Shown here: one piece after another, positions 1-64,000 of the stretch
Layout: every line of letters starts with the position of its first letter
How positions within the stretch are numbered: position 1 is the first letter of the stretch
Assembly (NCBI GenBank): GCA_051294905.1
Contig: CM119372.1
Span: 32,738,001 to 32,802,000, forward strand
Length of the DNA stretch: 64,000 bases
Source of the DNA: Botryllus schlosseri
Taxonomy: Eukaryota
Reading direction: 5' to 3'
Made by a program: the position numbers and the translations under genes
Notes under the pieces: generated by a model
Told to the model about the DNA's origin: nothing
Seen by the model: the letters and a program-made list of their open reading frames with translations, nothing else
The model's database searches: none

Positions 1-53
1 GCCGCCATAGTCCTCGGCTTATATACAATGTTAGCGTGGCTTGTAGCTAGAAT

Positions 54-887
54 CAGGACAAAAACAGCAAATCGTCCCCCACTCCAAACGTTGGTCTTGG
101 GTCCCTATAGGGTAGCCTAGTTAATTTTCAAGTTGAAGATTTAGTTTCGTCAATAATATTGGTAATTGCAATATATTACTATTCATTTTTAACATTCTCT
201 CAGCCCCCGATGGTCAGATTTATCTGAAGAGCTGGGAGCACGCAATTCATAATTATAACATCTGGTATCTTGTAATAATTACTTTAGGGTATGTTGTTAA
301 TTCGTGACCTTCGGTCTGTTATATAATCAAAAGATATTGTTGTGGTCAAAACGTAGCAGACTAAAAGAAATACTTGCGTGAGACGCACACACAAATTGCC
401 ATGTCTTTAATGCTCTGTGGGTGCCAGGGTGGCATTTGCATTGGGGGCTTAGATTGGAAGGACCGGACTATTAGTCACGCCCACCCAGCTCGGCTATTGA
501 CAATGAACGCATACCCCAAGTTTCGGCCAATGTCTTTCATTAGTAGCACACTTCGTGGGTTCGCATGTTGGCCGAAACTGCATATGTATTTTGCAGGGAT
601 ATCTAGACTCTAGATATCCCTGGTATTTTGGTGTGTCGTGGCGCAGTATTGACTGGCACCTAAATGCCTGTTACTATAAATGATGCATGAGGAGACGTAG
701 GCTATGCATTTCAAAATCAAGCTATCTAGAGATATTTAAATCGCAATGCTCGTAGGCAATTTCCAAGTTCATGAAATCTCTCGAAAATAGTCTATAATTT
801 GCGTTGGTTTACGAAATACTTTTGAGTCCCCTTCGAGCTCGCTCCCCACCCTATTAGGAAATTTGGGGTGCGGCAGTTGTGGACCTG
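54..887. mobile_element. Non-autonomous TIR element, family A (CAGGGCCGTAAC-type ends), decayed copy
   Basis: Ends CAGGACAAAAACAGC / GCAGTTGTGGACCTG; flanks GCTAGAAT / GCAAGAAT (8-bp TSD, 1 mismatch); internally homologous to 7699-9161. Confidence 0.7.
594..622. mobile_element. 29-bp palindromic micro-insertion with 8-bp TSD
   Basis: CAGGGATATCTAGA-C-TCTAGATATCCCTG flanked by GTATTTTG on both sides; absent from the matching position of other family A copies. Confidence 0.8.
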
Positions 888-1045
888 GCAAGAATGCAAA
901 TCGTTGGGTGCGATAAATCGTCCAATATAAAATGGGCAATGGGTACTTTATGACGTAACAAGCAAATGTCGCATCTTTTTAAAAGAAAGTTTTTGTCTCA
1001 TTAGGCCTTTGTCTTCCAATATAAGTTGTAAGAAGCCAAATATAT

Positions 1046-1204
1046 GTAATCGTGAGTAATCGTGATTACTTTTCCAAAGTAATCGTAATCGTAATCGACT
1101 ACTTCCTGATTTTGCTGTAATCGTAATCGTAATCGTAATCGCGTTATTCAGAAGTAATCGTAATCGCAATCGATTACATTCACGAAGTAATCACCCCATG
1201 TCTG
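1046..1204. repeat. (GTAATC)n-rich subterminal array, probable MITE end
   Basis: Many GTAATC/GATTAC units ending in CCCCATGTCTG; partner end not found. Confidence 0.5.
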
Positions 1205-2081
1205 TAAGGAACACCGATTCCTCTTCGGCAACGTGTTTACTGTTTGCGGGGATGAACTTCGAAAAGCTATCAAGCCACATCTCAACATAGCCTCTCTTGT
1301 GGCTCTGTGGTGTTGTCTTGTCTGTCTTGTCATCATGTGGGACAAAATGAGGCATTTATTAGCAAGATATGTTATGAAACTTCGCTGCTTTGAACCTTGT
1401 CCACTCTTATGATCAGGATATACTTGACTGAATATAGTATATGCATTTAGAGCTGCGATGTCGAGCAGACTGTAGAAGAGAACTAGAGGTCATCGGCAGG
1501 TTTGTCGTTTGCAAGTGTATGATAGAACCATTTGGTCAATCAAGTCCACACAAATCTGGTTATAAAATCTGATGATCACAGGCCTCTTTTTTCTATTTCA
1601 ATTGGCTGCGGGTCAAAATGACCCCTGTTATGCATTCTCGGGGTACTTAATGAAAAATGCATTTTTTTGTCAAAAGTAAAATTGTACAGAACAATTTTTT
1701 CTCATCATGTATAAGTATAAAAGACTAACAAAGGCAAGAAATTCCAGAACTTAATTCCCAATATGTGTTAAGCAGTTATGATGAGTAGCACCGTTTGGGT
1801 CATTTTGAACCTGTTCTGCATTCTAGGGTTAAGAAAGTTTTTGATAGAAATGTCAACAAAAATTAGCAGGAGTTTGTAAGAAGCGACAAAATAAATGTAT
1901 AAAGCAGAATTGTTAACTTAGGGTCCGTGAATCTTTCGGGGGTCCGGAAACTACTATCCACAGGTTCCATGAAAAGGCCAAAAAGTCCAGTGATTAAATG
2001 TGGACTTACAGCCAATCTGTGGATTGATGAATCCAGCGATCAGGATACAAATGATATCCAGCGATAAGGAAGTAGATGGTC

Positions 2082-2476
2082 CAGTGGTTCCCAACCTTTT
2101 TCGACTCGTCGCCCCCTTATCAATCTCAACACAAATTTTCGCCCCCCCCCCATATTTACGAATCTGAAAAATAGAACATATAAACGGAAAATTTATTCAC
2201 TTAACTCTGATTGCTTGGGAATTTTCCGAGGTGATAAGTGCTCGGAAAACCGGTTTCCGCGTCTGCTTCCCGTTGAGATAACCCTTTTACGCGTCATATG
2301 CAGAATAAGCCATCTTCACATGCATTTTTCGACGAGTTAATTAAATATATCTCACCTGACGTTCTAACATTTTTTCTCCCCAGTCGCCCCCTTTGGTGTT
2401 TTTCGCCCCCTTGTTTCTCAAAATCGCCCACTGGGGGGCGATATCGGCTACGTTGGGCTGGAAGTGGGAACCACTG
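2082..2476. mobile_element. hAT (Charlie/Buster-like) MITE
   Basis: TIRs CAGTGGTTCCCA / TGGGAACCACTG; an internal part recurs inverted at about 47400-47510. Confidence 0.75.
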
Positions 2477-3029
2477 TATTAAGCGATTAGGAAGTAGATG
2501 ATCTCTGCACCTAAAAGTATAGTAAATATTTCGAAATCGGTGATAGAGGGCTCGATTTTTTAAATTTAACGCAAATACTAAACATTTTCCTGTTGTCAAT
2601 GTTCATGCCCCCGCCATCGATATCTATTCTAATTACACCTCGAAAATGCAGTAAAATTTGATTTTTCGATATTGTGGTGCAATGCTGAAGTCAATTGAGT
2701 CCAAGCTGGTACAAAACATCGAATTAAACAAACAGAAACTCACTTTCATGCACTAGAAATTTAGAATCCTCTCCTGATCCGGATCCGGAAGTCGAGCAAA
2801 ACATGAGTGTCTGGATCCGATCCTGATTGAGAACAACTTCCCGGATTCATGTCCGGTTATAATCTAAAATCCTGATCCTGTAGCCCTATCGCTAATGTTG
2901 ATACCGAATTGACAAGTCAGAATACGCCAGATTCACTCAAGCTATGCATAAAGCAGGATGTTTCGGATTTTTCGCAATCAGTAATTCAATAAGATTTTTA
3001 AAAGCGTCGAAATGCAAAGTTGTAACCAA

Positions 3030-3599
3030 AAAAGTCACAGAGTCGCGAGTCAGTCACAAGTCAATTCTACTTTTATAGTTTTGACTCGAGCCAAAGTCGA
3101 GTCATTTTCAATTCATCACTGAGTCAAGTCCGATGCCAAGTCAGGGTTCAAAGGTTCGAGTCCGAGTCACAGTGTTGGGATTAGAGTCCGAGTCCTATAG
3201 TCATTGTGTTGTGTTCACTGTTCATTTTCGAGTTCAATGTTGTTCAACTCACTCAAATCTGTTTGGATGACATTGAATGCCTAGCATTCATAGGTAATTT
3301 TCCTCACTTTACAAAATTTCTGACCCTATTTTACGAACACCAGTACTGATAGCCAAAATACCAATCATGTGGTAGCTTACAATGCTTCGAAGTTACACCG
3401 AAATGTTAGTCTTAGCCGTCCGAGTCTCAAGTCATATGACCTGGTTGTGTCATGTGCAATAACTGGAGTACAAGTCGAGCAAATATATTGTCTCTGCCGA
3501 GTCGAATAATTTTCTATATTTTGGAAAATAACCGGGGTCAAGTCAAGGCACCAAAAAACCCCACTCGAGTCTGACTTGAGTCGAGTCATTACAACCCTG
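3030..3599. mobile_element. GAGTC/GACTC-array MITE, partial
   Basis: Dense (CG)AGTC repeats at both ends, right end ATTACAACCCTG; same motif class as 44920-46250. Confidence 0.5.
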
Positions 3600-3619
3600 G
3601 AATTTAGTAGGATTTAATC

Positions 3620-4488
3620 CATGGGCGGGCAACATACGACCCGCGAAGGGATTTTGTCCGGCCCGCGGACAGTTTTCCATCTTACATGATAATGTGGCCC
3701 GCGTCCCCAGTCTGCCAAGACTCCCCACTACTTGCTTACTACGTCAAATTTTAGTGACTGTATGTTATTATATACGTGTATGAGCAGCGTTGCGAGATTA
3801 GAGCTTTCGCGGAAGTTCGTCGAAGCGAGAAGACTTGCATTATCGGCATTTACGATGCACTCAACCCTAATGTCGTCTGTGGTAATCATGATTTTTATCG
3901 ACTACAATGGTCATTTACACCAGGCTGATATTTCTTATTTTTGATTCCGTAACCGCCGACTTGTAGCACGGCACACTTCTAGGCTTTTTGCACCGCATAT
4001 GCCAGGGGTCGCCAACTCAAAACGGGTCGCAGGCCACCTTTCAAATTTCGTAGAGGGCGCGGGCCGCATGAATTCAATATCGACATTAATTTGGCCACAC
4101 AGTTGAAGAACGACGCTGTCCCGTCACCTACTCAACCCTAATGAATTGGTATCTAGGTAAATTAGGGTTACCGGGCTTATCGAACGCCTTGAAATCCTAA
4201 TTAGGGATTCACCGTGTGTTGATTGATCAGATAGAAGCAGACATGCAGACACAAGCAGACACAAGCCTGTATGACAATGTTATTCTCAAATACACATTGT
4301 CTTCGCCATCAGGGGCGAGAATTGGCTTTGAAGTGACATTGCTGTCGTAAAAATACATTCATTAAATACGATTTATTCCTTGTATATGTGGATAAATGGG
4401 CGAATAATGTATCGATTCAGCAATCCGGCCCGCCAAGTACTCAATTTTCCTAAATCCGGCCCGCCGACTGGTTAAATTGCCCGCCCTG
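3620..4488. mobile_element. hAT MITE
   Basis: TIRs CATGGGCGGGCAA / TTGCCCGCCCTG; TSD ATTTAATC / ATTTAAGC; CGGCCCGC subterminal motifs; right ~240 bp repeated at about 10833-11076. Confidence 0.75.
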
Positions 4489-4744
4489 ATTTAAGCAATT
4501 CTTTCGAGCAACGCTCACGACACCTAAGTGGATGTGGGTGTCTGATTTCGAAGACTATTCCAATTTTCAAGTCGTTGTGGCACCTTCCTATCTTTTATTG
4601 TATCGCAGTCTTGTGGTGTTTCGAAATTATGAAATTGTTAACAATAAATTGAAGTGAAAAAATTAATCACTAGGGCGCAGAATTTGTCTCTACGGGTGGC
4701 ATTTGTAATGTGCATGGGGCTCAGATGATCAGGACAATAGTATT

Positions 4745-4995
4745 CAGAGGTGGTTAGTGACGAAGTACTTCTACTTTTTGAAGTAGATTTTGCCTACTCG
4801 CACCACTTATTAAGTAGTTAAGATTTTAGACTACTTCTACTTGACAGTTTTCAGTTTTTTAGGCAAACATAGGCGTAAAATACCTACTTACTTACTTGCT
4901 TGTGAACTGCCACTCCTACTTCTACTTGAGTAGAAATTCCGGCGTTACTTCTACTTCTACTAGAGCAGCGACGGTGACTACTTTGACCACCTCTG
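4745..4995. mobile_element. hAT MITE family B, short inverted copy
   Basis: TIRs CAGAGGTGGT / ACCACCTCTG and CTACTT repeats matching the ends of 18958-20266. Confidence 0.75.
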
Positions 4996-5662
4996 ATTGC
5001 AATAGGCACGGGCGATCTAGTCACCCGTCAACGGCTTTTGTGCGTCGTGACGCGGTAATGGCCGACGCCGAAATGTCTATCTCTATAAATTACGCGGTTT
5101 TTGGGTGGAGGAGGGTACCCATTTTAAGAGCAACACAGCTGTTGATATCACACCGCAAAGAAAATTTGTAAAATGTATAAATTTTCAATAAATTACTCTA
5201 TATTTTGTTTTAATTCACGCAAGAATTTGGGGCTCCCTTCGAGTTCGCCCCCCTCCAATTGGGGGTTCGAATGTGGCTATAAGCTTGAGAACTTTGTTCT
5301 CTCGTCTCCACGATTATATGTCCGACAAAATAACTATAGGGTTGAAAGGGTGATTGAGTGCCTGTTCGCATTGATCACACGATATTTAGCCCTTGCTTTT
5401 GGATTATATGATGCGACAATCAAGTGCATCAGCGATCCTTTTCGATGTGCAGCCTGCAATTTTCGAAAATAAATGCCAGATACCGACTGTAATTCGGTGC
5501 ACTGCGACAGCTGTAATTGCCATGGATCCTACAAGCGAATGCTAGTTCAAATGTATGCTACATTGATCATCGAATCTCGAAGCAACACAGCTTGCAACAC
5601 CAACCAGTAAGCTTATCATACTACATTGCGGATACTCGTCTTGACAGCACGACATCACGGCG

Positions 5663-6619
5663 ATGGACGACATAAATCAAACTTCATCTACCGTTGACGT
5701 TCGGATTAATCTAGGTACAACCCAAAAGACGTACTGGTCGGATGTATCCAGTTTTAAAATATGGCTGACGTCGGTCATAACATCCAGTCTGTTTCTGGTG
5801 ATATCTGCGTACATTCTAGTTAGATTACTGATCGACTCGATGCGAAATGGAATATATCATGACGGAAGCTGGCAGATTTTGCCGGCTGAGAGATATTGGT
5901 CTGGTGCTATGTCTGTCTGTCGCATAACGTCAGTGACCTGCGGCGCTGTGGTCTTCGTGGAAGACTTGTTCGTGCGGGTAGCAGTCGATCACTTCATGCA
6001 GTACCTGTGTCATGCTAGCAAAGTCACAAAAGTAGTCGCGATGAGTGTTGGATTCATATCTAGCTACATGGTGATGTGGGTGAGGCAGAAAATGGCGTAC
6101 GACAAGTCCACGGCTAGAAGTCTTCGCGATGAAAACACGAGAATGGTGTCCGCCTTGGTCCCGATCTTGCTCTTCGGAACAAGCATCAGTTACTGCTTAT
6201 CATACGTGTTAGTAACTACGTTCGGAATGATCGAAGCTGGTTGTGCAATTGAGAAGCTACAGGTCCCCACCCGTCAACCGTGGATCATTGCATGTGTGAT
6301 ATTCGCCATGATGCAAATACTTATCCTCTGGCTTTTCCATCAACCATTGAGGAAGAACGAACTGAGTAAAGACGACCTATTAGGAGATCTCAAGCCTATA
6401 TTGCAGCGCGGATTTTACACTACTCTCGGTTGCTCTGTATCCGACTCCATCAGTTCAGCGTTGGCAGTGACATCAAAATTCGAGGACGGAGTGAAGTTGA
6501 GTTTGGTGAATAATATCAGCGTGTTTACAAACGTGATGATGGTGACGGTCTCCTACATTACCTGGAAGGACACCATACTGTTTCGAAGGTCGGTTGAGGA
6601 AGATAATGCGGAACAATAA
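5663..6619 (+). CDS. Intronless orphan seven-transmembrane (GPCR-like) protein, 318 aa
   Basis: Long intact ORF in non-repetitive DNA; seven hydrophobic segments; N-terminal NQT sequon; Cys at top of TM3 and in the TM4-TM5 loop; AATAAA at the stop. Confidence 0.8.
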   Translation: MDDINQTSSTVDVRINLGTTQKTYWSDVSSFKIWLTSVITSSLFLVISAYILVRLLIDSMRNGIYHDGSWQILPAERYWSGAMSVCRITSVTCGAVVFVEDLFVRVAVDHFMQYLCHASKVTKVVAMSVGFISSYMVMWVRQKMAYDKSTARSLRDENTRMVSALVPILLFGTSISYCLSYVLVTTFGMIEAGCAIEKLQVPTRQPWIIACVIFAMMQILILWLFHQPLRKNELSKDDLLGDLKPILQRGFYTTLGCSVSDSISSALAVTSKFEDGVKLSLVNNISVFTNVMMVTVSYITWKDTILFRRSVEEDNAEQ

Positions 6620-7698
6620 TAAACCTTTACTAATACATCAATTTGCGACACATTATGGTCAAACATTCGATAAGTCCTGGGCCTGGGTATCTGCAGACAC
6701 CGATGACCATTTTATTTAGCACCGTATTGCCGAGGCAGGGACTCGCTGCCCGCACCATACTTTAAGCCACACGACACACAAAAAGAATTAAAATCTGAAA
6801 GAAAGGACCGTTCTATAACCGCCCATTTTGTATGAAAAGTATTAAGTATTTGGTCTTTCGTAAATTTTGATGAACGTTACGCCATAATCGTCGTGAATAA
6901 ATTTTCGATACGTGACGATTTCCATTAGAGAAAATTTGCTTGCTATGGTTGAACATTTAGCTCCAGCAATCCATACATGGTGGCTTCTGTCGCGTTTCGT
7001 GCTACAAGAACTTAGTGATGGAGTTTAGGCTAGGATTGTTCGCCGATGCTACATTTCGAGGGTCTAAAATTGATGCACGTACGAATTCGCAACAACCAAA
7101 GGCAGTATATATGGATGACTATTTTGCAATTATGTACATTTTAGTGCTGTTCCGCTTCATTTCCAACAGCTTGTCGCTTGGTTTTATTTATATTGAAATG
7201 TTTCGTGTCCGCATTATGCATTATTAAATACATCCTGCTAAGCAAAGTCTTTGTATCTAACCACGAGTATTCTTTTTGTTTTGATAAACGGGGGAGGTTG
7301 AACTTTATAACGGTTGATGGTTGCGAATGAATGAGTTTGTATAAGAATAATCCAAGAAATATATTGCGAAATTTACAGTATACACACGCTTCGGAATATG
7401 ACGTAAACTTTCGGGGAAAATGAAAGACGATTTTTACACAAGCACATCTTCAAATCATTATGCCTGACCATGAGCCTAGGAGTTCCCGCAACCGTCATAT
7501 AGCTAGGGCTCGGCACAATCGAATCTGAATCGAGTATTATAATTCTAATGCTAATTCGAGTTGAGCATTGAGAGACGTTTTTTTCGAGTACGAAAGTTAT
7601 ACGCTCCTCGCTACTGAGAGTTAATTTGTCAACGAGAATCATATTTTCAAGGGAATTTGCCAATGCGGAAGGCTGTAACCTCGAAACATGTAGTACAA

Positions 7699-9161
7699 CA
7701 GAGCCGCAACAGCACTTCGTCAGGCCCCCCCCAAAACGTTGGTCTCGGGCCCCCCATAGGGTGGGAAATCTAACTTATGGGGGGCTTCGCCCCCCAGACC
7801 CCCCTCCGACTATACGCTGTTTACATACGGTGTGCGCTGTTTCTTCAATGCTTGTCCGTTTAGTGAGTCTGCTTTGCTTGCCTAATCGCGCGAAGCGCGA
7901 GAAAATTTTGTAATTCACGACTGAATACGTCAATATGACGCTGTTTATACATGGAGTGTCCGTTTAGTAAGTCAGCTTTGCTTGCTTAATCACGCGAAGC
8001 GCGAGAAATTTCTATAATTCATGACTGAATCTGTCAATATGGTCGGTATTACTTATATATTGCTATCAATTTTTATCCTCTCTCTGCTCCCGTAATCTGA
8101 TTTACCGGTAGAGCTGAGTAAAGTGTACTTGAAAAGGTAGGACCCCTCAATAATAATTGAACATCTCCGGGTGTATACCCGTTGGCAGGAACGAAACAAC
8201 ACTTCGTCAGGCCCATAAAAAACTTGAGTCTTGGGCTCCCATAGGGTGATAAACCGACCCCCCCAAATCACGTTGTTCGCGTTTGTCATGTAATTACAGT
8301 TGTACAGTTCAGTTAGCCAGCGCCACGCGCGAAAACTTTTGATAATTGATGATAAAATCGGTCAATAAGATTGGGAATTGCATATATATTGCCATCAATT
8401 TCTTGTCCTCTCTACTCACGAAATCAGATTTACCGGTAGAGCTGAGTAAGATGTCTTTGAAACTGTAGAGCCCGTAAATAATAATTAAACACCTTCTGAC
8501 GGGCGGACTCATTGGTATGACTTCGTTACATGATGTTACTTCGTGACCTCCTGTCTGCTATATCAAAAAATATAGAATCGCCCAAACGTAGCCTACTAAA
8601 CTAAAAGATCACACGATTTCAAATTGGTATTTCTTCACTGGCATGTAATTTTTCGATGCGGGATGGTATCTGTCCTATGAGGTTCAGATTACCAAGACAG
8701 GAACATTCGGCGCCAGTCATTTAGGCGACTATGGACAAATAAACCTATATGTCGCCTATTTCGTAGCCTATAGCCTATATAACGAAGTTTTCGGTCATCA
8801 TAAGGGCAGTCCTTTTCTGCCAAGGTTTCTCGCTGCCGATCGTTCTGGCACACTTCTTGGAGTCGCGTGTTACATGGCCTAAAACTGTATATGTCTTGGT
8901 GCGTCGCGGCGCGGTAATGGCCAACGCCGATATGCCCATTTCTATAAATCTTGTGTATTTTTCACTGGGGTAAGAGTACCCAATAATCATCACATTTGGC
9001 AACTTGAAATCGCGCGCAGCGCGAAAAATTTGTGAAAATGTCGCATAAAGTTTCAAAAAAATGCTCTATAATTTATGCTAATTCACCAAAAAATTTGGGG
9101 CCCCCTTCGAGCTCGGGCCCCTCCCAATTGGGGGGTTTGGGGTGCGGCAGTTACGGCCCTG
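7699..9161. mobile_element. TIR element family A, full-length copy
   Basis: TIRs CAGAGCCGCAAC / GTTACGGCCCTG; direct repeat AGTACAA on both flanks; internal duplicated blocks. Confidence 0.85.
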
Positions 9162-9642
9162 AGTACAAAGCTACGCACGTATGTGAACTTGTGGAGTCGT
9201 GATAGCTCACATCATTGTCACAACTCACAAGTGCAATGATTTCCCCGAATTTTCAAAAACTCTGACGTTCGCTGTGACGGACTCGAGTTTTTGATAACAT
9301 TTAATACATTTTCTACAAAACGAGTGCTGTCGCTTCGTCTGATGATTTTTTTCGAACAACAGGTGGATAGTTTTTCTGCACGGCACACATTTTTCTGTGC
9401 TAGCAGCTTAGAGGGAGCATTTCCATTTACCCTGGGTAAAACGGTGCTTGCTGTGCAAGCAGTGAGCACAATTGCAAGTTACAGTTACTTAGTAGTGTTT
9501 CCCTTTCTATCAGGTGAAGCAATATTTAGGAAAGTGATGGAAAAGTATAGGCCTACGTATCTACGTGAATGATATTACTTCTATATTCTTACACGTTGTT
9601 ATAGTCTGTATACTGTTTTCTGAAGCTTTCACTTTGCTGATT

Positions 9643-10540
9643 ACCCTGGTCAACACATATTTTTAGGCAGACAGAGTAAGAGTGGTCTTGGGGGCTCCGA
9701 AGGGCACTGATTTCGAATATCACCTAAGCTCTGTATTTGGAGATAACTCATGGAGCTATTTTGACTAAAATCTCATATTTTCGCTGTATGGGCTGGATAA
9801 AAATAGGCCTACGGTTCAGTCGGATTATATTGTTCAGAAATTCAATCTACTTGTTATTTTTACACACTGAAGACTGTTTTAAAACAAAATACAGCAACAT
9901 CATTATATTTAGGGCATTAGATTTATCATAGTTGTATGTAGCCTACATAAATAAACTATAATAATCATATATATATATGTATCTATCTAAATACTCATAT
10001 AACATTGCATTAATTCAATCAGTTTTATGTCAGCCACCTATTGTAAATTCAAAATAATCAGTTGGAATGTAATATTATTAATTTATCTTAAAAGAAAATT
10101 GTTTTCTGGACGATTTTCGCTTTTAAGCAATTTAGTGCAGCCTCTCGAGAGATTCCAGCACTATTTTGCCATAATATGTTCACGTTCAGCCCATCTGCCC
10201 TGATATCATTCTTTTGTCGTTTTGACGTCTTGATGGAACCTTAACCTAGCCCTTCACTCTAATCACAGAGATGATCAGAAAATATATCAAGATGACTGAA
10301 CAGGAAGTGAACTTTAATGCTGGTGTTTTCTCCAAGTTTTCCATATGCAGAACCAATTTTTGGACCAACTGTTTGTAGTTGAGTGCTTTGAAATCTTCAA
10401 AAAAGTTTAATTTGCTACATCCTATAAGGAATTCATTGCAGTGAGCTCTTTTCTAATTATGAAATTTAAATCTTACATCCATATTCGAATCTGAAGTCCA
10501 TCAAGGATTAGGGGGACCATAAGCAAATTCTCAAAACTCA
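9643..10540 (-). mobile_element. Decayed Chapaev3-like DNA transposon, 3' part with transposase remnant
   Basis: Minus strand at about 10140-10340 reads SIKVHFLFSHLD...FHQDVK...YQGRW...CWNL with stops and frameshifts, matching my recollection of the Chapaev3 C-terminal motif; terminus resembles the reverse complement of 16837-16928. Confidence 0.55.
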
Positions 10541-11173
10541 TTAGCGCCAACTAGTGTGTTTCAAAATGAGGTATGAACACATCATAGTGTTCTCTATTGG
10601 TTGGACTCAAGCAAATCTCACGGCTCAGTGAAATTAGTCTACGTCACACTTTCCATTTGGATAAAGGCAATTTGACGGTAATTTTTGACCGGCTTGCCGG
10701 ACGCGAAATCTAATAAAACGGGTATAAATCGAAAGCTACCGCGGCACTGATTGTAAATATATAAATTTTATTCAGCTTGTGGTCGTGAAACCCCCAAAAT
10801 CAGCCTCGAATGCTGCATTGTAACGGATCAGAGAGAAGCAGACGTGGCGGCGCCAGTATGACAATGCTGTTTGCAAATCCACATTGTCTTCGTCATTATT
10901 GACAAGAGATGGCTTTGAAGTGACATTACTTTCATTAAAATACATTCGTTAAATACGATTTATTTCTTGTAGATGTGGATAAATGGCCGAATAATGTATC
11001 GATTCAGCAATCCGGCCCGCCTAGTACTTAATTTTCCTGTATCCGGCCCACCGACTGGAGAAGTTGCCCGCCCCTGAACTATGGAGTGAATATCCTCAAT
11101 GTAATTCTAATGCCTTGTTTCGGCGATGCAATATTGTTCGGAACAATGCCATATTCTCATCATTGGTGGGGAT

Positions 11174-11425
11174 TGTTATCTTCTTGATCTTGTTTGAACA
11201 ATAACTCATACGACGAGGTTGCAATACGAAATCAGTATTATCAGCAGTATGACTTCAAGACAGGCGACACGATCCAGAGTTCAGTTAAACGAAAGCCCAG
11301 TAGTCAACAGAACACAGGGTATAAATACAAAGCACGACACACGAGGAAATAATGATTGGCGGTAATTACTAATCCTAGACAAATGAGAGACAAACGATAC
11401 CAACGTAAAATGCACGAACATAACA
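11174..11425 (-). repeat. 3' LTR of the Gypsy element (252 bp)
   Basis: TGTTAT...ATAACA termini; preceded on the minus strand by PPT AGGGGAGGAC (11426-11435); homologous to 25424-25679. Confidence 0.92.
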
Positions 11426-11557
11426 GTCCTCCCCTGTAAGTTTAAAGTACAAGATAATTTACGTTGGCCGATAGAAATCAGTTTTGGTCCTAATTCTAAG
11501 ATGATAACGTCTGCCCGACGTTCGAGCAGGACTAGCTGCAGGACGTTGTGCCCTATG

Positions 11558-12648
11558 TAGCGTTGGGACCCCGGGTAATCCCGATCCCGGGATCCCGGGA
11601 TTTGAAGCAATCCCGATCCCGGGATTAATCCCAATGAAATCCCGGGATTTGTAAACAGCATTTTCCAAGGCTTACGTAGCGCCATATCTCTTATTTTGGT
11701 AATAAAGCAATGTCACAAACTCTGCTGATCGTCTAAATAACAATTCACAATTATTTGATATTAAAGCCAACTATGTCATAACAATGATTTACACAATCAC
11801 TTTCGTCGTAGTCTACGGATCGTAGCAGTGTATCGGAAAGTCACAAGGACGGTGCGGTGGAGGTGAAATACAGGTCGAACAATAGCGAATTTCGATTCGA
11901 AGATGTCAATGCGAAGAAAAAATTACATGTTTGGCGACACTGTTTGTTTTATAAATCTACATAAAAAGCCAAATGCAACTTGTCTCAAGACGTTTTGAAA
12001 GCTTCAGTGTCTAGCATAAAGGGACTGATAACGCATTTAAGGTCTGTAAAAATGATAGTAATTAAACCATGCATGATTCAATCGGACACGTCAAAGAAAG
12101 ATCAGCCAAAATGATAATGAAGAAGATCGATTCCTATAAAATAAATCGCATAAGCCTCGCCTCGATGAACTTCTTAACCAGTTAACTGCTGTGGACGGGT
12201 AAACATTTATTCAATTACCCAAAATGAGTGAATTCGTCGGGCCTTCAAGGCTTATGGCTATGACTTGTCAAGATGTCGCAAACGGGTTTGTGACTTGGTG
12301 ATCGAGCACAGCAAATAAATCCGTAAGTGTGTGGAAGAAGAGCTTATGGCAATGAAACGCAACATTGGACGTTTTTCGATCACGTTTGACGAATCAACTT
12401 CTACACGAAACAGGCGGTACACGAATTTAAACGCTCACTATCCGGGTGGCCTTCGGTCGCTGGTTTCATTCGTCTTCACGGGAGCATGTTTCTGCGTCAA
12501 TACTACAAGGAATAAATGTTGTGTGTGTAGCTTGTATGTGTATTTTACTATACTTTGCTAATCTCGGGAAATCCCGGGATTGAGAAGCGCAAATCCCGGG
12601 AAATCCCGATCCCGGGATTTCAAATTTGATCCCGAAGTCCCAACCCTA
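11558..12648 (+). mobile_element. Internally deleted hAT transposon inserted in the Gypsy pol tail
   Basis: TIRs TAGCGTTGGGAC / GTCCCAACCCTA; perfect TSD GCCCTATG; ATCCCGGG arrays; remnants of a BED finger (VWRH...AKCNL...LITHL) and FSITFDESTS. Confidence 0.9.
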
Positions 12649-12950
12649 GCCCTATGTCTGACCAATGGTTGCTCAGCTTGTGACTGTTGCGGCTGAGCAA
12701 CTTCCTGTGTGGCTGTATCATGACCAGTGGAAATCAAGCGTGGTTGAAGTTGGTTTTTGTGCCTCCTCCAATAACCATGATGTGTTTTTATAATGTACAC
12801 AACACGCCCCCGTATTTCCGTCACCACGCCAGCACCCCACTTTGGTTCGCGTCGGTAACTACGAGCGTAAACCGAGGAACCAATCCCGAAATGAGTGACT
12901 GATTGTCTAGGCGTAACGGGTTTCGATTTATCGAAGGGCGAGCACAAACT

Positions 12951-15716
12951 TTACAAATTGCGCGGCTGTCGACCATGTAAAATCTCGGCAGGCGTTTTCC
13001 AGTCTATGCCCGGGTGCGGTGCACATCGGTACGTAGCGAGAAGTGTTTGGAGCGCGAAGTTGAGATCTTTTCCCCCGTCGCAATTTTTTATTAATCCAGC
13101 TTTTAAAGTCTGGACGAAACCCTCCGCTTCCCCGTTCGAGGCAGGGTGAAAAGACGGTGATACGATATGGCTGATTGCCAAATTAGAACAAAACGTATCG
13201 AATTCATTCGATGTGAAATGCGGCCCGCCATCCGTGACAATTGTTATGGGCAAGCCTTCGATAGAAAAGACTTCCCTCAAAGCGTTTACTACACACAAGG
13301 TTGCGGTAGATCCGACATTCATTACTTTAACGAAAGGATATTTCGAATGCGCATCGACGATGACAAGAAACATTTTATTTTTTATTGGACCTGCGAAATC
13401 CAAGTGAATTCGTTCAAAGCTTTCAGACGTTTTTGGCCATTCGCGATACTGACGATCAGGCGCTTTCATTACTTTACGGCAAGCGTCGCAACTCTTAACG
13501 AGATTTTCAATGTCGCAATTAATGGAAGGCCATGCGATGTAACGTCGAGCCATCTGCTTCATTTTCGCGATACCCCAATGTCCTTCGTGCAACAATGATA
13601 AGGCTCGCTCTCGAAGTGACTGCGGAATTACTACGCGCTGGAAACCATCGATATTGAGCATGACTATGTCTTCGTGCAGAGAAAGCGAATGTTTGCGAGT
13701 CGAAAACCAAGAAAAATCATCAATGTGCGTCTTTGGATTCCAATTACCATGAGTGACAGATAATTTCACTAGTTCCATGGTTTTGTCTTTCAGCGTCGCG
13801 TCGCGAATTTCATTGCGAGGTAACGGTAAGCCATCGAATGCCATATTAATAGCGTGAACGATCTCTGCGTTTTCACGCATTTCCAATTCGTCAAACTCAG
13901 GGTCTGGACCCTTTGGTAGGCGAGATAAACCGTCGGCGTTTCCGTGCTGATTAGTCGGTTTATAGCGAATGTCATATTGATAAGCCATGAGCGTTAGTGC
14001 CCATCGCTGTAAGCGTTGCGCTGTAATCACAGGAATTTTCTTGTCCGGCGAGAAAATAGCTAAAAGCGGTTTGTGGTCCGTCACGAGCGTAAATTTTCTA
14101 CCATACAAAAATTGACGAAATTTAGTGACTCCGTAAATGATCGACAGAGCTTCCTTCTCTATTTGAGAGTAGGATTTTCGCGAATCGGAAAGCGTTTTCG
14201 ATGCGTGCGCGATAGGTCTCTCTTCGCCATTGTGCTCAATTGAGAGGACAGCGCCGATTCCGAATTGAGAAGCATCCGTTGACAAAATGAGCTGCTTGTT
14301 TACATCATAATGAGCTAACTGCGTAGCGTCGATTACGCCGTTTTTGAGAATGCGAAAAGCTGCATCACAGTCCGTATTCCAAATAAATTCCGCGTCTATT
14401 TGAAGAAGACGGTACAAGGCAGCGGCTTTATTCGTGAAATTAGGAATAAACGCGCGATAATAATTGACTTTGCCCAGGAATGCCTGTAGCTGGCGAACAT
14501 CCCGAGGTTTAGGCAACTGTTTGATTGCTTCAACGGATTTGTTAGACGGGTGTTTGCCATCCTTGTCAATTATGTGACCAAGATACTCGATACTACTTTT
14601 GAAAAATTCGCATTTCGCGAAGTTGACGGTGAAACCGTATTCGGTGAGGCGCTCAAAGAGCAGCGATAAGTTGCGAAAATGATCGCGTTCATCAATGCCA
14701 GTAACGATTATGTCATCGATAAAACTAGCAACACCGGGCAAGCCGGCGATCATGGCATCAATACAGCGTTGAAAATTTGCGGGACTAGATGCGACTCCGA
14801 AACACACGCGTCGATAACGGAAAAGACCGAATTGCGTGTTGATGACACACAAATTCTTCGCATCATCATCTAATTCTAGCTGAAAATAAGCATCGGCAAG
14901 ATCAATTTTCGTGAAAATACAACCACCCTGTAACTTGTGAAGAATTTCATCCAAGGAGGGCAGGGGATGTTGATCTATCTGAATCTGTGGATTCAATGCT
15001 TTAAAGCCGCCACAAATGCGTACTGATCCATTAAACTTGGTGACGGCAACAATTGGTGCTGCCCAATCACTGTAATTGATTGGTTCGAGAATACCATGAT
15101 TGACTAATCTATCCAATTCGGTTTGAACAGCGATTTGCCTTGCAAACGGCAAAGGGCGTGGCTTGTTAAATACGGGCTTGGCATTGGGTTTCAAGTGAAT
15201 TGTCACCTTTGTCTTGGTGCATCGTCCTAATACATTAGAGAAAACGGAGGGAAATTTGGACTGAAAAGATACCAATTTGTCGTTCGAATCAGAAATGTCG
15301 ATAGTATTACATGATTGCGATTTGACCATCTGCGAGGAAATTGCATCCAAAACAGACGTTCCCTTAGCGGTCATGGAGAAAGCATCGCTCCAATCGAGAC
15401 CAAAACTGTTTTGCCCACGGTGTTCGTCGAGAACTACCAATTTTAAGCCAACTCGAACTTCGGAACCCACCTGCACTGTTACAGTGCAAATACCTTTCAC
15501 TTTCAGTGGCTTGTCGCCATACGCTACGAAAGAGCAATGGTATGCTGAGAGTTTCGGAGAGCCCAAAGTTTTGTACCCAGTCAATCCCACCATGGCGGAG
15601 GGTGCACCAGTGTCCCACTGTGTCGGCAACGGAATGCCGTTGATGCTGGAGTTGATCCAGAGCTGGTTTATTACGCGTCGATATAGTTGATCGATGTCGA
15701 AGGAGAGGAGTGGCAC
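12951..15716 (-). CDS. pol: Gypsy Pol polyprotein (protease, RT, RNase H, integrase), disabled
   Basis: WDTGA protease; KIDLADAY and FIDD RT; TDAS/EKEAL/TDHKPL RNase H; HHCC and HLDF/VTD/AE integrase motifs; bounded by in-frame TAA stops, with the reading frame continuing on both sides. Confidence 0.93.
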   Translation of the reverse strand: MPLLSFDIDQLYRRVINQLWINSSINGIPLPTQWDTGAPSAMVGLTGYKTLGSPKLSAYHCSFVAYGDKPLKVKGICTVTVQVGSEVRVGLKLVVLDEHRGQNSFGLDWSDAFSMTAKGTSVLDAISSQMVKSQSCNTIDISDSNDKLVSFQSKFPSVFSNVLGRCTKTKVTIHLKPNAKPVFNKPRPLPFARQIAVQTELDRLVNHGILEPINYSDWAAPIVAVTKFNGSVRICGGFKALNPQIQIDQHPLPSLDEILHKLQGGCIFTKIDLADAYFQLELDDDAKNLCVINTQFGLFRYRRVCFGVASSPANFQRCIDAMIAGLPGVASFIDDIIVTGIDERDHFRNLSLLFERLTEYGFTVNFAKCEFFKSSIEYLGHIIDKDGKHPSNKSVEAIKQLPKPRDVRQLQAFLGKVNYYRAFIPNFTNKAAALYRLLQIDAEFIWNTDCDAAFRILKNGVIDATQLAHYDVNKQLILSTDASQFGIGAVLSIEHNGEERPIAHASKTLSDSRKSYSQIEKEALSIIYGVTKFRQFLYGRKFTLVTDHKPLLAIFSPDKKIPVITAQRLQRWALTLMAYQYDIRYKPTNQHGNADGLSRLPKGPDPEFDELEMRENAEIVHAINMAFDGLPLPRNEIRDATLKDKTMELVKLSVTHGNWNPKTHIDDFSWFSTRKHSLSLHEDIVMLNIDGFQRVVIPQSLRERALSLLHEGHWGIAKMKQMARRYIAWPSINCDIENLVKSCDACRKVMKAPDRQYREWPKTSESFERIHLDFAGPIKNKMFLVIVDAHSKYPFVKVMNVGSTATLCVVNALREVFSIEGLPITIVTDGGPHFTSNEFDTFCSNLAISHIVSPSFHPASNGEAEGFVQTLKAGLIKNCDGGKDLNFALQTLLATYRCAPHPGIDWKTPAEILHGRQPRNL

Positions 15717-16279
15717 TTAGCAGAAATTGACGGATGTGACCTGTTGCGTGATACTAGGTTTGGTTGACATGCACACAGGTTTGATATGACCTTTACGACC
15801 AGTAAGTGTTACGACACAGTCAAAACCAATGTGATTTTTACAACAACACAACTGCTCCCTTCAACACGCAAAGACGCTCTCCCTTCACTTCAACAAAGTA
15901 ATGTAGTGTACGAATATAAATGCCACTGTGATTGTGGCTACGTGGGAAGAACGTCAAAACGTCTGCAGGAACGCATAAACCAACATGTCCCGAGATTCAT
16001 CAGAACACGTGCTTCACGCTCAGTGAAAAGCTCACCCTTACCTCATCCGCTTAAGATTGATGCTGATCGATCAAAGGCCATCAATTCTGCCATCGGCAAA
16101 CATTTGTTAGATAATGCGATTTGTGCGAATAATTATCGAGACGACCGATTTCGAATCGTTGGGCGAGGCCGTTCACAATTCCATTTGTGTGCCTTGGAGT
16201 CGACTTTTATCAAAATACACCAACCACAACTCTGTCAACAAAAGGAGTACGTGTACCACCTAAAAATAGTACATTGAAC

Positions 16280-16315
16280 TATAGATAACTAACCTACGTA
16301 GGTTAGTTATCTATA
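16280..16315. repeat. Perfect 36-bp palindrome insertion
   Basis: TATAGATAACTAACCTAC|GTAGGTTAGTTATCTATA between two ATTGAAC repeats; absent from the second PLE copy. Confidence 0.9.
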
Positions 16316-16415
16316 TAATTGAACGCTCGCTCATTCACGAAATTTCATGCTGGTGACGTCATATTTTGTGATACGATTGTTGATATACAATGTTCTTTCC
16401 ATTTCTCTACTAGTT

Positions 16416-16459
16416 GCTGACGATTACCCCTGACGAGTGTCAGCCGAAAATATTCGGGT
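16416..16459 (+). ncRNA. Minimal type I hammerhead ribozyme
   Basis: Stem I ACCC/GGGT; core CTGACGA (16430-16436) and GAAA (16446-16449); palindromic AATATT stem III; UC cleavage site at 16454-16455; lies in a PLE terminal region, where hammerheads are known to occur. Confidence 0.8.
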
Positions 16460-16699
16460 TCATTTCAATATGAATATACTATTCAATTGTATATTGAAGT
16501 TCTGTTCCTCCAAGAAGCTCTTTGATCTTGGTAGAATGACCAATCGATACAGGAGAATATGTATTTCCGTTGTGCAAAAGTACAATTTTCAGGCTTGACA
16601 AATTGCGTTTTTGGCAAACAAATATTTCGCACCAAGTCATGTTAATATTGATAGAATGACTGAGAATGACATAAGGGTTCTTCATAGTCAATTAGTTAT

Positions 16700-16928
16700 T
16701 TATGCACAGTATAAAATTAGAAAAAAACACGATTTTCTTCCTACCAAGTGAAATATTTAAAGTTAAATACAGTAAGTTTGGGCGTTTTTAGGGGTGTGAA
16801 TATCTTCTGACAATGAGCCAATCTGACAAAACTAATGTGATATTCGTAATCAGCAACCTCAAAAACCCCAGAAACGGCTCTCAGATGTTCTGCCTAAAAA
16901 ATTTTTTTTTCATTTTGTTGACCAGTGT
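16700..16928 (+). mobile_element. Chapaev3-like transposon right end
   Basis: Ends TTGTTGACCAGTG; homologous to the reverse complement of 9643-9725; left boundary uncertain. Confidence 0.45.
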
Positions 16929-17162
16929 TATCAGCCAGTACAATAATAGTTTTCGGCTGGATCCGATTTTATATTATGAAGGTACAGTCGCTATATTGAT
17001 ACCATACTATATAAAATTGCCTAGTTGCTCTCACAATCATCGTAATCATCCCTCCTCTGTTAGTAAATCAAGTGGCGTAAATGAAGCCAGAAAATTTTCA
17101 AATCATTATTTAACAAATCCTTCCAGGTTCTGCTCATCTATGTTGACGCTCACCCTCTAGGC

Positions 17163-18852
17163 CAGTGGTCGGGAACCTTTTTCGACCGAAGAGCCATATT
17201 GGCCCAATAGTTTCAATTGTAACTCCGAAAGAGCCATACATGTCAATCAACTGTAACGTCACAATTGAGCATGCGTGACGTATGGTAGTACTAAATTAGT
17301 ACTACTAATATATGGGATTCGTAGTGTTTGCCATATTTGTCTGCCCACACGCGTAGTTGGAGCCAAACATGGTCACTACTGCTGTACATACATGTGTGAT
17401 ACGGCAGTGCCTCAGATGTCGTCAGTGATGACTGAAGGAAAATTGTGAACCCTTCAATGGTTATTGGTATCTTCTATCGATGTTTATGAATGAATGGATT
17501 CTGAACATTTTTATTCCCCAAATCACGGAATTTTCATATCTCCTGTTCGAAAATGAAGCGCGAAAGGAGAGGTAAGACTCAGATGAGGCACAGGCGGGCC
17601 AAGCCTCACCTGTGATAGCGCAACTCATCGCCAATAGCTTAGAATTTATGATCACTGATATTAATGAAATGTAATTGACGCGCTGATTCTGAAAATCTAA
17701 GTATTGATCGACTTCTAAAATATTCGGCGTAACGTAACGTTGCGTTACAAACTCACATTTTTACGGCAGTGCTAAAAAGCTAATAACTAGGGCAAGTTTT
17801 TGTTGCAGTCAAATCTGCGGAAAGTTGCATTTATTTTTCACAAAAGTTGCAGTAAAAGTTTGCATTTATTTTTCACAAAAGTTGCACTAAAAAGTTGCAT
17901 TTATGGACAAGTTCCTTGAAATTATTATGATATGAGACACTCGAATCGATCCGTATGCAAGGCACTGTAGCAAAACTCAGTGTTGGCGACTTCAACAAAA
18001 TCAATAGCCTGAAGAGATTTACCAAGTGAAAAAGTATTTTTCGGGGCCTAGCTTGAATGTACGTCAAATCAGAAAGGACCTCAAATTTGAACGACAGGGT
18101 ATTTAATCAAGCGATATATTCACATATAAGTGCCAAATATTTCTAGTAAAAAGTTAGTTGCAAGAAAAATCCAAAAAACTTTCAAAAAGTTGCATGAAAA
18201 ATCAAAAAAAGTTGCATAAGGTTGCATGAGAAAAGTTGCAAAAAGTTGCAAAAAGTAGCAATGTAAGATTCCTCCAAACAGCTTAAAACACCATAGTACA
18301 TAAGTATGTTGGAAGCTGCCTGAAGCTGTAAAAAAAGTTGCAAAAGTTGCAAAAACTTGCCCTACTGATAACTAATCGAGAAAAGGGATAGGTATAGCGT
18401 TGTTTTTAATTTTAATTTGTAATTGTGAATGTTACTTCAACGGCATTTTATTTCTCGGTGTAGATCAGGAAGACATTGTGTATGAGAAAACTTCATTGTC
18501 CTACAAGTGTCGCCATGTCTGTTATTCTCTTTCGTCAATCAAGGTAACCTGCAATCTAAGATTGCTAGGCGCGCGATGGTTGGTAGGTCGAATTCGCGTG
18601 TGGTGTTAGTCGCCGGTGCGACAGAAGCTTAAATTTGGGAATTTTGAAAAGAGGGCGGTGCGAGCCCCTAACCCTGCATACCCCACTGTCTTGACCTCTC
18701 AAATACGCATGTTTGTGCTGCCACGAGAATAATTATTCTCGCCACCATTAAAATTTACCAACAAGTTGCTGCAATATTGATAAATTGAGTAAAAAATAAA
18801 AAATTAGGAGCCATATCTTATACCCAAAAGAGCCATAGGTTCCTGACCACTG
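17163..18852. mobile_element. hAT (Charlie-like) non-autonomous element
   Basis: TIRs CAGTGGTCGGGAACCT / AGGTTCCTGACCACTG; TSD CTCTAGGC / CTTTAGGC. Confidence 0.85.
17788..18364. mobile_element. hAT MITE with AAGTTGCA arrays, nested in 17163-18852
   Basis: TIRs TAGGGCAAGTTTTT / AAAAACTTGCCCTA; TSD CTAATAAC / CTGATAAC. Confidence 0.85.
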
Positions 18853-18957
18853 CTTTAGGCTGTGTCGTACATGCATGTATGTCACCGATGCGGAAATGTT
18901 TAGCAGCTAGTCGGTACTTTGATCAACGTGCATCGTCAAAAGTTTTTCACATCCTAG

Positions 18958-20266
18958 CAGAGGTGGTCAAAGTAGTCAAGAAAGCTTCTCAAGTAGAAGT
19001 AGAAGTAGCGACGAAAAAGATCTACTCAAGTACGAGTAGAAGTACTTCTTCCATAAGCATCCTAAAACTACTTGAAGGAGAAGTAGAATTGACTGACTTT
19101 AAATCTACTCAAGTAAGTAAGTAGTTGTGAAAACGATCGTAATTCGTTCGCATGGATTGTCAAAATATAGAATGTAAACATTCTATAGTCAAAAGCTGCA
19201 AATTAAGCTATGCGAAAGGTGCAGATCTTGATTCGTTTTGATGCATACCAGGAGGCATCCCCTTTTCGACAGCATAAGCATTCGTCCGAATCATGAAATG
19301 AGAATTATAGCATTGATATGGAAATGCGATACTAATCCTCTGTTTACTCGAATAGCCCGTTTTAGAAAATACCATGGTATGACGACCTACCCCATATTAT
19401 AAGGTCCGTAGTTTGGTCGAAGAGCGATACGGAGAAATTGTATCGGATGCGGTATACACACTTTGTGCGATTAGTAAACGTTAATAAAAATTTGATGGAT
19501 CGTGAAAATGCCATATTGTGTAGCTTTATTTCCGGAAATTGAAGGCATTTCTACACTTGCTCTTATACTTCAACATGCATGTCCTCCAGAAAAAAAGAAT
19601 GGAAACTAATTAGAACTCAAAGTATGATACTGGGAATTGAAAGAGAAATATGAATACTACTTCTAAAAGCGGAAAATGTATTTCATGTCTTTGGCCCAGA
19701 AAATTTCAAATGTGGTATGCTAGAAAAGGTCTAAAGCTAAAAAAAATCATCAAAGTCCACTTTTCCAGAATAGGACACGCCATTACGATACGATAGGTAA
19801 ACGCTTGATTGCGAAACATCAGATTCAAACGTTATGATGGGCGATATATCTGCTGCGATGAAATATTTTATATGGGCAATAATGCGGTGTGAACGGAACC
19901 ACGAGACCCGCTACCTAAATTATATTCACCGATATTTTCGTGAAATCATATTGGTCACTCCATAGCCACTGTGCGCTAAGCGCGACGAAAATTCTGGGCT
20001 TTACTCAACTTTTATGAAAATTAAATGTTGATACTCCGTGATAACAGCCCCGAAATTACTCAGGATATCTTCCTGTTTGGAGGAGCAAACTACTTCTACT
20101 TGACAAACTGAAAATAGCGAAAAGTAAGTATGTAGATGACAAAATATTACAAAGTATCAAGCAGAAGTAGAGGGGTAATTAGATCTACTTGAGTAAGTAC
20201 CCAAGCAGCGGAAAACTACTTGAGTACTTGAAAAAAGTAGAAGTACCTCGTTGCCGACCACCTCTG
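18958..20266. mobile_element. hAT MITE family B (AAGTAG arrays)
   Basis: TIRs CAGAGGTGGTC / GACCACCTCTG; perfect TSD CATCCTAG; collinear with 22682-25251. Confidence 0.9.
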
Positions 20267-21056
20267 CATCCTAGTATGCAGCACTGCCTCGATATGCTCA
20301 CGAATTCAACTAAAACTCAAACAACTAGGTAAAATACGTGAAATATTACGCCATCAGGGTCGATTGCAGCACTCCACCGCAGTCGACATAACGCAATCCG
20401 GTACCTCCGCTCAAGCATATCCCCCGACGGACTGATTTCGCCGGGAACCGATGTTATAGCGTTAAGGGGCGTGGCAGTTTCCAATCATTGTATATATATC
20501 ATTGGTCCACACCATAGGACACTATGAACACACTGTCTGTCAATATGCGTCACACTATCTAAGCTTTGCCTATCGACTGTATTCAGGAGTGGAACATAGG
20601 TATTGAATCTAATGCGAGCTCTGCGGTGATGCTGTACAGTATTGGATTCTCATTTGATCTGCGAAAGATTTCTTCGCGAATCGTCTGGTGGGCCGTTTCC
20701 GACCCGCTGGTGATGGATGATGACTACGAAAATGCAGGGATCGTTAAATCATGTTCATGTCACACGAATAAGACTATTTATGACCGAAATAACGGTTCGC
20801 ACCAGCAGGTTGCACAATGCACATCCGGTGATTTCCATCCTTTTATGGTCTCGATTCCATTTCCAATTTGAAAATGTTCCTTGGCCCAAGTCAAAATTTT
20901 GTAAGCTGATTACTAAAAAAAGGCAGCACCTTTGCACCGACTTACTCATGGCCTATTTTGGAAGCTGATTACGATCAACATCTTTCCATTCCTCAGAATA
21001 AAGGCCAACGACCATCAGGTTCAGAACCATTGTTGTTGACTAAAGCATCCATACGG

Positions 21057-21402
21057 TGGGTTTACCATACGTCCTCCTTTAGGAGGATTTGTCCTCCTTT
21101 TCCAGGTTTTGGAAAATGTCCTCCGAGGACGCCTAAATGTCATCCTTTTTGAAATTTTGTCCTCTTTTTTGAGAATTTTGATTAAATATAGGGCAAAATT
21201 CGACTAAAATACAGTAAATCAACACTCAAGTAACGCTCCAGTGGCTATTTCGGGAGCTGAGCAGGAAAGTTGACCCTTTTTTAGTCAACCGACCACAAAG
21301 TGGGAAAAATTTACCATTTTTCAAGATTGTCCTCCGGTATTCTAAATTTTAAAATTTTAAAAAAGTGTCCCCCTTTCCCGCTTCCGAAATATGGTAAACC
21401 CA
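21057..21402. mobile_element. hAT MITE family E (GTCCTC arrays)
   Basis: TIRs TGGGTTTACCATA / TATGGTAAACCCA; perfect TSD CCATACGG. Confidence 0.88.
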
Positions 21403-21469
21403 CCATACGGCCTTGAACGACTCTAGGAATATACCGTTATCTTATCATGGCGATTACAATTAGACTTAC

Positions 21470-21740
21470 ATACAATTGAACAGTTTATTCATATTGATAT
21501 GAACCCGGATATTTTTGACTGACACTCGTCAGGGGTAAACGTCAGTAACTAGTAGAGAATGGAAAAGGACATCGTATATCAACAATCGTATCACAAAATA
21601 TGACGTCACCAGCATGAAATTCTGAATACGAGAGCGTCCAATGTACTATTTTTAGACGTTACACGAACTCTTTCACACACACTTTCATTTATGTGCCTTG
21701 GATTTGACTTTTATTAAAATACACCAGCCAAGGCTGTGTC
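21470..21740 (-). mobile_element. Second PLE 3' fragment with inverted 5' segment and mutated hammerhead
   Basis: 21470-21673 is the reverse complement of about 16240-16492; about 21684-21740 matches about 16180-16236 directly; hammerhead relic at 21503-21546. Confidence 0.85.
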
Positions 21741-21965
21741 CACGTCCAAATTAAAATCTAAATCTGATACTAATTCCAATGAGTTCTTCAATTCAATTTT
21801 TCCCATACAAATCTAAATCCACGCACACCTTTGCTATATTATTGTAAAATCATCGTGGGAAACCGACTAGAGCTTGCGCGTTGACTTGGTATAGGTAACG
21901 GAAATCAATGAGCCACACAGCTGTGTTTCAAAATACATTTTAAAAACAGGAGTTATATTCCTCTG

Positions 21966-22184
21966 CTATAATATCTTTCGCATCACATGAATCTTGATTA
22001 ATCCGTCATGAATATTGACTGTACCGAATCCCAGATATCTTGCGACATTCAAAGCATCGACGGAGGTTTCTGGAACGCAGTAGAGCACGGTATCGTAACC
22101 AGAGGATTTTGCTTTTGCAAGGCCTTGCTCAAGCAGTTCGACGCCGATAGTCTTGAAATCTTTGTCGGTACACACGGCCGTCCT
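21966..22184 (-). CDS. NAT8/camello-like GNAT acetyltransferase, exon 4 (last)
   Basis: Acceptor TTTTGCTTAAG, phase 0; RTAV...IGVELLEQGLAKAKSSGY...ARYLGF...MRKIL* fits the GNAT C-terminal half; the acceptor choice is inferred from phase. Confidence 0.72.
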   Translation of the reverse strand, partial: RTAVCTDKDFKTIGVELLEQGLAKAKSSGYDTVLYCVPETSVDALNVARYLGFGTVNIHDGLIKIHVMRKIL

Positions 22185-22681
22185 CTTAAGCAAAATATTA
22201 CGACAGTAGTCTGCAGTCAAGATCACATACTTTTATAATCATACAAATAATTCTCATGTAGCGATAATTGGGTTTAAAAATATATATAATGATACAAAAT
22301 CTCGAGTCGGCGCTTGGGATGTCAAACCGATATCTTATCTTACCAACATCACACATACGCATTGAGCAGGCTATATGTGTTCCAAACTGGTTAGTGGTTA
22401 TGCAACGCACCAAGTAGTAAGAAAGGTAGAGGCATGCTATACAATACATGCATAGCATGCCAATAACAAAAATGACTCTGATAGCACTTCCGCACAATTG
22501 AAGCCAATAATATCAATTAAAATGAACATAAATTGCTTTACATAAGTCTGGCCAGTATGTCGTGGTGACTATTTATTGGGAGATTCGGTAATTTTGTATT
22601 GAATGTTGTTGCTACCACAAGTCGATAGACGCCGAGTGGCTACCAGATGTATTACTGTAATCACAGGTATGCAGTTGTGCA

Positions 22682-25251
22682 CAGAGGTGGTCAAAGTAGT
22701 CAAGAAGGCTACTCAAGTAGAAGTAGAAGTAGCGACGAAAAAATCTACTCAAGTACGAGTAGAAGTACTTCTTCTTCTTCCATAAGCAACCCAAGACTAC
22801 TTCAAGTAGAAGTAGAATTGACTGACTTTAAATCTACTCAAGTAAGTAAGTAGTTGTGAAAACGATCCTAATTCGTTCACAGGGATTGTCAAAAGCTGCA
22901 AATTGAGCTACGCGAAAGGTGCCGAGCTTGATTCATATTGATACATATCAGGAGGTATCCAACTTTCGACAGCATCCGTGCGCATCATGGGATGAAAATG
23001 ATAGTATTGATATGGAAATGGTATACTAATCCTCTGTTTTCACGAACAGCACGTTTTAGAAAATATCATGGTATGGCGCCCTCCCCCATATTATATGACC
23101 CGTAGTTTAGTCGAAGAACAATACGGGGAAGTTATATAGGATACGGTGTAAACACTTTGCGCGATTAGTAGACGGTAATAAAAAATATGGTGGACCGTAA
23201 AAATGCCATATTGTGTAGCTTTATTTCCGGAAATTAAAAGCATTGCTACACTTGCTTTTAGAGTTCAACATGTATGTTATCCGGACAAAGAACTGATATT
23301 AATTAGAACTCAAAGTATATGATACTGAGAATTGAAAGTGAAATATAAATACTACTTATAAAAGCGGAACATGTATTTCATCTCTTTAGTCCAGAAAGTT
23401 TCAAAGGTGGTATGCAGCACCGTAACTGCCGCACCCCAAACCCCCCAATTGGGGGGGGGGGGGCGAGCTCGAAGGGGGCCCAAAATTATTTCGTGAATTA
23501 GCATAAATCATAGAGAATTTTTTGAAAATTTATGCATCTTTTTTTCGCGCTGCGCGCGAATTCAAGTAGCCATTTATCTTTATTATTGGGTATTGGGCCA
23601 TTACCGCGCCACGACCCACCAAGACATACAATCAAGTTTTAGGCCATATAACATGCGACTCCAAGAAGTGTGCCAGAACGATCAGCAGCGAGAAAACCTT
23701 GGCCGAAAAGGTCTATGCCCTAGGTCTATGCTGACCGAAGAATTCGTTATATATACAAAATACACATAGGTTTAATTGTCCATAGGCGCCTAAATGACTG
23801 GCGCCGAATGTTCCTGTCTTTGCAATCTGAACCTCACAAGACAAATACCATCCAGCTGGGAAAAAATTTATGTCAGTGAAGAAATACCAATTTGAAATCG
23901 TGTGCGTCTCTTAGTTTAGAAGCCTACGTTTGGGCGATTCTACATTTGTTGATATAGCAGACTGGAAGTCACGAAATAACATCATGTAACGAAGTCATAT
24001 CAACGGGTCCGCCCGCCCGAAGATGTTTAATTATTATTTACGGGCCCTCCCGTTTTCAGTACACTTCACTCAGCTCTACCGGTAAATCTAATTACGTGAG
24101 TAGAGAGGACAATAAATTGATAGCATTATATATATGCAATCGCCGATCTGATTGACCGATTTTATCATAAATTATCGAAAATTTTCGCGCTTCGCGCTGG
24201 CTCACAATACAGTACGGATGATTTCGTGACAAACGCGAACAACGTGATGGGGGGTCGTTTATTCACCCTATGGGAGCCCAAGACCCACATTTGTGGGGGC
24301 CTGACGAGGTGCTGTTTCGTTCCTACCAACGGGTATACGCCTGAAGATGTTTAAATATTATTGAGTGGTCCTACCTTTTCAAACACACCTCACTCAGCTC
24401 TACCCGCAAATCTGATTTCGTGAGCAGAGAGAAGATAAAAAATGATAACAATATATGCAATTCCCCATCATACTGACCGATTCAATCATGAATTCTAAAA
24501 ATTTTCCGCGCTTAGCGCGCTTAGGCGACAAAAGCTGATTCACTAAACCAACTCCCAATGAATATGATAAATAGCGGTAAACAGTGTATCGACGGAGGGG
24601 GGTTTGGTTCGGTCTATAACCCTATGGGGGAGCCCAAGACCAAAGTTTTTTTTGGGGGGGGCTGACGAAGTGCTGTTACGGCCCTGGTGGTATGCTAGAA
24701 CAGCTCTAAAACTAAAAAAAGGTCAGAGTCCACTTTTTCGGATTAGGACACGCCATGGACATGCTATATTACGATCTGAAAAGTAAATGCTAGATTGCGA
24801 AACATCAGTTTCAAACGTTATGATGAGCCATATATATACTGTGATGAAATATTTCATATGGGCGAAAGGCGACAATGTGGCGTGAACGGAACCACGCCAA
24901 CCCGTTTCCTAAATTATATTCATCGATACTATCGTGAAATTATAGTGGTTACTCCGTATCCACTGTGCGCGAAGCGAGACAAAAATTCTGGGCTTTACTC
25001 AACTGTTATGAAAATTAAATGTTGATACTCAGTGAAAACAGCCCCGAAAACCTCCTGCAACCTTCCTGATTGGATGATTGAACTACTTCTACTTGACAAA
25101 CTGAAAATAGCGAAAAGTAAGTAAGTAGATCACAAAATAACACGAAGTAGAAGTAGCGAAAATCAGATGTACATGAGTAAGTACCAGAAGAAGAGGAAAA
25201 CTACTTGAGTACTTCGAAAAAGTAGAAATACTTCGTTACTGACCACCTCTG
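22682..25251. mobile_element. hAT MITE family B carrying a family A insertion
   Basis: Same TIRs as 18958-20266; perfect TSD GTTGTGCA. Confidence 0.9.
23415..24686. mobile_element. TIR element family A, nested, opposite orientation to 7699-9161
   Basis: TIRs CAGCACCGTAAC / GTTACGGCCCTG; perfect TSD GTGGTATG; single-copy empty site at 19712-19719. Confidence 0.9.
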
Positions 25252-25423
25252 GTTGTGCAGTGTGCAGGGGACGTATACACAATTACACATACACGTATAC
25301 ACGCCGGAAAGTACGGCAACAGCCAAAATTAGCAGCTTCACTACCACGTCATTTGATAACTAAGTTTTCCTGTGAAAAATACAATGATATGCACAGTGCA
25401 CACCTAGATATCCAGATATAGAT

Positions 25424-25679
25424 TGTTATGTTCGTGCATTTACGTTCGGTGTCGTAGAACTCTTTCTTTCTATAGGATTAGTAATTTCAGCCAATCATTA
25501 TTTCCTCGTGTGTCATGCTTGTATTTATACCCTGTGTTCTGTTGTCTCGTGGTCTTTCATTTAACTGAACTCTGGATCGTGTCGCTGCCGTTAAGTTATT
25601 CTGCTGTTATTATATACTGATTTCATATTGCAACCTCGTCGTATTGAGTTATTGTTCAAACAAGATCTAGAACATAACA
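25424..25679 (+). repeat. Isolated LTR of the same Gypsy family
   Basis: TGTTATG...CATAACA; homologous over its whole length to the reverse complement of 11174-11425. Confidence 0.9.
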
Positions 25680-25681
25680 AT

Positions 25682-25722
25682 TGGTGTCAGAAGTGGGATT
25701 CGAACCCACGCCTCCATTCGGA
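25682..25722 (+). other. Primer-binding site extended to 41 nt, complementary to the 3' end of mature tRNA-Leu
   Basis: Reverse complement is TCCGAATGGAGGCGTGGGTTCGAATCCCACTTCTGACACCA: variable arm, T-arm, acceptor strand and CCA of a Leu(CAA)-type tRNA, 2 nt after the LTR. Confidence 0.85.
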
Positions 25723-25727
25723 ACTAG

Positions 25728-27667
25728 CAGGGATGGTGTGAGCGTGAGGTTCACGTACGCGTTCTGTGTGTGAACCTCAGAAATTTAGAGGTTCACGTTC
25801 ACAAACGAACCTTGGTAGGTTCCGCACTGTGAACGTTTTTCATGTAGCCTATTACAATTTTTCACGTCATTATAACATCTTTGTTTTATATTCTTTGCAT
25901 TTCAACTTTGGACCTCTCTATGCAAGGCGCTGGCAGCATAAAAATATCAATACTAAACGAGCATGCACCTTGCTCGACTCGAGTCACTTCGAGAAAATGA
26001 CTTGACTTGACTCGTCGCCTCAGAAATATGGATTAACTCGTGACTCGAAGCGAAATGTCCGAGTAAATTTCAAGTCGTCAAGAAATCAGTGTCAACTACG
26101 TCAGTCTCCACACCCTTATATGATCTATGTAAGCAAACAACCATTTAACGATCGGTCAGCCTGATTTTTATCAGCCCCTATCGCTAAGTCTCAAATTAGT
26201 TGACCACAAACATACAGTGATTATGGCATATGTTGTCGTAGACTAGTAGTATTCCATCTATAGCAGTGTCTTTCTGCTCAGTGCTAAACTTAACGAAACT
26301 ATTTCATAATTACAATAGGACCGATATAGTAGTTTATATATTTATATTACTCGATAACCATTGGTGCAGGCTATTGTATTGATGTGGTGGAGGATTATGT
26401 ATTGCATCACATCAATTTGTTCTGAGGTTTCATTTTCAATTACCTATTCGGCGGACAGTGACTGACGTGGCCTACTTGTATGTTAGGGTTAACATACGTC
26501 CTTTCAAGAGAATTTGTCCTCTTTTTGCCGTTTTTTTTAAAGTGTCCTCGGATGAAGCCCAAATGTCCTCTTTTTTGCCATTCTGTCCTCTTTTTTGAGA
26601 ATGTTGTTTAAATATAGGGTAAAATCGAGTGAGATACAGGAAACCAGCAATGAAGTAACACTCCGGCGGCTACTTCGAGATCTGAGCCGGAAAGTTGACC
26701 TTTTTTTTAGTCAACCATTAGTTACCATTTTTTCAGGATTTTCCTCCGGTATTGCAAGTTTGAAAATTCTGAAAAAGTGTCCTCTTTTCAGATTTCCAAA
26801 ATATGGTGAACCTAATGTACCTAGTGAGCCATACAACGCCCCATTAAAGGTGTAATAACGCTTTATTCGTCTCTCGATTCATAATTATAGTAAATCAATC
26901 CGTACTTCAATCATCTTGCAAAATGAATTGGCTGGAATCATGGCCCGAACTTTGAAAATTCGACATGACTTTGTGACTTAACTCGAGTCACCTTCAAAAA
27001 TCGAGTGACTTGACTTGACTCGAGTCAAAATGTGCAATGACTCGAATTGACTTGTGGTACTACTCGAAGGTAGTGACTTGATCCCCGCAACACTGGTAGG
27101 TAGCCAACGAATGATGCTTATTCAACCAATCATTGAATTGATATAAGGAATACGTCGTTGTCTAATGTTAAAAAATCCAGCAGGCGTACGGGATCCATCT
27201 TGATTTGATAAGTTTATTGATTCATGAGAGCCAAATACGTGCCTGTAATAACTTGTTTATGGAATAATATTGGTAGCAAGTAAAGAAATCCGCTTTACAC
27301 CCTGCTCAATATCGATGTAGCAAAAGTCGGACGCCGAATACATTGTCTGGTCTGGCCTCGACCTTTAAGGCGTAAGCTTATATTCCTTTGCAAGTCCTCG
27401 TCGAAATTGTTGGCAAGCTGAGGAAGATACATTTGGTGAAGTTCGAAAAGAACAGTACGTCAGCATTGTGGCATAATGCGGCCTGAGTTGTCGCTAGGTA
27501 TCGTGTACAATGTATATTTATCTATCACTTCACAGACATGTAGGGTTGGAGTTGGTAATATGACGTTAAGTGACGTCACAAGGTTCACGTTTGCGTTCAC
27601 ACAGAACCCTTCAAGAAGGTTCGCGTTCACACTAACCTGAACCTTTTCGGGGTTCGCACCATCCCTA
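25728..27667. mobile_element. TIR element with GGTTCAC arrays, containing nested GAGTC-type (about 25975-27095) and family E (26484-26814) MITEs
   Basis: Ends CAGGGATGGTG / CACCATCCCTA; no clear TSD; nested parts match other copies in the window. Confidence 0.65.
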
Positions 27668-27754
27668 AATCCCTGACATGGAGGCCCGTGGATTAGGAAT
27701 CATGAATGGTATACTTAGATTTCAGTTAATACCCTGATTAGGCAACTATCTTAC

Positions 27755-27957
27755 CGTAATTTCAACGCAAGAGCCTTTATATTCGTCTGACGCAATTATC
27801 GAGCGATTTTTCGGGCCGAGAGCGTAAGAACCGACAATTTCATTCTTGTTTTTAGATTCCGCCACCCAAAATCCACCTGTAAAGGCACCTTCACACGCTT
27901 CCCAGTCCCATAAGTCTTTATTATGGCTCATGATACGCAGTCGGAATATGATGAAAA
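27755..27957 (-). CDS. NAT8/camello-like GNAT acetyltransferase, exon 3
   Basis: CTAAT branch-like motif and ACACAG acceptor (phase 1); encodes GGFWVAE...EIVG, typical of NAT8; donor GTAAGA (phase 0). Confidence 0.8.
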
Positions 27958-28040
27958 CTGTGTTGTCGGGGTAATTAGTCAGCTGGTTTGTGAATTTATT
28001 GATGTAGCAAATCCATAAAGATTGATATAGGCCTACTCAC

Positions 28041-28146
28041 CAACAAATACCATCAACGCGTTATTGAGGATGTGGATTACGACAAATGAGAGAACTCCTC
28101 CTTGTGCTAACGCAAAGCCGATGAGGGACATGAAACCCAAGAAGGC
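28041..28146 (-). CDS. NAT8/camello-like GNAT acetyltransferase, exon 2 (membrane segment)
   Basis: TTTTCAG acceptor (phase 0) and GTGAGT donor (phase 1); hydrophobic AFLGFMSLIGFALAQGGVLSFVVIHILNNALMVFV. Confidence 0.78.
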
Positions 28147-29608
28147 CTGAAAATTCAACATATATTTTAGAAAGATCTGGTACCATTCCAAATCGCGGTA
28201 CGTAATCCGATCAAAGGGCTTCTCCACATGTTGTACAGCAGGGGTCAGAAACTTTTTATACTCCGCGGAACGATTTCAAAATGATCCTTTTATCGCGGGT
28301 CGGTCTTTTAATATTCAAGGAAATGAAATTTGCCACTATCGAATTACTTATTCATAGCGGGTTTCTGCAGACTGAATTAACTCAGCTTTCCGTCATCATT
28401 ATCTAATCAAATATGATATCTATAACATAGTGTAGCATTCTAGTTGTGTTGAGATGGTATTGCTCAGTGAACCAGGGGCCGGGAACCTATGGCTCGCGAG
28501 CCATATATGGCTTTTTGATGATGTGATATGACTATTTGAAAAATTTTCTATTGTGCAGTGAATTCAAATCTTATTCATAGATTTGTTGTACAATTTCACA
28601 ATTGCCCAAGTCATTATCCTTTATCCTTGTGGTAGCAGAGACAAGTTCATGTGAGGTCAAGTTAGAGGCGTATCCACACTACACAGGGGTTTCAGGAGGC
28701 TAAGAACAGCCTCCTTCATTTTCAAATTTCTGAAAATTAGGACCAATATTGCCTGCTGATAATTGCTCATTTATTGGTTCAATATGATCATTTTTTTTAC
28801 CTATAATAGGTCAAATACGGTACGTTATTTAGGGGCCTACAACAGACAAATCTTATCCGTGGAGCTCGGTACAAAGTTTGTGTTGCAAAACAATATCGCT
28901 GTCGCGGCGGCGAGCAATATCACTCACGATCTCGTCGAACCCAACATTCGATGCCTTGAAATCTAGGATTGCACAGTATGCGTTGATTGGTCAGAGAATC
29001 AACGCAGATTTAAAAAGTCCACATTGTATACCTGATGATAGACCTGAAATGAACTTCTTTGGAACTTCCCAACAACAAATTCACTTTACAAACTGATATC
29101 TGATATTTCTCGCTTCCGATGAATCTTGCGCGTTTTGGAAAACGATTGGCAAATAACTCAATTTTCCACAGAAAAGGAGAAAAATAGGATCGTCGCATTA
29201 TTCGGTATAAGCACACAGCGCGCGTCTAATTACGAATGAGCGTTCATGCTGAGATATATTACGGATGGAAACAAGGATTCGAAAGTGAGGAGTATTTGAT
29301 CCTAGAAGGGAAGTGTTCGAACTTCCGAAACTTACCCCTGCCTAAGTCACGGCCAGTAACACACATGGTTTGATCAAAAAGTTTTTGTTCATTTATGTAT
29401 AATTGATCATCGCCACTGTTTAATACCCCCCTCTACACTGTAATTTAGTACACTTTTGGTTTTATTTCAATACAGGAGGTTAATAACTGTGCGGCTAGGG
29501 TGGTGTTTCAAAGGTTTTCTGATATTTGAGCATGCGACACTTGAACATGTGACGTTACAACTCAAACTCAAACCGGACCCTAAAACTAACCATATTGGTA
29601 CCCTAACC

Positions 29609-29630
29609 CAGGGCTATCTAGATATCCCTG
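29609..29630. mobile_element. 22-bp variant of the palindromic micro-insertion
   Basis: CAGGGCTATCTAGATATCCCTG; flanks CCCTAACC / CCCAATCC (6 of 8 match). Confidence 0.6.
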
Positions 29631-30467
29631 CCCAATCCTCGACCTAACTTTGACCCACGTGCATAAATGTCACCTGCTATTGTGTTGCATGCTCATATGT
29701 CCAGGGAATGTTTCAGCACCACCATTGGTATTCATTTCAGGAAATGGTGGTTTAACTGTGAAACAACCCTAGATTGCACACAGCACAGCACACACTCTCT
29801 ATTTTACAAGTTATTCGATATCTGTACTTCATATTCATGAGATTTACAGTGAAAAATGGATGATTATGCCATCAAGGTTGGCACACATGATGAATTTCAC
29901 AGTACAATTAGATGTAAACGATTTGAATGATTACATCAATGACCATGCGAGATTGTTGCCGATCGGGAATGCGTATACCAGTGGTTCTCAAACTGGGGGG
30001 CGCGAAGCTGCGGTCAACTGAAAAAAGTTTACCTCCAATTCATACTTGTTACTCTGTATATAGTCCGAATTTCATATTTGAGAATTATCTCATCAGCAGT
30101 CATAACCTTCCATGCCATGAAAACATCCGTTGGGGTTGCTAGCATTCTGTTTGCATTTTGTGATATTACAATAAGGGGGGCGTGAAAGTTTGAGAACCAC
30201 TGGCGTATACCGTAAAACCTGCTATTCTTTCAGAAATTCAATAGCGCGATTAATTCGAATTGTTATTTTATATACTTCCGGGGCCTACGATATTCGTATC
30301 GTAGGCTCCGATACTTCACTACGTAACATACTGGTAGTAGTGTATTACGAAGTGGAGCCATATTGGCCAAATAAAAACTAGTTCATAAAAATGTCGATAA
30401 ATATCCGACCCATACTGCAAGCAAGTCGCCTAATGTGTCGTTGAAAAGAGGAGATCGTTATCTAACC

Positions 30468-32221
30468 CAGTGGTTCTCAACCGCCGGTCCGTGACGACTT
30501 TCCAGCCGGTCCGCCAGGTATGTTACAACTTTATACCTTAATTTCAAGATGCAATATCTTGAGGGCTTTTCCATTGATAAAATAAATATAACACCAATTT
30601 TTAAACTGATTCAGAACTACATGAAAAAATAGGTCTGGAAACATGTTCGATTTGACTTGTAGTTCAAGCCGTGTCATTTGACGACATGCGAGCGACAAGT
30701 ACGAGCTGAGTCGCTAAACCGCGCAATTCGCGCGGTCATTCGTTTTCGATTCATTCATTTTGTGAAGAACCGTAGCTGCCGCACCCCGAACCCCCAATTG
30801 GAGCGGGGCCGAGCTTGAAGGGATCCCCAAAATTATTTTGTGAATGAACATAAATTATACAGTATCATTTGAAATTTTATTCAACCTTTGTCGATTTTTT
30901 CCCGCTTTGCGCGATTTATGTGGCTAAATGTGTTGATTATTGGGTGCCCTTCCTACAAGAAATACGCATGATTTATAAAAATAGGCATTTCGGCGTCAGC
31001 CATCACAGCGCCGCGACGCGCCAACACATAATGCAGTTCAGGCTAACATGGAACTCCAAAAAGTGTGCCAAAAATTCGTCATCGAGGAAACCTTGGCCTA
31101 AAACGACTGCTCTTTGTTGACCGTAAACTTCTATATGTACGTATATGTATATTGTCGATAGGTTCATAGACGGCTGACTCCTAATCTCACTGCACTGGCA
31201 ATCTGTACCCCACTGGACAAATGCCATATACTAAAGAGAAAAATTATTTGCCAGTGAAGATATAACTATTTGGAATCGTGTGCGTTTTTTACTTTAGTAC
31301 GCTTGGGTGATTTCAATATCTACTCATTAAATAACAGACAGTAGGTCTGGAAATAATGACATGCAATGAGGTAATTACTTCAACAGTCCCACCCGAATAT
31401 GCCTAATTACTAATTACGTGCCTGCATTTTCTAAGGCGACACCTCACTCAACTCTACCGGAAAGTCGGATAATTCTTAAAGTATAAAAAATTTATAGCAA
31501 TATATATGCAATTACCAATATTATTGACCGATTCAGTCATGAATTATGGAAAATATTCGCGCTTCGCGCGATTACCTTGCATCAACTCTATGCCTACACT
31601 AAGTAAAATGATTGTGCTCACAAATACACGTGAAAACATTCACCCAACTGTGATGTTTGGGGGGCGAAGTCCCCCAAAGTTTGCTTCATCACCCTGTGGG
31701 GACCCAAGACCAACGTTTTTGGACGGGTGGGCTGACGAAGTGCTTTTTCGGCCCCGATTTTGTGGACGGTCAGCTATAGCTGTTGCCAGGTGTTTTCGCG
31801 CGGCGCATTGTATTCGTAATAGTAGCCAGAGTAGCCCAAGTCTGGTGATAGTGGGCAATGAGCATGGTAACACGACAAAGGGCTTGGTTCGACTCCAAAA
31901 CGTCTTTTCTCTCGATATTGCCGAAGAGAAGAATATTATTCGAGTTAGCGTGCCCGGTAAAATCCATGACCTTCGGCGCGAAAGGCTGTAAACGACTCTC
32001 GGCGGTAGCACGTTTATTTGGGCAACGCAAGGATGCTTTCATGATCATAATTAATTACGATAAAACACCGCAAAATGTCACTCTTTAGCACCATATAATT
32101 GCAAACAACGGTTGCATACTTCACGTTTGAGGTTGATTTCAATTTTTGAAGGTCCACCGGCACGACAAATATTTTTGGAAATTTGACCGGTCTGCGAGGT
32201 GAAAAAGGTTGAGAACCACTG
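30468..32221. mobile_element. hAT (Charlie-like) element with nested family A copy (about 30766-31757)
   Basis: TIRs CAGTGGTTCTCAACC / GGTTGAGAACCACTG; inverted homologue of 44593-46633. Confidence 0.8.
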
Positions 32222-32379
32222 GTCTGATTACGCAATCGTACGGTAGATGCGAGAGAGGGCGTCTGGGTTCACGTCTTGTAAACACGAGAAATAGTTTTGA
32301 GTTAGCTAGACTCGTTGTATCAGAATGTTATAAAATCTGAACCTACTTTCGATCATATTTATTTTGTGAATATTCATTA

Positions 32380-33049
32380 CGCTATTGTTCTGGCTAAATG
32401 TACCCTGTTCAGCTCACTAAAGCGATTACTCCTTACTATCCCGCAGCCAACGACTAAACCAAATGAACGAACGAATATGAACTTTATTACCGAAGCCGCA
32501 CCTTTCTGTAGAAATAGTTATTGGTCATATTGACCACAAATTCCAAAATCTTCAGCGAAAAAAAAAACTCGAGGAAAGCCGTAGCAGGCGAATGGACAGG
32601 GTTTCATCGTGTTGCACGTTCATTTGGCTTTGTGAATGCTATCTTTGGCGTCTCTTCAGGGACAGTCTTTGTCCAAAGAAATGCCCTTTCAGGTGTCCTA
32701 GTTTTTTGTACTTTTTTGAATTCGATTTTGATAGCAATTGGAATTCGTTACAGGATCAGAACTCGCCTCTGTTTGAAGGGGTGTTGCTGCAGTAGTAGAA
32801 GACTCTGTATCCGAAACTGAACTATCGGCAACCACATCTTAAGTTCGAACATGTACTATAAAGAAATTATTACAAATTTTTATCGATTCAAGTATTTATT
32901 TGCTACTACTTACCATTTTCATCCGGTAGATCTTCATCTTCCTCTAGAGCAGCGTCCTCTTCTTTATCGGGCCAAATGTCTTCGTCCACATCATCTCTCA
33001 GTATCATTCTCATAACCTCATCAAATGGCACTACCCTATCTCTATCCAT
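32380..33049 (-). pseudogene. piggyBac-like transposase 5' remnant with an apparent 58-nt intron
   Basis: Acidic N-terminus MDRDRVVPFDEVMRMIL..., GTAAGT...TTTATAG intron at 32913-32856, then WTK...SPATAFLEFFFSLKILEFVVNMTNNY; several in-frame stops. Confidence 0.55.
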
Positions 33050-33093
33050 ACCTAAAACCTTCGATCTCTCAAACGAGTCAAAAATAACTAAGT

Positions 33094-34062
33094 GGTAGGG
33101 GAGATGTGGTACCGATGGATCAAAAATCGGAAAATGATCGCTGGCCCTAAAATGTTCAGCCGAAAACAACAGATCTTTTGCTGGCTCAGCACTTTGATAC
33201 AAGCTCTACCTATCGCGCACATATACATGAATATCCGTCTTTTCAAAAAATATTTATGGGCGTTCAAAATTTGTTGCTCGAACGTGTCATCGGTCCCCAC
33301 CCGGTGGGTCCAATGACACACGACCCGGGGACCTATGACACATATACCCTAAAAAACTCAAATGTAACTACTTTTCTTGCTCAGTATTATAATCTAAGCT
33401 ACAGCAAGCCAAAGAAGAATGTTTTGTCGCACATGTCAAAAAATAGAATAAATATTAACTCAAATGTTGTCATAAAATCGCGTCTCGATTTAGGCTCGGA
33501 CCTATAAATTTGAGGGTACATACATATTGTCCGAAAATCGACAGTGTGACTTCCAAATACCTCGTTATAGCGGTAAAACATCATATGCAATTATTACATA
33601 AAGATTTTCTGTACGTAGACATGTTTCATTTGTTTCATGATTAGTATGCATGATTATTTTGCTTGATTTGGCTATTGTATCATCGGTCCCCACCCTACGA
33701 ATTTTATACATGAATCGAAAAAAAGTCCACTCAAGGAAAGTACTGGGTGGGTGATAGGTGTCATTATATAGCCTGATACAAGTCCTACACTTCACAATAA
33801 AAATGATTGCTGTTTTGTTCGTGTTGAAGGTTACAAAGAAAAATGTATATGTCGATCTAAATTTAGCTTACACCCCCTAAAACAAAAATCATCTGTGAGA
33901 GACCCCATTGCTCGCGCACGTCGAATTTTTTTGTATGTGAGGAAAGATTTTGCCAGAATACAATTGTAGACAAGTTCACGGAGTGTAATCATAGAATTAT
34001 CATAGAGAATTTTCAAAGTATTTTCGGTCCCAGTGATCCATCGGTACCACATCTCCCCTACC
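33094..34062. mobile_element. Non-autonomous DNA transposon with perfect 29-bp TIRs
   Basis: GGTAGGGGAGATGTGGTACCGATGGATCA inverted at both ends; TAAGT on both flanks. Confidence 0.9.
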
Positions 34063-34835
34063 TAAGTCAGATACCAACTTCTAAATTGGGTATGTTTAGA
34101 CTAGAGAGTATGAACTGAGAGAGGGGAAAAGTATTGCGGAAAAGATATTATGGCATCACTGGAACCCTGTGTGAGTGAAAACAACTTTCCAGCCTGCATA
34201 CAAATTGAGATATACTTGAAAAAAGTGACCCATATCAGATATGATACGCAAACTTCGTAAGGGTTGAAAACTGACGCACCTAAAAATCATAATAAAAACT
34301 AAGAATACCAATGGCTATAATAAAAATAAGGGAACTGATGACGACATTGATGATCATTTAAAATAAGGAACTGAATGAGAATAAAAATCATAATTCATGG
34401 CACATTAAGCTGATTTCACATTTACTAGATTCAAGTCACTATAGATCGTGTATTCGGGATTTGAATCACGACCTATTTATATTCAGACAACCATCCTGCC
34501 GATAACTGCCAGTGCTCCAGCAATATATTGTGCTCATCTTGTTGTGGTATGCAACCGCTTGAGACAGCTGCTGTCGTAAATAATCTGGTAATATAGACCG
34601 ATTTCACCGAATATGCGCAGCACAATCGTACTAGTAGAGACAGTATTTCCAATACTGATCTAAACTTTACTAGTATAATCTATTGAAACCTCTTTCGATA
34701 AGGGTTTTTGTACTGCGGTAAAGTGAAATCATATCATCATATTATCTGCATGAAGTAACATACCGGTAATATAAGGCGACGATGCCCATCACCTTCGCAC
34801 TGAAGAAAACCGAATAATCTAATTGATTGCAGTAC

Positions 34836-34964
34836 CTGCACAGCCCAATGCGAAGCTATCATCCAAAGCAGCTTACGTCTCATCGGGTTGAATTGCGGCA
34901 TAATCATGGCGCGGATCGCAGGTAAGTCCGACATGCAGACTTCACGAACCCTGTATTCATCCAT
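34836..34964 (-). CDS. NAT8/camello-like GNAT acetyltransferase, exon 1
   Basis: MDEYRVREVCMSDLPAIRAM resembles the NAT8 N-terminus; CAG|GTACT donor, phase 0; the four exons sum to 657 nt (218 aa) without stops. Confidence 0.78.
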
Positions 34965-35472
34965 AGTTATTACCTCCCCTTCGTAGTAGCCCTGCGCACT
35001 CGTATCTACACGCGGTACATCCTAATGAACACGGCCAATCGGCTATCATGTGTGCAAACGGTACATAGCCTACCTCTCGCCCTCTATAAGGCATAGTAAG
35101 CTTTTGGTCGTGTGACTATAGTCATGTTTTCTCGAAGCAAACACAAAATGTGTAGAGTATTGATTTAAGAAAAATATGGCGCCGATTCATGTAAACTTAA
35201 TAATAGGACATAGGAGATCACGATAAATTGTAGTCCAGTGGTTCCTAAACCGTTAGTCCTTGGACCACAGTAACTTTTTGGTGTAGACGACAGATCTATA
35301 TCTGTAATATCACACAGTAAATTCCGGAAAAGTTCATTAGCACAGTTCGTTCGATTTACTATTCAACGTTATAAATTTATTGTAGTAAAAATCCATCGAT
35401 AAATCGAATCCCCCCGTCAGGTTGAAAGTGTTTGTCGCGACTGATCATCGGCAATTATTGTACTGTCTAGTG

Positions 35473-36143
35473 CAGGGGTGGGCAAACTACGGCCCGCAGG
35501 CCGCATGCGGCCCTCCACACCGTTCTGTGCGGCCCGCGAGAGTCTAAAGAAACTTATTAAAAATATTGATAAAATGCGTACTAAAAATCTAATTAATGCT
35601 GGGACTTGGTTAAACTGTTTCTTAGTATATTTCACCATGATAATTCTTAGGTAGTGGTTGCCAAACTGGAGGCGCACTCCCCTTGGGGAGGTAAAAGCAT
35701 TTGAAGGTGGGCGCGAAGCTGAGCTCAAACGAAAACAATTTTCGCGCTTCGCACGATCTACATCCATTCATATTTGTTGCTCTGTATTTCTAGTCTGGAT
35801 TTCATATTTAAAAATCTCTCATCCACAGTCGTAACCTTCCATGCCACATAACTATCCGTTAGGTTTGCTAGCATCCTGGTTGCGTTTTGTGGTATGACGA
35901 TAAGGGTGTGCGAACTCTTTTACCCTCATAAGGGGGTGGGGTGGCGTGTCTTAAAAGTACGATATCATCAAAGCAATGTTTAGATTGTTTTAAATAAGCA
36001 AATATATTATCTCCTTGTCCTCACCATATAATCAAATACCAATGTTGCGTTTTGGTTTATAATGCCAGTTTTATATAGTGCGGCCCGCGAATGGATTCAG
36101 ACATTGAATGCGGCCCGCGAGCTCAAAAGTTTGCCCACCCCTG
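35473..36143. mobile_element. hAT MITE
   Basis: TIRs CAGGGGTGGGCAAACT / AGTTTGCCCACCCCTG; perfect TSD GTCTAGTG. Confidence 0.9.
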
Positions 36144-36174
36144 GTCTAGTGAGACGCGTTACTTCACCTAAACG

Positions 36175-36974
36175 CGTCTAGCGCGAACAATTCATGATTA
36201 AATCGGTCAATATGATCGGGAATTGTATAGATGTTGCTCTCAATTTTTTTATCCTCCCTACTCACGTAATCAGATTTCCCGGTAGATCTGAATGAGGTGT
36301 CTTGGAAACTGTAGGGCCCGTAAATAAACAATAAACATATTCAGGCGGAATAATAACTTTATTGTATGATATTGTTTCGTGAACTCCTGTCTGCTATGTC
36401 AAAGGATATTGAAATCGCTCAAACGTATAGCCTACTAAACTAAAAGAGGGACAGGATTTCCAATTGGTATTTCCTCACCGGCAATAAAATTTTCCTTGCT
36501 AGTTGGCATCTGTCTTGTCGGGTTCAGATTGCCAGAACAGGAACATTCGGAGCCAGCCTTTTAGGCGCCTATGGACATGGACAATAAAACATATAGGCCT
36601 ATGTATATATATCGAAGTTTTCGGTCGACATAAGGGCAGTTGTTTTCGGCCAAAGTTTTCTCGCCGCCGATCGTGCTGGCACACTTCTTGGAGTTGCATG
36701 TTACATGGCATAAAACTGTATATGTCCTTTGTGTGTCGTGCTGTGGTAATGGCCGACATACCCATCTGTACAAAACATCCCTATTTATTGTTGGTACCCG
36801 ATAACCCAGATATTCGGCAACATTCAGTCGCGCGCAGAGCGAAATTTTTTTATCAAGTTGCAAAATTTCCAAAAAACTCTATAATTTATGCTAATTTACG
36901 AAATAATCTTGGGCCTCCTTCGAGCTTGGGCTCCCCTCAATTGGGGGGTTTGGGGTGCGGCAGTTACGGTCCTG
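36175..36974. mobile_element. Family A, left-truncated copy
   Basis: Collinear with about 8325-9161; ends GCAGTTACGGTCCTG. Confidence 0.8.
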
Positions 36975-37015
36975 CATACACAAGATGAGCTACAGTTCCA
37001 TTGTTTTATCTACAT

Positions 37016-38631
37016 CAGGGGTGTCAAACTCAAATTACGTCGCGGGCCGGATTCAAACCTTCAAATCGCTCGCGGGCCACACCAGTCCACTGATTCCAAA
37101 ATTTTACCTCAAGTCTTCGCTTTTCACATTAATGCATTATTATTATGCATACATATATAATTATAATTCATCATCATCATAATCATTGGTTTACTAGCAA
37201 CTTTATCAGTTCAATGCACCACGAAAATGCGATACAATGAAAGGATAGGAAGGGGTCGAAGCGACTTGGAGTAGCCTAGTCTATGGAACCAGACACCCAC
37301 CTTGGCCTAGGCGATGTAAAGAGGAGGCATGCACAGTTGCGCACTGAATGAAAAGTAAAAGAAGATAATATAGAAATAGCAAACGACAAAAATGGGGTGG
37401 CATATCATGGAAGGCGAGATCGATAGGTCAGGTCGTGGTCCGGTAATCTTGAGAATGGACTAGTATTCATTTAGTAGTACTTGCTCGTATTTCGACTTGA
37501 ATGTGGACATGCTCGTCGACTGACGGAAGGCCGTCGGGATACTGTTCCACAGGTCCGGCATATTTTTTCGGTCTATCATATGATATTTGGACGACGTGGA
37601 CGCGCGTATGTTGTAGCCTACTCGTGAGCTTTTGATTCCGAGGTAAAGAAGTCATTGAAATATTTGGGGCAATGACCGCAGTGGAACTGAAACATAAACT
37701 TGGCGATTTCTAGTTTCCGCATATCTTCTATGTTTAGGACACCGAATCTCTTCAACAGCGACTTGTTGGATTGACAACCACGCCCCTTTGGGGCCCTAGC
37801 TATGATACGGAGTACGAAGAATGTTGTAGTTTTTTCAGTGGCTGGAGTGCAGTTTTACTGAACCGCAATACGACGTAATATGCTATTGCAATAGTAGGCC
37901 TATATATTACATTGCATCACGGTTCATAAGGGTTTTATTCTAGCAAATAGCAACACCTCGATTCGCGAACAATGGAATTGGTCAAAGTACGATATTTAGC
38001 CTGTTGAGTAGCAGTTATTAACCGCTAAACAGTGGCGGAAACGACGGTATGAGTCGGCATACTTCTTAGCTCCCTTAGCTTTGGTCCTAATCTTGGCCTT
38101 GTGAGGAATACAAGAGATTCAACTGTAAACGGAAACGTTGGACTTTGGTTGAAATCAGATTAATTTTTGTGTGGATTCCGGAAACCTTGTGAGTCGGAAG
38201 CGACACAGCAGAGCGACCACATATACTTGAATTATATCTTTGGAGTAACTATAGTGTATTCTCCATGTGCCCTTCATATTACGTCTCCGCTTTGGCGTTT
38301 TCAATTCTGTGAATAAGCACTTTTTGGTTTATTTTCCATAAAATTTAAATCAATGTTCACTTTTGAGCCTTATCGAAATTAGGTGCCAATGTATTCGACT
38401 TGTTCCTAGTGGCAACTAGAGTGACAACATCATCACCGCAGTTGGGTGGTTGTGGCCTACGAACATGCTCGACATTTGCTGTATTGAGGGATTATTTAAT
38501 GGAAGTATTTCCTCAAACATCTCAACATCAGTTACAGATGTGCTTGATAAGATACACATTTTTCAATCTACTCAGAATTGCTTCGCGGGCCGGATGAAAC
38601 CGTCTGGCGGGCCGTATGTTTGACACCCATG
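37016..38631. mobile_element. hAT MITE containing a decayed LINE 3' fragment
   Basis: TIRs CAGGGGTGTCAAAC / GTTTGACACCCATG; perfect TSD ATCTACAT; minus strand at about 37680-37765 reads SLLKRFGVLNIEDMRKLEIAKFMFQFH, like the post-RT tail of CR1/L2-group LINEs. Confidence 0.8.
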
Positions 38632-40606
38632 ATCTACATTTTTGATTATACAGAATTGGATATATGTCATGTTTGACTGATTCATGCATATTAGGGTTTT
38701 AGAGAGTCCATGTTATAAAAACTCATAAAATATGAAAAAGGAAGGATATGTAGCAATGCACTCTTACATGTTGATTGCATGGTAAATAATTCGAGCTGTA
38801 CCAACAATGAATCAAGTTTGCATGCCATCGTTAATTATATGTTTGCATAACTTTATTGGTTACATGATAGTCATTTAACAGTTATTGTGGCATATAATTT
38901 TTGAAGTAATTTGGTAATACTGTTGGAGTCGGTATATTGAAAATGTGTGGAGTCGGTATAATGAAAATGTCTGGAGTTGAAGTCGGTTTAAAAATTTACC
39001 GACTCCACAGCCCTGTATGTTATGTTGAAAAGCATTAGAAGAAACGATCTTCTTTGAGAGTGGTAGACACAGTGGTTCTTAAATACGATTCACAAGACAC
39101 AATGCGATGTACTAGTACTGGTACAACCTGACATGAATCAAACGCTGCGTTTACTCCAGGATGGGCATTCCACAAAAATTAGAGCCTTCACGCACCCAAT
39201 TCGTAAAATTCGGGAGCAGCTCCGCCATTCCTAACAAATGATAGATAGATAGATAGATAATTGTATTTCGTGTGTAGCAATTTACGCTTTATACACTGTC
39301 TGACTAGGATGATGTAAGCGTTATTTGGCACATTCATAATATGCGCCAGGTTTTCACGACAAATTCGTAGATTTCGGCATCTAGCAATGGTTCAGATAAA
39401 ATGTCAAATGACACTCGTGTTGCAGATCCCTTACGCCAGAATAACATGTCTACTTGCCACTTTGATTAATAATTAAATCAGTTGCAGACACACATTTATC
39501 CAATTACGTCGTGGCGGTGTTTATTATCCTTTCTATGGTTTGTCTCAATGCTGTCTGCCACACATAGTTGCAACCGCAGTGAGAGGTTCTATGGCGCGGA
39601 GGAGTGATAGGTGCTACGTGCGGGCTGTATTAGTAAATTGCCAGCAGTTGTACTTGGGTAAAATCTATGTTGTGTTATCATATATTAACAACTCAACGTA
39701 GCATAACGTGGAAGGTGTGGGGGCATTAATACACCTATGGAATCACTCCAGACTATATCGCGGCATCGGCTATTGGTAGCCTGAATGATGGAGATTTGAG
39801 ACTGACAAGTTAGTTGGCGACCAACGAGTAGATGAGTTGAAGTATAGCGAAGTGTCCTATACTTGAATGGTATATTCGCAAGTCGGTTCGCAGATCGAAT
39901 CATCTGCATTGTGCAAATTTTCTTTGAAACTCGTCATCAGACTTATCAAAATATGAAGCTTGGTGGTCGATATGGGCTACTAATCGTATATGGGCTACTT
40001 ATCGTAATCGTATACTACGCCAGTTTCCACCCATAGATTTTTCAGAGCTACAAGTATAGTTCAAATTATCCTGTTTCCATCATGGAGTAGGACGCAAATA
40101 CGTAAATTAGATGAACAGCGTTCTACGGTACCAAATATTGCTTTCACACCCATTCCAATGTGTTAAAACGAGTCAAATCCACCAATTCTTATGGAGATAT
40201 GCTGCGGATGCGGAGTAGGTTGGGTTGTGGCGTACCACCACAGAAATGCGCAGGAAATGGTACTCTCAAACGTAAATCGCTACACACGTATCTGGGAAAT
40301 ATCTATTTTTCACGGTTTCCCCGATTTAAATAGTTGTGAAAGCCGGAATCCAGTACGAGAATGTGCCGGTGCCGACGGCCTCGTTTTGCATTCTACGCTT
40401 TGATGTAAATCTGGCAAATACACGCTATTTTTTCCACTCGCTCATTTACAGCGTTTCAACTTCCGCTGGCTTAAATAGCGCTAGGATATTATATCTTATA
40501 CTTCCGATTACCCACGAAGTGAAGCCTGCAATGATCTTAACAGCACACCCACGTCTAGTTTCAGTCTGTTGTGGATCCCTGAATGAATAGTTACCCATAC
40601 TAAACA

Positions 40607-40931
40607 ATGCTTTTCGAGCTATGCACATGGTCGCAATACGAAATGCTGCGCACCGTAGAGCTCATGATTGAGTACGCCTGCGGCACTAGAGAGTTTCTTC
40701 ACTATGATGTAGTACCTTTGACTGTTACCGGGTCCGAAGGAGGGTGCATACCCAATAAACTGTGTAAATACGAAGAACGCTCCTGTTATTCGTGTGGTTT
40801 ACCTTATGTCAAAGATGATGAAAGAAAACCCATACGAGACATCACGCCTGTATATCGTTTCGTTGCTGCCAAACTAGGACTGATACCGTTCAGACAACCT
40901 ACTAGAATGAGAGAAGTGGCCGGATTTGAAG
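40607..40931 (+). CDS. Divergent Mu-class-like glutathione S-transferase, exon 1
   Basis: Aligns by eye to the GST-Mu N-domain (LMIEY, GLPYVKD, YRFVAAKLGL); donor GAAG|GTAAC, phase 1. Confidence 0.75.
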
Positions 40932-41806
40932 GTAACAAGTAATTTTCAATTGTTCAAGAGGTTATGTACTTCAAATCCTATCCTCGCTGTACAGGTGTTC
41001 AGGACCTGGTTAATAGGCGTCGCTTGTCAATTTATGTTTGTTCATTGATGATTGAATTGCAAATTAATTGCTGCATAACAATGAACTTGTACGGAAACGT
41101 TGACGACGACTTCCAAATTGAATGCGTCTTGTACGATCTCGAATGACATGACCACGTCTCAATATATCTGCTTTTAGTGTGCAAACAGTAGATTTACGGA
41201 TTTCAATAGTGCATGTCACCCCCTTTTATTCAACGCCGCAATCGACCGGTTTGTAGTTATCGTACTTGCAGGTTCTTGGTTGCAGGTTGTGAACGCCCCC
41301 CCAGTGAATGGCTGGTTTATGGCCTACCTTCATCATATTGGTTGGTGTTTGCAATGACAAAGGTAATAATTTGAATACGAGGTTATAAAACGTGGCACTC
41401 GCATTTGATAGTAGAGTGAGTAGAAGTAACAGGAACGCCCTGACTTTCTACTCGGTAGAAGTAAAAACTACCAAGTCAGCATTCTGGTCTGATCTTACCT
41501 AATAAGCTGAACTATTTTGAGTAGAAGTCGATGTAAGCCTAGTCTTGAATCGTAACCAATTGAGTGTTGTAGTCTCAAATCGTAAACAAATGAGTAAGTA
41601 GTTCAAGTGGAAACGGTGATCTTGTTCAACTGGTTAGCCGGCAACGTTGAATATCCCAATATCTCGAGCCGAATCCGTTCTATTTCAGACTGTACGGAAA
41701 GAAGTGATGCTTCCATGCACATTTCAAAGTTGATTATCGAATCAGCTAATGATCGCCAAAGAGTATGTGCCAAATTCGGTAAACCAACCTATTTTGTTAT
41801 CTTCAG

Positions 41807-42159
41807 ATATCTTTAAAAAGGCTCGAGCCGACTTCTATGCAAAAAAAGGCCAAGATGTCCTGAGTCGTAATTTTGGCCCGGTCAATGATCATTTACATTC
41901 GCATTATTATCTGGGTTCCAGCATTCCTAACTACGTCGATTTCATCCTTTTCAATTTGATGGAGCTACATGAACGTAAGCATCCAGGCTTCATCAGTAAA
42001 CTTCAATATATAAGGCGTCACTACAATAACATGAAAGATCTGCCAAAAGTGAAAGATTACCTTCCGCGGTATGGAATTGGGGAAGATGCACCAAAAAGGG
42101 GTTACGTTCTCAAAGCGTATCGCGGTCTACGCACTCCGCACGACTGTGTGAAAATGTGA
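41807..42159 (+). CDS. Divergent Mu-class-like glutathione S-transferase, exon 2
   Basis: TTATCTTCAG acceptor, phase 1; YYLGSSIPNYVDFILFNLMELH...LPKVKDYL is the GST C-domain; joined CDS 678 nt (225 aa). Confidence 0.78.
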
Positions 42160-44592
42160 TCAGTTGTGCTGTTAACTTGAACGGGATGTTGTGTTGACTT
42201 TGAACCTTCCTTCGAGTGTTCATTAAATCGCTTCATATTGCCTTTGTCGCCTGTCGCCAGTAAACCGATCACTAATAGCATTCCATTGTTTAATGATATT
42301 GCTTTAGCAGTGATGTGCAGCGAGGTTCATGGTTGGTAAGGTAAGGCACTCAACAGTTTGAGTCTGGATTCAAAAATATATAAACCCAAAATGATAGCCG
42401 ACTGCGTCGAGGACTTTTCTCATGACGTTCGCACTCTTCTCGTGCAGGCTACGTACAAGAATCTACTATAATGTTCAGTGTTCACGATTGAATTGATGTG
42501 GATGGAAATAGCAACAGCTACATCGGTAAGGGAATGATTTTCACTACACTACGTGTTGGCAGTAGCAACTATATAGTATACACGATTCATTACTGCCCGT
42601 TCGAGAAATCGATAGCGCATTGTATCATTGCGCTCTGAGCGCATTGTATCATAGCGCTGTGATTGTGTTGTTAACCAACAATGAGTGAGGTATGTATATT
42701 CATCTGTGCCTCACTTGGTCATTGTTTCCCTGCGCTGTCACTGTACGTAAAAAAGCCAAATTTCTCATACATTTGTGGTATGAGCGGGCCCAGTCCTACT
42801 CCGTTCCCGTTTCTACAATGGAATCTGGCTCTGATCCAACTCCGGCCATATCAGAACAAGTTTAAATGCGGATCCTATATCGACTCTGGTATTGAAAGTC
42901 AGCTATATGGTTAATAAACTTCCAATTTTGGCAAAGAATGCGTTGATATAACCAAATCGATTCCACTTTCAAACTTGTCTAAGGTCAGCAAATGCGGTCC
43001 GGCTTGGTGCCAAATTATGGTACTTTGATTTATCGCTGGTATTACGTCTTTACGTCCTTCACTTGCGACCTCCGTTCAAATAAACTTTTGTTCGAATAAA
43101 CTTTTGATAACCAGGACACCTCAACTTCCTGTAGATTAATCAGATGAAGGCAGTTCTTCCACTTCTCGTCAGTGCGGCTAACCATTGGTTTGGTTCCCGG
43201 GGTTAACTAAAAGCTTCACAACATTTCAGTATGTTTTTGAATAAAGGGGCTATGTCTACCATAGGCCTATAGATTACCTTCATTGCGCCACAAACTATAT
43301 TACGGTAAAGAAAAAACCATTCACATAATTCGTTCAAAGTGCATCTAGAATTGGCCGACCAGTAATTCCAAGATACCGATGCGCGTATATGCGGGATATA
43401 ATTGAAGAGAGATTATAGCAATCGCACATTGTTGTCTTCTGCCTTTTCAATGAATACGTTCACGTGATAAAAGTCCAAACATGAAATGGAGTGAACAAAA
43501 TCGGACTGCATTAAGGTGAAAGTATGATTGCAAAACCCCTGACTACCTTCTTATTCAAAGCAATGCACAGCCCCGCAGTTTATGTGTCAAAGGTTCATAC
43601 GAAAATTCAAGGTTATCGAAGCACTGCTCGTGGTATTTGATGAAGTTATCGAATAACTGGAACCATGGGATCGGAATAGGAAAGATACGCTATCGTTGAA
43701 ATTTCATTAGGAAAACAATTTTCACGGGTGGCATTTAGCAAAATTTGAGATCTCGCGTAATAAATAAAATAAAAATACTGGATTGATTGTTTAGGTCGTG
43801 TATTTCAAGAAATTCCATATCATGATTTATTATTCCATATATTTAAAAAAATTTGTATTGACATGTATTCGACATATACATATAATATTATTGTCGAGAA
43901 GTCGGGAATATGGGTGAGATTATTTCTATCTTGCTGCCAGAGAGACAGATATTCGAAAAAAACAAAGTGATTGAGGTGAGGCGGAGTCGTTGGAGAGCAA
44001 ACTGCGACGTTGATAACAGCTTGGTTATACATATATTTACATACTATACTTGGTTAAGAGCAGCGTTCAAAGTCAAGTTTACTTGGAAAGTTCCGAAAAG
44101 TACAACGGAACGCCAATTTGACCAATTGCAATAGATACGGCATGTATGTAAATTTTCGCAGAGTCGCAAAAACAAAAATCTACCACATTACACATCTAAC
44201 TACAAGTTTCATACATTATATAAATCAAAGGTGGCCAACCTTTGTGCCATTCACGGCCGCATTTCGACTGCTCATGTAGCTTCACGGCCGCATTCCACGA
44301 TATAGTCGTAATGATCTAGCTGCACGCCGAGTACTCATGTTAAACTATCTTTGTCAATTTCCGGGGCACTCCGGACTAATCTATTTAATGATATAGGCAT
44401 AATACACGCACCAAAATCGCGAGTGGTCACTGGCCATGTCCTCGGGCTGTTCATAGTCGCGCGAAGCGCGAAAAACTTTTCAGATTCACTGATGCATTTC
44501 GTCATTAATATTATTAGTTTTGCATAATACTATCAAACATTTATCCTTTCTCAGTCCATGTGATCAGATTCAAAGGTAGAGTTGATGTAGAG

Positions 44593-46633
44593 CAGTGGTT
44601 CTCAACCTTTTTCACCTCGCGGACCGGTAAAATTTCAAAAAATATCTGGCTGACCGGTAGAGCTTCAAAAATTGAAATCAACCCAAAATGTTAAGTATGA
44701 ACCGTTTTTTTGCACGTATGGTACTAGAAAATGACATTTTGAGGGTTTGGTCCATGATAGTACTCATGTGATTTTACTGTAGCTAGTCAGCTGAGACGAG
44801 GTAAATTCTTATTACAGTCATTCGCGATGAACGCCGTGGATTAACTGACTATCTGCCACTTCTATAATATTCTTCTGTTCGGCGATATCTGTAAGAAGCG
44901 GTTCGGAGTCGGACCATGCCAGTGTTGGGATGGCTCGAGTGATGACTAGACTCGAGTCAACGTTTTCAAATGACTTGACTGGACTCGGTGTCTCAAAAAT
45001 GTGGATTTACTCGTGACTTTAAGCAAAATTTCCGAGTGAATTTCAAGTCATGAAATAATCGGTGTCGACTAACTCGCTGTTGTACTTCGCCCCCCCCCCG
45101 TAGGGTATTAAATCAAACTTCTGGGGGTTTTTACCCACCATACCCCTCTCAATTTATACGTTTCCAGCGCTACTTGTCAGCGACTTTTCTTAGAATCATC
45201 AGTGAATCTGTTTATGTGGGTCCCGCCTAGTGCAAAAATTTTCATGTAATTAAAGACACTATCGATCAATAATATCGGGAAATGCATATATATTGCTACA
45301 ATAAAATTTATCTATCCCCTCTCTGCCGACGTAGTCAGATTCACTGATGGAGCTGAGTGAGGTTTTGTGATGGAAAATGTAGGCGTCGTGGCGCAGTAAT
45401 GGACGCCGTCAAAATAGCTATTTCTATAAATCATGCGTATTTTGTCTTGGGGGAATAATACCATATAACGGAGATAAACGGCAATATTAAATAGCGCGAA
45501 ACGCGGAAAAAATTGTATAAAGTTGCATAAATTTTCAAAAAATACTTCAATTCATGTCCATTCACGAAATAATGTCAGGCCCCCATCGAGCTCCGCCTCG
45601 CCTAATTTGGGATTTGGGGTGCGTCAGTTACGGTCCTGCGTACATGCTCTCGACACGCTGATATGATATGTGAGCAACCAGCCATTAAACTATTGCGCAA
45701 CTTGGTTTTACTTAGCCTCCGTCGGCAAGTCACAAATAATGATTGCAAACGTAGAGATTAGAGCTTTCGTTGTTGTTGACTAGTAGTATTCTATCTGTAG
45801 CAGTGTCTTTCTGCTCAGTACTTATCTTTACGAACCTGGTATATTTGTTTATACATTTATAATACTCCTCAACAATTGTTTCAGGCTTCAATTGTATCGT
45901 ATGGATATATCGTTGAATTGTGTATGGGATCATAATCAATTTGTTTCAACTTCTGAAGTTACCAACGTGGCCGAATATTTCTGCGCATACGTGAGCCAAT
46001 CAAGGCCCGGTTGTATGTATAATTACCTGGATATTCGTTACTCGATTCATCGTAAATCAATGTGTACTTCAATCACCTTGCGCAATGCAACGGCTTGAAT
46101 CATGCCTCGAACTTCGAAAATTCGACGTGACTTTGTGACTTGACTCGAGTCACCTTCAAAAATCGAGTGTCTTTGACTTGACTCGTACCAGTTAGAGTAG
46201 TGGTTCGAACTGAGTGGTGACCCGAAGTTAGGGACTTGATCCCAACACTGGACCAAGCGCGTTGTTGTTCTACCTTGCTCATTTCTCACCACCACCAGAG
46301 GTACTGTGAGTGCAATACGCCGCACGAAAATACCTGACAGCCGCGATACGGGCTTATCCATAAAATTAATGAAGTTGAAAAGGAATGATTGTGAAAACTG
46401 CGTGGTTTAGAGAGTCAACTCGTACTGGTCTCTCGCATGTCGACAAAGGAGAAGGCTTGAACTTCAAGTTATATCGAACATTTTTCCAGGCCTAATGTTA
46501 CCTCACGAAGTTCTGAATATGGTAAGGTTTCATTTATTTCAGCAATTGACAAGCCTTCAGCATTTTGCATCTTGGAATTAAGGTATTAGATTTTAAAATA
46601 CCTGGCGGACCGGCAGAAAAGTCAGAACGACTG
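44593..46633. mobile_element. hAT (Charlie-like) element hosting two further nested elements
   Basis: Left TIR CAGTGGTTCTC, degenerate right end GAACGACTG; perfect TSD ATGTAGAG. Confidence 0.8.
44920..46250. mobile_element. GAGTC-array MITE with nested family A copy (about 45075-45638)
   Basis: TIRs CAGTGTTGGGAT / ATCCCAACACTG; TSD GACCATGC / GACCAAGC; homologous to about 25975-27095. Confidence 0.85.
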
Positions 46634-48110
46634 ATGTAGAGGATGTTTTAGAAAATTTGAAGAAACGTCCTCCCTTCGCCAAAAGGTCCTCCGTTTTGAC
46701 AATTTGTCATCCTTTTTAGTCTAAAATGCCCAAATGGACCGCGAAAGTCCTTAAGTTAAGTCTAAAAGATAGACGACGGGTTATGTGGGAGTGATATCTG
46801 AAGAATATCCTTTTTTGGTGACCCTTTAATATGTAATTTGAATTTTTGTCTCGACATCAAGGAAACCCCTGAAACTGCTGACTCATTCTCCTTCAATGAA
46901 CTACCAGTAGGCAACCTGTTGGGGACAAGAAATAAGGCATAGCCATAGTTTTCATACTCATACAAGCACATAACATCCACCTACTGGACTACGTGACTAC
47001 CACAGAATTGTTGACACGGCAAGGGTTGGGGACACCGATTCAAGTACTCGAATCTGAATGGAGTGTCAATGCCAGTGGTTCGAGACGAGCAATGAGAGAT
47101 GTACTTTTCGAGCTTACGCTTCTTGCCATTGTAGTCTGAATAATGTTTTCCCCTGGATAAGGCCTGGTTAGTGGAAATGACATTTCCTGATGAGTAGTGA
47201 TCACTGCACAACATTGTCACAAAGTGAAATGACATAGGTTTGACAAAAGACACCAAATAATCTTTAATGTGATATATAACTGGCATTACATTCTATTCAG
47301 TAGTTCCGAACGTAAGCGATATCAAAAATGTTGGAACGTCCAGGGAGATATATTTAATTAACACGGTCAAAGAATGCACGTGAAGACGGCTTATTCTGCA
47401 TATAAACTCAATGGAAAGTAGACGCGGAAAACGGTTTTCTGAGCACCTAACACCTCGGAAAATGGCATTTTTCAAATAAATTTACCGGCGATCAGAGTTA
47501 GGTCAATAAATTTTCGCAGAGTCGCTAAAACAAAAATCTACCACATAACAAATCTAACTACAAGTTTCATACATTATTTAAATCAGGGGTGGCCAACCTT
47601 TTTGCCACTCCACCGCGTGTTACGGGCACCGGCCTTAATTTATCTTAATAGATAACGGTACAGTTTATAATCGTATGCTTCAGCTTGACACATGTGCATT
47701 TAAAGAGAGAAATGAAGGTAAAAAGATCACTTTTCGTTTTTATCAAAAATTCATAAATGTAATATTGTACCCCCAAGGGGTCCGTGGACCCCGGGTTGGG
47801 GAACACCACTCTACGTACACGATTTTGCCCGGCCCGAGTAACGATGAAATTATTGAGTATATAGCTAAAACTTGTGATGTTATGACCAGTGACGTTCGAA
47901 AATATGCCACTTCTATATTGCCAATAATAATTTGATACCTCTCACTTTTCCTTGTTCAGCTTTTGCCCACTGTAAAACTAAAAAGCATCGGATTATGTAT
48001 ACAAATATAAAAATAATTCATAGCGATTACCTTGAACATTTGCAAATGTGTGACAACGATTACTTGAGAATGTTGTAACCGTCGTAATCGTGAAAAAATA
48101 TAGCTAACAT

Positions 48111-48556
48111 TATGGTTACAATACGCCCTCCTTTAGGAAGATTTGTCCTGCTTTTTCAGGTTTTTGAAAATGTCCTCTGAGGACGCCTAAATGTCCTTCT
48201 TTTTGGCAATTCGACCTTCTTTAAGCTTTTAGAGCTAAGATGGGGAATAGATTCGAGCTAAAATGGGCATAAATGACGCTAAATAGGAAATTCGTGGTTC
48301 GAACGAAAGTGACGACCTTTTTTTAGTCAACCAATGTAAAGTGTGAAGGAAAAACTGTAGCCTATTTTCTGAGTTGAGTATTTTAGTCAACCAACGGACA
48401 ATGTGAAAGAGAAAGGGTATTTTGGTAGTTGAGCTGGAAAGTTGACCTTTGTTTTTGTCAACCGACCGGGTTTTTCAGGATTTTCCTTCGGTATTCCAAG
48501 TTTGAAAATTTTGAAAAAGTGTCCTCCTTTCCCGATTCCAAAATATGGTAACCCTA
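48111..48556. mobile_element. hAT MITE family E
   Basis: Ends TATGGTTACAATA / TATGGTAACCCTA; TSD GCTAACAT / GCTAATAT; collinear with 21057-21402. Confidence 0.85.
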
Positions 48557-50267
48557 GCTAATATATATTATTATCATAAAGAATGACATCGCGAAAAAGT
48601 CGTGAAAATATTGACCCTGATGTCGCATAAGAATCTCGTATGAGTGGGTATATTTCTTTCTTCGACGCACGGCAAATTATCAGCACGGTGAGTCAGTGAC
48701 TTCGGGTCGAAATAACGATACCAACACGTCATGCCACAGATTGTCGTATTGTGGAATGAAGAGTTCCTGTGGTTGAGTGGTGATTAGCATTCTAAAATCT
48801 GGGATGTTGGGTAAACACTCGCTTATCCAACACTACAGCGTATTGCCAAGGCATGAATCGATTCGAGCCATTGATTCATGTTGTGCGAGCAGTTCGAAGT
48901 TGCGAGTAAACACACTCGAGTCGGTTTCCTCGAAGACGTATTTACGCGTTAGCTTCACGACGTCATATTTGATGATGAAAGCAGCATAGTATAACGTCGC
49001 TTTGTAAAATACACATGCTCACTGATTTGTATACAGCGGGGGCCAGAAGTCACTATAATGATTCCAATTATTGCACTGGAAAACATGAGCTTTGCTTGCC
49101 GTGTGAGTAGTTGGCGGGTTGGTTATTCCACCGCCGCCATCGGTGCTGGAAACCTCGGTTGCAATACCGGCAGTGGCACGATTCGAACTATCTTAGTTGT
49201 ATCTTGGTTCCTTTCCACCACGTCGGTGTTGTTATGGCCTCTTTCCAACAAGACACGTAATGACCCGGTAAAGGAGGAATACAAGGAAAGGGAACGGAAA
49301 ATAACAAGGGAAAGCGTGTAAAGACAGATAATAATCATCAAGTATTTTATACATCGGCCATCAGAGGGATGTGGATGTCAATCTGAAAGACCGTACTTCG
49401 TCGCTTCGACTGCCTCCTCGCTGTTCATTACATCGCCTTGTGTATTGCATTGTACAATGTATGTCTTGAACGGATGAAAATTGTAGAACCGCTAATTATG
49501 ATTATTATGGTAGGATTGAAATCAACATCCAGTTACTCAGATTGACATATCATGCAGTGTCGATTACTGTTGGTATATTGTTTGTGTTGACCTACCTATC
49601 AGAAAATGACTAATGCCTATAAATTCTCGTAATTCATATTTGGAAGCATCAATCTAACCGAATTCCTATGATAGATCTACGATTGATTCTGCTGTCAAAA
49701 TTACTGAGCTGGTCACAACAGTTCAAGACCTGAGTTTAAACATGATGATGCCTTTGTAATCAAATTATGGTGTGCAAAAACAAAAGGAACCAATGTTCAT
49801 AGTATCAAAATGTTTAGGCAATATACAAATCTATTGGGGTCGATTTTAATCGAAAGCTCGAACATATTTTCGTCAGTCGCAGTCATATATGGAGAACAAC
49901 AATCATTCCAAAGTGTAGCGGTAATGGGCTACTTGCAAAGTGCTGAAGTATTGTAACATAAAGAACTGGCAATAATGTAATGTTGGCGTTTGTAGATCAA
50001 CCTAAAACCGTTCGGGTGAATCTGTTTGCAACAGCTAAAAATAAGATAGGATTCTTTTCCTTTATACCCGACTCGCACGTAATTTCTTCACTAACTAGCA
50101 GTCCGCGAGACCTGCATGATCGGGTCGAACTAAACATTTGTTTTTGATCGCCATCTCAAGTGGATAGAGTTACCGCAACAGAATAACATTGCTACTACAT
50201 AGCGGACGTGTCTTGGTACGAATTTGGGAGTAGGATTGCAACGCTCCTGCTAAGGAGTGCACGCGAA

Positions 50268-50313
50268 ATGGATCATGACTATTTTGGAAGTGTGGACTTT
50301 ATGTTTTTTGGAG
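50268..50313 (+). CDS. SLC5A5/6/8/12-like sodium:solute symporter, coding exon 1
   Basis: MDHDYFGSVDFMFFG; phase-1 donor matches the next acceptor (68-nt intron). Confidence 0.72.
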
Positions 50314-50381
50314 GTGCGAATGTATAAGATTTGAGCGCGATCATTCCGAATACCATTTCATTTCACGCTGAACATATTTAG

Positions 50382-50485
50382 GGTTGTTGCTCCTGTCGTC
50401 CCTAATCGGTATATTCTCGGCGTGCCAAGGGAAAAATGAACAGACCACGGAGAATTATTACTTTGGAAACAGGAGAATGTCTCCG
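50382..50485 (+). CDS. SLC5A-like symporter, exon 2
   Basis: LLLLSSLIGIF...QTTENYYFGNRRMSP; GTAAGT donor. Confidence 0.85.
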
Positions 50486-52096
50486 GTAAGTAGGGGGTTT
50501 CGGTTTAGATGCTTTCAACCTTTGCCAGTTGAAGTCTAGAATATGCGTAACTAAATTGAAACAATATAGCCTATATTAGCACTTGCTCTTGCCACACAAT
50601 CAGCAATATCAGCAGCTGTACACGAAAAGAGTGTGGCAAAGGGATAAATCTTGACAAAACAACGAATGTCATACTTGGGCAATGATATTGTCACCAAATA
50701 TCACCCAGAAACTTTTCTGTGAAAATTCACGATGAAGAGGTAACTCATTGTCATACTTCGATAACTATTCCGACCATTGTAGTGTTCCAACGATGGCGTT
50801 GACGTTCAAGTTGCGAAGGTATTGACTGTTCATATCCTTCCTGGAGTTCGGGAACATCATGCATGTCACTTTATTTCGTTTGTTGCTTCTTAAGACGTGA
50901 CACGATCCAACTCAATTGTGGAAAGTTTGCGACTGCAAATTCAAATTCCTGCTGCGCCGCTGTGAGCCTATTTGCACGCATAATTGTTCGTAGTCTTCTT
51001 ACTCTACACCGGGATAATTTATTACCGCGTACTTCCCGAAGAGCCGTGACGCCAACAAATATAGTGAGGTTATGCATCAATGTTAATAACGATATGCCCG
51101 TCTGCCAAGGGGCAAATAGGCCTATGCGGTTTATCAAGTGTACTTAAATTGGCACATATCATAATAATAAATAAACAGTGAATATATTCTAATTAATGAT
51201 ATCTTCATCTGTGATCCATAAACAGCATTGATATGTAAAGCGTGATAATATTGGATGAATGACGTAGATATAAATGAGTCACAAGCAGTGTCGAAATTAT
51301 CACACACATAGGCTACATGCAGCATTGCCATTTTCCCGGTAGCACAGCCTAAGCGGCTACATTGTTAATTGAGAAATATCAAGTGAGACTTGGTTTCGAT
51401 GCTGAAGATTGCAAACTGCAATTAGCATAATGTTTTGACAAATTTTCGGCGATAGCATTGCCACTTTACGTGGGTGGTTGATGAGCATATAGCCGTGTTA
51501 GTCACTTGAGCCTACGGCAAATTCAATATTGTGGTTGGTTGGATGCTGTTTCTCAAGTGTTACAACACTGTTGTTTACACGTCATGGCACGGAGTAACAT
51601 TCGAAGTACACAAATGTACAGTCAAATTAATTGTAAATTTTTCATTGCGACGATTATACCGACGGCGCGATATTTTGCAGTTACTAATGCGGACTGGGTA
51701 AAAAGAGTCTAAAATAAGCCTACGCTTAACTACATATTCTCATAAAATAGAATTATAGTCATGTCAGAAAGTATGATATGCGCAATCACGCTATTTCGTC
51801 ATTTTATTTTAAACAAATGCAAATGCTTGATCAGCAATATTATGTGTGCTTCCACTACGCCGATCCTTGAACGAGTTGAAAGAATATGAATGAAAAGTCA
51901 TCGTCAAAACGTGGCACAATATGAGATTGTATCAAAGTTTTCTTTGTAGAACCACTCCGAATATGAATAGTTCCACGCGTACGCAGTAGCGTGCAGGGTT
52001 CTGTTGACAGCGAACGTCGATGAACTCAACCGTGCACCCGTGATCTCCCTAATCCAATTAAGATATTACAATATTGTTATTTTTCCACCGCCACAG

Positions 52097-52285
52097 ATAC
52101 CGGTCGGTTTATCCCTTGGCGTTTCATTCATATCGGCCGTTACTGTGATCGGCGGTCCCGTGGAGTCGTATCTGTTCGGCGCCGTACTCTCGTGGATGTC
52201 TGTCGGGTTTGCCATTGGACTGGCGTTTACATCGGTTTATTTCGTGCCCCTCGTCTACAGACTAAACATATCCAGCATATATGAG
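52097..52285 (+). CDS. SLC5A-like symporter, exon 3
   Basis: IPVGLSLGVSFISAVTVIGGPVESYLFG...PLVYRLNISSIYE; AG/GT boundaries in phase 0. Confidence 0.92.
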
Positions 52286-54053
52286 GTAAAGATATATAAA
52301 AATATGGTAGGAATATTAAGTCTACCACATATAGGGTTGCGAGTCTCATTCGTTATTGGGTATCTGCGGTTGACCGACATTTGAGCATGCGACAGGATGA
52401 AACACAACAGTGGGACATGCGACATTTGAGCATGTTACTTCAAACCTAAAAATAACCATACCACAGCTAAAACCCACGATTTAATCGTTATACTAACCGT
52501 ATAACACATACCGTAACCCTAATCTAACCCTAAATCTAACCGCCACCCTAGTGTGATCCCAGTTGTAACCCCCATGTTCAAGTGTCTCAAGCCGGAATAT
52601 CGTATGCTGAAGTGTAGCAAGTTATATTGAGTCGCATGGTGACGGTCATGTGTCCAGGGGCCGGTATCAGCAACACGAACCACTAATTTGAAATTGATTC
52701 ATATCACTTTAGATGTCACCTGATTCGAATCACGTGTCTCAAATCGAATCAAGCCTTTCAAATAACGAATCACACGATTCTACGAAGGAACAGCGAAATC
52801 GAGAATGTAGAACGCACGGATCACATATATATGATATAATTTGCGAGCAAGAATAACAAAGTTACGAGTTGCTACAAAGTGTACCTGTGATATGGAATCA
52901 TCAGATATGTTTTGTGACTCCATATCAACTGATTAAATTTTGTGTCGTGCAAAAGAACTGATCTATTCACATACAATAATTGAACCATTCCTTCATTTGT
53001 TTGTTTTCATTTTCACGGCGTTTCTAGACGCATAATCCAAAGCCCTCGCGCTTGTTGCTACTTCGTGAATCGTTAGCTTTTCACCAGCAAATCAACGTAT
53101 CATGTGTGCTCGATATATTAGTGATTTCGTCAATTCCCAGCACAGGCCACACTTGATACCTGTCTCGGGTCCCGCAGTAGTACAAAATTATGATCGTTAA
53201 GAGATATAGATCGGAATCAAAATTGCATTTATAGACTAATTCTTCTCTAAAACAACAACAACAAAGGCTACGACATACATGCCTTGCGGTGTGAGAAATT
53301 CCATTTAATTAATACGTAACAGCTGCTTAACATTTATTCGCTTGAGCGATTTATAATTATATACCTCAAATCCCATTGTACACAAACTTGACAGTTATCG
53401 CTGTCCAACACTTTAACGTCAACCAGTAATTTGGGAAACCGCATCGCAGATGCCTGGTTACATTATTTACATTCTTTATCGGGTATGTGTTCTTATTAGG
53501 GTGATGCATGCGAAGTTGAATCCAACATGCCCAATTGTGCAATGTTGTTAGGGCAATTCTTTCTGATAGAAAAATAAAACAATGTCAAAACTCATTAAGC
53601 TGACAATTTTTAGGCATCGCTGCTACGCATTTTCATTTCTTCACACTTCGTGGGTTTGCGACATGATATTCTAAGCAAATAACATACCACCGTGATAAAT
53701 CATGACTGATCTCAAAACACTAGTCACTGGCCCAGAATCCGTTACGAATTCAATTATACTTATTGATATTGTTGTTGTCTCGAAACGATTTTTGCTGATA
53801 ACTATTATAATTGATATTCCACTGTATATAGTTAGTGTGCGATTCATGAGCATGTGAGATATATCAAATGCGATCCGAATGACTGAGCCTAATTGGCATT
53901 GGTATATCTCTCCTGTCATACGTTTGTATCGAACGATATAATATCCATTACCTGTCCAGTGTCCACCCATGATTGGACCATCAAATTTGTAAGAATTGAA
54001 GGATTCTAAGGTCCACGCCACCTTGCGTCACAGTATGACGATATGTTTTGCAG

Positions 54054-54119
54054 TATCTCGAGATGCGATTCGACAGAAGAGTTCGCGTGTTTTGTTCGTC
54101 CTTGACAGTTTTACAAATG
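54054..54119 (+). CDS. SLC5A-like symporter, exon 4
   Basis: YLEMRFDRRVR signature; TTTTGCAG acceptor and GT donor. Confidence 0.9.
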
Positions 54120-55041
54120 GTGGGTGATAAACATTTTCGTGACCTTTCGCTCACTATACTTAAAGGGAGTTTAATGATTTCATATCGTCAGATTTAACGC
54201 TTGCCTCACTAGCATCGATCACTTGTCAGCATCAGCCAGAATTTCTTAATGATTCACGTTTAATCGGCTATGTTTGTCAGCTTTTAGGTCTTTTTGAGTT
54301 ACTATGTTACGGATATCTTGTGTGCGTCCAACTAAATATGGTAGAACGAATCGGGGACCTTAATTCTCATATTGACGATATTACGGCTCATTGACGGGGA
54401 TTAACCGATGATCGAGAACTGCTGTCACATACAGTTCATCTAACTGTCAGTGCGAACTGCACGCGTGTATCGCAGCTTACAATAGATATGTTATGAAATT
54501 AAAATGGTTTGTGATGAAAATAGTTGGCGAGTATCTTTGACAAAATCTCATCACTAATTAGTGTATTTTCGGTCTCACGGACATAGATGTGCTGATTTCA
54601 TGAATTAAAAGGTGATATCCACAAATTTGCATAGCGACGTAGGGTAGTTGTAGGATCCACAGCTGCATCACCAATAGGTTACGGGGCGACTCAAGAATCC
54701 CTTCTCAAGTATCGTGGGCTCATCTAGGATCCTCCTTATCCCCGTAAGCGGTGTTGCAAAGAAGATTACAGTTGGGCCGTGCTACAAGTCGGTAATCATA
54801 ATAAAGAATACAGGACTGGTGTAAATGACCATTTTAGTCGAAAGACACCAGGAATACCACAGAACAACAACGCGGGTATTCCATCTCAATCGACATTTTG
54901 AGTTCGTATTTCAACAACTGAAAGTTCAAATATTTATGTGCCACTTGCCAAAGCCCCTTTACGAATCCACGCGTAACCCCAATGACTCGAAAGCGCCAAT
55001 ACCGCGGAATAGTTTGGTAGGTATTTACTCCATATAGCGCA

Positions 55042-55397
55042 CAGGGTTACTATATTTTGAGATCCGGAAAGAAGGACATTTTTAAAAATCATAAAATTTA
55101 TATAAATCAGACGAGAAAAAAGGTAATTTGCAAATCGTTACAAAATATATTTTATTAAAAAAGTCATTTTTCAACACGACTTCCGGAAGTTCCGCTCTTA
55201 CGTAATATTGTTGTGTTGGCTATAAAAAAGGTCCTTTTCTCACCTCGACTCCCGATAAACTCGCTAAAACGTCCACATTACAGATTTCGTGTCATATATG
55301 GCGTATTTGAATTGTGCCTTTACGATCGACTGGCTGACAAAGCTATGACGGAGGGCGAATTGCCAAAAAGGAGGTCATTTGGGCGTATGGTAACCCA
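55042..55397. mobile_element. Family E MITE, inverted decayed copy
   Basis: Ends CAGGGTTACTATA / TATGGTAACCCA; AGGAC motifs. Confidence 0.6.
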
Positions 55398-55504
55398 AAT
55401 AGCAGATGTAGTGTTTAATTCGTCCGTCTCGGTTTTCCATAGTTCTATATTGAATCTAAATGTCTCTGGTTCACAATTTGACACATGCCCGACTGCTTTC
55501 CCAG

Positions 55505-55624
55505 GTATTTTATATGGGAGTCTGCATATACGTTCCAGCATTGGCACTGAGCGCCGTCACACCCCTCGAGATGAAATGGACGATCATTCTCACAAGTTTA
55601 GTGTGCACCTTTTACACCAGTTTG
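55505..55624 (+). CDS. SLC5A-like symporter, exon 5
   Basis: VFYMGVCIYVPALALSAVT...VCTFYTSL; GTGAGT donor. Confidence 0.92.
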
Positions 55625-57094
55625 GTGAGTCAAAGCCTATACCATTCGCCGATTACGCGGTAAGCGTTACCACCATTACATAGATATATGAGTGAACCGC
55701 GAAGTTGCGTCATAGTTACGTACCGATCCTATGATTGGTGTGTGTGGGGTTGGCAAATGAGCAGACAGGGCTATATGTATTTACTATGGACTTGAATGTG
55801 ACACAATCGGTTTGAAATATTTCGATTGATAATTCTGGCAGGAGGTGGTGGTCACTCAGTACTTTTACCTTTTCGGAATACTCATGTATAGGTTCACGAC
55901 TTACTCAAATGGTAATAGAACTAGAGCTATAAACTTATTTATTACGTACTTTGAAATCGCTACTTCTATAATTACACTTCAGTATAAATTTATGACACTA
56001 CTTTACTTATACTCTGGAGTACCGAGGCTGACTTCTTCGGCCTCTTCCGTGTGAATGAAATCCACCTAAACCTAAGAGCCTTGCTAAAGGGGTTATGTAA
56101 AAATGCTTACACTTCTACCGCACAATTTTTAGGACAAAACTATTTACTGTGTGGATCCTTCAATTTTATAAGGTAGAAAGTAGGTTTGAGTAGGGGAGAG
56201 AGAGAGGGGGGTAGGGAACCACAGTACACAAATAAGCCCTAAATGAAACACACAGGATGGACAGTGCTGGCTTTTGGGGTGGGTGACGTGTGCGGTCGGC
56301 CGCCCAGGCCCCTGGTTGAACGGCCCCTCTTAGATATTAACGCTTTTTTCAATGGTTATAGTGAATAGACGTAAAAATCCGTGTACCAATCCAGAAGATG
56401 ATTCCATTTAGATGGGTCAATCATCAAATCTCTGCATTGGTTAGAAAAGTACCATATTCATCATGCCGTAGAGCAGTGGTTCCCAACCTGTGGTACGCGT
56501 ACCACTAGTGGTACGCAAAGGTCTTTCAGGTGGTACGCGAGTAGATTCTGATTTTTTCGACCGAAGTGAGTTATTAGTTCAGGTGAGGTTGATTTCAAGT
56601 TTTTTGAATCCGTTGTCTCACGCTATTCCCCAGCTGCTAATTTTCCCTTATACGTGGGAATGCGAGCAAGGATTTTCATCCCTGATGACTATCAAGTCGA
56701 AGAAACGAAAGCGACTTGTTGCGCCCATTCATGACTTTCGATGCGCTGTAAGCAAACGTATGCCACGCATCGACAAGCTAGTGGAAAATAAACACAAGCA
56801 GCCACCGCATTAAATAAATTGACTTTTGTTGTGTGTTTTTATTTCATTATGTTGTTCTTCTTGTGACTGGTGGTGAAAACATCAATTCCATACATCCCAT
56901 CAACCCTGGCTGATAATGCCTAGTTCAGGGGTGTCAAACTCAAATTGCATTGCATCGCGGGCCGGATCGAACACCAGCAATGAAATTGGCGAAAATACGA
57001 TGTATGTCCGGTTGAATACAGTTAAGAACCGCTAAAACAATGGCATTGCCGGCGATACAAGTAGACATATTTCAGTGTTCCCTTTGCTTTAGTC

Positions 57095-57600
57095 CAGGGG
57101 TGGTCAACCTGCGGCCGTAAGAGGGAATTTGTACGGCCGTAGACACGCAATTCAATTGGTATGTGTTGGCGGCCGTCGACATGCAATTCGAATCTACGAA
57201 TTGACTCCCGATTTCTTGAAAGATTTTAATTAATCTTGGAATTTTCTTCGCGCTGCGCGCGATTCAATGCAACTACATTTTTCGATTTTAATATAGTAGC
57301 ACCCTTTGTTACTAATATCAATGACGAAATTCACTGGTGAATCTAAATTTTTCTCGCGCTTCGCGCGACTATGAGCACCTCCTTCCTTAACATTACCAGT
57401 GACCACTCGCGATTTTAGTGCGCACAGCAAGCCTATCATTAAATAGATTAGTCCGGAGTTCACTAGAAATGGACATAGACACTTTAACTTGGGTATTTGG
57501 CGTCCAGCTCGTTCAGTACGAATATGCCCTGGAATGCAGCCGTAAGCTACACTAGTAATCGAAATGTGGCCGTGAATGGCAAAAAGGTTGGCCACCCCTG
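57095..57600. mobile_element. hAT MITE nested in 56926-57848
   Basis: TIRs CAGGGGTGGTCAACCT / AGGTTGGCCACCCCTG; TSD CTTTAGTC / CGTTAGTC; homologous to about 44226-44520. Confidence 0.85.
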
Positions 57601-57647
57601 CGTTAGTCATAATCTGGCGTTAGCCCTGCGTATGCGTTGTGATGAAT

Positions 57648-57676
57648 CAGGGATTTCTAGATTCTAGGTATCCCTG
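57648..57676. mobile_element. 29-bp palindromic micro-insertion with 8-bp TSD, second copy
   Basis: CAGGGATTTCTAGA-T-TCTAGGTATCCCTG flanked by TGATGAAT on both sides. Confidence 0.8.
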
Positions 57677-60271
57677 TGATGAATACAAGATATTTAACAG
57701 TCAACGCGGACGTTGTAATTTGGTTTATTACTGTGGATGTGATGGTTAATATAATCTTTTTTCAATGTACTCAGAATTGCTATGCAGGCCGGATAAAATC
57801 GTCTGGCGGGCCGGATCCGGCCCATTGGCCCTATGTTTGACAATTCTGGCCTAGTTTAATAAAATACACCTCTCGTAGCTCAAATACGGGAGGAGTATGA
57901 CGTCATAAATTGTGGAAACGCGCGTAACTTATATAGGTAATACGCGAGCACTGCCTAAAACCTCAAAATGGTACGTGGGTGGAGAAAGGTTGGGAACCAC
58001 TGCCGTAGAGGTACTGAGTTTAAATGCAGTCTATCCTTGTAACAATACAATGATAGATATGACCTAATCCAGCGCCTGGCTCAAACTTTGACGTGGTGTG
58101 CTGGCTTATTACTAATATCAAGCAGTAACTTTCCAGTTAGTGTGGTATATTCAGCCTGCAGCAGTTGTGTCCCTATTCTATTTCGGTCTGCTTCAAAGCT
58201 ATGTGTTAAAGTGTCATATACATATCACGTAATACCGTTCCATATGGCGCACTAATATTGAATTGGTATGCGAAAGGGGGGTCTGGGTGACGGAGACCCC
58301 CAGAAGCTGTGATTACATGCTTATAGGGGCTTCCGGAAGTCTCGCACAGAGCCCCCTAATCGTAGGGCCACCCCTGAGGATAAAAGAACAATTGTCTTCA
58401 CCAGATTCTCGATATAGTGCTTTACTACCAGGTTATGTGTATTTTGGTCAAATGGTTGAAATGTATTCAATAAATGCCAACGTTGATTTTACATGTACGG
58501 GATGAGCCACGTACAAACCTATATACTGCGAGACTACAACAGTAATAATTCGAAAGCCTCTATTGCTGGATTATCAGGAATGTTGCCATTATCATACCCC
58601 CACCCTCCGTTTTCGCTGACATTGCTAGCGAGTTATTACGTAACTTCTAGAAATCGCGGGCGACTTTCAGCCTTAGAGGTTGTCACGGTTGGCATGCGGT
58701 ATTTGTAGGTGGCCGGATAACACGGATTACTTCCGTCATTAGTGCTAAACCTCTTGTGGTTGGCGAAGATGAAATTGTAAACTAACTCTGCTATCCCATA
58801 ACAAGAGCGGTTATTGTAGGCTAAAAACAATTCAATCCCGTAACCTACGTCACACATACAGCACTGCGTAATGCAATGCGATAAGTAGTGTTTTCAAGCA
58901 TACATAAAATATGAGCTTTCACACTTGTAGAAGAGAGGAAGGCGTATTTGGCATTGATTACCGTGATTCCAAGAGCAGGAAGCATTGCGTTTAAGGATTG
59001 GCAACGTTAAATCACAGCCGATAAGAATCGAGTTCGAATAATCATGCCTTAATTGGATCATCAGATTCGGTTTGAATTAACTGACTCAAATCGGATATGA
59101 TTCGAATTTATTGTGATTCGTACTGAGTATTGACCATGCTTAACTGTGTTAATCTTCGCGTCGAGCTGGATAAAATAATTAGTGGTGACATCTTTATTTC
59201 CACTACTGTGTGAGTCAATGCGCGATTTTATCTATATGTTCCTATTATCTTTCATTATATTTATTCGACCGATGTGGATTTCCATTCATACTGCATTTGG
59301 CATGGTAGGATACGTTGGATAACTAATAAACTAAAAACGACTGCAATGCTAACTATTTTCGTCAGATGTGGAAGATCAAGTATAAAAATATCCCCAGCTG
59401 ATCTTGCAACATCTCGGTCACAACGTCTCTTTGTTCGAAATCGCGCATGGTTCATGGAAATAATTTTTACAGCGTGACCCACAGAATTTCTGGGTAATCC
59501 CGACCGAATCCTTTCTCTTGCTGGTAACTGTTTACTACATAGTAGGCGAGCGTGAAATCAGCAAGGTTTCAAATTGCCCATTTGTTGAGTACTAAAATTC
59601 CGCCCACCTAGGCGGTAAATTGTTATAAATGGGTTAGTTTGCATCACAAGTACTTATCGACAATCTTGACCAAAACAATGGTTAAGAAAATGCGTGAAAT
59701 TGAAACTATGCCAACTTGAGAAATCATGTATCGGAAGTTTCACATTATTACTGTCATTGATCGCTTATTATACGTATTTCAAGACACCGCATCACAAGCA
59801 GGTAGTTTACGGACATCGTTACATTGTCATGACACATCTTATAGTGTTATACCAAAGAATAAGAATGCACTCTACTCTATATCCAACTGGCTAATTAAAG
59901 CACGGCGTCATCTCACCGTGGAGCAGATAGTAGCACCAAAACGTATTGAAAATGATAGTCCGATCTGACTCTCATCACAGCATTCGCTGAGAAATATCTA
60001 ATCTTCAATCGCACCGATTGCTTGATATAACGAAAAATTGTGCGATTAATGTCGCGGTTACTCAACACCACTGACTTGAAGTAAACAAAGCAAGACTTCT
60101 TAATGAATTAATGAATAGCCGATGTACTTATGATTTCTTTTTTCGGCAGGTCGAAATTATTCAAATCCTACGCCTATATTTTATCTTTCGGGACATGTTA
60201 TGTATAACATAGGTCTATATAACATCGTCCTGTTTACCAGTAACGCTATCAATATTTAAAATTTATTTCAG

Positions 60272-60426
60272 GGAGGCTTCAAAGCCGTTGTTTGGACGGA
60301 CTCGTTGCAAGCGGCTATTATGTTTATCGGCTCCCTAGCACTGTGCATTCAAGGAACGATTTTGGTTGGCGGGTCATCGAAGGTTTGGAACGCTGCGATT
60401 CGCGGTGGAAGACTGAACGTATTCAA
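60272..60426 (+). CDS. SLC5A-like symporter, exon 6
   Basis: GGFKAVVWTDSLQ SSS-family signature; phase 0 to phase 2. Confidence 0.93.
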
Positions 60427-62137
60427 GTAGTGTATTTCTCCTTATTTTATTTACCTTTCTGGCGTACTTCGTACGTGATCTTACTTTCGCTACTTACTCA
60501 AATAGTTATGCTAGTGGACTACTTCCAATTCTTCTTCATTTCTTGCCATAATTTCTTTGATTCCGAATAGTAGAAATCAGTTTCGGGATAAATTTCCAAA
60601 ACTGCATGGAAAATCCCGTTAATCCCGTTAATACATTTTCGAAGACTGTCAGTGTCAGTAGTGTCAGTCACGGTGAAGCTCGTAATTTCGCATGAAACCA
60701 TATGCGATTAGGGACTATATGGCATTGCTTGATTAATTCTATTTTTGAAATTATTCACTTGACTACTTTTCAAGCATTTCCAAGTGCTCTTTGGATTCTA
60801 TTTTGCCTCGGACCAGAAATGAAGTTGATACCCGGGTCTGAATGTGATTTGGTCAAATGTCACACGTGAAGCCACGTGTGAAAAGTAAAATTCGTCGAAC
60901 CCAAATCCTTGCGAAAAGTTCAATACATAATTCTTACTCATGTTACATCCACAGCGACCGCATAGCTCACCGGTTTAACCTGCTTTCTGGTAAACCAGAA
61001 TTTTCGGTTTAGATTCCTGTTGACTATCTCTCAGGAATCTAGCCTTTACAGGTCCCGATCATGAATAGATGGATATGGTTGCGACAGGAAGGCCTACTGG
61101 AATAAACTTTCACCAGTGATATGAATGATCGAGCACTGATCCACTGTGGTAACAAAACTCATTCCGATGCTCTTGTACAAATATTTAGCCCACAACACGT
61201 ATCAGCAATGATCATGGATTTAGAGTTGTGTCTCAGAAACAGATTGAAGATTGTGGGTTTGAGTGGACAGGATTTTCATTTCATAGTTTTATTTTCCACT
61301 GGATTTTGACTTGGATATGGACTTATTCATTTTTAATTTCTATTCGGCCTATGAAATCTTCTAGTAGAGCGCGCGTGTACGACTGGCTTTATAGCATGCG
61401 GGGTCGAAAATGGCGAAAATGAAACATTTATCTAACAGTGGCAGCCAACCCGTGGCCAACAAGAAGGTTTTGAGTTGAGCTAATTCTCGAAATAGTTATA
61501 ATATCAACAACTTAAAATTACCCAGGTGAACTTGCAAGAACAACCAAAATTTGATTCACCTGACCGCGAACTTTAGGATGTTGATGTGTAAAACATCAAT
61601 TCCGACTTATTGGCGTAGCCAGGGGCCATCCATATTTTCGTAGATCTTCCTATATGACAATAAAATAGAATATTTCGTGGCAGATTTATGTGACTCGATA
61701 TTTTCTTAGCACTTCGTGCGATTTATTGTCACTCGATTTCTTACTTTTAGTATTGGTGGCTCCTCCTGAAAACTCAAAATTATAAATACGCCTAATTTGC
61801 GGAATTGAGTCTAACTATATTCGCAATTATTAGAGAACGTGTACTCCAACATGCGTCTGCACTCACAGAAAGACCGTCGGCGATGTAACCTTAGCACTGA
61901 GTGATAGACGCATGTTCAATGACCCACAAGACATGCAACTGACAGTATTATTGACCGAATTCATTCATTAGCTTTGATAAAAAGTTGGCCACCCCTGACT
62001 AACAATTGTCTCACACCATTGGACATGCCCTTCCTTAAATGAGTTGTTCGTATAGCTAGTCTCGAGCGTCAGTTACCGTTTCGACACTCCCTAAAAGGTA
62101 TATTCATTATCTTCATGCGCAACTGAACTGATATTAT

Positions 62138-62585
62138 TTGGGTTGCATTTAAAACAAACGGTGTTTTAAAACAATTTGTTTAAAACATGTTTTAAACACT
62201 GTTTTAAACAAAGGCCTTTTTTTAAACGAAATTGTGTTTTTTAATTTGTAAAATTATGCCATAATTGTGCAAATACTTCCCAAAAAACATGTTGTATGAG
62301 CTACGGACACTTACCACCCGATTTAGCCAACGTATATCGATATGGGATGGTAGGAATCCTCAAAATAGTTGGTTCAACAGTTATAGTACAGATATTTCGT
62401 CAAAGGAGCTATATTTACCCTATATTTTCAATTGTCAATGTCAAATCATTATGATGTCACAATTAAATATTCGCGAGGTCATGGCTTAATATTAAAAAAA
62501 CGATAAAAAATAGGTTTTAGATAGGGCCTTGTTTTAAACATGTTTGTTTTAAAGTGATTTTTGTTTTGAATGCAACCCCACCCTA
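62138..62585. mobile_element. MITE with AAAAC/GTTTT arrays
   Basis: Inverted GGGTTGCATT / AATGCAACCC; flanks GATATTAT / AATATTAT. Confidence 0.6.
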
Positions 62586-62651
62586 AATATTATGATATTT
62601 TGCTCGATATGAAATCGCTGACGAGACAAGAAATCGCTGTTGTATTTTCAG

Positions 62652-62792
62652 AGTTTCGTTTGATCCAACCGTCCGAATATCAATTCTACACTGTATCATT
62701 GGTCAGAGCGTCATGACCATGGCCCTAACGTGCAGCAACCAAGCGATGGTGCAGCGAATCATGTCGTGTCGATCTCAAACGATAGCAAGAAG
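62652..62792 (+). CDS. SLC5A-like symporter, exon 7
   Basis: SFDPTVR...SNQAMVQRIMSCRS signature; phase 2 at both ends. Confidence 0.92.
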
Positions 62793-63970
62793 GTAAATGC
62801 AATGGAGTGGCCGTATTCGTGCGCAAAATCGTAGGCATATAGTAAAGCACGGTGAAATACAAAGATCATACCACACAAGGCGCGAATAGCAAGAATGACA
62901 CGTAAAAGGAGCGATTAATTTTAATATTGTAGTGATGACAACGTGGCATGCGTAACCAGAATGGCGTCAAAACAAGAATATGTACGACGGGAGAGAGTGA
63001 TCTTTGAATACCAGACCATATGCCACGGTCATCCACGTTTCTGTAGTAGCTTAGCGCAGTACAGCCATGCTCATATCAGTGTATTGATATAAAGCAGGTC
63101 ATGGCAAGTCAGGCGGGAGAGTTAGCCTAGTGCTGGTAGGTGGTAGGTGGGAAGCCCCTGTTCGACTCGTGACAGTAGCACAGTCCGCTCTGTTGAAGTT
63201 TCGGAAGTTGATGTGCATTCCTACTCTCCTATCTTGCTGTTCTTACCGCATCTTTACGACGAAGTCCAGAATAAGACCCGATTAAAGGCGAACACAAAGA
63301 AAGCGAATAAAAACGGAAAAGCGTCTTAAAGGCAGCCGAAGTTACACATTCGGCGTTAAGCGGAGATGGATGCTCGATAAAAAGATCTCACTTGTTCCAT
63401 ACAACTTTCTACTGTCTGTTCATTGCATCACATTGTGTCTTGTCTAGCGAATTGTACACTGTATGTCATAAGCGGACAAAAATAACATTACCCCCTCATT
63501 GTTGGATATCTCTCACTTCCTATTTGTATAAATGAGTATATCTCTCGTATCAGTATGAGACTGAAGTTACCTACTGCTAATGAATACACCCGAAGGCGGA
63601 ATCGGGTTGTGTTTTAGTGCACCACCCCAAGAAGGCACAAAAAGGTGGTACACCCCTAATATAGCCTATATATGTTCATAAAGTTTTATGTATGTTACAC
63701 GCATTTGCCCATTGAAATGGGCATGAAAGTGCAATTTGGTACCACAGAATGCCGATGACCTGATTAGCACCATCGTACACTATATGGTGGAAGTTTCGTA
63801 AAATCAGATATTAGAAAACATACATATACAATGTCGCCTTTTCGAAAATGATTTCGAAGTCCGTGAGCAAAAAAGACTTCAAACGCCGACCTACAGTGCG
63901 TTCGTTTGATTTCAGAGAATTCCGAGATGTGTAGCCTACATATTACGGTAAGATTCCCTCTACATTCCAG

Positions 63971-64000
63971 AGCCCTCTTCTTCTGCCTCGTTCCGGTATC
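63971..64000 (+). CDS. SLC5A-like symporter, exon 8 (runs off the window)
   Basis: TTCCAG acceptor in phase 2 giving R-ALFFCLVPV, the hydrophobic segment expected next. Confidence 0.65.

Follow-up and report, generated by a model that had tools for sequence, protein, structure and literature searches.

Short palindromes between 8-bp target-site duplications are probable excision footprints of a P-superfamily element

The Drosophila P transposase cuts one strand 17 bp inside its 31-bp terminal inverted repeat (TIR) (PMC7776569), and P donor sites keep 17-nt 3′ tails between target-site duplications (TSDs) of 8 bp (PMC2895639). Cutting the donor with so long a stagger is noted in the literature as an unusual trait of this transposase (PMC7776569, PMC10983969). 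Junctions of P{wa} read TSD, tail, inverted tail and TSD, and fall into microhomology, blunt and templated-insert classes (PMC2895639), microhomologies near the 3′ ends being favoured (PMC5466332). Synthesis-dependent end joining has been described to yield complex inserts in which copies of nearby sequence overlap (PMC2943611), and the repair of Tc1 breaks by polymerase theta is marked by single-nucleotide homology together with templated inserts (PMC4490562). The palindromes described here share with Drosophila P footprints the 8-bp TSDs, the head-to-head TIR stubs and recurrent products of ~30 bp, as well as microhomology joins, blunt joins and templated inserts. They differ in having arms of 19–20 nt rather than 17, in the sequence of the TIR and in the target motif; moreover, they would be natural, inherited scars dispersed in two non-fly hosts, whereas the P footprints derive from one laboratory locus.

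The window, the whole 64,000-nucleotide stretch that was analysed, is repeat-rich eukaryotic DNA of ~40% GC. The features of the palindrome family within it are as follows, with strand given where one applies:

270 to 890 (approximate bounds), plus strand: family-A repeat hosting copy 1, an old, diverged copy
586 to 593: left TSD of copy 1, GTATTTTG
594 to 622: copy 1, a 29-bp putative scar of two TIR stubs head to head
623 to 630: right TSD of copy 1, an 8/8 match
8885 to 8900, plus strand: family-A paralogue with an empty site in place of copy 1, from the alignment of family-A copies
29601 to 29638: copy 2, a 22-bp putative scar (29609–29630) with a 6/8 TSD and one substitution
36716 to 36732, plus strand: family-A paralogue with an empty site in place of copy 1, from the same alignment
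57640 to 57684: copy 3, a 29-bp putative scar (57648–57676) with a perfect TGATGAAT TSD

Copy 1 is palindromic without a mismatch (14+1+14, the centre being a single nucleotide), lies between perfect TSDs and is predicted to fold as DNA into a hairpin of -11.2 kcal/mol (z -5.45). The original prediction described three pure palindromes with TSDs. All three are present, and the TSDs are as it gave them, perfect for copies 1 and 3 and 6/8 for copy 2, but copies 2 and 3 carry 1–2 substitutions. Copy 2 comprises two 14-nt stubs overlapped on the self-complementary TCTAGA, a 6-nt microhomology, plus its single substitution; its TSD is weak evidence because the 6/8 match lies within a low-complexity C/A/T context. 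Copy 3 has one substitution in each arm and is thus not a pure palindrome. The 14-mer matches the window six times at two mismatches or fewer, against 0.30 expected and a maximum of 3 in 100 shuffles, and no further arms were found in the window beyond the three copies. A window scan for the arrangement TSD–palindrome–TSD returned 12 loci compared with 0–1 in eight Markov shuffles, with copy 3 overlooked and several of the 12 being tandem or AT-rich noise.

Copy 1 is an insertion into its host repeat, since the palindrome is absent from all six of the other family-A copies aligned. Those at 8.9k, 23.6k, 31k and 36.7k align across the site, bearing out the empty site that had been predicted in paralogues, while those at 5k and 45k align on the right side only. 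In addition, a 37-bp skip (29+8) at 588>626 occurs in contigs of 4/4 runs containing this DNA, and these contigs may be paralogues rather than alleles. The search for an empty site of copy 3 met a repeat at 38.1 kb that matches solely from the TSD rightwards, and was hence uninformative.

Contigs aligned to positions 200–1040 came from runs X1, X8 and X9 (organism A) and X5 (marine metagenome), and in all four runs they contain many small indels at 606–609, the centre of copy 1. Seven listed indel classes, besides which 10 further indel rows exist, total 87%, 97%, 100% and 88% of central depth in the four runs, where one contig may carry more than one class and depth is a share within one run rather than a copy number. 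The biggest classes differ from copy 1 by a single base, either missing or added. Insertion of an A after 606 gives a 30-bp form that is also present at locus L026, and three bases inserted after 608 give a perfect 16+16 palindrome. Variants of 28–32 bp dominate in the four runs and 29 bp is a minority class, alignment to copy 1 being biased toward lengths near 29; the 19–20-nt arm discussed below is a figure for the metagenome host and not for this organism.

Most of the quantitative evidence derives from this metagenome host, which is different from the window's organism. Scanning metagenome contigs for two arms no more than 30 nt apart identified at least 120 loci in five assemblies, and clustering of the listed loci by their flanks yielded at least 75 independent sites; the scan pattern is blind to scars with more than 30 nt between motifs or a short second arm, to decayed copies and to longer deletion derivatives. 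Comparison of the locus flanks with the window gave three BLAST matches of at least 60 bp, and the host is considered another species because its flanks have almost nothing in common with the window. Both hosts have the same sequence over at least the first 14 bases of the end and share almost no other repeat in the stretches compared; this common end may reflect either conserved ends or horizontal transfer.

The original prediction had proposed a genome-wide tabulation of spacers and TSDs; palindrome lengths and TSDs were tabulated on the metagenome contigs. At the 75 listed sites, mean TSD identity is 0.82 for a length of 8 bp, compared with 0.24–0.35 for lengths of 4–7 and 9–12; the 8-bp repeat is perfect at 27 sites, matches at seven or more positions at 49/75 and at five or fewer at 14. 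The proposal of a transposase-made insertion with an 8-bp TSD is upheld. The palindromes at the listed sites range from 22 to 98 bp in 26 different lengths, with modes at 31 bp (23 sites) and 32 bp (11 sites). This spread, together with the 28–32-bp variants in the organism's own runs, contradicts the view that the family is a defined 29-bp unit. The uniform length and structure expected of an amplified TIR-only MITE were likewise not observed, given the 26 lengths at the listed sites and the central indels in 4/4 runs.

Two arm types, taken from the two scars L105 and L106, account for the ends in the metagenome host: the 20-nt A (CAGGGATATCTAGAAACTCC) and the 19-nt B (CAGGGATATCTAGAACTCC). 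Assignment of the 75 listed sites gave 39 A, 27 B and 9 neither, and the longer arm measures 19–20 nt at 58 of the 75. It should be emphasized that, as the arms were defined from scars, the 20-nt ceiling rests on what comes after the arm and not on arm length. Among the matches listed, with a gap of up to 30 nt, 62 full-length arm ends are followed by the opposite arm, by copies of an arm or by site-specific bases, and no shared interior beyond the arm was found at these 62 ends.

The palindrome is constant, TIR-like sequence at 75/75 listed sites. This bears directly on the parent's superfamily, for which the original prediction named hAT or P, and CAGGG ends with 8-bp TSDs are compatible with hAT also. 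The anatomy of the scars, however, favours P. Footprints of hAT and MULE elements have the same 8-bp TSD class and can include palindromic scars (PMC5499845), but that palindrome is site-specific flank DNA, whereas here constant TIR sequence stands between intact TSDs. In hAT, MULE and Transib elements the hairpin is formed on the flank (PMC5499845), from which we infer that a hAT excision would leave no TIR stub behind; hAT is therefore unlikely, and a hAT footprint, that is, a palindrome of flank DNA without TIR, was rejected on the constancy of the palindrome. Zebrafish Pdre2/THAP9, a chordate member of the P superfamily, resembles the present family in its 8-bp TSD and in ends that start with CA, although the Pdre2 TIRs are 13 bp long and of other sequence (PMC10983969). 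As at Tc1 germ-line donor sites, single-nucleotide homology and templated inserts are found here, but Tc1 leaves 2-nt overhangs and hence tiny scars (PMC4490562).

We propose that the palindromes are probably excision footprints of a P-superfamily element, cut ~19–20 nt deep in the metagenome host. A full-length transposon with P-superfamily TIRs would have inserted, creating the 8-bp TSD, and later excised. The P-type transposase would cut one strand at the tip of the element and the other well inside the TIR, such that a long stretch of the TIR would remain on each donor flank as a 3′ single strand. The two identical overhangs would then be paired by host end joining, putatively of the polymerase-theta type, using 1–6 nt of microhomology and in some cases following repeated templated synthesis, and fill-in and sealing would leave TSD, TIR stub, inverted TIR stub and TSD. 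The scars would thereafter be inert passengers, though one site sits in a repeat with 21 near-identical loci. The original prediction omitted this route, in which a P-like donor cut with a long stagger is repaired by end joining of the host. Its description of the unit as two abutting TIR stubs, probably too short to transpose, agrees with the present data. It had also left a choice between a mobile unit and a collapse product; the former, which it preferred, is unsupported as a defined 29-bp unit in view of the length spread, while a product of a longer element is close to the reading preferred here.

In both subfamilies the modal product is a full arm joined via its last base (C) to position 13 of the other arm, a 1-nt terminal microhomology that gives 32 bp at 11/39 A sites and 31 bp at 12/27 B sites among those listed, counts that tolerate up to two substitutions; the modal length shifts between 31 and 32 bp with a 1-nt indel in the arm. 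Other products use a 2-nt microhomology (30 and 31 bp), a 6-nt microhomology (22 bp) or blunt joins (19+20 and 20+20). A counterpoint to the P reading is that the strong 6-nt product is rare, found at 1/75 listed sites (L071) and again in window copy 2, while the 1-nt join is dominant. In total the listed sites comprise 31 microhomology junctions, 6 blunt junctions, 14 inserts of 1–3 nt and 24 inserts of at least 4 nt, classes that are blurred by substitutions near the junction.

These junctions also bear on the possibility that a longer element, of any superfamily with 8-bp TSDs and thus hAT included, collapsed with no long stagger in the cut. Pairing in single-stranded DNA could bring together the TIRs of a fold-back element or MITE, whose loop would be lost by deletion or by cutting and end joining; alternatively, gap repair following excision could abort within ~20 nt of each end. 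A bacterial precedent for collapse is the nearly precise excision of Tn10. Such events would also yield TSD, TIR, TIR and TSD with ends concordant in subfamily, abortive gap repair combined with microhomology joining is known to make MITEs (PMC3814204), the parent may be a MITE with 19/20-bp TIRs, and the scan pattern is blind to longer derivatives. Collapse predicts, however, that some remnants should extend past 20 nt into shared sequence, and none of the 62 full arms does so despite the 34 listed scars of 34–98 bp. In addition, each subfamily forms its modal junction through the terminal base of the arm, as would be expected of a free 3′ end. We therefore regard collapse as unlikely.

The longer inserts are consistent with templated synthesis before joining. 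Among the listed sites, 18 of the 22 inserts of at least 6 nt match the arms better than shuffles do (p<0.05). Scars L003, L005, L090 and L118 contain copies of their own flank and were thus formed in place; L005 alone of the 22 inserts is significant against the flanks of other sites, the copies in L003, L090 and L118 being recognized by eye. In L003 the modal join is prolonged into the right flank by 13 nt before returning to the right arm, a structure as expected of iterative templated end joining and one that points to priming on the opposite overhang. Folding of single 19/20-nt arms gave no stable structure, and snap-back priming is therefore unsupported. In several long scars (e.g. L002) the initial bases of the modal join prolong the arm, either at one end or at both. 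We read this as repeated priming; alternatively, the end of the parent may itself contain this hairpin.

Scars of at least 34 bp, of which 34 are listed, show what the joined object is. The long arm is read from both ends in 20 of them and from one end in 12, where the other end is unclassifiable; one reads the loop complement at one end and one is unclassifiable. The one-of-each polarity of the 31/32-bp form occurs in 0/34. With respect to subfamily, the ends of these listed scars are AA in 12, BB in 7 and AB in none, with an unassigned end in 14 more. Thus, both ends belong to one subfamily in 19/19 assignable cases among the matches listed, for which the probability under random pairing is ~7e-6. 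Polarity and concordance together indicate that the primary object is the 19/20-nt end, present twice, and that the 31/32-bp form is one way of joining it.

It could be argued that the 28–32-bp hairpin is instead a mobile, TIR-only mini-element of which the longer forms are decay products. Indeed, 23/75 listed sites hold one of two nearly identical products, and two of the three window copies are 29 bp. Made1, which is 80 bp long, is a fixed-structure amplified family, whereas the hairpin here varies site by site and is less than half that length. The two are alike in being a palindrome of two TIRs with a short spacer, and Made1 demonstrates that TIR-only MITEs exist (PMC3814204). Maintenance of the TSD is neutral in this respect, averaging 6.5 of 8 at 31/32-bp sites and 6.6 at the other listed sites. 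Against a mini-element, none of the 34 longer listed forms retains the one-of-each polarity, the 20+20 and 19+19 forms are not derivable from the unit by deletion, the own-flank inserts were formed in place, and 29 bp is the minority class in the organism's own runs. P transposase, furthermore, needs binding sites internal to the 31-bp TIR (PMC7776569), which a 30-bp scar would lack. Repeated identical lengths are themselves expected of scars, as recurrent identical products are documented for P, one 30-bp product making up 14/68 Drosophila P junctions (PMC2895639). Taken together, these observations make a mini-element very unlikely. A related suggestion, that the commonest 28–32-bp scar was re-mobilized by the transposase and spread as a new insertion with an 8-bp TSD, is in our judgement highly improbable; the transpososome would have to pair two overlapping ends, the scars formed in place would be the hairpin's birthplaces, and the 23/75 near-identical listed sites its progeny. 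To our knowledge, such a hairpin would be far shorter than any known TIR element.

The excision reading can be followed further where a scar is represented by several loci. Among the listed loci, 17 of 20 multi-locus clusters show one length throughout (18 if 58/58/57 is tolerated), and multi-locus clusters have site-specific centres and intact TSDs. The listed clusters that vary are one of 58/58/57, a 39/31 pair and a 21-locus cluster with 32–69 bp, and from these differences it follows that some scars were later altered in length or were independently repaired. These features bear on an assembly artefact in which a long hairpin had been collapsed to a short one. The outside evidence does consist of contigs throughout, but the short form is present in contigs of four runs and of five other assemblies, and the constancy of length within 17–18 of the 20 listed clusters, with their site-specific centres and intact TSDs, leaves such an artefact scarcely credible.

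The 21-locus cluster (L008, L020, L024 and 18 others) consists of near-identical loci sharing one scar, mostly of 51 bp but also of 32, 50, 54 and 69 bp, and its length variants differ by a 19-bp unit; this scar has been amplified as a passenger while changing length. Loci L061 and L081 have identical flanks and scars of 39 and 31 bp, respectively, explicable either by separate repair of a single insertion or by an 8-bp deletion that came later.

The original prediction suggested looking for a transposase-coding element with the same TIR; no parent or transposase with a matching TIR was found in the window, the listed loci or the viral and prokaryote collections. Scans of viral contigs for the TIR gave 0 and 0 matches. 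A single match in a prokaryote genome (L121) was discarded as an unpaired 19-mer in bacterial-looking DNA, ~4 such matches being expected by chance on an estimate for 596 Gb and two strands. Unpaired arms within the listed loci are confined to L072, where there is a 23-bp scar, and L020, where the copy is decayed. A Pfam scan detected no P or THAP domain in 17 + 150 frames of the window, drawn from 319 frames of at least 55 aa outside the Gypsy region and covering those from ~67 aa upwards, or in 136/314 locus frames.

The sites of insertion provide a further comparison with P. Target preference was analysed at 61 of the 75 listed sites (TSD of at least 6/8 and 30-nt flanks), giving 122 half-sites. 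The strongest preference is 3 bp outside the TSD, where T occurs in 74/122 half-sites (p=5e-12) and the information content, 0.32 bits, is the highest of 20 positions; within the TSD the strongest biases are at positions 1, 3, 6 and 8. The hAT target consensus is nTnnnnAn or nnnTAnnn. Agreement with it is weak, T being found at TSD position 2 in 47/122 and at position 4 in 51/122. The P target motif is a 14-bp palindrome with most information 3 bp outside the TSD (PMC2577343). The peak therefore lies at the same position, but the base is T here and A in P, and the last three bases of the element do not restore the target motif here, in contrast with P.

The mechanism itself is already known from Drosophila experiments, so that the gain lies in extending it and making it testable, not in describing a new system. 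If the excision reading is correct, natural scars would reveal the depth of a transposase cut in an uncultured animal (19–20 nt, moving with a 1-nt indel) and would offer, for a single defined substrate, a naturally assembled set of end-joining outcomes in the germ line. They would also be a record of past excisions that repeat annotation overlooks or mislabels as micro-MITEs. No report of natural scars as a dispersed genome-wide family was seen in the titles and abstract openings searched, and the 14-mer was found in 0 papers; subscription journals, Repbase and supplements were outside the scope of both searches.

The window holds other palindromes, whose ends begin with TA or CG:

16273 to 16324: further scar candidate, a perfect 36-bp palindrome (16280–16315) with TATAG ends and ATTGAAC on both sides
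19159 to 19194: second family, a 22-bp palindrome (19166–19187) with TATAG ends and a perfect 7-bp TSD, GTCAAAA
30272 to 30317: further scar candidate, a 32-bp palindrome (30279–30310) with CGG ends and a perfect 7-bp TSD, ATACTTC

A paralogue at ~22888–22894 lacks exactly 22+7 bp of the second-family palindrome, which proves 19166–19187 to be an insertion of 22+7 bp relative to that paralogue. Its 7-bp TSD matches those of Galileo and 1360, which are members of the P superfamily (PMC3698922), but it starts with TA and not CA. The palindromes at 16273–16324 and 30272–30317 are probably further scars. At the former the right ATTGAAC is offset by two extra bases; no empty site was found for either, and no other copy of the latter was found in the window or the listed loci. 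The 36-bp palindrome lies just past the stop of a 169-aa frame (15768–16277) without a Pfam match.

Several further elements were observed in the window. A young-looking element of 969 bp lies at 33094–34062; its 29-bp TIRs are perfect, and the frames scanned gave no Pfam match. Segments at 40604–42159, 51971–52384 and 56472–56813 hold GST-like gene exons (PF14497), exons matching a sodium:solute symporter below the cut-off (PF00474) and a frame that has no Pfam match and by eye resembles the C-terminus of a hAT transposase. A 921-aa retrotransposon pol frame at 12951–15716 (minus strand) contains reverse transcriptase, RNase H and integrase in Gypsy-like order. A single-exon, 7TM-like frame of 324 aa at 5645–6619 (plus strand) has no Pfam match, and its nearest atlas clusters are hypothetical or serpentine-receptor-like proteins, mostly from chordates.

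Follow-up and report, generated by a model that had tools for sequence, protein, structure and literature searches.

A hammerhead motif with a single-pair stem II and a predicted pseudoknot at the start of the reading frame in Penelope-like elements

The motif at positions 16416-16459 of the window (the whole 64,000-nucleotide stretch of Botryllus schlosseri DNA analysed here) is probably a type I hammerhead ribozyme of a Penelope-like element (PLE) terminal repeat, in which a stem II of only one base pair is likely to be extended by a 6-bp pseudoknot. Judged by its sequence and that of its relatives, it would cut after C16455, probably only when two copies are paired. Four other element families share the pseudoknot, and sequence comparison therefore supports it as a trait of a group of PLEs. 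A stem II of a single pair with a 6-bp pseudoknot has already been described, tested and crystallised, and neither the chemistry nor the fold is new; the build had previously been tested only in non-animal hammerheads. What the literature covered did not show is the combination predicted here for an animal PLE: a pseudoknot without helix IV, a stem III of the dimer type, and cleavage at the start codon.

The motif and its place in the terminal repeat

An earlier sequence-only reading had proposed the motif and its segments. Direct comparison with the sequence placed every named segment at the coordinates proposed, in the type I topology:

16416-16421, plus strand: 5′ strand of the pseudoknot, a predicted helix; complementary to 16439-16444 in a register common to four other families, and also a blind prediction of RNAalifold
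16422-16425, plus strand: linker of 4 nt (4-6 nt in relatives, with stem I drawn as 4 bp); its first base is G in all families
16426-16429, plus strand: 5′ strand of stem I; two-sided changes at three of four pairs among four sequences
16430-16436, plus strand: catalytic core C3-A9 (CUGANGA), identified by sequence
16437-16445, plus strand: stem II, a single G10.1-C11.1 pair closing a 7-nt loop, the last six nucleotides of which are the 3′ strand of the predicted pseudoknot
16446-16455, plus strand: GAAA core, 6-nt palindrome (16449-16454) and cleavage triplet ending at C16455; the cut position follows the hammerhead consensus
16456-16459, plus strand: 3′ strand of stem I, directly after the predicted cut

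This copy of the motif (copy 1) contains the conserved type I core, CUGANGA ... GAAA ... UH, with GAAA at 16446-16449 and G16437-C16445 as the stem II pair. Loop II is 7 nt long (16438-16444) and six of its bases can pair with the upstream strand; the pairing of GTCAGC had been recognised correctly, with the loop counted as these six bases alone. An additional G.U pair between U16438 and G16422 is possible. Stem III consists of the palindrome and closes only as a dimer, since within one molecule a pair or two at most can form. The upstream strand is a repeat of core sequence, 13 nt earlier. Two other ways of drawing the motif were rejected: the upstream core-like repeat cannot be the true core, having neither a stem I nor a stem II, and a longer stem II in another register is excluded because no such pairing is possible.

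The surroundings of the motif, and a second copy on the opposite strand, comprise the following features:

15768-16277, plus strand: 3′ end of a PLE open reading frame (ORF), a 5′-truncated GIY-YIG endonuclease remnant (169-aa frame, stop codon at 16275-16277)
16280-16315, no strand assigned: perfect 36-nt palindrome, an insertion foreign to the family; absent from copy 2, and bypassed by joints from 16279 to 16338 in all four runs
16338-16522, plus strand: high-copy terminal repeat (pLTR end) with the hammerhead and the ORF start, marked by a depth plateau and loose contig ends
16470-16523, plus strand: the opening 18 codons of the PLE ORF, from its start codon, which recur in the pLTR; the peptide matches P0150 from residue 1
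16493-16522, plus strand: optional PLE tail of about 30 nt, present in copy 1 and not in copy 2; two sets of 3′ ends
21470-21743, minus strand: copy 2, a shorter 5′-truncated copy with the last endonuclease codons, identified by comparison with copy 1
21503-21546, minus strand: hammerhead of copy 2, with a compensatory change at pseudoknot pair 1 and with G12 and U16.1 changed

The endonuclease remnant ends 153 nt before the hammerhead core, and its homology begins near residue 9. The Pfam GIY-YIG match is weak (E 0.008), and Atlas GIY-YIG clusters matched the frame at 0.96. A search with this protein returned 2,505 representatives at E ≤ 0.001; the closest homologue, P0001, is 89% identical, and P0009, a member of the P0001 cluster, carries a reverse transcriptase (RT) ahead of the same GIY-YIG domain. 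When long relatives (682-841 aa) were scanned, RVT_1 was found in five of five and GIY-YIG in two of five. The RT-endonuclease fusion is present in P0009 and in full-length relatives, and the RT part itself is absent from the window. The 36-nt palindrome just past the endonuclease stop codon, seen in copy 1 only, is perhaps the footprint of another mobile element.

Downstream of the motif, the first ATG past the predicted cut is at 16470, 14 nt from the cut. The 18-codon peptide that it opens aligned to residue 1 of P0150 (836 aa) with a score of 50; when 100 shuffled versions were compared with 161 proteins, none scored above 41. In two runs, loose ends of DNA contigs fell at 16338, 16488-16493 and 16522. 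The two 3′ ends, with some 30 nt between them, agree with the optional tail of 30-40 bp that PMC8557442 and PMC11167929 describe for PLEs. DNA contigs over 16080-16560 numbered 120,528 and 34,550 in these runs, indicating a heavily repeated element in which depth does not equal copy number. Among the 40 best-supported variant rows from four runs, ahead of 225 further rows, none lay in 16403-16460, five lay in 16338-16402 and three in 16461-16522.

The window thus shows the pLTR layout (ORF end, UTR, hammerhead, ORF start) together with 5′ truncation. Because the endonuclease end lies upstream and the ORF start and tail lie downstream, we place the hammerhead at the leader/ORF junction of a terminal repeat and read both window copies, from their sequence, as 5′-truncated PLE ends; the PLE context first suggested for the motif agrees with the endonuclease remnant, with the RT-endonuclease fusion of its relatives, and with the ORF start and tail. 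The 64-kb window holds only these two copies, with no tandem or inverted arrangement, and no convincing target-site duplication was found at either. As to clade, a motif search of the part of the Craig 2021 supplement covered gave 0 matches, and our endonuclease tree contains no named reference clades.

The terminal repeats of the two copies are 91% identical over 152 nt, and the homology of copy 2 stops at 16492. Within the motif, 5 of 44 positions differ: the two bases of pseudoknot pair 1, G12 (A in copy 2), U16.1 (C in copy 2) and the linker base at 16423. The paired change had been noted before, in a list that omitted the linker change. In hammerhead chemistry G12 acts as the general base and positions 15.1 and 16.1 form a pair. 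Copy 2 departs from the core consensus at both G12 and U16.1, and its hammerhead is very probably inactive, as had been suspected, with the general base and the 15.1-16.1 pair both gone. Its covariation is a single event in a decayed copy, with a chance of about 0.06 (10 substitution pairs × 6/946) even before the right bases are demanded, and the case for a pseudoknot therefore required support from outside the window.

The predicted pseudoknot in related element families

Relatives were sought by endonuclease alignment alone, blind to RNA, which gave four loci in two bacterial genome bins; a second endonuclease alignment added one more locus (L232). Three PLE families were reached in this way, with endonucleases 47% (L141), 55% (L142-144) and 50% (L232) identical to the window protein, and all three carry the same hammerhead build. 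A fourth relative family, L146, came from a core pattern that fixes neither stem I nor the pseudoknot (six matches in two bins); it is 86% alike to the L142 family over 71 nt. The contigs holding L141, L142-L144 and L232 (CAXMWX010000005.1, CAWUFB020000001.1 and JAAEPJ010000438.1) are filed in prokaryote genome bins. They are probably host (animal) DNA binned by mistake, since they carry PLE sequences and tandem repeats; L142, at 2232-3061, has head-to-head PLE tails within a tandem array of about 3.6 kb.

All five families, the window family included, have a one-pair stem II, a 7-nt loop, a 6-bp pairing in equal register and a palindromic stem III. The stem II pair is G-C in four families and G.U in L141, and the upstream pairing strand lies 8-10 nt before the core in all five. 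Six of six pseudoknot pairs can form in every family, with pair 1 being G-C, A-U or U-A and pair 3 being U-A or U.G. L146/L147 are unlike the others at pairs 2-5, yet retain six Watson-Crick pairs in an unchanged register; this difference may represent one 2-nt register slip on both strands rather than four events. The palindromic positions of minimal PLE hammerheads (15.2-16.2 and loop 3) are palindromic in the five families, and the 6-nt palindrome is kept with three different sequences, which fits the dimeric cleavage envisaged for the motif from the outset. L232 has one core substitution. The sense copies of L142-144 have damaged cores and their inverted partners are intact.

When four sequences were aligned in register, 98% of cells paired and covariation was 0.52 versus 0.21 in shuffled alignments (0/500), and slid controls gave 18-40% pairing, both controls being inflated by the relatedness of the four sequences and by a structure drawn from one of them. 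Four of the six pseudoknot pairs are invariant in this alignment, and direct covariation consists of one column pair and one wobble. Stem I, of 4 bp, shows two-sided changes at three of its four pairs. RNAalifold, run on the four sequences, chose the pseudoknot helix unprompted. The more distant PLE L212 (about 35% identity), which shares a contig with L141, served as a control: its stem II is of the ordinary kind, with 4 bp and the extra base. In a quick endonuclease tree of 64 of 116 rows, the three pseudoknot-bearing rows fell in a 30-row branch with support 85, not starred, which does not by itself establish a single origin. The pseudoknot first proposed from the two window copies is supported by these four further families, and its restriction to one family falls away.

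Comparable structures were rare in controls. Among 150 dinucleotide shuffles of the window, none contained the core together with both a 4-bp stem I and a palindromic stem III. Viral and metagenome scans gave 124 chance core matches, in none of which did stem I consist of four Watson-Crick pairs; out of 155 distinct chance cores, one could form a similar 6-bp pairing between loop and upstream sequence. Rfam hammerhead models gave no match in the window (E ≤ 5) or on 121 nt (E ≤ 10), and no further hammerhead family emerged when the window was scanned under relaxed criteria. Pattern scans for further copies of the window family found none in viral sequences (4, 0 and 5 stretches), none in prokaryote genomes (16 and 53 stretches, of which 5 of the 53 were already known PLE loci) and none among the 120 metagenome matches listed of about 150; the remaining matches were chance events and were used as nulls. 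In viral contigs, protein-led scans yielded 0 confirmed cases, and a search among longer proteins found none.

Comparison with known hammerheads and PLEs

The minimal hammerheads described from PLEs (PMC8557442) are likewise of type I, with a short stem I, a G10.1-C11.1 pair and a palindromic stem III, and they occur in the 3′ pLTR of truncated copies. In the published material covered (56 rows of Fig. S3; File S2) their helix II is long, the shortest being 3 bp, whereas five families here have 1 bp. They usually have an extra base after A9, which is absent here and present in the control L212. In the relevant passages of PMC4209133 and PMC7761336 they are described as lacking tertiary contacts, whereas a conserved pseudoknot is predicted here. 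Because Rfam misses the motif and published PLE tables list a helix II of at least 3 bp, elements that have been scored as 'core' only may hold the one-base-pair form.

A close structural parallel is the PK hammerhead (crystal structure 8YDC; Zhan et al. 2024, PMC11300833), in which a 6-bp pseudoknot replaces helix II and rests on A9:G12 and a single G10.1-C11.1 pair; its reported cleavage rate is 16 per min. In both cases, here by sequence comparison, loop II is taken up in 6 bp of pairing to a strand 5′ of stem I; the helix ends next to C11.1, and its other end could be capped by a G-purine or G.U pair. In the PK hammerhead, however, a 5-bp helix IV has the upstream strand as its loop, and an A-rich strand in the minor groove connects it to stem I, 11 nt in all, whereas the motif here has a linker of 4-6 nt that is not A-rich, and no helix IV. 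Its loop is 7 nt rather than 6, its stem III is a bare palindrome and its host is an animal retrotransposon. A helix IV like that in the crystal was considered and rejected as not conserved: a weak 4-bp stem in copy 1 leaves no linker, and flanks elsewhere cannot pair in this way. The speed of the crystallised form need not apply to a motif from which helix IV and the A-rich linker are missing. With no helix IV, the motif would be a more compact natural version of the PK hammerhead fold.

A stem II of a single pair with a 6-bp pseudoknot was also reported by Perreault 2011 (PMC3088659, Fig. 4), with cleavage above 1.2 per min and a pseudoknot on which this speed depends and that was disrupted and rescued; the same account gives pseudoknots in all three hammerhead types, in about 40% of its set. 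That one-base-pair case is of type II, with loop I pairing to a 3′ tail, whereas the motif here is a dimer-type, type I hammerhead of a PLE, with loop II pairing to the 5′ flank. Exact motif strings had no match in 11 supplements of that paper. A pseudoknotted PLE hammerhead was not found in the literature covered, which included parts of PMC10085705, PMC7936874 and the preprint 10.64898/2026.07.22.740005; one may be shown in Lunse et al. 2017 or Arkhipova et al. 2017, outside that set.

The Poseidon PLE of the lizard Anolis carolinensis (PMC11167929, in the sections covered) shares the position of the hammerhead at the ORF start inside the pLTR and an optional tail between two 3′ ends. In that element the cut falls 26 nt downstream of the start codon and stem II is conventional, whereas here the predicted cut comes 14 nt ahead of the AUG. 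What hammerheads do in PLEs has been called unknown (PMC8557442, PMC7761336, in the parts that discuss it), partly because those tested are slow. A PLE group with a pseudoknot geometry that is fast elsewhere would offer a clean test: a 44-nt motif whose compensatory variants occur naturally and whose predicted cut lies at the start codon.

Predicted cleavage and alternative readings

In the mechanism that we favour, the pseudoknot helix would stack on G10.1-C11.1 in place of helix II; we infer the same stack as in the crystallised PK hammerhead because the register ends next to C11.1 in both. The linker of 4-6 nt would tie the pseudoknot helix to stem I, as a substitute for helix IV and its A-rich strand. 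Two repeats of a tandem transcript would then meet and their palindromes pair to form a dimer stem III. Cleavage as a dimer is suggested because stem III cannot close alone and its palindromy is conserved, and has been proposed, and partly shown, for PLE hammerheads (PMC4209133 and PMC6765202, in the portions covered). The dimer stem III of copy 1 is six A-U pairs, with a duplex energy of −0.2 kcal/mol, and its lowest-energy nested fold is inactive, with loop II on the core and a hairpin over GAAA. At the level of the family the motif is a selected one; individual window copies may be inert.

Relative to the AUG, the predicted cut lies 14 nt before it in the window and passes through it in L146 and L147 (1526-1528); L141 has an in-frame AUG within the motif. 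The cut would remove the cap and leader or split the start codon, and would free unit-length RNA. Because it lies at or before the AUG, cleavage would stop translation of the downstream unit. Genomic copies extend 33-67 nt beyond the predicted cut, and this site was therefore intact, or joined again, in their templates. RNA ends did not accumulate at the predicted cut in either of two RNA runs, of which about 6% and 3% were covered. RNA reads in both runs came from both strands and mostly continued into other loci. The missing pile-up is not decisive, as such libraries and dispersed copies would mask ends, and with the active lizard PLE, too, insertions extend past the cut and RNA-seq ends are lacking there (PMC11167929, in the sections covered). 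In the single-cell run X22, one direction was about 2.8 times deeper over the motif (16338-16522) and the bulk run was balanced; library effects are possible.

Loop II may have been selected to pair with the core in an off state and with the upstream strand in an on state, the state being set by the element's protein or by the order of transcription; we consider such a switch possible, though unlikely. In it, the upstream strand would serve to counter inhibition as much as to brace the fold. Loop II closes a 4-5 bp hairpin with the core in four of the five families, where it ranks among the most stable 0.4%, 1.1%, 1.1% and 4.9% of 16,384 loops, and this core pairing survives the register shift in L146/L147. 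A switch would explain why the central pseudoknot pairs are invariant beside a freely varying stem I; it is also consistent with the upstream repeat of the core 13 nt earlier and with the lizard PLE hammerhead, which cleaves only with its protein (PMC11167929, in the part covered). L232 is an exception, however, with a rank of 14% as it stands and a substituted core, and full-length nested folds favour the upstream pairing in four of five families, with core pairing at or below 0.26. The families also share ancestry, and had the upstream strand originated by copying of the core, loop-core complementarity would follow without selection. The fullest version, just as tentative, is a gated switch in a widespread branch of animal PLEs: a knotted hammerhead at the start codon whose loop II masks the core or forms the knot, and which, when two repeats pair, cuts to turn mRNA into template. 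If this were true, the cut would uncap the message or split the AUG, the elements would have a fast ribozyme that offers the most direct handle yet on the purpose of PLE hammerheads, and a hammerhead form would have been missed by the stem II-based searches used so far. Slightly less probable again is a fold that is real but serves chiefly as a protein-binding, translation or reverse-transcription signal, with cleavage slow or rare and dispensable for transposition. The lizard hammerhead requires protein for cleavage and is dispensable for insertion in vitro; its mutants still insert and the main template is uncut RNA (PMC11167929, in the part covered). Metazoan PLE hammerheads are poor cleavers in vitro (PMC4209133, in the part covered), and the extension of genomic copies past the cut and the lack of RNA ends there in two runs point the same way. 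It would be hard to explain, however, without selection on chemistry, why the core, cleavage triplet and palindromic stem III were all kept while the stems turned over.

The upstream pairing could instead be a plain hairpin that blocks the hammerhead, or a by-product of a short core duplication, with an active form that lacks the pseudoknot. As a nested hairpin, the 6-7 bp helix does surpass every other element in stability in several families, and the predictions contain it without stem I. We think this improbable, because stem I covaries at the same time (at three of four pairs), which argues that both helices are selected; the register is fixed beside C11.1 exactly as in the crystallised PK hammerhead, and no alternative stem II is available. 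That the motif is a chance look-alike or a dead relic without selected structure would fit the absence of an Rfam match and the truncation of both window copies, which cannot transpose alone, but is hardly credible: the null tests and the compensatory changes in five families refute it at the family level. A pseudoknotted hammerhead acting on paired repeats remains the reading that we consider probable.

The PLE copy lies among other repeats and coding fragments. A Ty3/Gypsy-like pol (12558-15716, minus strand) abuts the 5′ end of PLE copy 1; its open frame of 921 aa matches RT, RNase H and integrase by Pfam, and a 130-aa frame follows its stop codon. A connection of the hammerhead with this pol was ruled out, the two being separate elements on opposite strands. 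A dispersed repeat family of 1-1.5 kb (7696-9167, 23410-24689, 30763-31754, 36189-36980 and 45221-45644) contains several internal copies of a short motif that starts like a hammerhead core, the second half being missing on that strand. An uninterrupted hydrophobic frame of 324 aa (5645-6619, plus strand), with no Pfam match, looks like a multi-pass membrane protein. Two exon-like frames on the plus strand match the glutathione S-transferase C-terminal family (41734-42159) and the sodium:solute symporter family (51971-52384).
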